Origin: Candidatus Latescibacterota bacterium
GTDB lineage: Bacteria; Latescibacterota; UBA2968; GCA-2709665
Direction of reading: 5' to 3'
DNA: 64,000 nt
NCBI GenBank assembly: GCA_965222075.1
Contig: OZ244937.1
Location: 1,600,001-1,664,000, forward strand
Part shown: positions 1 to 64,000 of the stretch, in pieces
Layout of the letters: each line of letters begins with the position of its first letter
How positions within the stretch are numbered: the stretch's first letter is position 1
Position numbers and translations under genes: made by a program
The notes under the pieces: model-generated
Database searches by the model: none
What the model was told of the DNA's origin: nothing
The model's input: only the letters and a program-made list of their open reading frames with translations

Positions 1-1152
1 CTCGGTATACTCCAGGCACAGACGGACCAGACGGGGGTGGTCAAAGGCGTTTTGCATGCCCATCAACGCTTCCGCCTGAGGATAATCCCCGGCGGAAGCG
101 TACTTGCCGGGATCGTAGTGGTAGAACAACTCCGCAACATCCTGCATCAGCGTGCCGGAGAAATACGCGTACATCTCCGAGTTCTCATAATATCCCCCAT
201 CCCTGCCGATCACATTCTCCAGAAACGCCCGGAAAGCGCGGCCTGTCCAGGTGATGAACTCGGGTCTATCCGTCGCCAGCCCGATCGACAGCAGCGCCCG
301 GTACCCGTCCAGCTCGTGGTTCTGAAAGTGTGTGAGATTCCCCTCCCACAGATTGTAACCCCCCCCTTCGGTCATCACGTAATCCTCTAACATGCCCTGG
401 GCAATATTCTCCCGAATGCGAATGCGCCCGTTCCCCCGTGTCGGGGACACCTCGTCCATCCCGGAGAGGCCGGCCAGCAGGTCGTAGGCCTGCATGTCCA
501 CAAAACGCTGCCGGTTGACGTGGCAGGTCTCGGCCTGCATCCGCCCCATCTCCCGCTCTTCGCCTTCCGGAATATCCAGCGGCCCGATCGTGGTGGGAGA
601 CAATGTGGCCAGCGCGTCGTAGATCAGCAGCGCCTTCTCTCCAAACCGCGTCTCTCCGGTAATCGCATAGGCCAGGGCCAGGTTCAGCAGGGCATTGTCC
701 GTCGGCCCGCCGGACCCGTAGGAGTAGGTCCCCAGCATACTCACGATAAAACTGTTCCACACCGGCACCGGCGCAAACCACTTTCCATCGTCATAAAAAC
801 CGTGCCCCTCGTCCCGGAACGGAGACCCTTTCCGATCCTCCGGATATTCCCGCCCGCATGCCCCGCAGAACGCACGCCCGGGCTGAGACAGATCGCATTG
901 CCAGGCCGCCTTGCAGCAGGGCGTGCCGTTCCGCCCGCTGCAAAAAATCGACCCCCGCCCGGGCACCAGACTCAGAATCTCCCCGTCGGGCACCCGCACC
1001 CACCTCTCCGCAACCTCGCTTATCCGTGCCCATTCCCGTGCGGCCCACGCCTGTGTTTGAATATTGCTACGTGCCTGGCGAATCGCGTCCGGCGTGTACC
1101 AGATGGACCTTCCCGGCTGTGGAATCGGCGCATCCAAATCGACAGGTCGCAT
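1..1152 (-). CDS. Heparinase II/III / alginate-lyase-like protein, N-terminal part (runs off window)
   Basis: Manual translation MRPVDLDAPIPQPGRSIWYTPDAIRQARSNIQTQAWAA...LALAYAITGETRFGEKA...NHE...GRDGGYYENSEMY; RBS AAGGGGAG upstream. Absent from the ORF track because it has no stop inside the window. Confidence 0.55.
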   Translation of the reverse strand, partial: MRPVDLDAPIPQPGRSIWYTPDAIRQARSNIQTQAWAAREWARISEVAERWVRVPDGEILSLVPGRGSIFCSGRNGTPCCKAAWQCDLSQPGRAFCGACGREYPEDRKGSPFRDEGHGFYDDGKWFAPVPVWNSFIVSMLGTYSYGSGGPTDNALLNLALAYAITGETRFGEKALLIYDALATLSPTTIGPLDIPEGEEREMGRMQAETCHVNRQRFVDMQAYDLLAGLSGMDEVSPTRGNGRIRIRENIAQGMLEDYVMTEGGGYNLWEGNLTHFQNHELDGYRALLSIGLATDRPEFITWTGRAFRAFLENVIGRDGGYYENSEMYAYFSGTLMQDVAELFYHYDPGKYASAGDYPQAEALMGMQNAFDHPRLVRLCLEYTE

Positions 1153-1187
1153 AAGTCTCCCCTTTCAGTGAAGTCTTTGCACGCACG

Positions 1188-2150
1188 CTAAATTGGCACC
1201 GCGTTCCCCGTATTCGCCGCCTCTCTGGCCGCAAGCGCAATCCGGATGGCGAGCTTGCCATCCTCCCCGGTCGTCAGAGGCGTTTTCTCCTCTCTAACGC
1301 ACCGGATAAAATGCTCGGCTTCGGCCAGCAGCGTCCCCTGAATCCCCCGTTCGCCCATCGGCCACGTAATTGAATCGGCCACCTGGTAGCCCGCATCCGT
1401 AAACACCTTCAGAGGCTGAGACATAAAATCCACGTGCAGAACCCCCGCGTCTCCCAGAATCTCGATGTTCCGGTCCACGCCGTGGGGATAGGTTGCCGGA
1501 TACGCAAACGTCTCGTAAAGCGCCGCGATGGACCCGTTGGGAAACTTGAAAGTCATCACCGCACAATCGGTGAAATTCTGATCCTTCAAAACAAGTTGCC
1601 CCATCTCTCCATACACCCGTTCCGGAGCGCCTCCCATCAACCAGCAGACCAGATCGATATTGTGCGGCCCGGCATAGTTCAAAACCCCTCCGGTTTCATC
1701 GTCGTTCACCCACGCTCTACCCCTCAGCACGGAAAGCGGATGGCATCGCCTGGCAAACATCATCCTGGGCGTGCCGATCTCCCCGGCGTCGATCCGCCTT
1801 TTGGCTTCCGCACAGGGATGGCTGTACCGCTCCGTGAACCCGACCATCAAAATCACACCGTTCTCCTGCGCTTCCCGGATCATCCGGTCCGCCTCTTCCA
1901 AAGAACGGCACATCGGCTTCTCACACAAAACGTGTTTCTTGTGTGCTCTTCCGGCGTGGCCACGATAATCGCCTGAATATCCGGATCGCTCAACATCGTG
2001 TGAAAATCCCGAAACCCCACAAAATTCGGCCGCCTCCTTAGCCGCTCGCATCCGTACTTCAGCGTTGGCGCAGGACCGGATGGCCAGGGCGAAATTCCGC
2101 CCCGCCTTCCCTCCGCCGATGATTCCGATCCCCACGTTTTTTTCGGACAT
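1188..2150 (-). CDS. Gfo/Idh/MocA family oxidoreductase, apparently damaged by compensating frameshifts/deletions near 1930-2050
   Basis: GIIGGG Rossmann motif and KHVLCEKP; the conserved segment 'DFHTMLSDPDIQAIIVATPEEH' lies in another frame. Confidence 0.8.
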   Translation of the reverse strand: MSEKNVGIGIIGGGKAGRNFALAIRSCANAEVRMRAAKEAAEFCGVSGFSHDVERSGYSGDYRGHAGRAHKKHVLCEKPMCRSLEEADRMIREAQENGVILMVGFTERYSHPCAEAKRRIDAGEIGTPRMMFARRCHPLSVLRGRAWVNDDETGGVLNYAGPHNIDLVCWLMGGAPERVYGEMGQLVLKDQNFTDCAVMTFKFPNGSIAALYETFAYPATYPHGVDRNIEILGDAGVLHVDFMSQPLKVFTDAGYQVADSITWPMGERGIQGTLLAEAEHFIRCVREEKTPLTTGEDGKLAIRIALAAREAANTGNAVPI

Positions 2151-2177
2151 GGCAAATCCCCTGTTGCTCATCCCCTG

Positions 2178-3647
2178 TCAATACAGGTCTTCCGGTGTGG
2201 TGACGGGACACCACCGTGCGGTGACCAGAGCGTCCGTCAGGGCGTTCCGCGCTTCGGGCGTGCCAACACGCCTGAGCGCCAGAGCAGCATAAAACCGGTT
2301 GTACCTGTCATCGTCTTTCAACGCCTTTACCAGGCCCGGCACAGCCGGGGCTGCAGACGGGCCGATTTTCGCCAGCGTCATCGCGGCGTTGCGGCGTACC
2401 CGGTAGTCCCGGTCCGCCAACACATCGGTCAACACGCGAACCGTGGCCGGGGAGAACGCCTCGACCGCGCCCAGGGCCTCAACAGCGTTGCGGCGCACCC
2501 ACCAGTGGTCGTCGCTCAAGCGATCCACAAGGGCCGGTACCGCTGAGCCGGCGCCGGGGCCGATTTTGGCGATCACATCAACCGCCATAGCCCGCACCCA
2601 CCAGTGATCGTCACCGAAAACATCGACCAGGGCCGGGACTGCGGGTGGCCCGATGACAGACAGGGCCACTGCCGCACAGCCTGCGGTGGGATTGGTGCCG
2701 TGCGCATTGTCCGGCGTTTTGGCAGTTGTCTCTTCGATGGACGCCAGGGTTTCCCGGCGCATGGCATCGATCAGAACGGGGACGGCAGGTTCTCCGATGG
2801 CGCCCAGGGCGAAGGCTCCGTTCAGACGGACGGTTTCCGATTCGTCGCGCAGGGCTTCAAGCAGGCGGGGGACGGCTTTCTCTGCAGCTTCCGAACGAAG
2901 GGCGTCGGGTGCGTACCGGCCGCAGAGCCACGACCAGACGTCCAGCGATACGGCCCTGTCCGGAGCAGGGGCATCCCACTCATTGCTGCTGTGATTCCAG
3001 GATGGGAACTGAGGCTCTTGGGTGCGGACGAACTGGAATTTGAGCATATACCGTTTGTTGGCGCTCACATTCGGGGTTGCCCGGTGCCAGGCGTCGAAGT
3101 GGATGAGTGCAACGGTTCCGGCCTTGCCGCAGATCGACACGGCCGGTTCGCGGGTGTACTCAGGATCGGGGTCTGAGACCGTCCTGTAGGTGTGCAGACC
3201 GGACAGAAGGCCGGACGGACCCATGTCTTCGGTCGTATCCTGGGGGTAATAAAAGGCCAGCACCCAGTGAAAGCGTGGGTGACGGATGTTGTGGTCGAAG
3301 ACGTAGCAGTCCTTGTGCCAGCTCTGGCCCTTCCCGCCGGGTGGATTGAGGTGGCAGTGGCGGTGGGGATTCAGGATATAACCCGGCCCCAGGAGGCTGG
3401 TAAGCGCGCCGCACACGGCCGGATGGTCGAAAACCTCCTGAATCCGGGGAACTCTGGGCAGAATATTGTTTCCGACATTGCCCTCTTTTTCGAATACGGT
3501 TTCAATCTGCCGGAAGATGCTTTCGTGGAAAGAAGCGGGATAATCGGCCTGGACGGTCGTATAACCATCCACGATGAACTGCTGGACCGCAGCGTCGTCC
3601 AGAAGATACGCCTGGTCTGCCACATTCCACCTCACTTTCATGTCCAA
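2178..3647 (-). CDS. Phytanoyl-CoA dioxygenase (PhyH)-like domain fused to HEAT/PBS-lyase repeats
   Basis: WHKD and WHRA Fe(II)/2OG ligand motifs; repeated 'L.D.D..VR..AA.ALG.IG'. Confidence 0.85.
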   Translation of the reverse strand: MDMKVRWNVADQAYLLDDAAVQQFIVDGYTTVQADYPASFHESIFRQIETVFEKEGNVGNNILPRVPRIQEVFDHPAVCGALTSLLGPGYILNPHRHCHLNPPGGKGQSWHKDCYVFDHNIRHPRFHWVLAFYYPQDTTEDMGPSGLLSGLHTYRTVSDPDPEYTREPAVSICGKAGTVALIHFDAWHRATPNVSANKRYMLKFQFVRTQEPQFPSWNHSSNEWDAPAPDRAVSLDVWSWLCGRYAPDALRSEAAEKAVPRLLEALRDESETVRLNGAFALGAIGEPAVPVLIDAMRRETLASIEETTAKTPDNAHGTNPTAGCAAVALSVIGPPAVPALVDVFGDDHWWVRAMAVDVIAKIGPGAGSAVPALVDRLSDDHWWVRRNAVEALGAVEAFSPATVRVLTDVLADRDYRVRRNAAMTLAKIGPSAAPAVPGLVKALKDDDRYNRFYAALALRRVGTPEARNALTDALVTARWCPVTTPEDLY

Positions 3648-3779
3648 CGTCCCCGGGGGCCTCCCTCAAAGCGGGTGACCGGGACCGCCGGGATGAGGGT
3701 CTATGTCAGGTATCGTGCGCTTTTTCGTATCAGCAAGATAATACCTCTCGCCACGATACACAATGATTTATGACGCTAT

Positions 3780-3807
3780 GTAGGGGCGGTTCGCGAACCG
3801 CCCCTAC
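3780..3807. repeat. GTAG-family REP palindrome
   Basis: GTAGGGGCGGTTCGCGAACCGCCCCTAC, perfect inverted repeat, intergenic. Confidence 0.8.
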
Positions 3808-3936
3808 AAAACCACCGTCATCGAAACCGACATCGAGGAGGCGAACGGCGACCGGAGCCCCCGAACCACACCTGGCGGACATTTCGGCAGCAATGCGGCC
3901 CGGGTCGGCCGGTGTCACCGGGTGCTCACAAAAAGG

Positions 3937-3965
3937 AAAGCGGCCCTTGCGGACCGCTTTTTCCC
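3937..3965. terminator. Intrinsic terminator hairpin (identical to 5948-5976)
   Basis: AAAGCGGCCCTTGCGGACCGCTTTTTCCC, downstream of the stop at 3999-4001. Confidence 0.7.
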
Positions 3966-4217
3966 CACGACTTGTTGCTGAAGGTGTGGAATGCGTACTT
4001 ATTCAAAAACCTCAAATTGACCGTTCCTGACGATCAGAACAGTCGCTTCGTATACCGCGTCCCCATCGTTGTTAAAAGAGAACTGGCCTAAAATCGTGTC
4101 CAGATTTCTGATACCCGCCATCGCATCTCGAATCGCGCTCGCCTCTGTCGACTAGATGATCCGAAGAATAAAAAATTAGACGGTCTCTGCCTTCGATTCT
4201 ATTTTCCTTATCGTTTA

Positions 4218-4242
4218 CCTGTCTGCCATCTGCACAGGCAGG
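4218..4242. repeat. 25-bp hairpin insertion element, copy 1
   Basis: CCTGTCTGCCATCTGCACAGGCAGG at TA^TC; removal restores GGA TAA, the transposase stop. Confidence 0.9.
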
Positions 4243-4391
4243 TCCGAGGATTCGGTCCAGTTGCACCAAGCCTACAACGGCTCCTGCAATCATCGGGAAC
4301 AGCCCCGCTCCCAGGCGATAATCTTCGCGAAGGATGCGCCATCCTTTGATGCGACGGATGCTGTGTTCCACATAAATACGCTGTTGGGCTA

Positions 4392-4418
4392 CCTGTCTGC
4401 GTGCGACGCACAGGCAGG
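4392..4418. repeat. 27-bp hairpin insertion element, copy 2 (in frame)
   Basis: CCTGTCTGCGTGCGACGCACAGGCAGG at TA^TC; removal restores ENRQIAQQRIYVEH. Confidence 0.9.
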
Positions 4419-4531
4419 TCTGCCTGTTCTCCAGACGTTGTTCTGAGGTGAGTTCACCCCCCTTTGGCTTTTTATGGGGTGAGATGATCTGGGGATGGGC
4501 TTGACTCTGATAGCCTTTATCTCCCAGTTTA

Positions 4532-4556
4532 CCTGTCTGCCATCTGCACAGGCAGG
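4532..4556. repeat. 25-bp hairpin insertion element, copy 3 (frameshifting)
   Basis: Identical to copy 1, at TA^TC; removal restores FPNADKLGDKGYQ. Confidence 0.9.
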
Positions 4557-5574
4557 TCGGCATTGGGAAATTGGGAGTCCACGCCACTTTCTTCGTAAAC
4601 TCGAATATCAGCTTTGGGTCCACGATGGCCTGCATCCACGCTGAGGATCTCTCCCTTTTTATCTGTGGCCACTTGGGTCTTGATCGTGTGGCGCTTGCGC
4701 TTACCCGAGTAGACCTGCCTTTGTCTGTGGTCCACAGAAGGCCTGCAAATGGGCGTTTCAAAGCTGTCAATTAGAACCCGATCCACCTCATCGGGATGCC
4801 AGGAAGGGTCGCTTTTCTTCCACTTCTTCTCCCCATCAAAGCGCTGAGTGGGGCAGACCGCTTGCAGAATCGGCACCACTTCGTGAAAGGTGTTTTCGGA
4901 GGTGTCCGCACTCACACCAAACAGTTGCCCCACCAACGCGTGGGATACGTTGTGACGCAAATAGAGCAAACTCATCAACACCTCTTGATAGGGCCTTAAC
5001 CGTCGCTTGCGTCCTCCCCCTACCCTACGCTTGCGATCAGGACGTGATGCTTGGGCTTGCTGGCGACGTTCTATCATCACCGGCAACACAGCCTCCAGCA
5101 GTTGGGACAAAGCCACTGGCGTAAGACCAAACAGAGCACGGATCTTTCCCGGATGGGTCGTATCAAGGGTGTGCAGATTCATCATCGCTGGCTCCTTGCG
5201 TAAATAGTCAAACAACCTACTCCTGAAGTAGCAGTGAGACAGTATTACGCAAATGGCTTGCCAAAGTCCAGCACTATTTCTCGGATCATCTACTGGGCAT
5301 TCAAGATCGCCCGCGCAAGAATAGGGAATATCGGTGGGAATCTCAAGCTTGCGAGCTTGAGTAAATTTCTGTCTTGCGGACAATGCGAAATTTGCAGATA
5401 TTTGTAGGCCTGGGTAGCCTTATACGGGAGTAGCTGAAACATCGCCCCTGCCCCGGTGCTACCCCCCAAAACAAACGCGAGAAGCATAACCAACATAAGC
5501 CATTAGGCCATCCTTTCGTTCCACAACAAATGGAATAACTGGTTCCAACACACACAACGAAATGAGACCCACTC

Positions 5575-5781
5575 ATGCAACAAGCCCCACCATCACCCGA
5601 TTTTGCCGCCAGGATTTCCCGCCTCGAGGGCGTAGTTGAACAGATGAACCAGCGCCTCACGGCCATCGAAGCACGCCTTGCGAACCTCGAAGCTCGCCTT
5701 GACAGCGCCTTCCGCTGGATTATCGGAATTCAATTCACGTCGCTTGTCGCCCTCGGAACGCTCATCCTGGTTAAGCTCTAA
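5575..5781 (+). CDS. Small coiled-coil protein with C-terminal membrane anchor (DUF1640/XhlA-like)
   Basis: Heptad repeats RLEGVVEQMNQRLTAIEARLANLEARLD followed by FRWIIGIQFTSLVALGTLILVKL. Confidence 0.7.
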   Translation: MQQAPPSPDFAARISRLEGVVEQMNQRLTAIEARLANLEARLDSAFRWIIGIQFTSLVALGTLILVKL

Positions 5782-5947
5782 CCCCACGCCGGGCGCCGGT
5801 CCACATCCGCGATTGACCGACGCTTGCGTCCGACATCGAGGACCGTTACGGCGTTGTTGCCGAAGATTCAGCAGGTGAGCGTTGCCCGGTAAGCTCGAAG
5901 CTTATGGGGCGACCTCCACCTTGCAGGATTCCGGCATTCCCAATGAA

Positions 5948-5976
5948 AAAGCGGCCCTTGCGGACCGCTTTTTCCC
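5948..5976. terminator. Intrinsic (bidirectional) terminator hairpin
   Basis: Same 29-mer as 3937-3965; lies between convergent genes with A- and T-tracts on either side. Confidence 0.75.
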
Positions 5977-6018
5977 TACCACATTGATCTATTCAATTTT
6001 GAGAAGACAGACGCGGGG

Positions 6019-7452
6019 CTACTCTTCCGGCCAACCATCGGGTATTTCGTTGGCGACGAGGGCAGCCTGAATGGCGATAGCGGCATCGCTGGTAACCCAG
6101 TCGCTCCAAAGATCGGCTTTGGAGCGCAGCCACCAGAGAGCTGCGTCATTTGTGCTGGCCTCCGGATTATCGTGCCGCCAAGCGGCAACTTCTTTGTAGA
6201 GGTCGAGGTCGAGGCCCCAGGCCCGCAGCATCTCGACGACGTCCGCGGCCCTATCCGGCAAACTGGAATGCACCGCAATCAGGATCGTTGGGTCTTCGTA
6301 GGCGCATGCCTTGTTTGTATCCCAGCACTCGTCGCTGAATGCGGGCTCCTCAAGCCGTACCAGGTCCAGGAGCAAGGCCGGGTCACTGGTGCCCCACTGG
6401 TAGCCGAGCCAGGGTTCGCGTTTCTCGTAGGCACTGTACAGGTCGGCGTCCAGAGCGGCGGCATCCTCCGGAGTGACGAGATGTACGTGGTCAGACAGGC
6501 CATAGCCTTCGACCTGGGCGACATTGATGGCCGCGCAGCCCCAGCCGCTAATGCAGGACATCAGGCGCGCTTTGCCTCCAGTCTCCTCGGTCACGAACAG
6601 GTTTTTGAAACGGTCTTCTTTGAGATCTTCTACGCTGTCCAGGTCGGGGTACTGCTCCTGGAGATACGCCGGAATGACAAACGCCGACTGCCAGGTGTTG
6701 CCCAGGCTTGGGCCCACGTTAATCACTTCGCCGGCGGCTTGAGATTCTGCCCAGCCTTCTTCCTGGTTGGGCAGCCAGACCTCCATGAAAACATGGGTCT
6801 CGCCTCTGCGCAGGCTATCAAACAGAGGCAGCGTGGAGCCGGAGATCAAATCGGTAGGATAGCCGTAGCCCTTCTCCACGATATACTGAGCGATGCGGTT
6901 TTGTATCTGGGCACTGGTCCAATCCAGGTCGCTGAAAACGATGGTCTCTTCAGGCTCTTCCGGCTCCGGTGGCAGAACGGATGAACCCAAAACGCGTGCC
7001 TTCCCGCCAACGGGCAAATCAACCATCAACTCATACCCACCGTTAATCGGAATACTCGACCACGAACCCAGCATGCTCCCATCCTGCATGGCGCGCGCCT
7101 GATAATAACCACTCACATCATCCCCCTCAATCTCCACCCTCGCCTCACCACTCTCATCGGTTGTGCCCGACCACGCATAATCTGCTGCCCGTCCTGAAAC
7201 AGAACGCGAGAACTCTACGGTCGCACCACTCACAGGCACCCCATCCTGATGCACCCTGGCCACCACCACAGCCTGCGTCACATCCCTGCTGACAGCCGGT
7301 TTACTCAGCGGCTGTCCAACCTGTTCGCCTGTCTGCCCGACAGGCAGACCTGCATCCGTTATCGGTGATGTTGTCACACGTTCACCGCTGCAACTCCACA
7401 TCACCGCACCGGCAAGCACCAGTACGATCACACTGCAAATACGTCTCAACAT
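6019..7452 (-). CDS. Glycine betaine/proline ABC substrate-binding lipoprotein with an extra N-terminal beta-sandwich domain
   Basis: Lipobox-like AVMWSC; IVFSDLDWTSAQ..N.IAQYIVEKGYGY, EVWLPNQ, SCISGWGC (ProX/OpuAC-like). Confidence 0.8.
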   Translation of the reverse strand: MLRRICSVIVLVLAGAVMWSCSGERVTTSPITDAGLPVGQTGEQVGQPLSKPAVSRDVTQAVVVARVHQDGVPVSGATVEFSRSVSGRAADYAWSGTTDESGEARVEIEGDDVSGYYQARAMQDGSMLGSWSSIPINGGYELMVDLPVGGKARVLGSSVLPPEPEEPEETIVFSDLDWTSAQIQNRIAQYIVEKGYGYPTDLISGSTLPLFDSLRRGETHVFMEVWLPNQEEGWAESQAAGEVINVGPSLGNTWQSAFVIPAYLQEQYPDLDSVEDLKEDRFKNLFVTEETGGKARLMSCISGWGCAAINVAQVEGYGLSDHVHLVTPEDAAALDADLYSAYEKREPWLGYQWGTSDPALLLDLVRLEEPAFSDECWDTNKACAYEDPTILIAVHSSLPDRAADVVEMLRAWGLDLDLYKEVAAWRHDNPEASTNDAALWWLRSKADLWSDWVTSDAAIAIQAALVANEIPDGWPEE

Positions 7453-7605
7453 AGCGCCCCCCTTTGGTTTTGCCTTCTTCACTACGAACTGCCGACCTTC
7501 GAGTCTGCCGAGTACCTGAGAAATTCGCTTCCCCATTGTAACATAAGGGATTTCTCCGTTTACGTCAAGTGACACATTCACTTTTTCCACCCGGGCCGTA
7601 CACGA

Positions 7606-8304
7606 TCACCGCCCCTCTGTTCTTCGCCCGATGCGAAATGGTATGAATAGCAGATAAAATAATATAAGCGCCATGCCATCCAGGATCGGGATGTACAACG
7701 GCCACGGCGCGAAAAAGAAAGGCGATTTCGTAGCGGGCGGCTGGCTGAGAAACATATAATTGCTCCCCAGCGCCAGGTTGACCCCGATCAGGACCACGGC
7801 CAGGAGATTGAGAAGCACGAAAACGCGGAGAACCGACCTGCCCGTCGGCCGCAGGCCCAGGCCCCACGTTGCGAACAGCGCACCGGCGACGATGCCGCCG
7901 TGAGTGATAAAATATTGAAAGAAGCGATACGCCGGATAGCCCACCTCGAGTTGAGGCGTCACAACCGCGTTGGTCGCGCCGACAAGTCCCCAGAAGTAGG
8001 CGATTTCGTAAGCCATCCGGCTGCGGAACACAAGCGTGGCCGCAACCGCGAAGACCGAGATGCCGCAAACGTGCAGCGGAAGGTGCGCCCGCACGAACGC
8101 GTGGACGCCAATGGCCTCCAGTCTGTAGCTCCAGTTCAGCGTTTCGTTGAGCAGGAGCACGCCCGCGAACGTGCCGCAGACGACCCGGGTCGCCGCCGAA
8201 TCGAGCCGCTTGACGATCATGGTCAAAATGAACGGCAAGCCGATCATCAGGCCCATCACCACAATGTGGGGAAAGCCCAGAAACTCAAACTGGTTTGAAG
8301 GCAT
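7606..8304 (-). CDS. TIGR02206/YwaF family integral membrane protein
   Basis: LPLHVC, YFITHG, GSNYMFL..PP, PWPLY motifs. Confidence 0.85.
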   Translation of the reverse strand: MPSNQFEFLGFPHIVVMGLMIGLPFILTMIVKRLDSAATRVVCGTFAGVLLLNETLNWSYRLEAIGVHAFVRAHLPLHVCGISVFAVAATLVFRSRMAYEIAYFWGLVGATNAVVTPQLEVGYPAYRFFQYFITHGGIVAGALFATWGLGLRPTGRSVLRVFVLLNLLAVVLIGVNLALGSNYMFLSQPPATKSPFFFAPWPLYIPILDGMALILFYLLFIPFRIGRRTEGR

Positions 8305-8398
8305 GGCTTCTCACGGGCGAAAAACCGCCGCGACAGCCGGGAGGGGCTACGCCCGGTGCCGACACGGAAATAGGGCCGGCCGTCATGTCACGGGCCGG

Positions 8399-10402
8399 TC
8401 AATCCCCCACCACCTTTATCCGAAGGCTCTGTAAGCCTTCGAGAAACAGATCGATATCTTCCTGCGTGGAAACAGTCGCCGCGGGACCCTGGTCCCGAGG
8501 GAAAAACCCGTCTCCCCGACCCGGTTCGAGCGGCATGACATACCTCAACCGGGCCTTCAGCAGGACATTCTCGTCCGCTCGATTCACCCGTGCAAAAACC
8601 TCATCAATCGTCTCCTCGTCCCCGAAACCACCAGGGGGTCCAAAAAAGCGTCCGGGTCCACCCGCTCCGCCGGAGTCATCCCCCAATGCCGCAACGGAAC
8701 CTGCTTCGAGCTGGTAGACACCCGCGGGAAACGTATCCGGCACGCTGAGTGCCAGCTCGATTTTCCGGTCACTCCGCCGGCCAACGCGCAGCGAGGCAGT
8801 AACGGCCAGCGTGTCCCCGGGACTGATGACGGTATCCGCAGCAACGTCCACCACCCTGGCAAAACGAGGCTCGGGGATCACTTCAACATGAACCTCGGCC
8901 TCCCGTACCTGCAAGGCGTAATCGTTTCTCGTCATAAGTTGGGCGAGTACCCGGGACAAGTCGCCAACGGCCTCCCGAACCAGAGAGGCGAGCCGTCCTT
9001 CGGGCGAGGCGTATAGCCGGGAACGAGCGAGCGTCGAATCGGTGCCGACAAAGGAAATATCCGTGGTAACGTGGATACCGTGGTCCGGCTCCTCTTCGAC
9101 CCGGTTGGACAAAGGGACAAAAAAAGCACTGGGGACGAGATCGAGCGAGGTATATGGGCCGATACCGATGGTGGGCATCCTGTGCACAAGCTCGACGACG
9201 CCCCCCGATGGAAACGTATACACGCTCCTGATCGGTACCAATTCCGGTCCGTCATCGAGCACGCCGCGAACCGCGGGCAAGCGGTCTTCGGTCAGCGTGC
9301 CCCGCACCGTCGGGTTCAGCGTCGCGAACTTGTACGGCGCCCTCAAATTGGAGATTTCTCCGAGCACCCGCGCTTCGATTATGGGAAGCTCCACCGGACC
9401 CGCTTCCGACATGGAATGCCCAAAACCATATATTCGATCGCCGTCAACGTAGGATATGGTTCCCAGGGCGCCAATGGTAAGCTCACCCAGCAGCAAACCA
9501 ACCGCCAGCGGCCTGCCGGGCGCAAAGCTGTGCTGGCGCTGCCGGGTCAAACCAGCGGCGACCGCCTCGCTCAGGAGGGACGAACCCCCTTCAGGCGGCG
9601 GCATACGATTGAATCCCGTGCTCAGCAAGGGGATATCCAGGGGGACGATACGGCTCCCCTGCAAAGTGGCCGCGCGTTTGGCCAACGGCACCGTTCCCTT
9701 AGAACCGATGACCCATTCGATGGGCGTGGCAAAGAAGTAGTACGGCGGGCTGTCCTGGGAGTCAGGTCCATAAGCGATGGCGCCCCAGGTGCCCTGCTCC
9801 GTGAAAACGGGGGAACCGCTCATACCCTTGGCAATCCCCCCGAGCTGTATCAAAACCGGATCGGAGGCTTCCACCATGTAGACCGGCATGGGCGGCAAGA
9901 AATCATCGATCACCTGGATGAACCTCATTTCAAGATCGGTGAGCTCGCCATTGACAAATTCGGTCCGCATGAACACCGGCGTGCCCGTGGGCATGGACCG
10001 AACCGAGTCGATCGGCACGATGGTGGATAGATCCCAGGGTTGCAATTCCCCGGTCGGGCGTACGACGACAGGGGTAGGCACCTCCTTGCCGAAGCTCTGC
10101 GCAAAGACCACAAAGTCCGAAAACCCGATCTCACCATTGCCACTCAGATCATACTTCGCTTCGTACTTCTCATCACCCCGACGCGACCCGAACACGCCCG
10201 CAAAGAGCACAAAGTCGGAAAAACCAACCGTCCCGTCGCCGTCAAAGTCGGACAAGGCCGAGGCGTTATCGCCGTTGGCATTCACTGTGATCGCATGCGT
10301 TGTTGTGCGATCATCGTCTGCATCGGAACCCATCGCGGCGTGACACACAAATGCCAGCAACCCGATGGCCGCAATACACATCATTCCTTTTTGGGAAGTC
10401 AT
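8399..10402 (-). CDS. SpoIVB peptidase S55-domain protein with N-terminal dockerin/EF-hand-like repeats
   Basis: GIAKGMSGSPV, GTISYVDGDRIYGFGH; DFDGDGTVGFSDF and DLSGNGEIGFSDF. Confidence 0.8.
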   Translation of the reverse strand: MTSQKGMMCIAAIGLLAFVCHAAMGSDADDDRTTTHAITVNANGDNASALSDFDGDGTVGFSDFVLFAGVFGSRRGDEKYEAKYDLSGNGEIGFSDFVVFAQSFGKEVPTPVVVRPTGELQPWDLSTIVPIDSVRSMPTGTPVFMRTEFVNGELTDLEMRFIQVIDDFLPPMPVYMVEASDPVLIQLGGIAKGMSGSPVFTEQGTWGAIAYGPDSQDSPPYYFFATPIEWVIGSKGTVPLAKRAATLQGSRIVPLDIPLLSTGFNRMPPPEGGSSLLSEAVAAGLTRQRQHSFAPGRPLAVGLLLGELTIGALGTISYVDGDRIYGFGHSMSEAGPVELPIIEARVLGEISNLRAPYKFATLNPTVRGTLTEDRLPAVRGVLDDGPELVPIRSVYTFPSGGVVELVHRMPTIGIGPYTSLDLVPSAFFVPLSNRVEEEPDHGIHVTTDISFVGTDSTLARSRLYASPEGRLASLVREAVGDLSRVLAQLMTRNDYALQVREAEVHVEVIPEPRFARVVDVAADTVISPGDTLAVTASLRVGRRSDRKIELALSVPDTFPAGVYQLEAGSVAALGDDSGGAGGPGRFFGPPGGFGDEETIDEVFARVNRADENVLLKARLRYVMPLEPGRGDGFFPRDQGPAATVSTQEDIDLFLEGLQSLRIKVVGD

Positions 10403-10709
10403 TTTCCGAATCCTCCTATTCGTGATGGAGTTACCCCGGTTTCGTGAACGGTTTGGGGTTTGAGATGGCTTTGTTGCATAAAGATTATGAGGACGGCTGT
10501 CCCCTATTGGTCATCGCGTGTTTATGCCCCGAGTGTACTGGTTCAATGTCATTCAACGTCTTGTCCATACCCGAACACTCCAATGGGTATGAAGCTGCTA
10601 TAAGTCGGCCCTCCCTAATGGGACGCTACGAACTCGTAAAGCATGCGGCGGAACTCCTGTGGCTCCTCAATGTGTGGGTAGTGGGGGAGTACCAACCTGA
10701 GAGGAGAAT

Positions 10710-11981
10710 TCAGGGCTTCCTGATTAAAACGATCCTGTTGGTATTGGTTCCCTTCTTGAGGTTGTCCACGCCCCAGCAGTTTGACGTTTTGGTGAAGACC
10801 TGGTCATTCACCAAAACGAGGAGCGGATCCAGACCCGCTTCGGCAGCAGCCGGAACAACAAGTGATTCCAGGAGGATTTTCCCACTGCGAACTTCCCCGA
10901 CCTCAAAAGCAACATAACCCTTTGGCTTGAGAACTCTCTTTAGCTCGGCGAATACCCGCGTCATTGCCGCTTGCCACGCCTCTGGCTTTTTGAGATGCCA
11001 AACATCAACCATTTGTGCATCTATGCCGTTGAACCAACACCGTAACCAGTTGTCCGTCTGGTAGTCCACCACGTCCAAAAACGGGGGCGACGTTACAACA
11101 AGGCTGATAGAATCGCATTCGATATCGGGCGTATTGTCAGAAGATCCGGTTATGAGTAATGCCTTTGCAGAAGATTCGCGCAGCCTCTCGGCGTCACTCG
11201 CGTCCATTTTACCAAGGAGCGATCCGGATTTCCTCAGAATCAATTCTCTGACATCCCTCCCGGGAGGTATCTGCTCTCGGCTCTGGTTAATGCTCCTCTG
11301 TCGCTCAACCGTGACAGCTTGATTTGGGGGCAATGTGTAGACCGAAAAGAAACCGGATGAATGACCCGTCAGTCGGTTTGTTGCCACCATCCTTATCCAC
11401 CTATCGACCGCATCGAGACTGCCCTCTTCCTGTTTTCCAAGAAGGTAATTCCGCAAGTTGGTTATCTGGAGCAGTGTATCCGGATGATAGAAGACGAGCA
11501 ACTCCTCCCACGTGTTGCATTCGCTTTCCAGAGGTAGTGCACTCAGGCGTTCTGAAATAGCTGTTGGTGAGGGAGGGTTGAGTCGCGGAGCCACCAGTAT
11601 TTTGCTTAGCGGATTGATGTCCGTTCCAATGGGTGAGCGCCCCAGCAATGCAGCCTCGATGACAGTCGTGCCACGCCCCAGAAAGGGATCGTAGACGGCG
11701 TCGCCAGGACAAGTAAGCCGCTGAATGAAGAACTTTGGCAACTGGGGCTTAAAGCACGCACGATACGATACTTCGTGAAGTGAGTGGGCCGCTCTTTGTT
11801 GTGATGTCCAGAACTCATTTACATAGACAGGAATATCGAAGTTCGGATCAGGGAATTCCAGAATTGCTGTTTTCTTGTGGAAATCGCTGAACCTCTCGAT
11901 ATCATAGAGGAAATCTTCGAACGAAAGTGGTGCTACCGAAGTGTCAGGCTGGTCAAAGAGCTGTAATTGATTTGCTGCCAC
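10710..11981 (-). CDS. Site-specific DNA methyltransferase (N4-cytosine/N6-adenine type)
   Basis: DPFLGRGTT (motif I) followed by TSPPF (motif IV). Confidence 0.85.
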   Translation of the reverse strand: MAANQLQLFDQPDTSVAPLSFEDFLYDIERFSDFHKKTAILEFPDPNFDIPVYVNEFWTSQQRAAHSLHEVSYRACFKPQLPKFFIQRLTCPGDAVYDPFLGRGTTVIEAALLGRSPIGTDINPLSKILVAPRLNPPSPTAISERLSALPLESECNTWEELLVFYHPDTLLQITNLRNYLLGKQEEGSLDAVDRWIRMVATNRLTGHSSGFFSVYTLPPNQAVTVERQRSINQSREQIPPGRDVRELILRKSGSLLGKMDASDAERLRESSAKALLITGSSDNTPDIECDSISLVVTSPPFLDVVDYQTDNWLRCWFNGIDAQMVDVWHLKKPEAWQAAMTRVFAELKRVLKPKGYVAFEVGEVRSGKILLESLVVPAAAEAGLDPLLVLVNDQVFTKTSNCWGVDNLKKGTNTNRIVLIRKP

Positions 11982-12240
11982 TCACATCCTCCGGAGTAGT
12001 TCAAGAGCCTTATCTCTTGAAATCCTGGTTGTTTTGCCCAATTCTTCCTGTTGCCACCACTCCCACACTATCTCAACAGGAATGATCCAATAAGGAACAG
12101 CAGGAAATCGCTGAATATCTGAGACAACATAACCCGCAATTTCATCCATCTTTGCCAGGAAGCCAGGCTCATCGAACTTTCTTCCTGAACCAACCAGGTA
12201 GCTTGGGCAGAAGTAGATCCCGCCGCGCGAGACACGCGAC
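11982..12240 (-). pseudogene. 3' remnant of a hypothetical gene abutting the methyltransferase (possible cognate endonuclease)
   Basis: GGIYFCPSYLVGSGRKFDE..; its stop abuts the MTase start; 5' part missing. Confidence 0.45.
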
Positions 12241-12253
12241 AAACAGCGGATGC

Positions 12254-12696
12254 TCAATGGCCAGGGGGTCGGGGTCTGTTCCGATGTACCCCCTGTGCGC
12301 CGCCGGCAAGAAACGCTCTGGCCATTTCCACCGAACCCCCATCACATGTGGTGTTTACGATCACCGATCCCGGCAGTTTCACGTGCTTCGCAATGCTGCT
12401 TGCGGGCATATCCTCCCCAATCAAACTGGATGTATCTATCGTGTCCATATACTCGCCGAACAAAATTCCCGTGGTCTCCACCGTGGCCGGAAATCACAAA
12501 GATACGGCGGGGCCGTTTCGTCCTGCGCAATCACCTTGAGGAAATCAGCGGGACACCCAATGGCGTAGTAGTGCGTGACGGTCCAGAAACCCTCAATGAC
12601 GTGGCGCAATATCTGCGCGTTTGCGGAATCGTGGACGCATGCGATTCCTACCGGAATTTTGGGACGGAAAAATTCCGTATCTATGGGATTCCACAC
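12254..12696 (-). pseudogene. Frameshifted hypothetical protein
   Basis: One plausible protein spread over three frames (..PPYL / ISGHGGDHG / LFGEY..NTTCDGG..ARAFLAGG). Confidence 0.5.
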
Positions 12697-12742
12697 GTGT
12701 CTACCCTCCCCTCAGGAGTCCCCAGGGGTATTCAATACCCCG

Positions 12743-12772
12743 GTACAGGGCGATCACAAGGATCGCCCCTAC
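12743..12772 (-). repeat. GTAG-family REP palindrome
   Basis: rc GTAGGGGCGATCCTTGTGATCGCCCTGTAC, intergenic. Confidence 0.7.
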
Positions 12773-12785
12773 GAGAAAAACACAC

Positions 12786-13819
12786 CTACTCTCCTTCGGA
12801 AACTTGTCGGCGTCGCCGCCGGGCCAGTTCCCGCATATCCGTAACCGTATCGGACTCATCCACAATCTCTCTGCCCAGAATCTCTTCCAGCACATCTTCA
12901 AGCGTGATAATACCCGCCAGCCCGCCATACTCGTCAATAACGGCAAAGAGGTGCTGCCGGCGTTCCAGGAACATCGAGAGAACGCGGTCCAGCGAGACCG
13001 TCTCGGCAACGAAGTGCACCGGATGCATCAGGTCCGAAATCCGGATATGCCCCCGCCCTCCGGTCAGGGCATTGAATGCATCTCGCCGCATCACAACGCC
13101 TATCACGTCCTCAAAATCTTTCTCGTAGACCGGAGCCCGACTGTAAGGCCAGACCCCCGCCTCCTTCTGAGCCTGCTCAACACGTCAAGGTCGGCGCTCA
13201 GTGCGAAAACAACCGTTCGAGGTGTCATCACATCTTTGACCGTCTTGCGTTTGAGCGAAAGGATATTCTGCATAACACGCGCTTCATCCGGCTGGATGGC
13301 GCCTGTTCGCCGTCCCATACGCGCCATAACCGCGATCTCTTCTTCAGACACCTCCTGAATCGCGTCACTTGAGAACGTTCTGGTTACCAGTCGGCACATC
13401 TCAACAAGAGGGTATAAAACCCAGACCAGGAGTTGTAATGGAAAAGCAATCATACCGGCCAAGGAGCGATTGTAGACCACACCTACCGTCTTGGGAATGA
13501 CCTCGGACAACATGAGAACCGCCAGTGTGATACCTACGGTAAAATAAAGTTCCCATTGACTCCCGAAGACCTGGATGAAAGCCGCACCTGCGAAAAACGC
13601 GCCGCCGGTATTGGCAATGGTATTCAGGGAAAGGATGGCCGAGATGGGACGGTCGACATTGCGCATACGCAGGTCTTTGAGGATGCGGCCCGACGCACGA
13701 CCCTTCTGAGCGAGGTTCTCGATATAACTGACGGGAACCGCGTAGAGAACGGCTTCAAAAAGAGAGCACATTCCGGAGACAACGATAACAGCGCACACCG
13801 CGAAAACGAGTTCGAACAA
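12786..13819 (-). pseudogene. CNNM/CorC (hemolysin-family) CBS-domain membrane protein, frameshifted near 13100-13180
   Basis: SGMCSLFEA, LSEVIPKT, DVMTPRT in ORF 13103-13819; VIDEYGGLAGIITLEDVLEEILG in ORF 12786-13106. Confidence 0.8.
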
Positions 13820-13939
13820 GCCAGTTCACCTCCCGTATTCAGAGAAAGATCCGTAAGGACGTGAAAAACGCGGATTGCCGCCTGTCGGGTCTGCCACAGC
13901 CCTCGCGGGATCGACATCTGTTGCGTCCAATATCGTCCG

Positions 13940-14310
13940 ACCGCGCGGTCCACACTCAAACACCGGGTGCGGCGCGTCCAAGTGGTTCACCGTTTCCTTC
14001 TTCAGCGTATAGCCCGGATCGATCACCAGCTCCTTCCCGCCTCCGTAAAGCACAAAGCTGTTCTGCGCGGGATGGTTGTGCCCCACACCGCCGATCCAGG
14101 GATACGCCTCGATCAAATGAGCCAGCGTGTGCCCGCCCAGGGGCCGAGCAGAGAACGCTCAGCCGGTAGACCCCAGGCGTCAGATCCAGGTCGAGCGTGA
14201 GGGCGAAATCCGTCTTCAGCGTGCGAACCACCGTTCCCACCTCGCGCTCGACCAGATCGAACCCCCCTGAAGCAACCTGTTTGAGCGCTTCACCGGCTGC
14301 CGCACGATCA
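13940..14310 (-). pseudogene. Remnant of a heparinase II/III-like gene
   Basis: GHNHPAQNSFVLYGGGKELVIDPGY motif within a short fragment. Confidence 0.5.
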
Positions 14311-17300
14311 CAACGTGGAGAACGCGACAATCAAGCCATCCTCACACCCCAGCACCAGCCATCCCTCCGCAAAAGCCGAGGCGGTCGCACCGGCGGGCAG
14401 CACCCCCATCAACGCCGTCTCCCCGTCTCCATTCACCCGCAGAACGCGGCCGTCCACGCACACCACAGCGGCTGTACTCCCCATACGGACGACCCGTGCC
14501 GCTCCGGGGGCCACGTCCACCGTCCACAGCGGCGCACCCCCCGGGCCAAAGCCGATCGCCGTTGACCCTTCCGTAGCTGCAAAAAGAACCTTTTCTTCGG
14601 GACCGTCCAGAAGCGCCAGCCCCGCCGGCACCTCGCCCAGGCAGTGGCCCCAGCGCCTCGCCTTCTCTACAAAGCTGTGCACCCTCAGGTTCTCCTGCCG
14701 GTTGACCGCGCAGGCCACCTCTACCTCGCCGTCGCCGTCTAAGTCTGCAATCAGCACATCCTTCACCTGTGACGTCCATCCCGCATTGGAAAAGGTATGC
14801 TTCTGCTGCCCGTCCACACCGATCACGCGGCAGACACTGCCCGACGACAGGATGTCGCATCCTCCGACAATCTCCTTTTCCCCATCCCCGTCCAGATCGT
14901 ACGTCTCAAAGGTCAGAAACGTACCGTGGTCCGTGCGGTACTCCCACCGCTCATTCCCCTCCGCGTCGACCATGTGCAGCCGCATATTTCCGGGCGTCAC
15001 CACCACCTCGCCGCTCCCGTCGCCGTCCAGGTCTTCCACCCACACGCGTTTGATACTCGATTTGTACCAGGACCAATAGGCCCAGTACTGGTTGCCGTAT
15101 TCGGGGTGATACCGCCAGACCTCCTCACGGGTGGCCGCATCCAGCGCGCGCACGAACGCGTCTTCGCACCCCAGCACGATCCGGGCGGGCTCCCCTGCGC
15201 ACAGCACCCCGCTGTGGACCGTATTGACCGGACTTCCCGTCTCATAAGTCCACGCAGCCTCCCCGTCCAACCCAAAGGCCACCAACGCGTCTCCCTCACA
15301 CGCGGCCAGCACCACACCCCCTTCCGCAATATGCAGGGCATTGACTCGCCCTGCCCCCTGCGCCGTCCACGCAGACGGTGGCGCCGCTGCCTTTAAACCG
15401 GACCGCGCCGGGGCAACCGCCTCCTGTCCGCCGGCCTTGCCGAACAGATCCTCCGGATCGGGCATTGCAACGGCCCCCACGTTCAGCTCGTGAACGGCTT
15501 CGCCGCCCAGTTCGCGCTCCCCGCACGCCCCGGCTTCCACCCGCCACAGCACCGCCAGATCTTCGGCGGCGTCCACGGCAAGCCTGCCCGATGCATCGAT
15601 CTCCACACCGCACGGCCTGGAAAACTGAACCGAAAGCCCCCCAACGCTCAACGCCGAACAGTTCCCCGCAAAAATCCCCTCCCGCCAGACCGCCAGCACA
15701 TCACACACCGCGCGCAGTCCACCGGCCCGTACCTCACCCGTGCAAATCGCAAAAGTCCCTTCCGGCGCTTTCACCAGCATCCACCCTGACGCGTTGCGCT
15801 GCGCCTCAAGCCGGTCCCCAACCCGATCCCCGGACCGCGCGTAAAGCAGGTTCACAAAACGTAGCGCCTCCCCCGCCTCCAGCACGGTGCTCCGGCTCTG
15901 ATCCAGCTCCGTCAGCAGCGTCCGGTCCGTCCTCAACTTCCTGCCAAGCTCCGGATCGTAGCCCGACTTCCACGACCCTGTGGGGCCGTAGAACGCCTCC
16001 TGGGTGCGGCAGGCCTGTCCCGACAGGTTCTGAACCACAAAATCCGTCCGGCTCCCCTCCCACTCGCACTGGTGGAAAATACACGCCTCATCCGACAGCT
16101 CCGGCCGTCCCGGACTGAACCACCGGCATATACCGCTGTAGGTTGCCCTCTCCCGCGCCACCAGCCGGTCCACCACCAGGAAAAAGTCCCCCTTCTTCCA
16201 CAGCAGCATCCGCGTCCAGTCCATACCCACATAGTCCGGCAGCGTCGTCGCCGAAAATCCGAACGTCCGCAGATCCGCCTTCCCGTCCAGCCGGCAGTAG
16301 CTTGGAAGTTCCTCCCCCAGCCCGTTCCGCGTCACCGTCACCATATTGTGATACTTGGGCGCAGTAAAATAAAGCTGGTCCGCCGACAGCAGCAGAAACC
16401 GGTCGTCCTGCGTGAGTGTGAGAATCGCGTTGGCGTCCTCGTAGGAATGCGATCCTCCGCCCGTGCCGTCCAAAATCAGATACTGTGCCGTCTTCTCCCA
16501 TCCGCTCCGCATCGTCAGAATATCGAACGTCTGCCCATACGGCACGCCCGGAGGCTTCAGCGCAACCCCACCGGGAGAATGCCTGGGAATATCGTAATAC
16601 AGCCGGTCCAGCGGAAACACGCGTGTTCCGACCTGATCGCCGGGCGGCGCCACCTCCATCCCCGCACCGTAGGGCTGCCGCCACGGCATCAGGCCTCCGG
16701 ACGGCGCAATTTCCGGCGCCATGTTGTCCAGGGCAAAGCGCAGCCCGGCATCCCGCAGATAGAAAGACACCTGGGCCAGGAACCAGTTGGGATACGCGCT
16801 CACGTCCCCGTCTCCTATGGTAGCGGCAAACCCGTTGCTCGTACAGTTCCCCACCGCGCGCTCCGCCGCCAGGCGCGCCATCCCACTGTCGAAAAACACC
16901 GTATTCCCCGTCAGCAGAGCATAGGTCGCAAAATCCCCGATGCTCTGGTTCCACCCGTGCGCGTTATTATCACAGATCTGCTTGGAACAATAGGCCCCGA
17001 TGCGGAACAGCTCGTCCACAAGCGCCCGCCATTCCCGAGCTTCGGGAAGACGATAGTGCCGCTCAAAATAAATCGCCCCGAACAGCACCCCCAGCGCGCA
17101 CAGCGTCTGGTGGTTCTGGCGCGGCAGCTCCGACCCGGCCGAATGGCTCAGCCCTCTATTCCCGGCCCCTTCGGGCGACATCAGCACATCGTAAAAAAAC
17201 CGGACGATCTTCAGCCGGTCCGCCTCGGAAAACACCTGACACGTCTCCACAATCGGCCACATCATCATCACCGGCCAAAATCCCAGGTGGAGCTGGCTTT

Positions 17301-17985
17301 CGGGCGTATGCAGCACCGGTGTCTCCATCAATGCCATCAGCCCCTGTTTCAGTCCCTCGGCGATTCCGGGGTCTCCGCTCCGCACATACGCCCATGCCGC
17401 CGACGGAACGTGCGACAGTCCCCCGTACCCCGTAAAATCGTAGACCCACCCTTCGGGCGTGGGGCCCACCCTCGCCCAGCGCTCCACATCCGCCACCTCC
17501 TCTGGCCGGGACGACCCGTAGACCACTTCGTAAAGCCCGGGAATGCCCTCTGCTGCGCCGGCGATAACGGCCGACAGGCGCGCAACAGCCGCATTCAGGC
17601 CCACCTCGTCCGCAGCCCCCACCACAAGCGCATTCCGGCCTGCCCCCCACGGGTCCCAAAGCGTGGTCAGCACATACCCCCCCGCACCCGGATAGCTCCT
17701 GTCCACAAACGTCAACCACCGATAGTAGAGGTATTCGATCCCCCGGTTGTCCCCCAGGCTGCCCACGAGAATCGCGTGGCGCTCCGGCCGGATGCCCCAG
17801 GCTGCGTACCCCGCATCGTCCGCCACCGGCACCTCCGACCCGCACACCCTCTCCAACGCCCCGGCGATCCGTCGGGCCGCTGCCTGCTGGGCCTCTCCCC
17901 CACCGGCCACAACCTCGACCGCCCCGGCGTCAAACGGAATCTCCAGCGACATCTGCTTCACTTCACCAATCCTGTGCTCGCTCAT
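14308..17985 (-). CDS. Large heparinase II/III-like protein with C-terminal FG-GAP/PQQ beta-propeller
   Basis: QNHQT, MRSGW, HSYEDANAI, HNMV; DLDGDG repeats. Confidence 0.7.
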   Translation of the reverse strand: MSEHRIGEVKQMSLEIPFDAGAVEVVAGGGEAQQAAARRIAGALERVCGSEVPVADDAGYAAWGIRPERHAILVGSLGDNRGIEYLYYRWLTFVDRSYPGAGGYVLTTLWDPWGAGRNALVVGAADEVGLNAAVARLSAVIAGAAEGIPGLYEVVYGSSRPEEVADVERWARVGPTPEGWVYDFTGYGGLSHVPSAAWAYVRSGDPGIAEGLKQGLMALMETPVLHTPESQLHLGFWPVMMMWPIVETCQVFSEADRLKIVRFFYDVLMSPEGAGNRGLSHSAGSELPRQNHQTLCALGVLFGAIYFERHYRLPEAREWRALVDELFRIGAYCSKQICDNNAHGWNQSIGDFATYALLTGNTVFFDSGMARLAAERAVGNCTSNGFAATIGDGDVSAYPNWFLAQVSFYLRDAGLRFALDNMAPEIAPSGGLMPWRQPYGAGMEVAPPGDQVGTRVFPLDRLYYDIPRHSPGGVALKPPGVPYGQTFDILTMRSGWEKTAQYLILDGTGGGSHSYEDANAILTLTQDDRFLLLSADQLYFTAPKYHNMVTVTRNGLGEELPSYCRLDGKADLRTFGFSATTLPDYVGMDWTRMLLWKKGDFFLVVDRLVARERATYSGICRWFSPGRPELSDEACIFHQCEWEGSRTDFVVQNLSGQACRTQEAFYGPTGSWKSGYDPELGRKLRTDRTLLTELDQSRSTVLEAGEALRFVNLLYARSGDRVGDRLEAQRNASGWMLVKAPEGTFAICTGEVRAGGLRAVCDVLAVWREGIFAGNCSALSVGGLSVQFSRPCGVEIDASGRLAVDAAEDLAVLWRVEAGACGERELGGEAVHELNVGAVAMPDPEDLFGKAGGQEAVAPARSGLKAAAPPSAWTAQGAGRVNALHIAEGGVVLAACEGDALVAFGLDGEAAWTYETGSPVNTVHSGVLCAGEPARIVLGCEDAFVRALDAATREEVWRYHPEYGNQYWAYWSWYKSSIKRVWVEDLDGDGSGEVVVTPGNMRLHMVDAEGNERWEYRTDHGTFLTFETYDLDGDGEKEIVGGCDILSSGSVCRVIGVDGQQKHTFSNAGWTSQVKDVLIADLDGDGEVEVACAVNRQENLRVHSFVEKARRWGHCLGEVPAGLALLDGPEEKVLFAATEGSTAIGFGPGGAPLWTVDVAPGAARVVRMGSTAAVVCVDGRVLRVNGDGETALMGVLPAGATASAFAEGWLVLGCEDGLIVAFSTL

Positions 17986-18035
17986 CTTCACACCTCTTCG
18001 TGAGCGGATTTGTTCGACTGTCCCTCCCAAAAACC

Positions 18036-21000
18036 TCACACGCCCAACACCGAAAGCGTCCCATCCGCCCCCCCCAGCATCAGATGCCCCCGGCCGTCGG
18101 CAGCCAGGGCGTGAACCGCGCCCTGTGCCCGGTGGCTGGCGACCAGCGCGCCCTCCCCGTCCAGAACCCACACGGTCCCACCCTCACACCCCGCGGCGAT
18201 CTTCGCATCCCCGTTCAAGTCACCGACCACCACCTGTTCCACGGGCGCCCTCAGGTTGCGCCGCCACCGCTCCGTACCGTTCTCATCCAGCAAATAGAGA
18301 TAGAAACAGTCCGACCCGACCACAACCTCCGGCCTGCTATCCCCATCCACGTCCACCACACAGACCGCGTTTACCTCCTCTCCCACCCGCTGCTTCCAGA
18401 GCGTCTCCAATCGATCGCCTTCCACCTTCAGCGCAAAGATATTCGACCGATTCGTGCCGCATACAATCAGGTGATCCGCCTCCTGTACCCACACGTCGCA
18501 CGCAGGCATCATCGACGCCCACCCATCCAGCCCGTTGCTTGCAGCCTGGCTGCCGTCGGCGTCCAGCACATAACAGGTCCCCCCGCAGGTGATCCGGCCC
18601 GGACCGCCGATCACCTCCTGCTTCCCATCCCCGTTGATATCCGCCACACGAAGCGGCGCAAAAATCCCGTAAATCATAAAAGACCACCGCTCGTTTCCAC
18701 CCTCGTCAAAACAGTGGAGCTTCCGGTCCGAGACCGCCGCTAAAATATCCATCCGGCCGTCTCCACGCAGGTCCGCCGCCGTTACGAACTCCACCGCGGA
18801 ATTCCGGGCGTATCGGTCCCACGTCCCTCTGTAAATCTCAAAAGCGCGTGACCACCGCACCGCGCCGCCTTCCTCCAGCAGATAGAGGCGCCGGTCGTCC
18901 GCGCCCACAATCACCGAGGGCCGGCCGTCCAGGTCCACCGCGCACACCGAAAGCACGCTCCCTTCCGCCTGGAAGGACCAGGCCGGCTTTCCGTTTTCGT
19001 CCAGAGCCACCACCCGTCCGTCCTCCGTACCCAGGACCACCCCATCCTCTCCGGCGGCAGCGCAGCGCACGCCCGAACCGGCATCGTAAGTCCAAACCCT
19101 GCGCAGCCTGGGAACAGACGCCGCCGACGCACGCTTCCGGGGGCCCGCCTCCCACGCCGGCAGGCCTGCAACCCCGTCCAGCGACAACACGCCCGCCCCG
19201 GCCTCCCGCGTCCGAACCTCCTGCCTTCCGGCCGCAACGCGCAACCGCTCCCCGCACAGCGTGATCTCACCAGGTTGCGATGCCACCACCACGCCCTCAC
19301 CCATCTCCGGATCAAACGCAATCGAAACAGGCTGCTCGCTTTCAAAAATCGCGCCTGCTGCGGACAGCGACGTCCCATTACACAGCGCAAACCACCCATC
19401 GCCGACCGCATAGACCTCGGCGCGGCCGGAAAGAGGTCCAACCTCAAACGCCGTGTTACCACCCCCGGTCCCCACCACCATCCGGCCTTCCGACCCCTCG
19501 ACCACCACGGCCGAATCACCCACTCGACGCATCCGGTCGTCCACGGGCTTCCGCTCGCTCGACGCATAGAACAGGTTGATAAACGTGTGCCGGTCTCCAA
19601 CCGCCATCTCCCGGTTCGCCGACTCGTGCAGAATATTCACATAATCATCCGCATAGGGATATGCGTCCCACCAGTGGCCGAAATTCTCCCAGTCCCGCTC
19701 CAGCGACAGCCGGCCTCCGCCCACACTCTGTAAAACAAACCGATCTTCCCGCCCGCTCTCCGGGTCTTGCTGCACGGCCTCCAGCGTCCCGTCCCTCAAG
19801 GTGGGAGTCCCCAATATGCGCCAGTGACACTGGAGGGCGAACGCGCCCGCCTTTGTCGCTTCCACCTCATCCACCACCACAAAACATCGCCCCTTACACC
19901 ACACCACATTCCGAACCCACAACGCACCCCAATCCCCTGCCACGGACGTCCGGCTTATGCCCACACGACCCAGATCCGCCACACCCTCCAACCGGCACAG
20001 CGCAGGTACTCTCCACGCCTCCCCATCCCGCACCGCCGTCACCCCATTGTGGTGCTTCAGCGTCGGCCCCTCCGTATACGACGCATCCACCAGGAAAATC
20101 CGGTCGTTCGCCGAAAACTCCGGGATCGTATTCCCGTCCTCGTGGCTGTGGTTGCCGTAGAAAATCCCGTGCAGCATCAGGTACTGGTCCTCCCGGTCGA
20201 ACCCCTCCCGGAAACAGACCGTATCGAACGCCTCTTCCCTTTGCAGGTTCAGCGGCTTCACCTCGCTCTTTCGCGCCTTCGGGTCTTCTGCGAAATCGTA
20301 GAACCCGCCAGCGACCTCCAGCGCCTGCACGCCGGTCATCTCCCTGGGCGTCTCGGGCGCCAGTCCGTCGTAGAAATACTTCTCAAAACTCCTCACCAAC
20401 AACGGATCGCTCACGGTCTCGTACCGCTCTCCCGACGGCTGGGGCCGAAAATAGTCCGAGGGTCTGTCGAACCGTTTGCGAAGCAGGAACTCCGCGCGCC
20501 CGTCCTGCAGCACATGCCCCGCCTTGACCAGGAAATGCGTCGGGTATCCATCCGTCGGAACGCCCGTATCTCCAAACGCCGGCAGTTCGCCCCGGTTGTT
20601 GCAGTAAAACACCGCCTGGTCCAAAGACCGTTTGCAGTTCCCGTTGTCGATATACGTCGTATCTCCGCTCGCCAGCGTGTAGGTCAACATGTGGTCCAGC
20701 GTCATCCACTGGTAAGCGTTGGCATCCTCGATCGGCTTGAACGACACCGCCTGCCCTTTGAACACATCCGCAGACGCAGCCATCCACTCCTTCCCTTCCT
20801 CAAAACCGTAGTGCGTTGAAAAATACCGCCCCCCGAACCACGCCGCCAGCGCCACCAGCGTCTGGTGGTTCTGCCGGATCATCCGGTGCCCCACACCCTG
20901 ACGGAAAAAACCGGTATACGCCCCCTCCTCGGAATCCATAATCCACAGCAGGTATTCCGTGATCTTCAGCCGATCCTCGTCCGAGAACACCGGGCTCTCC

Positions 21001-21773
21001 TCGATCAGGTCCCAGACCACCGCCAGCCACCAGACGTGAAAGTGCGCCATCACCCCGTACTCACCCATCCTCAGATGCGCCTCCGCGATTTCCCGAACGG
21101 CCGCTGCATACGCCTCGTGTCCGGTCCGGTGATACATCAACCCGTACGCGCCCGCCTCCGAAATCAGCTGATAGCCTGCGCCCGATTCGGAAGCGTGCGG
21201 CTCGGTCGCCCGCGCAATAAAGTCCTCCCGCCGCTCCTGCAACCATCCCTCCGGCGGGCAGCCGAAAGCGTCGAACTCGGAACCGGGCCGGATCTCCATC
21301 AACCACCCGAAGCTGAGCGTCTTTCTATCGGGCACAAGCGCCACAAAACGCGACACCACCCGCTCCAGCCCGGCTTCGTCGCTGGCCCCAAGCAGAACCA
21401 CGTTCTTCCCGTTCCCCAAAGGATTGTGCAACGTCCGCAGCGCGTACCCGCCCCTGCCGGGATAACAGCGGTCTTCCACCGCCCACCACTGGTAATACAG
21501 CCACCGCACAAAGGCGTTGTCAGCCATGTTCCCCAGCGCCACCACGTGCCCCTCCAGCAGCGTTCCGGCCGCCGTCTCCCCGGCCCGGACCACCTCCAGC
21601 CGCACCCCCGTCGCCGCCTCGACCCGCTCGACGATCCACCCTGCCAGCCGCTCGTGCGCCCCATCCCCGCCGATGACGATCTTGCCTTGAGGCTCACCGT
21701 TGACCACCAGTGCCGTCTCCAAACACATGTCTTTCAACACATCCACGTTCAGACCCACCGATCCGTTCACCAC
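18036..21773 (-). CDS. Large heparinase II/III-like protein with C-terminal FG-GAP/PQQ beta-propeller (paralog of 14308-17985)
   Basis: QNHQT, PAFGDT, FREGF, HSHEDGNTI, HHNGV; DINGDG repeats; RBS GAGGAGG before GTG. Confidence 0.7.
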   Translation of the reverse strand: MVNGSVGLNVDVLKDMCLETALVVNGEPQGKIVIGGDGAHERLAGWIVERVEAATGVRLEVVRAGETAAGTLLEGHVVALGNMADNAFVRWLYYQWWAVEDRCYPGRGGYALRTLHNPLGNGKNVVLLGASDEAGLERVVSRFVALVPDRKTLSFGWLMEIRPGSEFDAFGCPPEGWLQERREDFIARATEPHASESGAGYQLISEAGAYGLMYHRTGHEAYAAAVREIAEAHLRMGEYGVMAHFHVWWLAVVWDLIEESPVFSDEDRLKITEYLLWIMDSEEGAYTGFFRQGVGHRMIRQNHQTLVALAAWFGGRYFSTHYGFEEGKEWMAASADVFKGQAVSFKPIEDANAYQWMTLDHMLTYTLASGDTTYIDNGNCKRSLDQAVFYCNNRGELPAFGDTGVPTDGYPTHFLVKAGHVLQDGRAEFLLRKRFDRPSDYFRPQPSGERYETVSDPLLVRSFEKYFYDGLAPETPREMTGVQALEVAGGFYDFAEDPKARKSEVKPLNLQREEAFDTVCFREGFDREDQYLMLHGIFYGNHSHEDGNTIPEFSANDRIFLVDASYTEGPTLKHHNGVTAVRDGEAWRVPALCRLEGVADLGRVGISRTSVAGDWGALWVRNVVWCKGRCFVVVDEVEATKAGAFALQCHWRILGTPTLRDGTLEAVQQDPESGREDRFVLQSVGGGRLSLERDWENFGHWWDAYPYADDYVNILHESANREMAVGDRHTFINLFYASSERKPVDDRMRRVGDSAVVVEGSEGRMVVGTGGGNTAFEVGPLSGRAEVYAVGDGWFALCNGTSLSAAGAIFESEQPVSIAFDPEMGEGVVVASQPGEITLCGERLRVAAGRQEVRTREAGAGVLSLDGVAGLPAWEAGPRKRASAASVPRLRRVWTYDAGSGVRCAAAGEDGVVLGTEDGRVVALDENGKPAWSFQAEGSVLSVCAVDLDGRPSVIVGADDRRLYLLEEGGAVRWSRAFEIYRGTWDRYARNSAVEFVTAADLRGDGRMDILAAVSDRKLHCFDEGGNERWSFMIYGIFAPLRVADINGDGKQEVIGGPGRITCGGTCYVLDADGSQAASNGLDGWASMMPACDVWVQEADHLIVCGTNRSNIFALKVEGDRLETLWKQRVGEEVNAVCVVDVDGDSRPEVVVGSDCFYLYLLDENGTERWRRNLRAPVEQVVVGDLNGDAKIAAGCEGGTVWVLDGEGALVASHRAQGAVHALAADGRGHLMLGGADGTLSVLGV

Positions 21774-21798
21774 GGCCACCTCCTCTTTAAGACAGCCT

Positions 21799-23172
21799 CT
21801 AAAGATCGCTCCGCCAATACGGATTATACACCTCTCCGGGATACGTCGAATGCACCAGCTCGTAGATCCCCCCTCCCCAGCGGTCCCGAAAGATAAACGT
21901 ATACTCTCCCTTCTTCTGGTAGAGCCAGACTTCATACGGTTTCTGACCGGCGGCAGACGTATGGTAATCGATATCGTCCGGCGGTCCATATTTGATATAG
22001 ACCCGTCCCTTATCCGTATCGGACCCCTGCTGGCGACGCCTCGCTACGAAACGGTTCTCCGCATGGCTCATCCGGAGCATGTGTTCCAGGAGGCGCTCGT
22101 TGGTCGGCGTGCCCGGTGTAGGATCGATGTTTTTCCAGAAGTGCCTCAAAAACTTCACCTTCGACGGCCAGTCCTGCAGGTCTTTGTAGGCCTTGAACAC
22201 CTTCTCCTCGGCAATATACCTGATATCCGTGTAGTATCGCAGCAGGTCTCTTTGAACCTGTGAGAACGGCTCTGTCTGTTCCCGGAAAGCCAGGAACAGG
22301 GACCGCCGCGTACGGACGTACTCCCGGCTGCCGCCGTCGAAGGCCTCAATCTGGAAGTGGTAACGCCCCTCCGGCAGTCCTTCGGTCTCTAAGATATCCG
22401 TCTTGACGCAGCTCTCGCCGGGTTTCAGAACACGCTTGGCAATAAACGTCTTCGCCTTCCGGCCGGTTGAATCCACCAGGCTGTACCCCAGGATAAAGCT
22501 GTCTTCGGAACGTTCGGGTTCTACGGTGAAATTGTAGAGTTCAAAATAGATCGACAGCGGTTTCCCGGAAAGAAAGTGTCGGGTGATATTGGGCGTCACC
22601 TTCCAACCCTGCTTGACAAACCGGTCCACCTCTCCACTGCGCGCCACCCTCGAGGCAAACTGGATATCGCTGAATATCAGTCCCTTTTTTTCAAAATCGC
22701 GCGCCTCTATCACCGTCTCGCACGTTCCTGTTTTGCCGCTGCCGGTATCCTTGATCGTAACGGTCGTCCGATAGCTGCCCGGCAGCAGATCGAATCCGAC
22801 CACATCCCTGTACGGGGCGCTGACCCGCGTCAGAATATCCAGACTGTCGACCGAAACGCGGCGGGTCAGCGTCCAATCTTCAACGGGCGATCCACCCATA
22901 TCGGTCAGATTGACCGTCAGTTCCATCTTCCCCACAGGCGCTTTGTCCCTGGAAGCAAACCAGAGCTGCTGCGCGTCGGTCAGAATGTAGATCTCATACC
23001 GGGTGCGCCCTTCGGGTCCGCGGAACCCGGCGGAATCGATGAAAAATTGCAGCTCACCCTTGCTCGCGATGGGCATGTCGTCGGCCTCCTGGCCAAACCC
23101 CGGCTGCGCCCACACAGACCCCCAGGCAGCCGCCAGGATGATCCAGAAGAGAGACCTTGAGGACGTTATCAT
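21799..23172 (-). CDS. GWxTD-domain protein
   Basis: FWKNIDPTPGTPTNE..EH..R, GSDTDKGRVYIKYGPPD; signal peptide. Confidence 0.85.
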   Translation of the reverse strand: MITSSRSLFWIILAAAWGSVWAQPGFGQEADDMPIASKGELQFFIDSAGFRGPEGRTRYEIYILTDAQQLWFASRDKAPVGKMELTVNLTDMGGSPVEDWTLTRRVSVDSLDILTRVSAPYRDVVGFDLLPGSYRTTVTIKDTGSGKTGTCETVIEARDFEKKGLIFSDIQFASRVARSGEVDRFVKQGWKVTPNITRHFLSGKPLSIYFELYNFTVEPERSEDSFILGYSLVDSTGRKAKTFIAKRVLKPGESCVKTDILETEGLPEGRYHFQIEAFDGGSREYVRTRRSLFLAFREQTEPFSQVQRDLLRYYTDIRYIAEEKVFKAYKDLQDWPSKVKFLRHFWKNIDPTPGTPTNERLLEHMLRMSHAENRFVARRRQQGSDTDKGRVYIKYGPPDDIDYHTSAAGQKPYEVWLYQKKGEYTFIFRDRWGGGIYELVHSTYPGEVYNPYWRSDL

Positions 23173-23244
23173 ATCTCACCACCTCCTGTCGCTATAGCTG
23201 GCGTCGGCATTGCCCCGGAAGTACACGAGTTGCTCGTCTTCAAA

Positions 23245-23366
23245 GCTATGCTCAATCGCCCCCAGTGAATTGTGGGAACGCATAATCTGAGAGGCGTCCG
23301 AGAGCGCTATGCTCAATCGCCCCCAGTGAATTGTGGGAACGCATAATCTGAGAGGCGTCCGAGAGC
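23245..23366. repeat. 61-bp perfect tandem duplication (frameshifting)
   Basis: GCTATGCTCAATCG...CCGAGAGC at 23245 and 23306. Confidence 0.9.
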
Positions 23367-24411
23367 GTGACGCAGTTGTGCGACCTGGTGTGCCAGACCC
23401 AGTGGACGTGGTGATCGGAGCCGTAGCCGACGTAATAACCGCTTGGCATCGCCATAACCTTACCGCCCGCATGGAGGATAAAATCGTTGTTATTTGCGTG
23501 GGAATGGCTGACTGCGCCCAGCGGGGAAGAGCGGAAAATCAGGGCAATATCGCGTGCGGGATCGCCCAGGTGGGTCCGCACGGCGGCCCACCCCGCAGCC
23601 GGAAAAACGCGCAAGATCGGATCTTTCCCATTCGGCCCGGAGCTTTTCTTTGCAGGCAGAGCAAGGTAGAGCTGAGATGAAGCGCCCGGCATTTTTCGCT
23701 GCGCCGGCGTTTCCAACCGGGCGGCTTCCTCACGGAGCGCGTCTACATAGTGCGCAAATTCACCCGTCTCCGACTCCCGCCCGATCAGGTCCACAAGATC
23801 TGCGTTGGACCGCCAGGTGCTGGCCCACCGCTCGGTGTGATCGCCAAACCCCATCCACTCGGCATAGGGCGGCAGGCAGTACTGTCGCCACTGGGCGTGG
23901 TTTTTCCAGAACGCCCGCCTGTACAGGTCCACGCCCGCGCCCTGATTCAACGCGGTGGCGAACATCGTCATAATTCCCACATAAGCCAGCCCGTAAGACG
24001 GCCCCTCCGCCCAGGCGCCGTCGTCCCCCGCCCAGATCGGCCATATCCCGCACAGAACCGGACGCAACCACTCCAGCCACGTTCCCGCTTCGGGAATCTC
24101 CTCGTGAAATACGAAGGCGATATGCGCCAGAAACACGATCTCCCGACCGGCGTGCGAATCGAACCGCGTCACCCCGTAAGATCCGCGGTTGTGCATATAG
24201 TCGTACGTGATCTGCCCCCGCCGCCTGAACTGTTCCACCACCACCTTGCGTTCTTCGTCCGTGAACCGGTCCCACACCCAGTCACACGCGTTCGACCCGT
24301 TCCAGATCACCGACATGTGCGCCTCGTCGTTGTGGGCCAGGTGGCTCGACCCTTCCGGGTCCCAGCGTGAAATGGAGGCCATGCGCCGGCACGCAGCCCG
24401 CGCATACGCCG

Positions 24412-24603
24412 TCTCAGGCAGGTAGAGAGAATCTTCAAGCCCGTCCACATTCAAGCAGACATCGGCAAATGCCGACTCGCTTGCCCGCGGCATCCCGCGC
24501 AACTCGGCCGATCCCGCGGACCACTTCCAGAAGTACCGCTCTCAGGCAGGTAGAGAGAATCTTCAAGCCCGTCCACATTCAAGCAGACATCGGCAAATGC
24601 CGA
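24412..24603. repeat. 64-bp direct repeat (24412-24475 and 24540-24603)
   Basis: TCTCAGGCAGGTAGAG...AAATGCCGA occurs twice. Confidence 0.9.
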
Positions 24604-24882
24604 ATCCCGCGCAACCTGAAGGCGAAAACCCGCTTCGCTGTCCACCGGTTTCCACGCAAAAACGGGTGGATTCGTCCCCGGCCTGGACGCGTGTCGCGGC
24701 TGCCGGGGGTCCACATGCGGATGAGGGTGTCTGTGTTCTTTCATAGGGTTCCCCTTCGTATAGGGCGACGGATGGTGTGCTCTCCCTCTTTTTTTGACCC
24801 CCAGGGGTCTGTGTACAAAATCGGCCGGTGAAAATTCACCGACCGACTTGCTGTGTATCCCCCCCGCACGAACGCCTGAGTC

Positions 24883-25360
24883 TCACTCGCCGTAGCGAAA
24901 ACGGATCTCGCCGGTCGCGGTCTGGCCGCTGACCTGGTCCTCAACCGTGACCTTCAGGAGTTGCACCCCGCGTTTGGCCGTGCTCAGATCGAGCTCGAAA
25001 TATTCCTGATAGTAGGCGTAGACCTTCTGCTGCTCCGTATAGGTCCGGCTGGGCATCGGCACAATCCAGGCATCGCCCTTTTTGAACCTGTCGCCGTACC
25101 CCATATCCTGTATGGACGAAGCAAGCTCAATATCGCTGAGCTGGAGCGCATCGGGTCCGAAGTCCCTGACCTCCAGGGCCTGCTTGTAAAGCCCGGTGTG
25201 CCCCGACAGCTCGTCGTTGAGCTGGATCTGGAGTTCATACTTGCCCGGAGGCAGCTCTTGATCAGCTCGGGCAGAAATGCGCCCTTGACCCTGTTGAAGT
25301 TATCAATATCCTGGTAGATAAACTCCTTGTTGTCCCGGTAGATCGTCGTGTGGTCTTCAT
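24883..25360 (-). pseudogene. C-terminal remnant of a GWxTD/TPR paralog of 44104-46599
   Basis: KGAFLPEL, VPMPSRTY, QEYFELDLS, EIRFRYGE match the C-terminus of the 44 kb gene. Confidence 0.8.
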
Positions 25361-25382
25361 CGAGACCTCCTCACGTTTGAAA

Positions 25383-25416
25383 CCTGCCTGCGCCGCTGCC
25401 GTTCCCGGCAGGCAGG
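25383..25416. repeat. 34-bp hairpin insertion element
   Basis: CCTGCCTGCGCCGCTGCCGTTCCCGGCAGGCAGG at AA^TC, intergenic. Confidence 0.75.
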
Positions 25417-25451
25417 TCGGGTGTCTGCATCGGGCGAACACGGATACGCCC

Positions 25452-27212
25452 CTACTCCTGAGCCTTAAACGGCACGCTGTCCACGATCCCCTCCCCTTCC
25501 CGCACGGTCACCGTCTGGCCGGCCGCAACGCCTTTGAACCGCTCGACGCGGCCGCCGGGCCAGACCACCTCCACCTCGTCCGCCGCCGCCCGTTCGCCCA
25601 GCCCGAAGGTCGCCACCAGCTCGTTTTGCGAGCAGTAGCTCGACCCCGCCTTCAGAAACCGCGTCTGCAGGATCGAACCCGCCCGCAGCTTCACCTCCGT
25701 TCCGATCCCGCTCCGGTTGCTCTGCGTGCCCACAACCCGCACCCGGAGCGCGCGGTTGCGGTTTCCCCCCTCGTTGCGAAACAGCGCCGGACGACCGTTG
25801 TTGGTGGATACGAGAACATCCAGGTCTCCGTCTCCGTCATAGTCCGCATAGGCCGCGCCCCGCCCCACCAGGGGACGCCTCAGATCGCCGGCGGACTGCC
25901 CCACCTCTACGAAGCGGCCGTCTCCACGGTTGTGGAACAGCAGGGGACGCTGCGCATAGGTCATATGGGGCTTGACCCGCTGGATCTCGCTCTCCACGTG
26001 CCCGGTTGCCGCAAAAAGATCCAGGCGGCCGTCCAGGTCGTAGTCGAAAAAACAGACCCCGAACGTCACAAAAGGGGAACTCGGCCGCCCGACCCCGGAC
26101 GGCACGGTCCGGTCCGTAAAGGCGCCCTCTGCCTCGTTCCGAAACAGCGAGATCATCTCATAGGCGAAATTTCCAACCGCCAGGTCGGGCCGCCCGGTAT
26201 TGCGCGCATCCGCTGCATCCACGCCCATCCCGGACTTGGCCGTACCATCGGCGCCAAACGCCACCCCGGCCAGGATGCCCTCCTCCGTAAACGTCCCGTC
26301 TCCCTGGTTCCGGTACAGAAAGTCCGGCATGGTATCGTTGGACATCAGAATATCCGGCCACCCGTCCCTGTCGTAATCCAGGGCCACCGCCGACATCCCC
26401 TTGCCCGGCTTCCCATAAACCCCGGCCGCCTCCGAGACATCCGTAAACCGCGCGCCGTCGTTTCGGTAGAGGCGGGGATATTCGGCCTCATACAGCTGCG
26501 GCGCGTAGGGCCGGTGCCCCGTCTCCGCATCCAGCCAGGCGTCCCGCTCCGCCGTCCACTTCAGGTAATTGCCAACAAACAGGTCCAGGTCCCCGTCCCG
26601 GTCGTAATCCAGCCAGACCGCGCACACGCTCCAGGCGGCGTCTCCCACGCCCATCTCCCCGGTCACATCTGCAAACGTCCCATCCCCGCCGTTCCGGAAG
26701 AGGTGGTTGGGCCCCAGGCAGGCCAGGTAAACATCCTCATCGCCGTCGTTGTCAAAATCCCCCACAGCGCACCCCATCCCGTACATCTCCACCTGCAGCC
26801 CGGCCTGCCGGGTCACATCCGCAAACGTCCCGTCCCCACCGTTTCGGTAGAGGGCCATCGTGACCCGGCGGCCGGCCTTCTGCTCGGGCCACGCCATATT
26901 GTTGACCAGGAGGATATCCGGGTCTCCATCGCCATCGTAATCCAAAAAGCCGCAGCCCGATCCCATTGTCTCGGGCATGTATCCCCTGCCGAATCCCCCG
27001 TTGCTGTGCCGAAATTCGATCCCGGCCTGCCGGGTCACATCCGTAAACCTTACCCGGTCGCCGGATATTCGATCTTCCTGAGCGATGCCCTCCCCCAGAG
27101 CAACCAGGGCAGCGACGATCGTACACCCATAAATATACCAAATTCTGTTTTGAAGGGGAACGCAACTTTTCAATTTGCAATGGATCATTTGCAATTCCCC
27201 AACCTTCCACAC
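25452..27212 (-). CDS. CRTAC1/ASPIC-UnbV family FG-GAP repeat protein
   Basis: ETMGSGCGFLDYDGDG, SGMGVD, GRGAAYADYDGDGDLD, GSSYCSQ. Confidence 0.9.
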   Translation of the reverse strand: MWKVGELQMIHCKLKSCVPLQNRIWYIYGCTIVAALVALGEGIAQEDRISGDRVRFTDVTRQAGIEFRHSNGGFGRGYMPETMGSGCGFLDYDGDGDPDILLVNNMAWPEQKAGRRVTMALYRNGGDGTFADVTRQAGLQVEMYGMGCAVGDFDNDGDEDVYLACLGPNHLFRNGGDGTFADVTGEMGVGDAAWSVCAVWLDYDRDGDLDLFVGNYLKWTAERDAWLDAETGHRPYAPQLYEAEYPRLYRNDGARFTDVSEAAGVYGKPGKGMSAVALDYDRDGWPDILMSNDTMPDFLYRNQGDGTFTEEGILAGVAFGADGTAKSGMGVDAADARNTGRPDLAVGNFAYEMISLFRNEAEGAFTDRTVPSGVGRPSSPFVTFGVCFFDYDLDGRLDLFAATGHVESEIQRVKPHMTYAQRPLLFHNRGDGRFVEVGQSAGDLRRPLVGRGAAYADYDGDGDLDVLVSTNNGRPALFRNEGGNRNRALRVRVVGTQSNRSGIGTEVKLRAGSILQTRFLKAGSSYCSQNELVATFGLGERAAADEVEVVWPGGRVERFKGVAAGQTVTVREGEGIVDSVPFKAQE

Positions 27213-27214
27213 CC

Positions 27215-28390
27215 CTACCGATTCGCCCCCTGCCCCACCAACCGGTCCAGCCGGGCCCTGGCTTCAGGAATCCAGCCCTTTTGAGCCGGATCACCCTCGG
27301 CCAGCTTCAGATACGCCTGCCAGTGGACAACCGCCCGGTTTGTATCTCCGATCCGTTCGTAGAGAATGGCCAGGTTGTAATGCGCATCCGCAAAGTCGGG
27401 CGCGATGCCCAGCACCTGCTCGTACTCGGCCCTCGCCGCTGCATAATCCCTCAGATTGAAGTAAGCGTTTGCCAACCCCGAGCGCCGCGTGGCGCGCTGA
27501 TGCCTGGCAACCCTTTGGGTGTATGCGCCCTGATGGGCATCCACCCCTGCCACAACAGAATCGGGAGGCGCGTCGTCCGGCTTCAGCCGAATCGCCTCCC
27601 GGTATGCAGGCGCGGCTTCCGCATATCTGCCCTGCCGGACGTAGACATTGCCCAGATTGTAGTGGGCCTCGGCAAGATCCGGCTTCAGCCGAATCGCCTC
27701 CTGCTGCTCCGCGACCGCCCTGGCGTAATTTCCGATGAGCATGTACACCAGCCCCAGGTTGGCGTGCGCCTCGGCAAAATCGGGCATCAACCGCACGGCC
27801 GAGCGGTACGCGGAAAGCGCTTCTTTCACCTTTTTCCGTTCCAGATACTGCGTGCCCCGCGCCACGTGCCTGGCAGCCGTCTGACAGTCTGAAACCACCC
27901 GTAGAAAAAGCGCCTTAAGCGACCCCGCTTCTGCGAAGGCGGGGCCGTGCCGGGCGGCCGCACGGTAGTTCGCCAGCGCCGCCGAATACCTCCGCCTGCG
28001 CGCGTCCATCAGGCCCATCAAATAGCGCGCAGCGGCAAAATCCGGCGCCTCGTCCAGTGCCTCCTGCAGGCGAGCCACAATCCGGCCAAGCGCCTCCTGG
28101 GTCAAAACAGCCCCCCCGGCCCCCTCTCCCCGGTTCTTCGCCAGCGCCGCCGCTGCCTCGGCATAGGGCCGGTAAGCCACAAAAGGGGGCGCCACGCCCA
28201 GCAGGTCCACCCCGCCCCCCAGGTCAACCCCCAGCGCTTCAGACAACCGCCGGGCCACGCTATCCTCCAGCGCAACCCCCTCCAACCGGCCCACTGCCAA
28301 AAGGTCCGGAGGGGCAATCCCGCCTATCAGCAGTACCCAGAACCACAGAACACCCCGCGCCAAAGCGGGAAAAAGGCGAAATTGCTCCAT
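27215..28390 (-). CDS. Tetratricopeptide repeat protein
   Basis: Repeated AEAHYNLG..Y / AIRLKPD. Confidence 0.85.
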   Translation of the reverse strand: MEQFRLFPALARGVLWFWVLLIGGIAPPDLLAVGRLEGVALEDSVARRLSEALGVDLGGGVDLLGVAPPFVAYRPYAEAAAALAKNRGEGAGGAVLTQEALGRIVARLQEALDEAPDFAAARYLMGLMDARRRRYSAALANYRAAARHGPAFAEAGSLKALFLRVVSDCQTAARHVARGTQYLERKKVKEALSAYRSAVRLMPDFAEAHANLGLVYMLIGNYARAVAEQQEAIRLKPDLAEAHYNLGNVYVRQGRYAEAAPAYREAIRLKPDDAPPDSVVAGVDAHQGAYTQRVARHQRATRRSGLANAYFNLRDYAAARAEYEQVLGIAPDFADAHYNLAILYERIGDTNRAVVHWQAYLKLAEGDPAQKGWIPEARARLDRLVGQGANR

Positions 28391-28401
28391 GCTGTATTTT
28401 T

Positions 28402-28947
28402 TTATCGCGCATTCCTGGCGCAGCGGATCCCCCAACCGTCCGTGGCGCCCCTGGGGTCCGTCCAGTTGCGGTAGGTGATGCTCAGCCTGTTCGGGGTCTG
28501 GTGCGCCGCAGTGCGCCAGGAGCCCCCGCGTATCACCCGAAACTTACCTTCCTCAGGGCCGGTGGGGTTGACGGTGCCGCCCACCTTGTAGTAGCCCTCA
28601 TCGTAATAGTCCGCGCACCACTCCCACACGTTGCCCACCAGGTCCATCGCCCCGTAAAAGCTCACCCCTTCAGGGTAGTTTCCCACCGGCGCCAGGGTAT
28701 TGTCATATCCGTCATTTCCGTCCCGGTAATTGGCCCGCGCACCGTTGATCCCCTTGTTCCAGGGATACGGCTCCCACGCCTCGTCGCCCCGGGCGGCCTT
28801 CTCCCATTCCGCCTCCGTGGGCAGCCGGGTCCCCCGCCACTTGCAGTAAGCCTCCGCGTCGGACCAGTTCACCCCCACAACCGGAAAATTCGGCTTCGTC
28901 TGCGCCCGCTGTGGCCAGTCCCCGATGCCGTCTTTAGACCCGCGCAT
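28402..28947 (-). CDS. Formylglycine-generating enzyme (FGE-sulfatase) domain protein, probably 5'-truncated
   Basis: [32 protein letters not shown]. Confidence 0.8.
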
Positions 28948-29074
28948 CTTACTCCGGCTGCGGTGGCTGGTCGGCGTATGCCGTTTCTGGCCTCCGCCGA
29001 GGATTCATTTGCCATTCTGGGCATTTGCTTGACATAATCGGGCTGTATTCCCAGGCAGAAAGGGTCGTTGAAGA

Positions 29075-29107
29075 CCTGTCTGCAGTGCGGGGCACCGCAC
29101 AGGCAGG
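29075..29107. repeat. 33-bp hairpin insertion element
   Basis: CCTGTCTGCAGTGCGGGGCACCGCACAGGCAGG at GA^TC. Confidence 0.8.
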
Positions 29108-29266
29108 TCTGATAAAGGGGGGTATAGACCGCTTCGGGCCAGATAGCTTCAATAGGCGCTGGAGTTACCCCTTCTGCTATACCCCTAACTTTAATGATTG
29201 TTTTTCCTGAAACTCACTTGCAACGCTCACCCAGTTGCGCAGAAAATGACTGCTTCCTCCAGCGCA

Positions 29267-29749
29267 TTAGAGACGAAAAACACGGCGCCGAGCCAGGAAA
29301 CCGTCCAGTGAGAACGGGACGCGGCGAACCAGAACGAGAACGGTGGCGCCGGCCATCAGGAAGAGGTCCCGGACCAGGGCCGCGTGGAGCGAGCCGCCGG
29401 TCCCGTCCAGGGCAAAGCACCCGCAGGACAGGTCGGCGCCCCGGATGATGTTGACCCCCAGCGCCACGCCAAAAGCAAGGAAAAGCAGCAGCGACGTGAG
29501 GGCGCTGCTGCGGGTCCAAAACCCCAGGACAAGACAAAGCCCCGCTGCGACTTCGACCCAGGGGACAACAATCGCAAAGGGATTGACCAGCGGGACGGGA
29601 AGGACTTCATAGGCCCGCACGGTCTGGGCGAACAGTGCGGATTCGGGGATCTTTGCCAACCCGGCCCAGAGAAGCGTAGCGCCCAGAACCAGACGGAGCA
29701 GCGCAAAGATCTCAGACGGTATGGGCCTGTCTGCGGAAGTGAGATTCAC
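29267..29749 (-). CDS. DoxX/MauE family membrane protein
   Basis: RLVLG..LLWAGLAKI, PWVE, CGCF, RD motifs; GTGA start/stop overlap with the upstream gene. Confidence 0.85.
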   Translation of the reverse strand: MNLTSADRPIPSEIFALLRLVLGATLLWAGLAKIPESALFAQTVRAYEVLPVPLVNPFAIVVPWVEVAAGLCLVLGFWTRSSALTSLLLFLAFGVALGVNIIRGADLSCGCFALDGTGGSLHAALVRDLFLMAGATVLVLVRRVPFSLDGFLARRRVFRL

Positions 29750-30273
29750 GGGGCAACTCCCTTTGTGATGGGGTAGTTCGCCCAGAACCAGGCGTGCCAG
29801 CCCCCGTAAAACGCCTTCGTCCGGGTATACCCGAACCCGTCGAGCGCCCTGGCCAGAGCAAGGCTGCTCTGGCAGCTTATGCCCCCGCAGTAAGCGATAA
29901 TCCGTGTCGTCCTGGGCAGATCCCCCAGCACCCTCTGCACACTCGCTTTGTCTGCGGACAGCGGAATATTCAAAGCCCCGGGAATATGCCCGGCAGCATA
30001 GGTTCTGGGATGACGGGCGTCCACAAACACCGCGTCTTTGCGGTCGAATGCCCGTTTTGCCTCGTCCAGGGTAACGCGCAGGCCCTCCACGTGCAGGTTC
30101 CAGTCGACCTTGTCCGACGGCGGGATGTTCAGAGGCGTTCGAAGCGGAATGCCGGCATCCGAAAAGACATTGTAGGCAAACCCTGCTCCGGAGCCGATCA
30201 GGAGGACGGCGACGGCCTTTAAAATCAGGCGGCCCACGCCTGTATCCACTCTTTCCGGTCTGTCTGTCTCCAT
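29746..30273 (-). CDS. Rhodanese-like domain protein
   Basis: VDAR....YAAGHIPGALNIP, YCGG..C, GGWHAW. Confidence 0.9.
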   Translation of the reverse strand: METDRPERVDTGVGRLILKAVAVLLIGSGAGFAYNVFSDAGIPLRTPLNIPPSDKVDWNLHVEGLRVTLDEAKRAFDRKDAVFVDARHPRTYAAGHIPGALNIPLSADKASVQRVLGDLPRTTRIIAYCGGISCQSSLALARALDGFGYTRTKAFYGGWHAWFWANYPITKGVAP

Positions 30274-30459
30274 CTCTCTTCATCACCTCCCTAACAGAAA
30301 AAGGCTTTTTATGGTATCAAGTAAGTATAATATGAATCATCAGGTCTGTCAAGAACCAGGGACATCCGGCGCGTGGAGCAGGAGATCGTGAGTGGCCTCT
30401 CCGGAGAATGCTTTTAGGGCTTCAACCACTTCTTGAGAAACTCCTATTGTGTGTTAGGA

Positions 30460-32844
30460 CTACCGGGGTTTTGGCCACCTGAGGTGCCGGTGGAGGAAAT
30501 CAAACGTACCGACGCCGTGGATGGTGTGGGGGCCGTCGAAGAATTCGATCTCGGTCCGGTCCCCGATGCCCAGGAGAACGTAGCGCCTGCGCGTTCGGGC
30601 ATACTCGTAAGAGACCCACTCATCGGAACCGACACCGTCGTGGTGGCCCCGTTCCACCATGAATGGACGGGGAAGAATAAGCCAGCTCATCTCCGCGTGG
30701 TTGAAGGTATTGCCCAGGTTAAATTCGGGCATCTCGTATTCGCCCGTAATCAGGTAGGTATAACGGTGTTTTGCGGAGACAGTTTTCCAGATCCACTCGT
30801 TGTAATCTGCCGAGCAGATGGAAAGGCAGTAGCGCTCCAGGAGGGCCGGAACGCGCATCGCGGTCTTGCCCCCGTAGCTGAGACCGTAAAAGGCCATGCG
30901 GTCGGGGTCCACAAAGGGAAGCGTTGCGAGCCATTCAAGCGTCTGCTCGTGCTGGCGGACAATAAAGGAAAAGAGGGCCTGTTTGAGGGGATTGGCCTTG
31001 CGCTGAAGCACACGAAAGGCATCGCCCCCGATGTAGGGATTCTGCGGGGCGTAGGTCACAAAACCCCGCTCGGCCAGCCTCGAGGCGAACCGATGATAAT
31101 AGGGACTATCCACTTCCGGATCCGCCACCTCTTGGGGACGCCCCTCCAGCCCGTGCTGGCAGACAACCACAGGACGGCGCTCCCCCTCCTCGATTCCCTC
31201 CGGAACAAGGAGGATGCCATACGCAAAGACATCGGGATAGACGTCCAGCACGACCTCGTAACCCTTAAAACCGGGCGTTTCGTAAACAAGCCGGGTGCGA
31301 GGGTTGGCCGGTAAAGAGGGAGGTGGCAGAGGACCGATGATCTCGTTCCAGAACCGCTCCTGATACGAACGGCTGGTTTGCACCCACGCCTCCAGACTCG
31401 AATCATCGGCCTCCGACCAGTACTCGGCACGACGAAATTCCGCCTCCCGCATGCAATACTGAGTATGTCCCAGAAGCTGGTCAAATTGCCGCTTGAGACG
31501 CACCACCGGATCCACCCCCGCTCGAACCCGTCTTGGCAAACCTCCCGAAGAACGCAGATCCCCCTTCCCAACAAGCGCCTGCAAAAAGGCGGCAAGGGCC
31601 GCATTGCTCCCGGGTGCTCCCCCACCCTCCCCGCTTTTGACCAGCGTAAACGGAACCGACGGCTGAAGCTCGCCGGTGAGCTTCAACGCGCGCTCCCATT
31701 CGGCTTCAACCGCTCCTGGCGACGGGGTACTCAACCGGCCGGGGGCGCCACCCGCTCTCTCCTCCGACGGAGGCCGCGGGCCTGTGACCTCGGGATGCCG
31801 GGAAGCCTCCACAACCAGGGCACGGGGCGCAACCAGACCGGCAAGTTCAGCATCCCCAAACTCCCGCAGCAGCCCGAAAAGATTCCGGTAAATCGGCTCC
31901 CGCCAGAGACCCTCCCTCGGCTGAAAATATCCCGACACACCGGCCGCCTGAATCCGCGTATCCACAGCAGCCGCATAAAAGGCGATCAGTCCCCCCTCTC
32001 CATACCCAAACACCCCGACCGGATGCGCATCCGACGAAAACGCATCCACGCCAGCCAGAACCTTCTGCACCTCATACCCGATAATGTGCCGACCCATCTG
32101 GTAGGCGGGACTGTAAATGAACTCCCTGTGAGGCTGGTTGGTCATGCGCAAACCGGGGATACCTGAATACGTATCCTGACGGTCGATCAACAAAGGCACA
32201 AGCACGCGGCAGCCGTTCTCGGCCAGACGGCGCGCAAATTGCGCCTCCACCGATACGCCCGGCGCCAGACCCACCAACATCTCCGGCGTCACGTCGCAGT
32301 CGGGAAGCGCAATCACACTGGCCACCGGCTTCTCTTCCGGCAAAAGAAGCAGACCCTCCCCATCCACACCTTTCAGAACGTTCCAGCGAACTTCCAGAAT
32401 CCGATACCCGGCGCCTGTTCCCACTTCAGGACCGGCAGCGGCTGTGAGCTGAAGCTCAACCGCTTCTCGGGAATCCATCAGGCCAATGATCTCCCGAAGG
32501 CGCTGCCGATTGGGCTCCACCGATGCCGCATAACGCTCGTGAGATGTAAAATCAGGAGACCAGTATTCCTCACGCCGGCCAGCAATGGCTTCAAGCTCGC
32601 GCATCAAAAAACGGTCGATGCCGGCAACCATCTCCGCAGCGAGGTCGCCCTCTACGGTCAGCGGTTCGGTAGCCGGAAACATCACGATCTCTCGACCTGT
32701 TTCGGCATCCACAGGATCTCCTCTCTTCTGCGCAAAAGCGGCCAGCACCGTCGTGCCTATTACCAGACCTGCTCCAACACTCCGGATCACACGCGATCTC
32801 ACAGGTTCGGCTCCCTTGTTTTCAAATATCCCAGGGCGGTTCAA
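30460..32844 (-). CDS. Tandem alpha/beta hydrolase (dienelactone hydrolase/acetylxylan esterase-like)
   Basis: GYGEGG and YGLSYGG elbows; VVCQHGLEG. Confidence 0.75.
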   Translation of the reverse strand: MNRPGIFENKGAEPVRSRVIRSVGAGLVIGTTVLAAFAQKRGDPVDAETGREIVMFPATEPLTVEGDLAAEMVAGIDRFLMRELEAIAGRREEYWSPDFTSHERYAASVEPNRQRLREIIGLMDSREAVELQLTAAAGPEVGTGAGYRILEVRWNVLKGVDGEGLLLLPEEKPVASVIALPDCDVTPEMLVGLAPGVSVEAQFARRLAENGCRVLVPLLIDRQDTYSGIPGLRMTNQPHREFIYSPAYQMGRHIIGYEVQKVLAGVDAFSSDAHPVGVFGYGEGGLIAFYAAAVDTRIQAAGVSGYFQPREGLWREPIYRNLFGLLREFGDAELAGLVAPRALVVEASRHPEVTGPRPPSEERAGGAPGRLSTPSPGAVEAEWERALKLTGELQPSVPFTLVKSGEGGGAPGSNAALAAFLQALVGKGDLRSSGGLPRRVRAGVDPVVRLKRQFDQLLGHTQYCMREAEFRRAEYWSEADDSSLEAWVQTSRSYQERFWNEIIGPLPPPSLPANPRTRLVYETPGFKGYEVVLDVYPDVFAYGILLVPEGIEEGERRPVVVCQHGLEGRPQEVADPEVDSPYYHRFASRLAERGFVTYAPQNPYIGGDAFRVLQRKANPLKQALFSFIVRQHEQTLEWLATLPFVDPDRMAFYGLSYGGKTAMRVPALLERYCLSICSADYNEWIWKTVSAKHRYTYLITGEYEMPEFNLGNTFNHAEMSWLILPRPFMVERGHHDGVGSDEWVSYEYARTRRRYVLLGIGDRTEIEFFDGPHTIHGVGTFDFLHRHLRWPKPR

Positions 32845-34969
32845 TCCACGGGTGAATGCTGTGCCCCGCTCCTGGAAACAGAAACAGATCCACCAGGAAC
32901 GCCCCGGCTATCCCCAGCACGTGCCCCACCAGCACCCCCAGGAAAAACGGCCGTGCCCGTTGATACAACGTGATACCGCCCACCCGCAGGATGAGCGACT
33001 TGCAGGCCCACCCCAGAAAGATGGTCAGCGAAAAATTCCTGACCAGGTCGGTCCCCAGAATCGTGAACCCCACCGGATGGAGCGGCCACCACGTGAACCG
33101 GTAGCGCAGGAAAATCAGGATGCCCATCACCACCGCCCCGATCCCGAAAAACATGATCCGGTTCCAGTCGGTATCAAACGGGTTTTTGATCTTGCTGACC
33201 GTATCCCGTAAAATGAGGTCGCCAGAGCCATAAAACGAACGCCCGAAATTCTCCGCACCCTGAGTATACCCCACGTGGAAGTTCCAGACGGTCAACACAC
33301 ACGTCGTCACCAGGTACGAGAGGCACACGGCCGCAAAGAGCCGCCTCCCCTGCTCCCGGACCGGCACCCTGGCAATATGCGCCATCCCCGGCACCGCGCC
33401 CAAACCAATACGATAGGAAAACGCCAGGGAGACCAGACTCGAAGGCGATACCGCCCTGGTCCCCACGAGATACACGGAAAAACTCTGAGCCGTCATCGGC
33501 CCCTGTACATAGAGCAACCCCGACTCGGCGATGATGCGGGCTATACCGATATAGAGAATGAACACCATCCCCACCAGCGGAACGGCCATCTTGTAATCCA
33601 TTCCCAACCGGTGAAGCCATAAGATCGCAAACACTGCCCCCAGCAAAATCCCCACGACCGCCGTCCGGTAAGACAGCAGCTCGCGCGAATCGTCCACCGG
33701 ATAGTCCGACCGCCACGCCTTCAACAGCACATTCTTCAGATGCCCCCTGGCCATCCACAGCCCGAACAGCACGAACACGCAAAACGCACCCATCCCCTGC
33801 CAACTCGATGCCGCATCGTAAGACCCGGCGCGGTCCCCCCTGCTGCCAATGCTGTAGCCAAGCCGGTTGAACGTTCCGAACTCCGCCACAAATACCGCGA
33901 AAAAAAACCAGACGCTAAACAGAATATCCAGATTGGCAAAGTAGGAAAATGCGAAGGTGAAGGGATCCACATAGCTGAACATCCGCGGCATATCCCGACC
34001 GAAAAACGCATAGATCCGCCCGCGCACGGGCAATTCGGGAAAAACCGGAGAAATCCAGGGCAGTGCATTCCAGAAGATAAACACAAACGCAATGCTGGCG
34101 CCAAACCAGAAGAGCCTCCCGCGGGCGAACGCCGGCCACCGCCGCTCGGAATCCGACCCCTCGGCCATCTCCAGCACGGGTTCCAGCACGGGATACCGCA
34201 GCCGCTCGTTCTCCGCCCACTGCTTCCGCAGCACCACCGCAATCGAGGCTCCGGCAAAGGCCAGCACCATAAACAGCAGCATCCACCAGAACATCGGAAC
34301 CACCCACGCTCTCCACGGGATATCTCCCCCTTCAGGCACCCCTTTGAACAGCAGCGTCACCGCACCGTCAACATCTAAGGGCGCGATCCAGGACGGTATG
34401 TAAGGGTGCAGCAGCTTTTCCCATTGATTCTCGGGACTGGCAAAATAGTAGAGATTGGAAATGATGGAGAGGCTGATCGGTCCCCCTCCCACCAGACCCA
34501 TTGCAAAAATCGTCATCACTTCCTGGAGGCTCAACCCGGCAGAACGACGCCTCCACTTGAGGATCGGATTCACAAGGCACAGGACAATCATCAGGGCCAC
34601 GAGCAGGGCCGGAGAGATGAAACCGGCACTCACGCCGGAAGAGTGGACCACCCGGGCCGAATAGATGGCCCAGCTCCGGATAAACAGAGTCAGGATCAGC
34701 CCGATGACGACCGCCCGGGCCGTCACGCCTCGCCTCTTTATTCCAGGCGCCTCTGCTTCCGGATGCGAAGCTGGTTGGACTTGCTGCACATTTTTTCTCA
34801 GGTAAAACTGCAAACTCATCAAACCAGAACTGATCTCCCTCAGTGGCGTTCCGGTGTGTGTAAGAACGGAACCGACACAGGTATTTGACGCCCTTGAGAT
34901 GCTGACGTATCGTGCGCGCATCCAGAATAATCTCGTGCCAGTCTCCATCGTCCACAAGCGTATAGGCAC
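32822..34969 (-). CDS. DUF6785/DUF6784-like polytopic membrane protein (true start probably near 34790-34819)
   Basis: RKQWAENERLRYP, WWPLHPVGF, RPFFLG; many TM helices. Confidence 0.75.
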   Translation of the reverse strand: MPIRLWTMETGTRLFWMRARYVSISRASNTCVGSVLTHTGTPLREISSGLMSLQFYLRKNVQQVQPASHPEAEAPGIKRRGVTARAVVIGLILTLFIRSWAIYSARVVHSSGVSAGFISPALLVALMIVLCLVNPILKWRRRSAGLSLQEVMTIFAMGLVGGGPISLSIISNLYYFASPENQWEKLLHPYIPSWIAPLDVDGAVTLLFKGVPEGGDIPWRAWVVPMFWWMLLFMVLAFAGASIAVVLRKQWAENERLRYPVLEPVLEMAEGSDSERRWPAFARGRLFWFGASIAFVFIFWNALPWISPVFPELPVRGRIYAFFGRDMPRMFSYVDPFTFAFSYFANLDILFSVWFFFAVFVAEFGTFNRLGYSIGSRGDRAGSYDAASSWQGMGAFCVFVLFGLWMARGHLKNVLLKAWRSDYPVDDSRELLSYRTAVVGILLGAVFAILWLHRLGMDYKMAVPLVGMVFILYIGIARIIAESGLLYVQGPMTAQSFSVYLVGTRAVSPSSLVSLAFSYRIGLGAVPGMAHIARVPVREQGRRLFAAVCLSYLVTTCVLTVWNFHVGYTQGAENFGRSFYGSGDLILRDTVSKIKNPFDTDWNRIMFFGIGAVVMGILIFLRYRFTWWPLHPVGFTILGTDLVRNFSLTIFLGWACKSLILRVGGITLYQRARPFFLGVLVGHVLGIAGAFLVDLFLFPGAGHSIHPWIEPPWDI

Positions 34970-34975
34970 CAGGAC

Positions 34976-37900
34976 CTATATCCCTATCTTCTCCTCTTTC
35001 AGTTCCAGAAGTTCCCTGCCCTGCCCGGTATAATCCGCCCTCGTCTCCGGAGGCATCGTCTTCCAGACCAGAAACAACTTCCGAATATCGTTCAAAAACC
35101 CCCGGTTCACACGCTGCCAGGAAGTCACATCCCCACTCAACCGGTGGATCTCAACATCGATCCCGTAAATGTCGTGCTCCCCCGTCGGAATCGCATGCAT
35201 CCGCACATCCTGGCTGATCCCCAAATCGTAAGGCGCCAGCCATACCCGCAGCGCTATTTGATACTCCGCCCCGGCCGACCGCTCCTCCGACCGGAAACGC
35301 ACACCTTCCGTGACAAACTTCCCTATGGACCCCTCCCCGAACGACTCGAACGACTTCTTCAAATAGGTATACATCCCCAATGCCTCTCCACCCCCCATCG
35401 TGAACGGAAAGTCAAACGACCAGTTGTCCCCATCCGGATCGGGGAACGCCCACCGTCTCGTCACGTCGGGCACCGACATCTCCTCTGCCTTCCGGGCAGG
35501 ATAGAGAGCGGACAGGAACACCGTAAGCATCACGATCAGCGTGGAAGAGACCGCAGACAGCGAGGAGTAGTTGAGAGACAACCCCCCCAGCGCACCCTGT
35601 TCATACAGGACCATGGCCAGCGTCTGCCCAATCAAATACCCAAACGCTGCCCCGAGAGTAGCAAAGACAGCCGCCTCGGCCAGGAAAAGCGATGCAATGT
35701 GGCTGGGCGCCAGCCCCACGGCCGAATAGATACCGATCTCCCTGAACCGCTCATACACCGCCCCCATCATCGTGTTCAGCACGATCAACGCCGCAATCAA
35801 CAGCGGAATGAACAGGTTGAACATCCCGGAGATCGACGTGCCCCCAATGGAACTGTAGACTGTAACCCGGTCTCCAATGCCCACAAACATCGTCAACGAC
35901 ACCCGCGCCATAAAGCCCTCGATCTCCGATCGGATGTCCGATATCGGGTTGCCCCCGGCATCCCGGAAATCGGTTATCGCAATCGACCGGAGCATCCCCC
36001 CGGTCTCCATCACAAACGCGTAAGGAAGAACGATCGTATTGCTTGCATCCAGGTGGACAAACGCCTCGATAGGTGAGGCGGCCACCACTCTGGGGTCCTC
36101 GCTTAGATACCGCCGGTCGCTGGTGCTCCTGGTCTCCATCGTGGTATCGATCGGGGTCAGTTTCTCGTCGTCCATGTCCTCCGTCCAGTCGAAGGCCTTC
36201 GAGTCCAGGATGCCGACCACCGTGAAATCGACTCCCAGCATGCGCACCCGGGCCCGCCCTGCATCCACGTCCACTGGAGAGATCCCGACCAGATCGGCCA
36301 TCTCGTCGGGCAGAATCATCACATGTTGTTCTCCTTCCCGGAACCACCTGCCCGCCGTCAGCAGCCGGTCGATACCCATCACATCCACCTCCTGAGGGGT
36401 CATACCCAGCAGACCGTTGGCAAAACTCCGTCTCTCCGTCCCGAGAACCTCAAAGTCTACATAAGCCAGTTCTCCCCGCTGCTCAGCAATATAGAACGCA
36501 CGAGGCGCCACAAGAGCAATGCTGCTGAAGTGACTGTCAACATAGTCCAGCACGGAGGTCTGCATCCCTCCCCAGTTTCGGTTGCGGATCATTCCGCCCT
36601 GGTACGGCGGCCTGTTGTCCCGCGGTAGCTTGTAAAAACGCAGATAGGTCTGAATAGACGTGAACGAAAGCACTGTAAAGGTCAAAAGCGTCAGCGTCAC
36701 CGCCGTCAACCCCGTCCGCAGCGGACGCTTCCTCAAATTGGAAATCCCCAGCGTAAACGCCACAAGCGTGGCGGACATCCTCCCCACATCCTCCTGATAC
36801 ACACCCGCGGCGGCGCGCTTCATCTTCCGCATCTCTTCTGCAAACTTGGACACCACAATGGCAATCGCCACGCCCCCCAGGCACATGATCACAAAGGCCA
36901 GAAAGATGATGTAAGAGGAGTTCGAGAGCTTGAACGCCGGGTGCACCTTGTAAAGCGCCAAAAACATAACAACAAAAATGCCCGTAAACCCCATAACTTT
37001 CTTTTGAATCTCCGCAAACCCGAAAAAGAGGCGCTCACAGAAAAACGAAAACGGCAGCAGCAAAATGAAATAGAAGATAATACCCCGCACCGTGTCGTTG
37101 GCCGTCTCCTTCACCTCCGGATATCCCCGTGCCTCCAGACCCCACGCCTCCCGGGCAGCCGCAATAAACCGATCGTAGACCAGACCCTCCAGGTGACGCT
37201 TCGCCTCCAGCAGAGAAGCCCGTGCCTTCTCGTGCAGCCGCGAAAGCCGCTGGTTGGACACACCGTAACGCGCCAGTTGCTTCATCCGCACGTCGTCCAC
37301 AATCCACATATCCCGCGCCGCACGGTAAGAAGGCAGCGACACGATCTCCCCCTCTGCCGCATAACCCTCTCCCTGCGCCCTCTTCAGTGCCCGGTCGTCA
37401 ACCTCCCCCGCATCCACCGGGTCAACCAGCAACTCCTCCGGCGCATTGATCAGCAAATACTTGATCCCGAATATCCCGCTGCTCATCAAAATCTTGATCC
37501 GCTCCCCGGGCGGAGCAAAGGCCACCGCCGCCTGCGTGACCTTCCCCTCCTTCGTACCCTGGTTGGCAACGTATCGAAACCCATACTCCTGAGGTTCGCT
37601 GTTGTCCCTCCCCAGCACCTTCATATAATCCAGGGCCGACAGGTAGCTGGAATCTACGATTTCAAAAAGACTCAGGGCCCGGCACTTAAACAGGATGTTC
37701 ATCATCTCATTCTCCCACCATCCGAACCCCTGCACCAGGGGGAAATTCCCGCTCTTCCCGTCCGGCCCTGCCCCCTCTCTGCCGAAGTCGGGAGCCGACA
37801 CAATCTGGCCCTCTTCGCCGACCTCGTAGGCCAGAATCTCGTTAGACCACCGGTTTCTCATAATGTCGAATGCAAAACGTCCCGTCTGCTCAACGACCTC

Positions 37901-39730
37901 CCGGGGACCGTAAAGCGGCCCCCGAGACGCCGGCCCCTCGTAAATAGGCCCCTCCGTGGCCCGGGTCACCATCAGCGTCCGCACCCCCGCCAGGCTCACC
38001 GGCCCCGGCTGCTTGTACGTCACCAGCGCCCCGGGCACCGGCACCCGCGGAATCGCAAAATCCACATTCCGGTCGAACCAGAGAACCCGCCCGGCGAGGC
38101 GGTGCCCATCGTCTCTCAACTTTAACTGGGTATCCTGAAAAAACGTCGGATCGTTCCCCGCTCGGATCATCAGTGCCGCCACCGTATGCACCTGCTCGGT
38201 CAGCCGGTCGAACGCCATCGCCTCCGGCACGTCCAGAGGCGTATCCGCACGCGCCCTGCCGTCATACAGCGTCGCCAGGGTCATCGCCGTCTGCCCCACA
38301 AACGCCGCCGCTTCGTGGTCGAATCCAAACGGAACCGGCAGAAACGACGTCCAGGGCCGCTTGGCAGGCAGCACCGCCTCCACATAGCGCTCCTCGCCGG
38401 GAAACAGCGCTTTGGCATACTCCTGGAAGATGTCCGAATAAGGTTTGAGCAGATTTTGCCACATCGTCACCTGTCGCCTTGTGGGTTTATAAAACTTCCC
38501 CAGCGCAAATCCCCCAACCTGGCTGCTCTGACTCGACAAATCCAGCCCGATAAACAGCCTGAAATCGATCCGATCAACCCCCGACATCCGCTCCCGAAAA
38601 TACGTGCTCCCACGCGCGTGCCGAAACAAAAAATCATTGATGCCCGACAACCCCTCAAAATGACCCGACGTCGCCAGAAACAGAAACGAACACTTGTGAC
38701 CATAAACCCTCAAGGCCCGGATCACCTCCAGCATCGCCGCAACCCCCGAGGCGCTCTCCGCGCCAAAACCCAACCCCGGCACCACCGACATCGCATCATA
38801 ATACGCCTCCACCACAACAAGCTGATCCCCCCACAACTGACCACCCCGGCCAGGAACCGGCTCGTCCGAACCAGGCAAATACCCGTAAATGTTCCGCGCT
38901 TCCACCGCCTCCCACTCCATCCGCGCACGCAAATAAACCTCCACCTCCCCAGACTCAGCAAGCTCCAAAAGCCGTCCCGCTCCCTCCCTGGAAATCCAAA
39001 ACCGGGGCACGTTCACCGGCACCTCCAGAAACTTCTCCTCCGCCTCCCCGCGCGTCACATTCCCGTCGTCGAAAAACACAATCGCCTTCGCCCCCAGCGC
39101 ACGGACGTTCAGATAGTTCTGCCCGCACCCGAAGTCCATCAACACAACGCTCCCCTCCACAACCTGCCCGTTGAAGTCAGCATACTCCCCCTTCCGACCG
39201 TAAATCAACCGACCTTCTACCCCTCCGGCAGGCAGCGTGGGCATGCGCACACCGTTGGGCCACAAACAGTAAATCGGAACCTCCTCGCCCGTCGCTTCCA
39301 CCCTCAACACACCCCCGCGGTCTATCGGAACGGCCACCTCGAACGCCTCGGTGGTGATCCGCTCCAGCCCCAGCGCCTCGAACTGCGACCGAATGTAGTC
39401 ATAGGCGGCCCTCTCCCCTTCATATCCCACCACCCTGGAGGACCCCCGGCTCAGCGCCTCTACGTGAGACCGCACGCGGGCTTCACCGATGCCATCCACT
39501 ACCTCCCGAATCGCCCGGTCCCTGGCAGACAGGTCCAGATCCGCATCGGCCGCCGACGACGCCACCTGTCTCAGGCCAAACGTGTCCCTTATGGCGTCTG
39601 ATACCTCTTCAGGATCGAATACAGCCATCAGCACAAGAAGACCCAGTGTCAACCCCGTCAGGAAGACCCTTCTGATCCGGTAAAGCCACGATCTTTTCTC
39701 TGACATTTTGGAAAAACCCTGTAGAGTCAA
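34976..39730 (-). CDS. Large membrane protein: PA/M28-like domain plus FtsX/MacB-like permease
   Basis: VEAYYDAMS..GAESASG; NLRKRPLRTGLT; VYERFREIGIYSAVGLAP. Confidence 0.8.
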   Translation of the reverse strand: MTLQGFSKMSEKRSWLYRIRRVFLTGLTLGLLVLMAVFDPEEVSDAIRDTFGLRQVASSAADADLDLSARDRAIREVVDGIGEARVRSHVEALSRGSSRVVGYEGERAAYDYIRSQFEALGLERITTEAFEVAVPIDRGGVLRVEATGEEVPIYCLWPNGVRMPTLPAGGVEGRLIYGRKGEYADFNGQVVEGSVVLMDFGCGQNYLNVRALGAKAIVFFDDGNVTRGEAEEKFLEVPVNVPRFWISREGAGRLLELAESGEVEVYLRARMEWEAVEARNIYGYLPGSDEPVPGRGGQLWGDQLVVVEAYYDAMSVVPGLGFGAESASGVAAMLEVIRALRVYGHKCSFLFLATSGHFEGLSGINDFLFRHARGSTYFRERMSGVDRIDFRLFIGLDLSSQSSQVGGFALGKFYKPTRRQVTMWQNLLKPYSDIFQEYAKALFPGEERYVEAVLPAKRPWTSFLPVPFGFDHEAAAFVGQTAMTLATLYDGRARADTPLDVPEAMAFDRLTEQVHTVAALMIRAGNDPTFFQDTQLKLRDDGHRLAGRVLWFDRNVDFAIPRVPVPGALVTYKQPGPVSLAGVRTLMVTRATEGPIYEGPASRGPLYGPREVVEQTGRFAFDIMRNRWSNEILAYEVGEEGQIVSAPDFGREGAGPDGKSGNFPLVQGFGWWENEMMNILFKCRALSLFEIVDSSYLSALDYMKVLGRDNSEPQEYGFRYVANQGTKEGKVTQAAVAFAPPGERIKILMSSGIFGIKYLLINAPEELLVDPVDAGEVDDRALKRAQGEGYAAEGEIVSLPSYRAARDMWIVDDVRMKQLARYGVSNQRLSRLHEKARASLLEAKRHLEGLVYDRFIAAAREAWGLEARGYPEVKETANDTVRGIIFYFILLLPFSFFCERLFFGFAEIQKKVMGFTGIFVVMFLALYKVHPAFKLSNSSYIIFLAFVIMCLGGVAIAIVVSKFAEEMRKMKRAAAGVYQEDVGRMSATLVAFTLGISNLRKRPLRTGLTAVTLTLLTFTVLSFTSIQTYLRFYKLPRDNRPPYQGGMIRNRNWGGMQTSVLDYVDSHFSSIALVAPRAFYIAEQRGELAYVDFEVLGTERRSFANGLLGMTPQEVDVMGIDRLLTAGRWFREGEQHVMILPDEMADLVGISPVDVDAGRARVRMLGVDFTVVGILDSKAFDWTEDMDDEKLTPIDTTMETRSTSDRRYLSEDPRVVAASPIEAFVHLDASNTIVLPYAFVMETGGMLRSIAITDFRDAGGNPISDIRSEIEGFMARVSLTMFVGIGDRVTVYSSIGGTSISGMFNLFIPLLIAALIVLNTMMGAVYERFREIGIYSAVGLAPSHIASLFLAEAAVFATLGAAFGYLIGQTLAMVLYEQGALGGLSLNYSSLSAVSSTLIVMLTVFLSALYPARKAEEMSVPDVTRRWAFPDPDGDNWSFDFPFTMGGGEALGMYTYLKKSFESFGEGSIGKFVTEGVRFRSEERSAGAEYQIALRVWLAPYDLGISQDVRMHAIPTGEHDIYGIDVEIHRLSGDVTSWQRVNRGFLNDIRKLFLVWKTMPPETRADYTGQGRELLELKEEKIGI

Positions 39731-39735
39731 GCTTC

Positions 39736-41691
39736 TTAGATATCCCAGGGCGGTTCAATCCACGGGTGAATGCTGTGCCCCGCTCCTGGAAACAGAAACA
39801 GATCCACCAGAAACGCCCCGGCTATCCCCAGCACGTGCCCCACCAGCACCCCCAGGAAAAACGGCCGTGCCCGTTGATACAGCGTGATACCGCCCACCCG
39901 CAGGATCAGCGACTTGCAGGCCCACCCCAGAAAGATGGTCAGCGAAAAATTCCTGACCAGATCGGTCCCCAGAATCGTGAACCCCACCGGATGGAGCGGC
40001 CACCACGTGAACCGGTAGCGCAGGAAAACCAGGATGCCCATCACCACCGCCCCGATCCCGAAAAACATGATCCGGTTCCAGTCGGTATCAAACGGGTTTT
40101 TGATCTTGCTGACCGTATCCCGCAAAACAAGATCGCCCAGGCCGTAGAACGAACGCCCGAAGTTCTCCGCCCCTTGCGTATAACCCAGGTAGAGCGTCCA
40201 GATGTTCATAAGGCACGTCGTTGCCAGGAACGACAGACACACGGCCGCAAAGAGCCGCCTCCCCTGCTCCCGGACCGGCTCTGAAGCCCTGGCGATGTGC
40301 GCCGTCTGCGACAGCGAATTCTGGTGGATCGGATAGGAAAACACCAGGGAGACCAGGCTCGAAGGCGATACTGTTTTGACCCCCACGAGATACACAGAGA
40401 AGCTCTGAGCCGTTATCGGCCCCTGCACATACAGCAGCCCCGACTCGGCGATGATGCGGGCCACGCCGATATAGAGAATCAAGAGTACCGCCACAAGCGG
40501 CATAGCCATCTTATAGTCCATCCCCGCCTCGTGAAGCCATACAATGGTGAACACCGTCCCAAATACAATCCCCACAACCGCCGTCCGATAAGACAGCAGC
40601 TCGCGCGAATCGTCCACCGGATGCTCCGACCGCCACGCCTTCAACAGCACATCCTTCAGATGCCCCCTGGCCATCCACAGCCCGAACAGCACGAACACGC
40701 AAAACGCACCCGTCCCCTGCCAACTCGATGCCGCATCATAAGATCCCCACCGATCCCCCCTGCCGCCAATGCTGTAGCCAAGCCGGTTGAACGTTCCGAA
40801 CTCCGCCACAAATACCGCGAAAAAAAACCAGACGCTAAACAGAATATCCAGATTGGCAAAGTAGGAAAATGCGAAGGTGAAGGGATCCACATAGCTGAAC
40901 ATCCGCGGCATATCCCGACCGAAAAACGCGTACACCCGCCCGCGCACGGGCAATTCGGGAAAAACCGGGGAAATCCAGGGCAGTGCATTCCAGAAGATAA
41001 ACACAAACGCAATGCTGGCGCCAAACCAGAAGAGCCTCCCGCGGGCGAACGCCGGCCACCGCCGCTCGGAATCCGACCCCTCGGCCATCTCCAGCACGGG
41101 TTCCAGCACGGGATACCGCAGCCGCTCGTTCTCCGCCCACTGCTTCCGCAGCACCACCGCAATCGAGGTCCCGGCAAAAGCCAGAACCCCGAAAAGCAGC
41201 GTCCACCAGAACATCGGAACCACCCACGCTCTCCACGGGATATCTCCCCCTTCAGGCACCCCTTTGAACAGCAGCGTCACCGCACCGTCAACATCTAAGG
41301 GCGCGATCCAGGAGGGCAGATAAGGGTGCAGCAGCTTTTCCCACTGATTCTCAGGAGTGGCAAAATAGTAAGGGTTGGTAATAAAAGAGAGTAAGGTGTT
41401 GATGGGTGCCCCGCCTATCAGGCCCATCGCAAAGACCGTGATCACCTCCTGGAGGCTTAACCCCCCCGACCGTCGGATCCACTTGAGAATCGGATTGAAC
41501 AGACACAGGACAAATATCATCGCCACGAACAGGGCAGGAGAAAGAAAACCGGACGTGATATAAGAAGATCGGATCACCCGCACCGAATAGATGGCCCAGC
41601 CCTGGACAAATAGAGCCACGACCAGGCCGATGACAATCGACCGCCCCGTCACGCCCCGCAACGGTAATCTTTTCGTATTGACATCTGCCAA
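39736..41691 (-). CDS. DUF6785/DUF6784-like polytopic membrane protein (paralog)
   Basis: Same motifs; long near-identical DNA blocks shared with 32822-34969. Confidence 0.75.
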   Translation of the reverse strand: MADVNTKRLPLRGVTGRSIVIGLVVALFVQGWAIYSVRVIRSSYITSGFLSPALFVAMIFVLCLFNPILKWIRRSGGLSLQEVITVFAMGLIGGAPINTLLSFITNPYYFATPENQWEKLLHPYLPSWIAPLDVDGAVTLLFKGVPEGGDIPWRAWVVPMFWWTLLFGVLAFAGTSIAVVLRKQWAENERLRYPVLEPVLEMAEGSDSERRWPAFARGRLFWFGASIAFVFIFWNALPWISPVFPELPVRGRVYAFFGRDMPRMFSYVDPFTFAFSYFANLDILFSVWFFFAVFVAEFGTFNRLGYSIGGRGDRWGSYDAASSWQGTGAFCVFVLFGLWMARGHLKDVLLKAWRSEHPVDDSRELLSYRTAVVGIVFGTVFTIVWLHEAGMDYKMAMPLVAVLLILYIGVARIIAESGLLYVQGPITAQSFSVYLVGVKTVSPSSLVSLVFSYPIHQNSLSQTAHIARASEPVREQGRRLFAAVCLSFLATTCLMNIWTLYLGYTQGAENFGRSFYGLGDLVLRDTVSKIKNPFDTDWNRIMFFGIGAVVMGILVFLRYRFTWWPLHPVGFTILGTDLVRNFSLTIFLGWACKSLILRVGGITLYQRARPFFLGVLVGHVLGIAGAFLVDLFLFPGAGHSIHPWIEPPWDI

Positions 41692-41782
41692 TTAAATACC
41701 TTACATATTTGATTGTACGCTTTGTACCTTTTCCATTAATGAACGCCCGGGTCAATGTAACCGGCAATGGGGGTCAACGATC

Positions 41783-44080
41783 ATGAATCGCACCCGAAGA
41801 GATACGGCCTTTTTTATTTTCAGTCGCAAAGATTCGCCGATGCTCCTTGTATGGGTCTGCGCCATTTTCCTCGGGGCCGGGCTGTTGTTTATGGTGCAGC
41901 CGATGATCGCGAAGATGATCCTACCCCTGCTCGGCGGCAGTCCCGCGGTGTGGAACACCTGCATCGTTTTCTTTCAAGCGGTGCTACTGTCGGGATATCT
42001 GTATGCTCACCTGCTCACGCGGCTCAAGAGCCGTTGGTGGCAGGTGGGTATACACTCGGTTGTGCTGGTGGCGGCTTTGGCCGCGTTGCCGGTCGGACTG
42101 CCGGCGAATTGGAAACCGCCGGCCGAACAGTCGCCAATCTGGTGGCTGCTCCTGGTATTGGTGTTCAGCGTTGGAGGACCTTTCTTCGTGTTATCGTCGG
42201 CAGGTCCGCTGCTGCAAAACTGGTTTGCAGGCGCCAAACACCGATTGGCGAGTGATCCCTATTTCCTGTATGCCTCAAGCAACGCGGGAAGCATGCTGGC
42301 GCTGCTGGGGTACCCGATAGCTGTCGAGCCGCTGATGGCTTTGCCGGCCCAGCGAGCACTCTGGTCGGTTGGGTATGTGGTGTTCATGGCATTTGTGATG
42401 GTGTGCGGACTCATGGTGGTGCGAAGCGCACCACCATCCTTGGAAGGCACGCCAGAGGGTGCGCCCGAACCCCTACCGCTGCGGACCCGGGCGTGGTGGG
42501 TACTGCTGGCATTTGTGCCGTCGAGCCTTATGCTGGGAGTAACACAACATCTGTCCACCAACATCACTACGTTTCCGCTGCTCTGGGTGATCCCGCTGGC
42601 GCTCTATCTGCTGACGTTTATCGTGGTGTTCTCAAAACGCGGGCGTAGGGCGGTGAAGGCGGCAACGGTCGTATTGCCTGTCGTGGTGGTGGCGGTAGCC
42701 ACGCTATTGGCAATAGAAATGGATAAAGCGGTAGATTTTCGCCAGCAAATTATGGCGCAGATCGTGATGCATTTGCTGGGACTGCTGGTAATCGGCCTCT
42801 TCTGTCACGGGCAGCTTGCGGCCGAGCGTCCGGAAACAGGCCGGTTGACGGAATTTTACCTGCTGATCGCGATCGGCGGGGTGCTGGGTGGCGCGTTCAA
42901 TTCGCTGATGGCGCCGGTACTGTTCGACTGGATCACAGAGTACCCTATCGCAATCGTGCTGGCATGTCTGCTGCGTTGGTGGACGTCAGAGAAGGAGCGG
43001 GTGCCAAGATCGGTTATGTGGCGTGACCGACTGCCGCGTGCGAGCGACGTGCTGCTGCCCATCCTGATCATTGCAATATATGTCGCCTCGCAGAAGATCC
43101 TGAATGACGAATTCGAGATGTTGGGCTGGAATGTATTATCCCGGTTCGGCTTACCGGCAATGGTGTGTCTGCTCTTCGCACCTCGGCGGTTGCGGTTTGC
43201 ATTGGGTGTGGCCGCGCTGATGTTGGCGCCCCGGTTGGGGGTTTTCGCCAACGAACAGCTCTACGTGAAACGAACGTTCTTCGGGGTTCATCAGGTGCTG
43301 CGCGAGCGTGAGGGGAGTGGACACTGGCACCACCTCTGGCACGGCTCGACAAGACACGGAATGCAGTACGACCAGGAGCCGTGGACCTCCAGGCCAACGA
43401 CATACTTCACGACAAGCGGACCGGTCGGCGACGTAATGCGAGTAATGGCATCAGATGGGAGGCCTCGACAGATCGCGTTTATCGGTCTGGGAATCGGGAC
43501 GCTGGCTGCATACGGGCACCCGGAATGGCAGATGACGTACTACGAGATTGACCCGGAAGTGGTGCGCATCGCGAAGGACCAGAGGTTCTTCACGTATTTG
43601 AGCAAGAGCAGATCTCCGATCGACATCGTGCTGGGGGACGCACGGCTGATGATCGCGGCGGCGGACAAGGGCCGGTACGACCTGATTCTTGTGGACGCAT
43701 TCAGTTCCGACGCGATCCCGGTACACCTGATCACTCGTGAGGCCGTAGAATTATACCTTGAGAAGCTGAAGCCGGATGGGATACTGATGTTCCACATCAC
43801 CAACTGGTACCTGGACCTGTCTCCGGTACTGGGTAAGATCGCGTCGGAGTTAAAGCTGGTGGCCGCACAGCGAAAAGACGGCCAGACCATGGAGTGGGAT
43901 CAGATCCGGGTCGGGAAAGATTTCTCGAAATGGGTAGTGCTCGCGCGCAAGCCAGCGGCGCTGGGTGCGATAGCACGGGGTGTGGTAAAAGGGTGGAAGC
44001 AACTGAAAGCGACGCCCGGAATGCCGGTGTGGACAGACGGCTACTCGAACATCCTGGGCGTGTTCAAATACTGGATGTAG
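41783..44080 (+). CDS. Fused membrane/spermidine synthase-like methyltransferase
   Basis: QPMIAKMILPLLGGSPAVW, IGLGIGTLAAY, EIDP, DAFSSDAIPVHL. Confidence 0.9.
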   Translation: MNRTRRDTAFFIFSRKDSPMLLVWVCAIFLGAGLLFMVQPMIAKMILPLLGGSPAVWNTCIVFFQAVLLSGYLYAHLLTRLKSRWWQVGIHSVVLVAALAALPVGLPANWKPPAEQSPIWWLLLVLVFSVGGPFFVLSSAGPLLQNWFAGAKHRLASDPYFLYASSNAGSMLALLGYPIAVEPLMALPAQRALWSVGYVVFMAFVMVCGLMVVRSAPPSLEGTPEGAPEPLPLRTRAWWVLLAFVPSSLMLGVTQHLSTNITTFPLLWVIPLALYLLTFIVVFSKRGRRAVKAATVVLPVVVVAVATLLAIEMDKAVDFRQQIMAQIVMHLLGLLVIGLFCHGQLAAERPETGRLTEFYLLIAIGGVLGGAFNSLMAPVLFDWITEYPIAIVLACLLRWWTSEKERVPRSVMWRDRLPRASDVLLPILIIAIYVASQKILNDEFEMLGWNVLSRFGLPAMVCLLFAPRRLRFALGVAALMLAPRLGVFANEQLYVKRTFFGVHQVLREREGSGHWHHLWHGSTRHGMQYDQEPWTSRPTTYFTTSGPVGDVMRVMASDGRPRQIAFIGLGIGTLAAYGHPEWQMTYYEIDPEVVRIAKDQRFFTYLSKSRSPIDIVLGDARLMIAAADKGRYDLILVDAFSSDAIPVHLITREAVELYLEKLKPDGILMFHITNWYLDLSPVLGKIASELKLVAAQRKDGQTMEWDQIRVGKDFSKWVVLARKPAALGAIARGVVKGWKQLKATPGMPVWTDGYSNILGVFKYWM

Positions 44081-44103
44081 AGTCCATAGCGTTTGAAGGT
44101 GGA

Positions 44104-46599
44104 TCAACCTCCGTAGCGGAAGCGGATCTCACGGTTTGTGGATTTGCCGCTGACCAGATCCTTGATTTTGGCCTCCAGGACCTGCACCCCGGGTTTGGCC
44201 TTGCTCAGGTCAATTTCGAAGTATTCCTGCTCAGTTGGCTCCGATCCGACCTGCGTGTAGGTGACCGATACCTGGGGCTTCTTACGATTGAAAAGGCGGT
44301 CGAACCCGGAGGAAACCCTGCCGACAACACTCCCCGAACGCTCGGCAATGGACCGGATCAGGTACTTCACCTCGTAACGGGTCTGTCCGAAGGTGTTCTT
44401 TTCCAGGTTATAGATCTCGTAGTAGACGTAGATCTTCTGTTTTTCTCCATAGTTTCGGGTGGGCATCGGCACAACCCACAGATCACCCTTCCTGAACTTC
44501 CCCGCCGACCCCGTATCCCCGATGGCCGAAGCGAGCTGGATATCGCTGGTCTGAAGCGTCTCGACGCCGTAGTCCGGGACCTCCAAAGCCTGCTTATAAC
44601 GTCCGGTGTGCCCGGACTTCAGATCCTTGAGCTGGACCTGGAGTTCGTATTTCCCGGGAGGCACCTGGACCTTGAGCAGTTCGGGCAGGAATGCGCCCTT
44701 CGCCTTATTAAAGTCATTGCTGCCCTCATAGGTAAATGTTTCGATGTTCCGGTAGAGCGTCGTATGGCCCTCGTCGGCTAAGGCCAGGGCGCACTGCACC
44801 CGGATTTGGGCGGAGTCGGCCTGCTGCGCCATCTGAACCTGTTGGGGTGGAATGCCGTAGTAGACTTCAACGGTAGTCTGCCCGTTGGAACCGCGGAATT
44901 TGGCCAGGTCGTAATAGAAGTCGAGCACCGGGCCCAGGATGCCCGGGCGGTAGTAGTCGGGTGTTTCGGCGGCGGTATTCTGGTAAATCATCACAGGTGC
45001 ATATTGTGTTACGCGCGATGCCAAAGCTTGCTGGGACAGGGGTGTGATCGGAGGGATCGGGGCAAAATCGAACTGTCCATTGCTCCTCTCGTCGGTGAAG
45101 ACGAACTCGACGCCCCCCTGGAGTTGCGTGTAGGTCCAGGTTTCCCAGGGCACCGTGGCGGCATCGGTGTGGATCGTAACCGGGAGGTAGCCGTCGAAGT
45201 TCAGCCGGGTCTGCAGGTTGCCGTATTCGTCGAAGCGAGCCCCGTCCTTATCCTCGTACCTTTCTCTGTCGCCTGGATTGATGTCCGGCGTTTCGCCTCC
45301 CCCATCGAATGGATTCTCGGCCAGTTCCGCATTGGGGTTGTCGATGGGGTCACTGGATATATTCTCGCCGCGCAGTGGGTCGTCCAGCGGGTTGTTGCTC
45401 AGGTCACTGAGCTGATCAAGCTTGCGCTGGGTATAGGGGTGGCGGTGCGCCTTGATCGGGTAGACGGGACCGGTGAAGGTCAGCAAAGTGGCCTCCGGTC
45501 CATACAGATTTATGGCCATACGGGTGCGCACGGCATCAACTTCGAGGCTTTGTTTGAAGTTTCTCTGGTAAGACCGGGACCGGTAGTTGGGCTCTCCAAA
45601 GCGGATGTAGACCTCCCCGCGCCGATCCCAGGGATGAATCTTATCGGCGAAGAAGGTGAGGGCGTACCAGACCCGGCGGTAGTGCTCGATGATGCGTTCG
45701 TTGATCCGGGTCAGAATATCGGGGTCCCGGCGCACCCAGAACTGCTTTAAGTAGGCATGCTGATCGGCTTCGTCAGAGAGGGCCTCATAATCCTGAAGTT
45801 CCACCTTGGAAGCCACGAATGAGATATCGGTATAAAGTTGATGCTCCTGCTCCTCTATGTTCTGCAGATAGCGCTCGAAGTATTCCAGGGCGTGGTCGTA
45901 GCGCTCCTGGAAGAAGTGGCTCTGGGCCACCAGAGGGAGGAGCCGGGCCTGCCAGGGATGGGTTTGCAGATAGGGCGCGACGTAACTGTCGATCTTGTCG
46001 AACTGTTTGGCCTGTACACACGCGAGCCCGAAGTAGTAGAGTCCGTCCGGATTATCGGGCTCCAACTCGACATATTTCAGGTAGTGTTGAATCGCCTTTT
46101 CGTGGTTTTCCGGAAAGCGCTCATAGATTTCTCCAAGAAGGCGGTAGGTCGGTGCGTAGGTCGAATCGATTTTGAGCGCCCGCTTTGCCTCGCCCCTTGC
46201 ACGCCGGTAATTGTGGAAAGCCACCATCCCCCAGACAGGGGTCTCTGCATAAACCAGCCCGAGACCCACATAGGCGGCAGCGAGGTTCTTATCGAGCTTC
46301 TTGGCCGCCTGGAAAGCCGCTTTGGCTGCCTTAAGATCCTCTTTGCTAAGGTAGACATAACCAAGCCGGGTTCGGAGGTCGGCATCCTCCGGAAATGCCG
46401 CGACGAGGCGGGTGAAAGTCTCAACAGCCTTATTGAGTTCGCCCGCATCTACCTGCCGCTGTCCCAGAACGATCAAAGAATCCCGTTTGGCTTCGGAGAG
46501 GGTCGGCGTCGCCGCTTCCGACGGCCCCTCCTCCATCGGAATCCAGAAAAAGAGCCACAAAAACAGGGCGAAACGCCGGAATAGGGTTGCAGTTTTCAT
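44104..46599 (-). CDS. TPR plus GWxTD-domain protein
   Basis: TPRs; FWVRRDP...NERIIEHYRR..WDRRGEVYIRFGEP; RBS GAGGAG before MKTATLF. Confidence 0.85.
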   Translation of the reverse strand: MKTATLFRRFALFLWLFFWIPMEEGPSEAATPTLSEAKRDSLIVLGQRQVDAGELNKAVETFTRLVAAFPEDADLRTRLGYVYLSKEDLKAAKAAFQAAKKLDKNLAAAYVGLGLVYAETPVWGMVAFHNYRRARGEAKRALKIDSTYAPTYRLLGEIYERFPENHEKAIQHYLKYVELEPDNPDGLYYFGLACVQAKQFDKIDSYVAPYLQTHPWQARLLPLVAQSHFFQERYDHALEYFERYLQNIEEQEHQLYTDISFVASKVELQDYEALSDEADQHAYLKQFWVRRDPDILTRINERIIEHYRRVWYALTFFADKIHPWDRRGEVYIRFGEPNYRSRSYQRNFKQSLEVDAVRTRMAINLYGPEATLLTFTGPVYPIKAHRHPYTQRKLDQLSDLSNNPLDDPLRGENISSDPIDNPNAELAENPFDGGGETPDINPGDRERYEDKDGARFDEYGNLQTRLNFDGYLPVTIHTDAATVPWETWTYTQLQGGVEFVFTDERSNGQFDFAPIPPITPLSQQALASRVTQYAPVMIYQNTAAETPDYYRPGILGPVLDFYYDLAKFRGSNGQTTVEVYYGIPPQQVQMAQQADSAQIRVQCALALADEGHTTLYRNIETFTYEGSNDFNKAKGAFLPELLKVQVPPGKYELQVQLKDLKSGHTGRYKQALEVPDYGVETLQTSDIQLASAIGDTGSAGKFRKGDLWVVPMPTRNYGEKQKIYVYYEIYNLEKNTFGQTRYEVKYLIRSIAERSGSVVGRVSSGFDRLFNRKKPQVSVTYTQVGSEPTEQEYFEIDLSKAKPGVQVLEAKIKDLVSGKSTNREIRFRYGG

Positions 46600-46810
46600 C
46601 GGCTCCTCCTTATACTTGAGCCATATACCTCCAAAAAACAATCGGCGCCCTATTGAGAGATCGCTTGCAAATAAAACGGCGGCCAATGCGCCTCGGCCAA
46701 TCCCGGCTAAAGGACACATCGTACCGCCGCCACGTTTATCCCGCTCCGGAATCGGCCCCGAAAACCTCGGCATACCAATCCCTTGCGTCTTCCGACCGGC
46801 CTGGAAAACG

Positions 46811-47821
46811 TTAGAATGCGCCGCCTACGGAGAGTCGGATTGGCGCGTCGAGAAAAGGCCCGAAGTCGGAGTAGGACAAATCGACCATAACCGATCGGTC
46901 GCCGAAGGCGCCCTTGAAGCCGGCCCCGATGCTCCAGCTCTCCTCGTCGTAATTGACCTTGTATCCACCCCTCACGGCCAAGACGTTCGCCATCCACAAT
47001 TCGGTTCCAAAATTCCACCGCTGTTCAAAATCGACTGAGTAGACGCTCGCAAACGAGACCGTCAGATAAGTCGGATCCCCCTGCTTTCCGTAGACTTCCA
47101 TGGCCGCGCCAACGTCGAAGTTCATCGGCATCAGGAACTTCTGATTTTCTCCCACCACCTTCGTATCCGGCCCAAAGTTCCGCATCGATAGCGCAATACG
47201 AGAACTCCGGAATCCGGTGAAGAAATAGGTGCCGACGTCCAGTACGGTTGCTGTGATCTGGTCCTGGTGCAGCGTCTCACTTACATACGTTGCTTTCAAC
47301 CCCAACCCCAATCTATCCGTTGCCTTCCAGGCATAAGCAACGCCGATGGCGTTTGCCCCGCTCTTGATCTTTTCACCCGTGCCCCCGGGGTTATAAATGG
47401 TTCGCACCTCCATCTCGCCTACGTCGTAATTCAAAAGGCTGATGCCGATCACACCCTTGGTCGTGTTGTAGGCCACCGCCCCGTTGTAAAATGCCGTATC
47501 CACCAGCCACCTGGTGTACGAAAAAGTATACGAGGCCCTTTTGATCAACGCCAGTCCGGCCGGGTTAAAGAAGATCGCGTTGATATCGTTGGCCACAGAC
47601 GAGAAGGCATCCCCCATAGCAGCCGTGCGCGCGCCCTGGGTCACATTCATGAACGAGAATGCCGCGACCCCCAGCTTTCTGAAGTCTTCAGATCTGATGA
47701 TTTGGGGGAAATCTCCGGCATCTGCGGGCGAACTCCAAAGCCCGCCTCCTGCCAGCAGGACCGCCGCTGTCAGACAGAGTATCCACTTCATAATCCGTCG
47801 CTCCTTTTCAAAGAGTGCCAT
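46811..47821 (-). CDS. PorV/PorQ-like outer-membrane beta-barrel
   Basis: GARTAAMGDAF...D.NAIFFNPAGL; terminal Phe. Confidence 0.8.
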   Translation of the reverse strand: MALFEKERRIMKWILCLTAAVLLAGGGLWSSPADAGDFPQIIRSEDFRKLGVAAFSFMNVTQGARTAAMGDAFSSVANDINAIFFNPAGLALIKRASYTFSYTRWLVDTAFYNGAVAYNTTKGVIGISLLNYDVGEMEVRTIYNPGGTGEKIKSGANAIGVAYAWKATDRLGLGLKATYVSETLHQDQITATVLDVGTYFFTGFRSSRIALSMRNFGPDTKVVGENQKFLMPMNFDVGAAMEVYGKQGDPTYLTVSFASVYSVDFEQRWNFGTELWMANVLAVRGGYKVNYDEESWSIGAGFKGAFGDRSVMVDLSYSDFGPFLDAPIRLSVGGAF

Positions 47822-47834
47822 CTATCGCCCCTGT

Positions 47835-50249
47835 CTACCGGATGACCATAAATTTGCCGCTTTTCATCTGCCCCTGACTCTCGGATACCAGAGATTCCAC
47901 CACGAAGAAGTAAACCCCCGAGGGAAGAAAACCCGTGCCCAGCGACCGATTCAGCTGATCCCACTCGGCCTCGCCCAGCCACGTGTCGGGACTGTCCGGA
48001 TTTGCTGTGCGGTCATCGTGTATAATATCCCCGACCAGATCCCCCCGGGTGTTGTAGACCCGGATCCGGGATTTGCTCGGCACATTCACAAATCGGATCT
48101 GAACCTTACCCGGATACTGAAGGTTGGCATCTTGGTTTCGGAAAGGGTTGGGCACCACGAAAGGCTCCCGGCCCAACTGCTCCGTCTCGGCCACGGCCGG
48201 CTGCTTGGGGCTCCTGAAGGGCGGCATTCGCTGTGACTGCGCCCACTGGCCCGCCTCCAGCCCGGCCTTCACCCGGGCCTGCACCTGTTCGGGCAGCGTT
48301 GCCAGTGTACCCACCCGGCCGACCCAGTCATCGTGTCCGTTGGCAAACGTCCGGACCGAATACCAGTAGTTGAACCCGGCCACCGACATATCGTCCGTGA
48401 ATTGGTGTGTCCCCCTCGGCACCTCGCCGATCTTTGTCCACGGCCCGTCCGGGTTCCACTCCGCCCTGTAGATCCGGTAGCCTGCCACATCCTGCTCGCC
48501 GTAATCCGGATTCACCGCATTGTCCGCCGAATTCCAGAAGACCTCGAGCGTGGCCTGGGGGCTGTTTCGAGTCTGGATGTATACGTCCGGCGGGGCGTCC
48601 GGCAGGTCGTACTCGTTATCGTAGGCCCACTTGGCCCGCTTGAAGAACTCCACCAGCCAGGTGTGGCCTTCGGGCAGGGCGCCGTAGTTGTACAGATTTG
48701 ACCGCGTCCAGGTGTAGAGGTCGTCCTCGCCCGCAGGGGAACCGCCCGCCCAGGCCAACACCAGCTTCCCCTTCTGCCCGGGGGCCAGCGTGTAGGGCCC
48801 GTAGGAATGCGTAGCGTAAAACGCCCCCATCACGGCCGGCGTGGGGTCCTCACCCGGGGTCGTCATCAGGTCGAACATGGTCTTCCGGTTATGGGCCCCC
48901 GGCCGGGGATCCTCTGAAACCGTCTCGCTCTCGATCCGCCAGTAGCGCGTCGAGTTGGGCTGTTCACCCTGCGGCTGGACATATTTCCCCAGATCCCGGG
49001 AGTTGAACGACCACTGCCCGCCGTCCTCATAGGCCAGAGGGCCATACCCCAAATGCTGGTACGAAGTAAACTCCCCGTCCTTCCGCCCCGTATCGCACGA
49101 AGGAGAGATAATGGTCAGGTTGACCGGATCCCCCGTATCGTTCCATGGAAACTCCGCACTGTCGCCGTCCCAGTCGATAAACATCTTCAGACCCTTGCCT
49201 GGACCCGAATAGTCCGCAGCCTCCGTATAGACGATCCAGTCGTCTAAGGCCTGCTTGATATAGTGATACCACTGGTCGGACAGATTGTAGTGGGAAAGCC
49301 CGGCGTCCGTAAGCATCCAGTTGTTGAGAATCGAGATATAGACGTCGTTCAGTGTCTCCGCCGGCAGATCGCGTTCCCCATCCCCATTGCTGTCCCCCGT
49401 GTTTTCGAACTCGATCTCCACAATGAAGAAATCGTCCCAGTCGGGATAGCTCCAGTTCAGGTTTCTCCGGGTGAAGGTGACGCCTGCAAGCGTGGTCCAT
49501 TTGCTTACGATGATCTCTTCCGCCCACTCGTCCGAACGGCTCGACGGCGCAGACGGAGGGCCGGGAGTCTGGTACTCCCCGAACCGCCAGTTGTCAATCC
49601 TGCTGGGCCGCCAGTTCAGCGGGTCGTCGGTCTTCATCTCGGAGAGAGTCGCACTCCACGTGGTCGGATGATAGTAAGGAGCGCCTGTCCGCCAGGCCTG
49701 GCCGGCCCCGATCGCAGACGACGGCCTTTCCCTCGGCTCTCCCCCCAGATATTTCAAATCATCGTCCTGCGAGGGATCCGGCAGCATCGGGAAAATCTCG
49801 TCGAGCATGTCCGACCTGGGCCCGGTGAGCACCGCGTAGTACCCGTCCTTGGCATAGGTCTTGCCAATCGGGAAGTTCGCCGGCACCCGGAGCGCCAGGC
49901 CGATCCCTTCACCCTGGGAGCCGCTCTCTAAGCGCGCCTCGCTGTTGCAGTCCACGCGAAAATTGGACAACCGGCTGGCCCAACCTTCCCCCGTGATGAT
50001 GTCGCCGCCCGCAGTCGCGGGGTAAATCTGGCTGATGGACCGGGAAAGTGCGGCGCCTATGGATCCTCCCTGTGTACCCAGATTGGTCACAGACGTCCCC
50101 AGCATCGACCGGGTCAGACTGGACCGGCCGGCCCCGCCCGGGTTGTTCGCCTGAGCCCCCACGTCCAGGCACCAGCTCACTGTCAGCACACAGCCTGCAA
50201 GAACCTTCCAAACACTCAAACGCATCGGATACCCTCCTTTTGATACCAT
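47835..50249 (-). CDS. Secreted surface protein with Fn3-like domain and T9SS/FlgD-like C-terminal domain
   Basis: Signal peptide; VAGYRIYR; VVPNPF..IRFVNVP..IRVYN..G..WD...SGVYFF..K. Confidence 0.7.
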   Translation of the reverse strand: MVSKGGYPMRLSVWKVLAGCVLTVSWCLDVGAQANNPGGAGRSSLTRSMLGTSVTNLGTQGGSIGAALSRSISQIYPATAGGDIITGEGWASRLSNFRVDCNSEARLESGSQGEGIGLALRVPANFPIGKTYAKDGYYAVLTGPRSDMLDEIFPMLPDPSQDDDLKYLGGEPRERPSSAIGAGQAWRTGAPYYHPTTWSATLSEMKTDDPLNWRPSRIDNWRFGEYQTPGPPSAPSSRSDEWAEEIIVSKWTTLAGVTFTRRNLNWSYPDWDDFFIVEIEFENTGDSNGDGERDLPAETLNDVYISILNNWMLTDAGLSHYNLSDQWYHYIKQALDDWIVYTEAADYSGPGKGLKMFIDWDGDSAEFPWNDTGDPVNLTIISPSCDTGRKDGEFTSYQHLGYGPLAYEDGGQWSFNSRDLGKYVQPQGEQPNSTRYWRIESETVSEDPRPGAHNRKTMFDLMTTPGEDPTPAVMGAFYATHSYGPYTLAPGQKGKLVLAWAGGSPAGEDDLYTWTRSNLYNYGALPEGHTWLVEFFKRAKWAYDNEYDLPDAPPDVYIQTRNSPQATLEVFWNSADNAVNPDYGEQDVAGYRIYRAEWNPDGPWTKIGEVPRGTHQFTDDMSVAGFNYWYSVRTFANGHDDWVGRVGTLATLPEQVQARVKAGLEAGQWAQSQRMPPFRSPKQPAVAETEQLGREPFVVPNPFRNQDANLQYPGKVQIRFVNVPSKSRIRVYNTRGDLVGDIIHDDRTANPDSPDTWLGEAEWDQLNRSLGTGFLPSGVYFFVVESLVSESQGQMKSGKFMVIR

Positions 50250-50315
50250 AAAATATAAAGGCAGGATAAGGACAGAAGCTCCTATATCCGGGACCCTGGG
50301 ACCGACGGCCGTTCG

Positions 50316-53300
50316 CTAGAAATTCGATCTGAGCCCCACCTCTACCTTCCGGGGCGCCCCGTAGAAGCTCCGGTCGCCGAGATCTCCATACCGGACGAAC
50401 TCGGAGTTGTCCGGCCGGGGTCTCTGCAGACCCCAGTTGACCCAGTCGGTCGTATTAAACGAACTGTCGTCCGCCTGGTTAAACATGTTCCGGACCTGCA
50501 TGAAAAGGCTGACATCTTTCCCGCCGCCGAATGGGAATCGTTTCTCCACGGCCAGATCCGTCCAGGTGCGGACGGGACGGGCCCGCCGCACCCGCCCGGC
50601 ATTCGGTGGGGTGTACCAGAAGCCCCCTGTGTTCTGCAGGCGCCAGATGAGGTTGACCCGCCAGTTGGCCAGCACCTTGCTCCCGAGTAGACGGGCATCC
50701 GGCCCGTAGTCCGGCGGTGTGTGGTAGACGAACTGCAAGCTGGCCTGGTTGCGGATGTCTCCGCCGTCGGGATTCAGGCCGGTATAATACCCCCGCACCC
50801 AGACTTTGAGGTGCTCCTCGTTGAACTCGTCAATGTCCGTATAACCCGCATACGAGATGGGCATATCTAAACCGTCGGCCGTGAGCGTCTGTTCGTAGCC
50901 CTTTCCTCCGGGCCTGCCGTGCCGATTCCTGTTGTTTCTGATCACATTGTTGGCAGTGTGCCCGATCGCCCTGATCTGTTCCTCGGTCAGGGGCACCGGC
51001 ACCTCTTGGCCGTTTTGGACCGTGAACTCGTACCAGTAGCGCCCGCTGGCAATATAAGTGGAGTCGGGATACATGAAGTTGAACCAGGCGTCCCAGTTGC
51101 CCCAGGCCTGCTGCGCGTCGGTCAGGTTGTAGCTCAGGTTGAACGCAAAGTTGTTGGTGAACGACTTGCTGAGGGAAAACTCCAGCCCCCGCTGCTCCTC
51201 GAACCCGTTGTTGTGGAGCATCCGGGCGTAAGGCGCCATCCACCCCGGTTTGTGAGGCGCGTAAAAGCGGGCATCGGAGTGGTAGTGGAACTGGTCCTTT
51301 GCGCTTTTATAGTAGAGCGCAACAGCAGCGACATAATTTGACACAAAGTTCCAGTCGGCCCCCACCTCCATCGACACCGTCTGCTCCGGACGCAGGTCGG
51401 AAGTTCCGAACGATTCTCTCCAGTAGGGCCGCATGGCATTGTAGAGCTCGTTCGAATCGATCCTGCCGTTATCGTTCCAGTCGTTGTCTTCGCCCGCAAC
51501 CCGCCAGTCCGAACTGGTGAACCAGTAGACATCCGGATAGGCCAGGAACAGACCGACGAAGTAGTGCATGGAGGCTTTATCCGTGATCGGATGCGACACC
51601 CCGAACCTGGGACTCACATTTGTGAAAACCCTCGGGTCCTTCATCGGCGCATTCTGGTAGCGCAGGGGCGAGAAGTACATCGGAGAAAACGCGTAATTCG
51701 TGAGCGAGGGGAACTTGGACACCGGGTCGAGCCGGTCGATCCGCAGGCCCGCGTTGATGACCATTCCCTCGAACTCCATCTTATCCTGCACGTAGAACGC
51801 CAGGTGCAGCGGCTTTGAGGGATTTCCGATCACGGCCTCCGCGCCCGTGTACTCAAGCCGCCGGGCCGTTGGCGATTCGTAGGAGAACCGGGTTTGCCAC
51901 ACGCTGTACTTGATCGCCTCCATCCCGACCTTCAAGAAGTGTCCTTTCGTCACCTGGCTGGCCAGGTCAAACTTCAACTGATACCGCCTTCGGTCAGAAA
52001 TCCCCCATTGATTGATCTGCCGGTCGGTGACAAACCAGCCCTGTTCATCCGTGCTTGGATCTCCGGTCCTCGGCGATATAGACCCGACCGTATCCTGCCG
52101 GGTCCTGTACCGGGAAATCCTCAGATCGTAGAACGTCTTGGCAGACAGAGAGTGCGTGAACGCCACGTATTCCATGTCGTGGAGCGTTTCCATTTTACCC
52201 GATGCGCTCCACTCCTCCGGCAAAAAGAGGTTCTTCCCGTTGTCGTCTATGCCCCGGATGGTCCCGGTTCTGGATGTCAGCCCCCCGATGTTTCGATACG
52301 AACCGTTGTCCCTTCCCATATACTGGTCATTGTACGAGAACAGCCCCCCGACCTTCACCTTGATTTCTGTCGTTAGACGGAAGGCAAAGCTGGACGATCC
52401 CTGGAAGTTTTTGGTGGACGGGACGAAGCTTCCCCGCTCGGTCAAAAAACCTCTTTCCGTCGCACTGGGGTACACGGGGGCGATCCGGCTCGTGCTGCCG
52501 CTCAAGATGAACGAAACCCGATCCGTCAGAGGCCCGGAAACGGTCCCTTCCATCTCGTGGCCCGATACCTCGTCGTACCGCGAGCGCTTATGCACAACGC
52601 GCCCCGTTGCCGGGTTGCGCTCGTTCTCCCACTGCCCATCCCCCCACTTCATCTTGTCCCGGTGCATCGGGCTATCGTATATATTTGCCCCCCAGTGCTG
52701 CTGGCCGCCGGGGTGATACTTGTACTCCGTCCACGCACGGAAACTCTGACCCCCGTCTTTCGTCACGATGTTGACGACCCCGGCCTGCGCATTGCCGAAT
52801 TCGGCATTCATCCCGCCGGTCACCACCGCGATCTCCTGCACGGCCGACCGATTGATCGACTGCCATTGGTGGGAATCCGCGCCATCGCTGTTCACGATCT
52901 TCACACCGTCAACATAATAGGCCACATCGCCGCCCACTTTGCCCCGCCATTCCCCCGCACTGGTGCTGCCCCTCATCCGGCCGGACCCATCCAGGTGCAC
53001 CCCCGGCTGAAGCGTGATCATTTCGCTCGTGGACCTGACGATCGGGAGGTTTTCGATCTCGTCGGCGCCCACCGTATACTTGGAGAAGGTCTTGTCCACC
53101 TCCACAGGGGGACTTACGGCCTTCACCACCATCTCCTCCAGTTCCAGCGCCGCCTCTGCCAGTGTAAACGTCACCTCCGTGGTATGGTCCACCTCCACCC
53201 GGACGTCCGTCTTCGTCTCTGTCTGATATCCGACCAGAGAGGCCGTCAGGGTGTGAAGGCCGGGATCGACCGCCAGGATGACATAATATCCACTCTCATC

Positions 53301-53477
53301 CGCGGAGGCCCCCACCCTCGTGCCTTCAATCACCACGTTGGCGCCGGGCAACGGCCCTCCGGTGTTATCCAGGACCCGCCCCGTGATCTTCCCGACCGTT
53401 GCGGCCGTGGCATCGCTGACAAATATCATCGCCAGCGACAGAAAAAGAATTCCAGCAACACAGATGGTCTTTTTCAT
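50316..53477 (-). CDS. TonB-dependent receptor with N-terminal carboxypeptidase-regulatory-like domain
   Basis: GKITGRV..PLPGANV, GGMNAEFGNAQAGVVNIVTK, LRPEQT, terminal Phe. Confidence 0.9.
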   Translation of the reverse strand: MKKTICVAGILFLSLAMIFVSDATAATVGKITGRVLDNTGGPLPGANVVIEGTRVGASADESGYYVILAVDPGLHTLTASLVGYQTETKTDVRVEVDHTTEVTFTLAEAALELEEMVVKAVSPPVEVDKTFSKYTVGADEIENLPIVRSTSEMITLQPGVHLDGSGRMRGSTSAGEWRGKVGGDVAYYVDGVKIVNSDGADSHQWQSINRSAVQEIAVVTGGMNAEFGNAQAGVVNIVTKDGGQSFRAWTEYKYHPGGQQHWGANIYDSPMHRDKMKWGDGQWENERNPATGRVVHKRSRYDEVSGHEMEGTVSGPLTDRVSFILSGSTSRIAPVYPSATERGFLTERGSFVPSTKNFQGSSSFAFRLTTEIKVKVGGLFSYNDQYMGRDNGSYRNIGGLTSRTGTIRGIDDNGKNLFLPEEWSASGKMETLHDMEYVAFTHSLSAKTFYDLRISRYRTRQDTVGSISPRTGDPSTDEQGWFVTDRQINQWGISDRRRYQLKFDLASQVTKGHFLKVGMEAIKYSVWQTRFSYESPTARRLEYTGAEAVIGNPSKPLHLAFYVQDKMEFEGMVINAGLRIDRLDPVSKFPSLTNYAFSPMYFSPLRYQNAPMKDPRVFTNVSPRFGVSHPITDKASMHYFVGLFLAYPDVYWFTSSDWRVAGEDNDWNDNGRIDSNELYNAMRPYWRESFGTSDLRPEQTVSMEVGADWNFVSNYVAAVALYYKSAKDQFHYHSDARFYAPHKPGWMAPYARMLHNNGFEEQRGLEFSLSKSFTNNFAFNLSYNLTDAQQAWGNWDAWFNFMYPDSTYIASGRYWYEFTVQNGQEVPVPLTEEQIRAIGHTANNVIRNNRNRHGRPGGKGYEQTLTADGLDMPISYAGYTDIDEFNEEHLKVWVRGYYTGLNPDGGDIRNQASLQFVYHTPPDYGPDARLLGSKVLANWRVNLIWRLQNTGGFWYTPPNAGRVRRARPVRTWTDLAVEKRFPFGGGKDVSLFMQVRNMFNQADDSSFNTTDWVNWGLQRPRPDNSEFVRYGDLGDRSFYGAPRKVEVGLRSNF

Positions 53478-53607
53478 GACTTGCTACCCCCTGTTGTGGA
53501 TATTTATTCTGAATACCTCTGATATTCGGCCCCCGACCCCCTTCACAACACTTTCATTATATAAATACACAAGGCCTCCTTTCTTGAGTTGCCCGGCATA
53601 ATCCAGC

Positions 53608-54327
53608 CTACTTTTTGCCCACATCGTAAAACTTGAATGCGATCTCAAAATCCAGCATCTGTATCGGCCAGACCTCATTGACGCCCCACAATTCATAAGG
53701 CCTGAGATTGCCGGCCAGAAAATTATGCTGAACCCGGAAATCCAGCGCGACGAAATGGGATAAAAAAAACTCCACGCCAAATCCAAAGTTGACCCCCAGC
53801 GCCGCCCGGCGGTCTTGCTGCGGCAGCAAGTGAGAGCTCAGATCGAGCGGCTCCGTTGTCTGGCCCGGGTAAATCAGGCCGCTCACATTATTCTTGTATT
53901 CGTGAAAACCTGCGCCGAGCAATACGTAAGGAGATACCCCCTGGCTGGTGAAAAGATTCTTCTTGTCTCCCAGGCGAAAGACAGTGTTGATCAGCACGCT
54001 GTTGATCCGCATATTCGCAGCGGCCCGAGGACTGGAATACTCCTTATTGTCCACATTCCACATGAACACACGATCCTCAATCTTCCCATTCTTGTATTTG
54101 ATCCGATGAAACTCGAACTCTAGAGCCAGTTTGGCATCCATAGAATAGACCAGGCTGCCACCCCACTTCGCCGCTTGATTGTACCAGCTCTGGTTCAGGC
54201 CGAACACAGGTTTGTTATAACCCAGGAAGAGCCTCCCGCCAATCCGTTTGTAATCCTGCCCGTATGAAGCCGACGCCAGCAACAACACCAGAACACCGGT
54301 AAGCGTTATACATTTCCATTGTCTCAT
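53608..54327 (-). CDS. Outer-membrane beta-barrel (OmpA/porin-like) protein
   Basis: Signal peptide, SPYVLLGAG, GVNFGFGVEF amphipathic strands. Confidence 0.7.
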   Translation of the reverse strand: MRQWKCITLTGVLVLLLASASYGQDYKRIGGRLFLGYNKPVFGLNQSWYNQAAKWGGSLVYSMDAKLALEFEFHRIKYKNGKIEDRVFMWNVDNKEYSSPRAAANMRINSVLINTVFRLGDKKNLFTSQGVSPYVLLGAGFHEYKNNVSGLIYPGQTTEPLDLSSHLLPQQDRRAALGVNFGFGVEFFLSHFVALDFRVQHNFLAGNLRPYELWGVNEVWPIQMLDFEIAFKFYDVGKK

Positions 54328-54796
54328 AACATACCCTCCTTTACTCAGACAACCGTTGTGGGTTGGATCCTGCGGGGCGGAGCGGTCAATCCCCCCAGTA
54401 CCATCGTAGCCTCGCTCACCCAGAAATTTTCCGAACCACGCAGCACCTGTTACTCCTTAACCGATCACGAATGCACAAGAATCACTCATGTACCAAATAA
54501 TAATATATAAATCCCCTTTGTCAAGCAGAAAAACGCGATGGCACGAAAAAAATTAAGTGAGCGTTGTATAAGTTATAAGCCTATTAAAACAAGAGCTTAC
54601 GTCAAAAAATGCCCAAAACTATATGGCCATAATCAATTCAGGTGCCGCGTCCAGCATGATTTCTTCAAATTCATCAAGACTGGCAGCCTCAATATGCAAG
54701 CCCTCAATGTCGCTTTGAGCATAGAAGACCTGCGCCTCATTGTCCCGGATAGCCTTCACGGTAAAAGTGCGCTTCATAATGTGCTCCTCCGCTGTA

Positions 54797-54990
54797 AGAA
54801 GCTGTCTTAAAACCCACGTCGGGCCGCTTTGCAGGGCTGTCGAGTTCCCCTGGCGTCAGGCGATTTTCGAGGGCGAGACCTGCCTGCCGAGTCGGCGCCC
54901 TCGTTCCCGGGTTCTTTGCACGCTGTCTGCAAGCAGGCAGACAGGCAGGTCCGCTTGAGGGACCGAACCCGAAATTTTAAAACGGCTTCT
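54797..54990. mobile_element. MITE-like element with 16-bp imperfect terminal inverted repeats
   Basis: AGAAGCTGTCTTAAAA (54797-54812) versus rc of 54975-54990 AGAAGCCGTTTTAAAA (14/16); no clear target duplication. Confidence 0.55.
54879..54949. repeat. 71-bp composite hairpin insertion element nested in the MITE
   Basis: CCTGCCTGCC...GCAGACAGGCAGG at GA^TC. Confidence 0.7.
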
Positions 54991-55861
54991 GAGAGATCGC
55001 TTGCACACAGCGAAATCCGGTAAAGATGCTCCGGTGGTCACCCGGAAAGAACCTGAAACGGGCCGACGTCTGAAGATAGTGGGGAAGGTGGTGCCACGAA
55101 CTCCCCCTCACCACACGGAATCTACCGGTATCCGGACCGGGAGGGTTGCGCCTGGGGCTTTCCGTGTAGTAAGTCTCGTCGTACCAGTCCCTGCACCATT
55201 CCCACACGTTGCCCGCCATATCCTGGAGACCGTAAGGACTTGCCCCTGCCGGCAGGGAACCCACGGGCATGGTATGGCAATACTCGCCCGCCACCGGGCC
55301 GCTCGGCGGGTTTTCCCAGCTGCTCCTGCCGCAGTGACCGCCCAGGTCCATAACCGCACGCGCGCCCGTAGGTTCCTCTTCCCCCCACGGGTACGTCCGG
55401 CCGGCCGTCCCCCGCGCTGCCTTCTCCCACTGCGCCTCCGTCGGCAGATCCCCACCCCGCCACCTGCAGTAGGCAACGGCATCCTCCCAGGACACCCCCA
55501 CTACGGGCTGCGTCGGTCCCGAAAAAAGCGGGTTGTCCGTTTCGGCCGACTCCCGATGTCCTGCGGCCTGAACAAAGGCCCGATACTGCGCATGGGCCAC
55601 CTCATATTTGTCGATATAATAGGCATCCAGATAAACCATGTGTGCAGGCCCCTCAGGCGCAAATCCCCGGTTTGTCCCCATCAGAAACTCCCCTGCGGGG
55701 ATGGCAATCATCGTGTCTACGGTCCCCGCAGGTGTGCGGGCCAGGAAAATCTCTCCCCCCACCACCGGGTTCAGCACGGAATCCTTTTCCCCACACCCGG
55801 CGCACCAGAGGAGAAGACAGAGCACCAGACGCCATCGCGGTCGTGTTTTCAACCTGTGCAT
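54977..55861 (-). CDS. FGE-sulfatase domain lipoprotein
   Basis: [31 protein letters not shown]; lipobox-like CAGC. Confidence 0.85.
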   Translation of the reverse strand: MHRLKTRPRWRLVLCLLLWCAGCGEKDSVLNPVVGGEIFLARTPAGTVDTMIAIPAGEFLMGTNRGFAPEGPAHMVYLDAYYIDKYEVAHAQYRAFVQAAGHRESAETDNPLFSGPTQPVVGVSWEDAVAYCRWRGGDLPTEAQWEKAARGTAGRTYPWGEEEPTGARAVMDLGGHCGRSSWENPPSGPVAGEYCHTMPVGSLPAGASPYGLQDMAGNVWEWCRDWYDETYYTESPRRNPPGPDTGRFRVVRGSSWHHLPHYLQTSARFRFFPGDHRSIFTGFRCVQAISQKPF

Positions 55862-55878
55862 CCCTGCTCGCTTCCCAT

Positions 55879-56487
55879 TTACCTGCTCAGAAGAGCCAGA
55901 AAATCCCTCCGGAGCTTCTCCCGGGTCCCCACAACCGTGCGCCCCCAGCTCAGCAGTGGGTCTGGCAACTCTTCCCACAGGGCCTCAGGGCCAAACAGAA
56001 AATAAATATCCCAGACCACCTCCACATCCTCGCCATACCTCCCCTGTGCTGCGAACCACCGCCCCACAACCCGCTGCTCATCCCACAGATGAATCACCCT
56101 CGAGTCCGGAATAAGGCTCTTCTTCCACTCCGACCGGGCATCGCTGGCAATCATCGGAAGCCAGACCGCGTAAACCTTCACATCTGCCGTGCTATTCTTT
56201 TCCAGAAGCTCCTCTTGCACCCAACTGGCGCCTGCCTGGCAGACCCCTCACGTAGGCGAAAGCAGCAGAATCAGGCGGGGTACACCCGCATCCTGGTTGA
56301 ACACCTCCTGGAGCTCCTCAATCCGGCCGATATCCTCCAAATCCTGAAAGGACTCATCGGATACCGGATTGTCACCGCAGGCGGCAAACATACCCACCGT
56401 CAGAAGCAGCATCAACCGCCACTCCAGGCAGACATCTCCAATCATCCACAGACAACGCCGGACGTCTCTTATCATCTCTTCCTCCAT
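55879..56487 (-). CDS. Probable selenoprotein, thioredoxin-like fold with UxxC motif (UGA at 56248-56250)
   Basis: Two track ORFs join in frame across TGA: RLILLLSPT-U-GVCQAGASWVQEELL..VYAVWLPMI..D..WDIYFLFGP. Confidence 0.8.
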
Positions 56488-56792
56488 CGTGAAGGGGGAT
56501 CCTCAGTACGTTACAAAATCAGCATGCGGGCGGGGCGCGGAAGACGGGGCGACGACCTCACTACCAGCCAATGTGAAGGCAGGACCACCGGCGTGTCGGC
56601 CAAAGCCTCCCGAAGGACGGGTGCCAGCGAGCGGGGAAACAGGGAACGGTTAGCGTCCATTTGTCGATTGTATTAGCGGCCAATTGCCGGTTAAGAGAGC
56701 GTCCAATTGTCGAATGGCTGCAACGTGACAATCTATTGGGGAAGGGGACGCGGTGGGGATCACGTGACACGAGCGCAGTGGACTCGCTCCCG

Positions 56793-57866
56793 CTAAAACC
56801 TGAAGGTGAAGATTCTGATCGTGTGTCGACTCGGCCAGGGTCTGCTGAAGTCCAGGGCCTTGTACTGCTCGGGCACGGTGGACCAGCCTTTGTAGATGTT
56901 GCCGCCGAAGTAGAAACGCCGCGTCGTGCCGGGCTCCGTGGTCGCAGTGCCCGTCGCGAAGAGCTCGTAGGAATGCTCCGGCGGGCGTGGGCCGATTTGA
57001 TCGTCGTGAGGCACGTACTCCCTGCGACCGTCGCCGTCGACGTCCGCTCGAATCCAGTCGAGATGGAGCAGGCGATGGTAGCTGCGGTCGGCGATCAGGC
57101 CGCGCAGCTCGGCGTTGAACCGCGAGATGATCGACTCGGCGTCCGGAAGCGACCGGCGGACGGCGAGGTGAAGCGAGCGTGTGAGCAGCGGCGTCGAGCC
57201 GAACGCCAGCCGCGTTCGAGCTTCTTCTGCGTGGTTGCTGATGAGGTACTGGATGACGAGGTCGTCCATCAGCGTGTAGTCCACCTCACCGTTGAGGAGT
57301 CTTGCGACGCTGTTCTCTTCGCTGTTCGAGCCAACGAAGATCGGCCCGTCCGTCGTCTCGACTGCCTCGCCATACGCGTACCCGGCGACCAGGGCGATCC
57401 GCTTGCCGGCGAGGTCGGACAGCGAGGTCGCGGACACGTCGCTGCCCTGCCGCCCGACGAGGATCAACCGGTTCTCGAGATACGGCTGCGAGTAAATCAG
57501 CGCGCGTTCGCGCTCCGTGTCCTTCCAGAGGGCCGCGCTTCCGTCGAACTCGCCGCTCAGCAGTGAGGGCGTCAGCCTGGCCTCATCCACGATGACCGTT
57601 TCGGCGATGATCCCCATGCGTTCGAGAGCCACCTCGACCAGATCGAGGGCGAACCGCGGCTGTCCTGGCGCGTTGGTGAACGGCGACCACGCCGTCGACA
57701 CGAGCTGCATCTGCCGATCCTGCGCTGCCGCCATGATCGGTATGGCGATGATCAGGAGTAGCAGCGCTCCGGTCATCCACCGGATCCAACGAAGAAGCCG
57801 TGTTTGGCGCATGGGTCGTGAATTTTCCAGTTTCCGTGCGTCGTTCGCTGACATATTGTAAGTCAT
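56793..57866 (-). CDS. Family 3 extracellular solute-binding protein
   Basis: WSPF, ERERALIYSQPYLENRL, LSDLAGKRI, RLLNGEVDY. Confidence 0.8.
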   Translation of the reverse strand: MTYNMSANDARKLENSRPMRQTRLLRWIRWMTGALLLLIIAIPIMAAAQDRQMQLVSTAWSPFTNAPGQPRFALDLVEVALERMGIIAETVIVDEARLTPSLLSGEFDGSAALWKDTERERALIYSQPYLENRLILVGRQGSDVSATSLSDLAGKRIALVAGYAYGEAVETTDGPIFVGSNSEENSVARLLNGEVDYTLMDDLVIQYLISNHAEEARTRLAFGSTPLLTRSLHLAVRRSLPDAESIISRFNAELRGLIADRSYHRLLHLDWIRADVDGDGRREYVPHDDQIGPRPPEHSYELFATGTATTEPGTTRRFYFGGNIYKGWSTVPEQYKALDFSRPWPSRHTIRIFTFRF

Positions 57867-57994
57867 TCTTCACCCCTCCTGCTATTTACGCACTCTACTC
57901 CAGGCCGCACTGAAGGATTTTCATGTACGCAGGTCCGACGTCTCCACGCCGGCTGAAATCTCGCCCTCTGACCAATCTACCAGGAGTTGCCGCC

Positions 57995-58180
57995 CCCTGC
58001 CACCCGGCATCAAGCAGTGGTTCAGGACCTGGTTCCTGAACCTGGTTCGTCCTTTCTGCCTGCCAATGCCATCAACGTCCCTATTGCCTTTTCTGTCAGG
58101 CAGTTACGCAGAATTTCGACCTGGTGCCGACCTGGTGCCCAACTTGTGCGGTGTCCTGGTCCCGACCTGTGCGGTCGGCC
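57995..58180 (-). pseudogene. Remnant of a Fic/RecG-associated C-terminal HTH domain
   Basis: Frameshifted HQVEILRNCLTEKAIGTLMALAGRKD..RFRNQVL..LLDAG. Confidence 0.45.
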
Positions 58181-58599
58181 TGGGAAAAGTCGTCGTTACT
58201 CACGACTCCCATAAATATACACCAGGCAAAGTGGAAAAGACAGTCAAAGATGAGGGTGGCCCTGAGCCTGGAGAGGCTGCTTCGAGCCGGTGCCGGAAGG
58301 ATGCTGCAAACCTGCCAGGACTTCGTGGTCTGCCTGCCAGCGGACGAGGCAGGCGGCGGGCATGAAATTCGTGTCTTACTCGACGAGAGCTTTGAACTCC
58401 TCGCTGGCCATGGGTTCGTGCGTGTCCCAACGGCCGCGCATCTCAATTAGAACACGCTGCTTCGACGGCGCGGGCTGCGGGTTGATACGCACCAGGTTCA
58501 CAAGGTCTTTGCACGCATCCAGATTCATCCTCACGTCTGCGGGAGCATCGGGAGCATGAGATAGGAGCGGGGACCAACCGGTTGCCTGTGAAGAACACT

Positions 58600-58864
58600 G
58601 ACAAGCTGTCTCAATATGTACACGGGGCCTTGAGGTGGCGTCATATATCGTGATATCCGGACGGCCGCCTGTCTCGACCTCAGTCTCGCTTTCGATAGAC
58701 TCGGCCTTGAATGGCTCGAATCCGGCACGTTTTGCCACCTTATCGACTAACGCCTGGCACACTCCTGGCGATGCATTAAGGATATATCGCAACGATTCTG
58801 TGGCGATGGTTTCCGGCGATGGCGCAAGCCTTCCTGCCAGGTGCGCCAGGAGACTTTTGTTCAT
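58600..58864 (-). pseudogene. 5' remnant of a PD-(D/E)XK-like nuclease gene
   Basis: SLLAHLA..ATESLRYIL..GRPDI...VHIE, cut off and joined to the same linker that follows the gene ending at 63595. Confidence 0.6.
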
Positions 58865-58880
58865 ATTCCCTTATCTCCTA

Positions 58881-58967
58881 CGTTGGACGACGGCCGCCTG
58901 GGGGATAGAACCACGATGGCAGTCGCCATTTGGAGCGACGCTCCGATCCCGGCGCCGTCAACGTGAA
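58881..58967 (-). pseudogene. Diverged fragment of an Nmad3 paralog
   Basis: 87-bp ungapped similarity to 60810-60896 (FTLTAPGS..KWRLPSWFYPP). Confidence 0.8.
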
Positions 58968-58979
58968 CGCTCACGACGG

Positions 58980-59016
58980 GTTTCAATCCTTGTTCTGGTG
59001 GAAGTATTGCTCTGAT
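58980..59016 (-). CRISPR. Solitary CRISPR-type repeat, family A (37 bp, ...GGATTGAAAC end)
   Basis: GTTTCAATCCTTGTTCTGGTGGAAGTATTGCTCTGAT; first 25 nt identical to 61663. Confidence 0.75.
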
Positions 59017-60080
59017 AAAGAATCGGCCGCCCCCGCGAAACGTCCTACTGAACCGCGTCCGCCATTCGTCGCCAATCCTCCGCTGAACCGCGTCCGCCAT
59101 TCGCGCCAATCCTCCGCAACGCGATCTACTCCTCCTCGGTTGCGGTTCGCGCGCCCAAGTGCACCCGGGCTTGATTGGGCCCAGAATTGCGCGTCCCCGA
59201 TCCGGAACGGCGACGCAATGGCCATTTCGAGGTTGCCTGCCGGCGCCAATCCAAACGACTTGCGGATTGCTCGATATACGGCCAAGCCGAGGCACACCAC
59301 GAGCCTCGGCTCCACAATCTCAATTTCCGGCACGGTGTAGGTCTCTGCTGCCTTCTCCAAATCTTCAACCGGCACGGATTTACTCATTGCTCCATACTTT
59401 ATGAATGGAAACAGGTTTGTCGTGTAGGTTTGCTCCAATCCGATTCCAAAGTGAGTGGAAAGCAGGCTCTTGAGATTCCTGTTGGTCGGCAACTTCGGAT
59501 CGTGCCCCAGCGTAACCAAATTAGAATCTACAGGTTTCTGCAAGAACTCATCCGAACACCAATCCTGGAGCACAAGCATGATATCGGCATTGAGGTTCCA
59601 GGCGGACTTCGTGTAGGGCGATACGAAATCGCACTCATAGGCGCCGGAATGATATTCGCCGATTCCCCTGTATCCGGGAAAAACGTTGTCCCGGCGGTGG
59701 CGGGCAAGCGCCGCGAGGCGTTCCCGCTTTCCGATGCGATTCGCCCGAGAGGGGCTTTGGGTCTTTTGGGGGCGGGCAAGCGCCGCGAGGCGTTCCCGCT
59801 TTCCGATGCTTTCATGCATGCCTGGGCTCCTCTGGAGATCCCTGAGCCTGAGGCCGTCTTTGGGCTTCAGTTCACTGCGGCAATGCGGACACACGGTCGC
59901 CTTTTTGCTGATTCGCTTGCGGCATTGCGGGCACGTCACGCCCGCGAAACACGCGAGGATGATGCCGATGGGGCCCAAGAGCAGGCCTCCAAAGAACCAG
60001 CCCAATCCCGATCCGCCGCGGCTGCTGCCAATGAGCACGGCGATCAGTCCGAAGGCCATCCAGAGCACGAACAGTTCCAT
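58983..60080 (-). CDS. Uracil-DNA glycosylase superfamily protein fused to an N-terminal membrane/zinc-ribbon module; 3' end rearranged
   Basis: CPQC..CPHC; IMLVLQDW, YTTNLFPF, EIEIVEPRLVVCLG. Confidence 0.7.
   Translation of the reverse strand: MELFVLWMAFGLIAVLIGSSRGGSGLGWFFGGLLLGPIGIILACFAGVTCPQCRKRISKKATVCPHCRSELKPKDGLRLRDLQRSPGMHESIGKRERLAALARPQKTQSPSRANRIGKRERLAALARHRRDNVFPGYRGIGEYHSGAYECDFVSPYTKSAWNLNADIMLVLQDWCSDEFLQKPVDSNLVTLGHDPKLPTNRNLKSLLSTHFGIGLEQTYTTNLFPFIKYGAMSKSVPVEDLEKAAETYTVPEIEIVEPRLVVCLGLAVYRAIRKSFGLAPAGNLEMAIASPFRIGDAQFWAQSSPGALGRANRNRGGVDRVAEDWREWRTRFSGGLATNGGRGSVGRFAGAADSLSEQYFHQNKD
59048..59116. repeat. 35/34-bp tandem duplication
   Basis: CTGAACCGCGTCCGCCATTCG(T)CGCCAATCCTCCG twice; single copy in the paralog near 62513. 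Confidence 0.85.
59699..59809. repeat. 39-bp perfect direct repeat flanking a 33-bp unique insert
   Basis: GGCGGGCAAGCG...TTCCGATGC at 59699-59737 and 59771-59809; the paralog near 63116-63154 has one copy and no insert. Confidence 0.9.
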
Positions 60081-60505
60081 GCCGTTTCCTCCTGTGTGAT
60101 GGCGCGTCACAACCTTCCAGCCCGCACGTATCGCCAAATCGAGCCTGACGACTCAACGGCATCCCGGACGAGCAACAATTCACGCGTCGCGGCTGCCTGG
60201 CAGTGGTTTCACGTCGATGTTGGGAGACGACATGTCCAGATCGGTAACGTTGATCGTCGTCGACGCGCTGACCTTTACGGCCTGTAAGATAACACAAGCG
60301 CGTATATTCTCCGGGTTGACCTCGTCGATAAACCCTGCATATCGCCGCGCTCGCGCCGTCGATCAATGAGTTTGTGAGCAATGTTTCGATGGTGACGCAT
60401 CCGCTCATCGTGTTCGAAAAAGCGATGCGTGCCTGCGTCGTCGAGGTTGCCGCGCACATAGAAGGGTTCGCCGTCGTCGGCACCGCCTTAGAAACATGCC
60501 GAGAC

Positions 60506-60574
60506 GTTCAATCCGCTCCCCCCTGCCTGCCGTGCACAGCACGGCGCAGGCAGGCCACCGAAGTGAGGGGAGAT
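60506..60574 (-). CRISPR. Solitary CRISPR-type repeat, family B (strong hairpin), interrupted by a hairpin element
   Basis: Removing 60522-60554 gives GTTCAATCCGCTCCCCCCACCGAAGTGAGGGGAGAT. Confidence 0.65.
60522..60554. repeat. 33-bp hairpin insertion element
   Basis: CCTGCCTGCCGTGCACAGCACGGCGCAGGCAGG; flanks C^C, the exception to A^TC. Confidence 0.8.
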
Positions 60575-60665
60575 GCCCGGGTTGCCAGCGAAACGGCGTA
60601 ATTGACGGGTTTCGCAGATGTCGTCAGGCGCCCGGGGCTGAGGAGCTTGTTCATCTCACATCCCA

Positions 60666-61520
60666 TCACATGAACAGCTCGCGCAACCAGACGTTGGCTT
60701 CCGGGATACCGTCGGCGTCGAACACGAACTCCTGCCCACGGCCCACCGTGTCGACGTAAACCCACGGTTTGCGGCGTCGCCAACGTCTCCTATTGCTATG
60801 GTAGCTGAGCGTTGGACGACGACTGCCTGGGGGATAGAACCACGACGGCAACCGCCATTTACGACGACTCGTCGAGCCCGGCGCGGTCAACGTGAAACGG
60901 TCGCCGTTACCGCTGAACAGGCCGGCGCCGCTTCGCGCGGTCAGCCCCTCGAAATTGAGCGTCTCTCTCGCGATGTAGACGGTGTTGTAGCGCCACCGCC
61001 TATTCAGGTGGGGATGCGCAGACAGCCACGGACGTGCGGAGCGCGCACGAGACAGATTCTCCCCGACGGGCACGACCTCGGAAACCTGGAGCCAACCGAA
61101 CAACCTGTGCACGTCAGGAGCGTTCCGGACGTACCGCCATGTGCCCCCGTTCCCGGGTTCCACGGCACGAAACCAGCCGAAGAACAGAAAGAGGTCGCCA
61201 GGCCCAACACCCTGATTTTCCAGATGGCGTTGAGCGATCTCGACCTGCCCGAAGGCCGGCCGCCAGCCGGGCGAACGCGCAAGGGCATCGGCGTTCAGAT
61301 CCGGATCCAGATGGCACCGGTGCTTTCCCTTCACTCGACCGTTGGTCAAACACTCCACGATCGGGCCGAGAGACGTGCCACGCCACCGTACGTCCCTGAA
61401 TCGCGTCGGACTTCTGGGGTACGGAATCGGCAGAGACAGGGCAGTACCGTCCGGAAAAATGGGACTCGCCCTCCCCCCGTTGCTGGAATCGAATCCCTTG
61501 CGGCTGAAAACGATCTTCAT
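60666..61520 (-). CDS. Nucleotide modification associated domain 3 (Nmad3) protein
   Basis: MKIVFSRKGFDSSNGG..SPIFPDG..LSLPIP, HLDPDL, FGQ, GDLFLFFGWF, HPH, GRGQEFV. Confidence 0.85.
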   Translation of the reverse strand: MKIVFSRKGFDSSNGGRASPIFPDGTALSLPIPYPRSPTRFRDVRWRGTSLGPIVECLTNGRVKGKHRCHLDPDLNADALARSPGWRPAFGQVEIAQRHLENQGVGPGDLFLFFGWFRAVEPGNGGTWRYVRNAPDVHRLFGWLQVSEVVPVGENLSRARSARPWLSAHPHLNRRWRYNTVYIARETLNFEGLTARSGAGLFSGNGDRFTLTAPGSTSRRKWRLPSWFYPPGSRRPTLSYHSNRRRWRRRKPWVYVDTVGRGQEFVFDADGIPEANVWLRELFM

Positions 61521-61537
61521 TGCTTCTCTTCCTCCTC

Positions 61538-61620
61538 TTATGGTCCCGTGCGGTTACCCAAACTTACAGCAATCAGCAGAAAGTCAGCAAAGTCAACAAT
61601 ACCATTCTTGTCCAATCAAA
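61538..61620 (-). pseudogene. 3' remnant of a dockerin/EF-hand-like gene directly after the type I-E-like repeat
   Basis: LDKNGIVDFADFLLIAVSLGNRTGP*. Confidence 0.55.
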
Positions 61621-61621
61621 C

Positions 61622-61650
61622 CGGTTCATCCCCACGCCTGTGGGGAGTAT
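61622..61650 (-). CRISPR. Solitary type I-E-like CRISPR repeat (29 bp)
   Basis: rc ATACTCCCCACAGGCGTGGGGATGAACCG: TCCCCAC/GTGGGGA stem and ATGAACCG handle. Confidence 0.8.
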
Positions 61651-61662
61651 CTGCCGGCCGTT

Positions 61663-61700
61663 GTTTCAATCCTTGTTCTGGTGGAAGAATTCGTACAGAT
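61663..61700 (-). CRISPR. Solitary CRISPR-type repeat, family A
   Basis: GTTTCAATCCTTGTTCTGGTGGAAGAATTCGTACAGAT. Confidence 0.75.
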
Positions 61701-61833
61701 TAAAAACCGCGCCATCTGGCAGGGGCGTATCGGGTCGACTTCGTCCAGCTCAATGTCGGTGGGAAGGAAACTCCAGAATGCACCAACGCACGGGATCTCG
61801 GGGTAGCCAGCGGGCAATTCCTCGGGCTTTCTA

Positions 61834-62379
61834 TTAGGCCGAGCGACGGAGCGCGTCCGCCAACGCCGCAAATCGGCCGGCAACCGATGAACTCGGATGC
61901 GGGCATGGCAGGAAATCAATGTCGGCACGCCGCAAGGCCGTCTGCGCCTCGCGACCCAACGCGATGACCCTCCGCCCCTCAACCTCATACCGGGTCACCG
62001 CCTCGATTGAAAGCTTCATCAATTCGCGAGGCACCTTCCGCCGCCGGTTTTCCCTCGGCAAGAAATGGCACGCCTGTGTGATGTAGATGTTCCCACGCGT
62101 GCGCTCGACATCCTCCAGGATCCGGTCAAGAGTGCTGTTGAATGGGATGTCTGGCAAGTACCCCAAACACTCAAGGATTGCACGTTCCTGATTCACGGAT
62201 TCCGCATCCAACCAATGCTTCGCCACGAGTACCGGGCCGGTCATGCTGTTCGATATTTTCTGAATGGGCGATACCCAATCGCCATCAAACCCAACGTCGG
62301 CCAATGTCACCCACTGCTCCTGGAACTGATCCGGAACCTGAAGCTCGCGACGACGTGCGATGATGTCCTCTCTCGTCAC
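61834..62379 (-). CDS. Divergent uracil-DNA glycosylase superfamily protein
   Basis: WVSPIQK, PVLVAKHW, IYITQACHFLP, RVIALGREA, CPHPS; similar layout to the neighbouring UDG-like gene. Confidence 0.65.
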   Translation of the reverse strand: MTREDIIARRRELQVPDQFQEQWVTLADVGFDGDWVSPIQKISNSMTGPVLVAKHWLDAESVNQERAILECLGYLPDIPFNSTLDRILEDVERTRGNIYITQACHFLPRENRRRKVPRELMKLSIEAVTRYEVEGRRVIALGREAQTALRRADIDFLPCPHPSSSVAGRFAALADALRRSA

Positions 62380-62461
62380 GGTTTCTCCTCCTCAATCGGC
62401 GCCAGCCGAGTCCAGCTTCCGCGATGGCGGATTCGACCGGCGGCGGACTTATGGGCAGGGC

Positions 62462-63164
62462 TTACGCATCTCGTGAGGCGTCGTGTTTCGGCCGCCCCCG
62501 CGAAACGTCCCACTGAACCGCGGCCACCATTCGTCGCCAATCCTCCGAAACACGATCTACTCCTCGATTACGGCTCCCACGCCAACCCGGGTGTGATTGG
62601 GCCCAGACTTTCGCGTCCCTGATCGGGAACGGCGACGCAATGGCCACTCTCGAGGTTGCCTACCGGCGCCAATCCAAACGACTTGCGGATTGCCTGATAC
62701 ACGGCCAATCCAAAACACACGACGAGTTTCGGCCCAACAAGCTCTATTTCCGGCACGGTGTAGGTCTCTGCTGCCTTCTCCAAATCTTCATCCGGCATTG
62801 CTCCATGCTTTATGAACGGAAACAGGTTTGTCGCGTAGGTTTGCTCCAATCCGATTCCAAAGTGAGTGGAAAGCAGGCTCTTGAGATTCCTGTTGGTCGG
62901 CAACTTCGGATCGTGCCCCAGCGTAACCAAATCAGAATCTACACGTTTCTGTTTCCGCAAGAATTTATCCGAACACCAATCCTGGAGTACAAGCATGATA
63001 TCGGCATTGAGGTTCCCGGCGGACTTCGTGTAGGGCGATACGAAATCGCACTCATAGGCGCCGGAATGATATTCGCCGATTCCCCTGTATCCGGGAAAAA
63101 CGTTGTCCCGGCGGTGGCGGGCGAGCGCTGCGAGGCGTTCCTGCTTTCCGATGCTTTCATGCAT
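62462..63164 (-). pseudogene. UDG-superfamily gene (close paralog of 58983-59820), frameshifted near 62645
   Basis: IMLVLQDW, YATNLFPF; the AIASPF..WAQSHPG segment continues in ORF 62462-62647. Confidence 0.75.
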
Positions 63165-63256
63165 GCCTGCACTCCTCTCGAGATTCCTGAACTTGAGCCG
63201 GTTTGCCCTCTGCGAGCCTTACGCGAGTTCCCGATCATTCAGGCGATCTCCGCGTG

Positions 63257-63293
63257 GTTTCAATTCTTGTTCTGACGGAAGAGATTTCCAGCG
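63257..63293 (-). CRISPR. Solitary CRISPR-type repeat, family A (degenerate)
   Basis: GTTTCAATTCTTGTTCTGACGGAAG: 22/25 identical to the other two copies. Confidence 0.65.
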
Positions 63294-63594
63294 GTAACGG
63301 CATGACTCCGATGAAAATCAACGAGTACTGTCAGCACGCGTCCCGTGCGCCCTTATCCTGAGCGCAGTCCTCATCAACCGGATCGACGACCCGTCTCGGG
63401 ATTGAGGATCCGGGAATCCATTTCGGTTCCTGCCACGCAGAGGTATCGCCTCACGTCATTGAAAATAGGGGAGCATAAGATAGGAGCGGGGACCAACCGG
63501 TTGCCTGTGAAGAACAGCTTCAGCTCGCTGCAGTTTCCTGGTAATCCGGTGTCGCTGATTCAAAGTTCATCCGCACTGACAAGCTGTCTAAATG

Positions 63595-64000
63595 CTAAGC
63601 CGAATCGGACGGCGAATTCTCCTGCGTCGCCTGTTCGAATTTATCGATGGTTTCGCGCATCTGAGTAACCGCATCTTCGATTACTCGATCCTTGTCGACG
63701 CCACTTGCCAGCCGAATCGGAAAGCACAGACAATCTCTGTACTCTTGATGGTCCGGGCATATCCGTTTCACACTTGACCAGTGTCTGATGAGCCCACCCC
63801 ATTCCGTTTTGTATACCTCACACCATATGGGAGTTATACCGGAATCGCGCCATGCTATGATATCAACGCCCAACCACAAACCAAACTGTAGATCTTTTCC
63901 TGCTGAAAAGTAGCGACCCTTCTTGAAATAGGAACGTGTAGGATTCACGCCCTCAAAGCTTGCAAGACCCTCGTTCTTAAGAACTTCGGCAATTTCCTCG
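63595..64000 (-). CDS. C-terminal part of a hypothetical protein, likely the same PD-(D/E)XK-like family as 58600-58864
   Basis: GRYF....LWLGVD..AW...GITPIW; the frame is open to the window edge; shares the downstream linker with the 58.6 kb remnant. Confidence 0.55.
   Translation of the reverse strand, partial: EEIAEVLKNEGLASFEGVNPTRSYFKKGRYFSAGKDLQFGLWLGVDIIAWRDSGITPIWCEVYKTEWGGLIRHWSSVKRICPDHQEYRDCLCFPIRLASGVDKDRVIEDAVTQMRETIDKFEQATQENSPSDSA

What the first reader, a model, noticed from the sequence alone, without database searches (positions are those of the whole stretch)
58980..63293. Genes punctuated by solitary CRISPR repeats of three families: a repeat-delimited gene cassette array
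Seen: five isolated repeats at 58980, 60506, 61622, 61663 and 63257. Three share GTTTCAATYCTTGTTCTGRYGGAAG, one is a strong-hairpin ...GGATTGAAC type and one is type I-E-like. All read in crRNA sense (ending ATTGAAAC, ATTGAAC or ATGAACCG) on the same strand as the genes. They are separated by 1.0-1.6 kb gene-bearing segments instead of 30-40 nt spacers, and several sit right at junctions with gene fragments (UDG/Nmad3 fragment, dockerin fragment). In family A, conservation is confined to the 3' stem-and-handle part. No cas gene is in the window. Known: Cas6/Cas5d cut the repeat stem leaving the 3' handle, and solitary repeats act as RNA anti-CRISPRs or crRNA-like regulators (Racr, CreTA). Inference, three options: (a) an integron-like array in which repeats are capture or recombination sites for gene-sized defence cassettes; (b) Cas6-type processing sites that place defence mRNA under CRISPR control; (c) crRNA-like regulators. 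This is the best candidate for an undescribed system.
Basis: partly seen in the sequence, partly recalled or inferred. Interest (0 to 1): 0.9.

Follow-up and report, generated by a model that had tools for sequence, protein, structure and literature searches.

The report
Genes separated by single CRISPR repeats
At the far end of a normal CRISPR array, a block of defence-type genes is divided up by single CRISPR repeats, and related genomes suggest these repeats are array leftovers at which gene modules get swapped.

Summary
All five repeats are at the stated coordinates. All three families are genuine CRISPR repeats that form normal arrays in related genomes.

That array has 86 regular repeats plus a terminal one, with a full cas operon behind it. 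The solitary repeats lie on its trailer side. They share one strand with ten defence-type genes: three UDG-like, Nmad3, an EEP nuclease, PIN and AlbA2.

Outside the array, family-A repeats occur in this genome only at this locus, always in the same orientation.

Relatives, labelled Latescibacterota in their record titles, show the same layout:
- There are 78 solitary or terminal repeats in 18 loci of 15 genomes, one strand per locus.
- Homology breaks fall at repeats.
- Cassette DNA is 86-96% identical across genera, against 68-75% for the housekeeping flank.
- In a sister genus, a conserved small ORF starts 2-5 nt after the repeat.

My best reading is that these are array remnants serving as homology anchors for cassette exchange. 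RNA processing by Cas6b is untested, and no integrase was found. I class it as a new variant of a known kind.

The parts
57996..58556 (-). Remnant of an AlbA2/HATPase_c_4-type gene with an internal deletion. This is the left edge of the mosaic block.
   Evidence: Its pieces match window-equivalent 66744-68953 and a paralogous locus about 248 kb upstream.
58376..58864 (-). Truncated copy (162 aa ORF) of the 'p133' gene part. No family hit.
   Evidence: 84.6% identical over 104 aa to the ORF at window-equivalent 64277-64678. No Pfam hit.
58881..58967 (-). 87-nt fragment of the Nmad3 3' end (residues 209-237), abutting repeat R1.
   Evidence: 84% identical to 60810-60896. The same repeat-plus-fragment junction stands upstream of Nmad3 in G002 and G012.
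58980..59016 (-). R1, a family-A (type I-B) repeat of the local array's own variant. It is the outermost repeat of the locus.
   Evidence: Core 25 of 25. BLAST gives 97% identity over 35-38 nt to the array repeats. PWM score 37.2 bits. Rfam CRISPR-DR7 scores 30.6 bits, below the gathering score of 37.
58983..60137 (-). 384-aa ORF. It joins a UDG-superfamily-like domain (a paralogue of the gene at 62568-63164) to an N-terminal zinc-ribbon extension. It carries internal tandem duplications and reads through into R1.
   Evidence: Weak zinc-ribbon Pfam hits below cut-off. 88% identical to p198 over 172 aa. Duplications at 59048/59083 and 59696/59768.
60506..60575 (-). Family-B (I-C-like) CRISPR repeat, split by a REP-like palindrome inserted at about 60524-60556.
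   Evidence: The intact repeat forms arrays in G002, G016, G018, G020 and G057. The hairpin alone has roughly 80 dispersed copies. A second copy lies at window-equivalent 64837.
60666..61520 (-). Nmad3 gene (284 aa).
   Evidence: Pfam PF18754, E 4.8e-79. 75-80% identical orthologues sit beside A repeats in relatives. A promoter-like TTGAC box upstream is conserved in G000, G002 and G012 (read from the sequences).
61622..61649 (-). Family-E (type I-E) CRISPR repeat, 13 nt downstream of R2 in crRNA sense.
   Evidence: Forms arrays of 61-nt period in G024, G026 and G043. The 68-nt unit 61621-61688 recurs at 68967-69034 with 97% identity.
61663..61699 (-). R2, a family-A repeat. The core is intact and the 5' third is degenerate.
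   Evidence: Core 25 of 25. PWM score 39.9 bits.
61834..62379 (-). UDG-like gene (181 aa).
   Evidence: Pfam PF03167, E 1e-6. 71-72% identical copies in G009.
62568..63164 (-). 'p198', a member of a widespread family of about 220 aa related to the UDG superfamily.
   Evidence: 203 database relatives. Some carry PF03167, and JGI names some 'uracil-DNA glycosylase' or 'restriction system protein'. No Pfam hit for the protein itself.
63257..63293 (-). R3, a family-A repeat of the relatives' variant, partly degenerate.
   Evidence: Core 22 of 25. PWM score 26.4 bits. Spanned by a contig of an independent run (X4 record 21).
63595..64000 (-). 3' part of a gene ('p245') that runs off the window. Together with 'p133' it corresponds to a single 360-aa ORF in G020, so it looks frameshifted here.
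   Evidence: L016 8971-10050 matches both parts at 77% and 92%. No Pfam hit.

Best explanation
The five repeats are genuine CRISPR repeats left on the trailer (old) side of a type I-B CRISPR-Cas locus. That locus lies just beyond the window.

The roughly 11 kb between the array's terminal repeat (window-equivalent 70139) and the outermost repeat (58980) is a mosaic of same-strand defence-type genes. Single repeats of three CRISPR types separate them. Those types have stood at this hotspot as arrays, or still do in relatives.

Arrays collapse by repeat-repeat recombination to a single repeat. The surviving repeats have a 25-nt core that is conserved across genera. They then act as short portable homology patches. 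At these patches, gene modules are duplicated, deleted and exchanged, including between co-occurring related lineages. The outcome looks like a cassette array, but it is made by ordinary homologous recombination and not by a dedicated integrase.

What is shown:
- the identity of the repeats and their restriction to this locus;
- their uniform orientation;
- homology breaks at repeats;
- the higher cross-genus identity of cassette DNA;
- decay of the repeat at some orthologous sites.

What is inferred:
- the recombination pathway;
- array collapse as the source of the solitary repeats;
- that Cas6b cuts any transcript crossing the four repeats with an intact or nearly intact 25-nt core.

In the sister genus, some repeats have been taken over as the element between cistrons. 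There the repeat supplies a stop codon and a Shine-Dalgarno-like AAGGA for a small ORF.
For: 1. A real array and cas operon are adjacent. There are 86 repeats at a period of about 75 nt (70286-76659), plus a terminal repeat at 70139. An AT-rich leader follows, then cas4, cas2, cas1, cas6b, cas3, cas5, cas7, cas8b and a WYL regulator, all on the minus strand.

2. A PWM scan of the whole 5.36-Mb genome found 92 hits of at least 14 bits in minus-strand sense and 0 in plus-strand sense. Outside the regular array these are only 58980, 61663, 63257, 69009, 70139 and 85386.

3. Families B and E form normal arrays in relatives. A decayed second E repeat lies beside the one at 68968.

4. The junction repeat-27 nt-EEP start is orthologous across genomes. 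It is intact in G000 and G003, has 5 mismatches in G020, is heavily decayed in G009 and G017, and is gone in G012. R1 plus the Nmad3 fragment matches the junction at the terminal array repeat of G012 and at a solitary repeat of G002.

5. Short units (68 nt A+E, about 84 nt B+REP) recur between unrelated genes.

6. Homology breaks coincide with repeats. L011 5779 = L019 6789, L011 6775 = L019 7111 and L011 9015 = L018f 7322. The EEP block 69016-70160 is bounded by A repeats in both G000 and G003, with different neighbours.

7. Cassette DNA is 86-96% identical to G003 (another genus), but in a different order and split over two loci. The housekeeping flank 40000-55750 is 68-75% identical to G003, G016 and G020.

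8. The block holds gene wrecks: fragments of AlbA2, p133 and Nmad3, and a frameshifted p133/p245.

9. No transposase or integrase was found among the ORFs scanned in the block. Array interruptions in G012, by contrast, are IS elements.
Against: Homologous recombination on 25-37 nt is inefficient, and I have no direct evidence for the pathway.

Pure relics should decay. Yet R1, R2 and the copy at 69009 keep 25 of 25 core positions.

In the sister genus, repeats upstream of the small ORF are 76-92% identical where third codon positions are only 41-57% identical. This argues for selection, or for gene conversion, on at least some solitary repeats.

The strict co-orientation of repeats and genes (78 repeats, one strand per locus) is not required by a recombination-only model. 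It would fit an RNA-level function.

The identity baseline rests on one flank of about 16 kb and one protein.

A 7.3-kb stretch flanked by two 97%-identical A+E units (61621-61688 and 68967-69034) would also fit site-specific or Campbell-type insertion.
Confidence: 0.55

Rival explanations
1. RNA punctuation. The trailer genes are transcribed together with, or like, the pre-crRNA. Cas6b (Cas5d in type I-C relatives) cuts at each solitary repeat. This would release or control individual mRNAs and tie expression of the defence genes to the state of the CRISPR system.
For: Repeats and genes share one strand throughout.

Cas6b is encoded 8 kb away, and four of the solitary or terminal repeats keep an intact or nearly intact core.

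EEP starts 27 nt after the terminal array repeat.

In G010 a type I-C array runs straight into repeat-separated small ORFs with no room for promoters.

Only one terminator-like site was found on the minus strand in 12.7 kb.
Against: No RNA 5'-end data could be obtained.

Five genomes with such repeats gave no hit to PF01881 or PF17262, nor to the G000 Cas6b.

Solitary repeats in genomes with a Cas6b hit (G021, G015) carry 3-5 mismatches, no fewer than elsewhere.

Nmad3 has its own conserved promoter-like box.

A terminator-like hairpin lies in the last 110-nt spacer, before the terminal repeat (read, not flagged by the scan).

The repeat decays upstream of EEP in three genomes.
Confidence: 0.2
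2. Dedicated cassette capture. The CRISPR repeat serves as an attachment site at which an enzyme inserts gene-sized DNA, making a true integron-like system. Cas1-Cas2(-Cas4) is the candidate, being the only integrase-type protein recurrent at these loci.
For: Cassettes are flanked by full-length repeats on both sides, as spacers are. Examples are the 183-nt small-ORF units and the 1093-nt EEP unit.

Cas1 recurs beside the loci in five genomes.

The 7.3-kb stretch is flanked by duplicated 68-nt A+E units.

Cassettes are shared across genera.
Against: Known Cas1-Cas2 complexes measure out spacer-sized DNA (recalled, not tested).

The cassettes sit at the trailer, whereas integration is at the leader.

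The loci contain gene fragments and scrambled pieces, which fits untidy recombination better than precise insertion.

No tyrosine recombinase was found among the ORFs scanned.
Confidence: 0.08
3. The repeats are crRNA-like regulators or decoys. Each solitary repeat would make a cr-like RNA that guides Cascade to a partly matching promoter (as CreA or mini-arrays do), or would soak up Cas proteins (as Racr does).
For: Standalone repeats and mini-arrays near cas genes are common and often regulatory (passages read in 10.1101/2023.03.03.530964).

This locus does hold one such mini-array directly upstream of cas8b.
Against: None of the five has a second repeat at spacer distance.

The 40 nt after each repeat match nothing in the locus beyond 11-12 nt, apart from their own duplicates.

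The locus is chromosomal, and its WYL flank is syntenic across genera.

The repeat core was found in 0 viral contigs.
Confidence: 0.07

Closest known systems
Trailer-end and remnant repeats of a type I-B CRISPR array
   Same: The sequence is the same as the adjacent array's repeat, on the same strand and on the old end of the array. Some copies are degenerate, as terminal repeats usually are.
   Different: The repeats are 1.1-5.7 kb apart instead of about 38 nt. Whole genes lie between them. Repeats of two other CRISPR types are mixed in.
Standalone repeat units and mini-arrays giving cr-like regulatory RNAs (Shmakov et al. preprint 10.1101/2023.03.03.530964, passages read; CreTA recalled)
   Same: These are repeat-like sequences outside the array but inside a CRISPR-cas neighbourhood, with cargo or defence genes between them and the array. 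The preprint ascribes their origin to the recombinogenic nature of repeats.
   Different: Those elements are pairs of repeats around a spacer-sized sequence that partly matches a promoter. Here single repeats stand before whole genes and no such match was found. Only the element upstream of cas8b fits that description.
RNA anti-CRISPRs (Racr; PMC10651486, search listing and start of abstract seen)
   Same: Both are solitary units that mimic the host CRISPR repeat.
   Different: Racrs are encoded by viruses and plasmids. These repeats sit in a chromosomal locus whose flank is syntenic across genera. No viral contig holds the core.
Integron gene-cassette arrays (attC sites and IntI; recalled knowledge)
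   Same: Both have co-oriented genes of unrelated function, each bounded by a short conserved repeat. Content differs between relatives exactly at the repeats, and cassettes are shared across lineages.
   Different: No IntI-type recombinase was found. The repeat is a CRISPR repeat and not an imperfect palindrome. Some genes have their own promoter-like box. There are many gene fragments.
CRISPR arrays interrupted by insertion sequences
   Same: Both have kilobase-sized stretches between repeats of one array. G012 is an example, with 1.6-kb and 5.5-kb inserts.
   Different: The G012 inserts encode transposases (rve, DDE_3, DDE_Tnp_1, IstB). The block in this window encodes none among the ORFs scanned.

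Membership tests
CRISPR array (type I-B) | Repeats identical or nearly identical to one another and to the locus's repeat. | tested here: met
   The core is 25 of 25 at 58980 and 61663 and 22 of 25 at 63257. R1 is 97% identical over 35-38 nt to the array repeats.
CRISPR array (type I-B) | Regular spacing with spacers of about 30-45 nt. | tested here: not met
   Family-A repeats are 2683, 1594, 5752 and 1130 nt apart. The true array has a period of about 75 nt.
CRISPR array (type I-B) | Adjacent cas genes of the matching subtype. | tested here: met
   Cas8b (TM1802), Cas7, Cas5, Cas3, Cas6b, Cas1, Cas2 and Cas4 lie beyond the window.
Regulatory mini-array / cr-like RNA (CreA, scaRNA type) | Two repeat-like sequences around a spacer-sized segment. 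| tested here: not met
   The PWM scan found no second repeat near the five sites. The feature is met only by the separate element upstream of cas8b.
Regulatory mini-array / cr-like RNA (CreA, scaRNA type) | A pseudo-spacer partly complementary to a promoter in the locus. | tested here: not met
   Only matches of 11-12 nt were found within 55-90 kb, apart from self-duplicates. The PAM was not examined.
Racr (RNA anti-CRISPR) | Encoded by a virus, plasmid or prophage. | tested here: not met
   0 viral contigs hold the core. The WYL flank is orthologous in G016. No phage-type genes appeared among the ORFs scanned.
Integron | An IntI tyrosine recombinase beside the array. | tested here: not met
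   No recombinase family appeared among the ORFs scanned in G000, nor among the recurrent families of relatives' loci. Not every ORF was scanned.
Integron | attC sites: imperfect inverted repeats with conserved core and inverse-core sites. | tested here: not met
   Read directly from the sequence, the A repeat has no marked internal inverted repeat and does not fit the attC core consensus. The consensus is recalled from memory.
Integron | Co-oriented cassettes whose content varies between relatives at the repeat boundaries. | tested here: met
IS-interrupted array | A transposase gene within the inserted stretch. | tested here: not met
   None was found in the block. Transposases are present in G012.

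The most novel reading that the evidence does not exclude
In this bacterial family, CRISPR arrays continue at their trailer end into arrays of protein-coding cassettes, with the CRISPR repeat as the attachment and recombination site.

Gene-sized DNA, mostly defence genes, would be captured between repeats and exchanged between co-resident lineages. The capture would be by Cas1-Cas2 or by repeat-anchored recombination. The cassettes would be expressed from the array's transcript. The repeat would supply the stop codon, the ribosome-binding site and a Cas6/Cas5d cutting site.

This would amount to a CRISPR-derived counterpart of the integron.
Probability: 0.15. Interest if true: 0.9.

Novelty: new variant of a known kind. 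Interest (0 to 1): 0.62.

Why it matters
Standalone CRISPR repeats are known as regulators and as phage decoys. Here they mark the borders of whole genes, across at least 15 related genomes.

The genes between them move between genera much more freely than the surrounding chromosome does. If the repeats are the homology anchors for that traffic, then CRISPR loci do more than store spacers. They would also seed a hotspot where defence genes are collected and shuffled.

The small ORF that starts 2-5 nt after the repeat in the sister genus shows that a CRISPR repeat can be taken over as a translation start region. That offers a simple, testable case of a CRISPR part being reused for another job.

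Tried and rejected
Rfam. There was no match at gathering score in L001, although it holds the whole array. In the window, only R1 scored, as CRISPR-DR7 at 30.6 bits against a gathering score of 37. There was also a chance-level Chlorobi-1 hit.

PADLOC. No hit for Nmad3, the UDG-like gene, EEP, PIN, p198, the 384-aa ORF or two small ORFs. Only the AlbA2 protein hit pAgo-associated models, and the 341-aa protein hit weakly.

Pfam. No hit for three small ORFs.

Small ORF structure. The model had pLDDT 80.4. It had no PDB fold match at E <= 0.001.

Small ORF in the protein database. Only 2 relatives were found, one labelled Gemmatimonadota by its source. Record titles of relatives' contigs say Latescibacterota.

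Viral contigs. None holds the repeat core.

Pseudo-spacer complementarity. Nothing beyond 12 nt.

Promoter and terminator scans. No more hits than in shuffles: 4 promoter-like against a mean of 4.4, and 4 terminator-like against 11.6. Two of the promoter-like hits use the repeat's TTGAAA as a -35 box. I give this no weight.

Fold of the array end. z-score 0.22.

Read laying. All four runs are Logan contigs, so they give no RNA 5' ends or strand. The RNA-library run X15 has contigs on the 384-aa ORF, Nmad3 and the UDG-like gene, but DNA carry-over cannot be excluded. Joints 15044->4979 and 6574->10835, with 34-36 letters between, are ordinary arrays of A and B repeats in other community members and not cassette deletions. 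Parts without cover prove nothing. Runs labelled 'sponge metagenome' hold only small shares. Only X15 was laid, so I make no habitat claim beyond that label.

Nmad3 as a CRISPR-linked gene. Rejected. Of the best 80 of 542 loci, 3 have array-like repeats and 3 have EEP nearby, mostly the Latescibacterota relatives.

The 183-aa protein recurrent before repeats. It is not Cas4 and has no Pfam hit.

G001 (same genus, 320 contigs). It has no A repeat and only two short matches to the block, so it gave no useful comparison.

Literature. Searches found no description of gene-sized units between CRISPR repeats, and nothing on Nmad3. This covers only the held library, and supplements were closed.

Full report
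**What is in the window**

The 25-nt core GTTTCAATCCTTGTTCTGGTGGAAG stands at 58980 and 61663 (0 mismatches) and at 63257 (3 mismatches). None was found in 100 shuffles.

The I-E-like 28-mer at 61622 has one other copy in the genome. So does the prefix of the hairpin-type repeat at 60506. Those copies are at window-equivalents 68968 and 64837.

The strong hairpin at 60506 is a separate element. It is a palindrome with roughly 80 dispersed copies on both strands that has landed inside the loop of a CRISPR repeat. The uninterrupted form of that repeat is seen in relatives.

All five repeats read in crRNA sense on the minus strand, the strand of the genes.

The window is bases 1,600,001-1,664,000 of a single 5.36-Mb contig.

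At window-equivalent 70286-76659 lie 86 identical repeats with a period of about 75 nt. A terminal repeat stands at 70139 behind a 110-nt last spacer, and one more solitary copy stands at 69009.

Past an AT-rich leader come cas4, cas2, cas1, cas6b, cas3, cas5, cas7, cas8b (TM1802) and a WYL regulator. All are on the minus strand. This is a type I-B locus.

The solitary repeats are therefore on the trailer side of a real array.

A position-weight scan of the whole genome gave 92 hits in minus-strand sense and none in plus-strand sense at 14 bits or more. Outside the regular array the hits are only 58980, 61663, 63257, 69009, 70139 and 85386. The repeats are thus not scattered, and not in random orientation.

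**The three families are all genuine CRISPR repeats**

- Family A forms arrays in G002, G012, G015, G021 and several genomes of a second family. In all, 22 of 61 relatives have a match.
- Family B forms arrays in G002, G016, G018, G020 and G057. In all, 8 of 61 relatives have a match. It looks like a type I-C repeat; that is my judgement from its hairpin and its ...GGATTGAAAC end.
- Family E forms arrays of 61-nt period in G024, G026 and G043. In all, 6 of 61 relatives have a match.

The apparent restriction of conservation to the 3' part of family A has a simple cause. The 5' third comes in two variants. One belongs to the local array, and R1 has it. The other belongs to the relatives, and the copies at 63257 and 69009 have it.

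**The genes**

Between 58980 and 70139 all annotated genes are on the minus strand:
- a 384-aa ORF and a 198-aa ORF, which are paralogues from a widespread UDG-superfamily-like family;
- Nmad3;
- a UDG-like gene;
- a gene split into 'p133' and 'p245', which is one ORF in G020;
- a 341-aa ORF and a PIN gene;
- an AlbA2/HATPase_c_4/Fic-like_C protein;
- an Exo_endo_phos (EEP) nuclease.

There are also wrecks: remnants of AlbA2, p133 and Nmad3. No transposase or integrase appeared among the ORFs scanned.

To the left of about 55.9 kb lie ordinary envelope and transport genes.

**The block is a mosaic**

Short units recur between unrelated genes. One is 68 nt (A repeat, 13 nt, E repeat), found at 61621-61688 and at 68967-69034 with 97% identity. 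The other is about 84 nt (B repeat with its inserted palindrome), found at 60507-60590 and at 64838-64909 with 79% identity.

R1 lies exactly between two unrelated homology blocks.

R1 and the terminal repeat at 70139 are of the local array's variant. The A repeats between them are of the other variant. The 11-kb block therefore sits like one giant last 'spacer'. This last point is my reading.

**Relatives show the same layout**

In 18 loci of 15 genomes I counted 78 solitary or array-terminal A repeats, always on one strand within a locus. Record titles call four of these relatives Candidatus Latescibacterota.

The same genes recur beside them: Nmad3 in 8 genomes, EEP in 6, and UDG-like genes in 4.

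Orthologous loci of G016, G010 and G006 share flanks at 82-90% identity. They differ in the cassettes between, and homology breaks within 1-7 nt of a repeat.

G003, of another genus, holds many of the window's cassettes at 86-96% nucleotide identity, but in another order and split over two loci. The EEP block (69016-70160) lies between A repeats in both genomes, with different neighbours on both sides.

The housekeeping flank 40000-55750 is only 68-75% identical to G003, G016 and G020. A TonB-type receptor there is 65-67% identical at the protein level.

The cassettes have therefore been exchanged across lineages more recently than the chromosomes diverged. The baseline is one flank only.

**Relic or function? 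Evidence points both ways**

For relics. The junction 'repeat, 27 nt, EEP start' is orthologous in G000, G003 and G020. The repeat there is intact in G000 and G003, worn in G020, barely recognisable in G009 and G017, and gone in G012. The ribosome-binding region stays conserved throughout.

Also for relics. Nmad3 is a widespread gene, found at 542 loci. It has no general link to CRISPR: 3 of the best 80 loci have array-like repeats.

For function. In the sister genus a family of 58-67-aa ORFs occurs in 13 of 15 genomes there, but not in G000. These ORFs start 2-5 nt after the repeat and stop 2 nt before the next one. Of 26 copies found by protein motif alone, 16 have an A core with at most 5 mismatches in that position. 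Several others follow a B-type repeat, a type I-C repeat or a mutated repeat.

The ORF is under purifying selection, with dN/dS of 0.06-0.25 in divergent pairs. Its upstream repeat is 76-92% identical where third codon positions are 41-57% identical.

The repeat's ...AAGGATTGAAAC would supply a Shine-Dalgarno-like AAGGA 11 nt before the ATG, and a TGA stop for read-through from upstream. This is read from the sequences.

In G010 a normal type I-C array of 27 repeats behind cas1-cas2 runs directly into such units.

Five genomes with these units gave no hit to two Cas6 Pfam models or to the G000 Cas6b. The conserved role there is therefore unlikely to depend on a Cas6b-type enzyme. Cas5d was not searched for.

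**Mechanism**

I favour the following account.
- Arrays at this hotspot collapse to single repeats.
- The repeats' conserved core gives short homology patches.
- Recombination at those patches duplicates, deletes and swaps gene modules, including DNA from related co-resident lineages.

The 25-37-nt length is near the minimum that RecA-type recombination needs. I recall this figure and did not test it.

RNA processing by Cas6b at the intact repeats is likely whenever they are transcribed. Whether it matters is open. The only RNA data available were assembled contigs. These place the 384-aa ORF, Nmad3 and the UDG-like gene in an RNA library but show no RNA ends.

A dedicated capture enzyme is not excluded. 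Cas1 is the only integrase-type protein recurrent at these loci.

**Comparison with known systems**

Standalone repeats and mini-arrays in CRISPR-cas loci are described as common. The preprint says they arise from the recombinogenic nature of repeats and are often regulatory (10.1101/2023.03.03.530964, passages read). Racrs are solitary repeats of viruses (PMC10651486, listing and start of abstract).

The present case shares the solitary repeat but differs in three ways:
- whole genes lie between repeats;
- gene content turns over at the repeats;
- in relatives, translation starts directly after the repeat.

My four searches found no description of this. Supplements were closed and subscription journals are not held, so the claim is limited.

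**Verdict**

Option (b) is open. Option (c) is not supported.

I class this as a new variant of a known kind, of moderate to high interest. The interest rests mainly on the family-wide pattern and less on this window alone.

Noticed in passing
L002 1330-1422 (window-equivalent about 85330-85422), minus strand: A mini-array lies directly upstream of cas8b. It has a repeat-like sequence (5 mismatches in the core), a 41-nt AT-rich pseudo-spacer and a second, degenerate repeat, ending about 35 nt before the cas8b start. It resembles the autoregulatory mini-arrays described for type I systems.
   Followed up: partly
window 60524-60556; window-equivalent about 64855-64890; genome 2,492,850-2,492,960: A REP-like palindrome (CTGCCTGC...GCAGGCAGG) has roughly 80 copies on both strands. 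It has inserted into CRISPR repeats: into both family-B solitary copies, and into the outermost repeats of the genome's second array (repeat GCTTCAATGAGGCCGCGATCTAATGACCGCGGAAAT).
   Followed up: partly
L011 5552-7015, L018 7678-7851 and 11004-11177, L019 6562-7611, L020 3341-3514 and others: A family of 58-67-aa proteins (motif W-H-x-D-G-T-P ... D-Y ... A-G-x-P-V-P-T ... Q-L ... W-A) is found only in two sister genera. It has no Pfam, PADLOC or PDB fold match. It is nearly always placed 2-5 nt after a CRISPR repeat, often as the first gene after an array's terminal repeat.
   Followed up: yes
L001 6176-6285 (window-equivalent 70176-70285): The last spacer of the array is 110 nt long. It holds an internal duplication and a hairpin (GGACCAGG...CCTGGTCC) followed by a run of T. 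This could be the array's terminator, placed before the terminal repeat and the EEP gene. The terminator scan did not flag it because its loop is too long.
   Followed up: partly
L001 14776-15576 (cas6b) compared with relatives: The Cas6b of this genome is 84-87% identical to copies in two genomes of another family (G029, G023), where stop codons interrupt it. It is only 27-33% identical to the Cas6b of the sister genus. The cas operon may therefore have been replaced by transfer while the repeat core stayed the same.
   Followed up: no
L163 7268-7310 and L064 about 15637-15680: In front of a divergent Nmad3 clade (G003, G018), the A repeat's 5' two-thirds are kept. Its 3' handle, however, is replaced by ...AAAGAGGACTTTACCG-ATG. 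So a repeat has turned into a ribosome-binding region.
   Followed up: partly
window 55880-57890: This stretch matches non-syntenic places in G003 (next to its cassette locus) and G020 at 86-88% identity. The syntenic housekeeping DNA to its left matches at 68-75%. The exchanged region therefore seems to begin about 3 kb left of the first repeat.
   Followed up: partly
genome 490,434-492,254; 2,299,709-2,300,553; 2,471,194-2,471,695; 2,753,157-2,753,370: Stretches with CRISPR-like periodicity turned out, on reading, to look like tandem repeats of about 72 nt inside coding sequence. They look like leucine-rich-repeat genes by eye; I did not test this. They are false positives of a simple array finder.
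   Followed up: no
L017 4618-6254 and 6514-11972 (G012): A relative's A-type array is broken twice by insertion sequences (rve, DDE_3, DDE_Tnp_1 and IS21-type IstB). This is the ordinary way for kilobases to end up between CRISPR repeats.
   Followed up: yes
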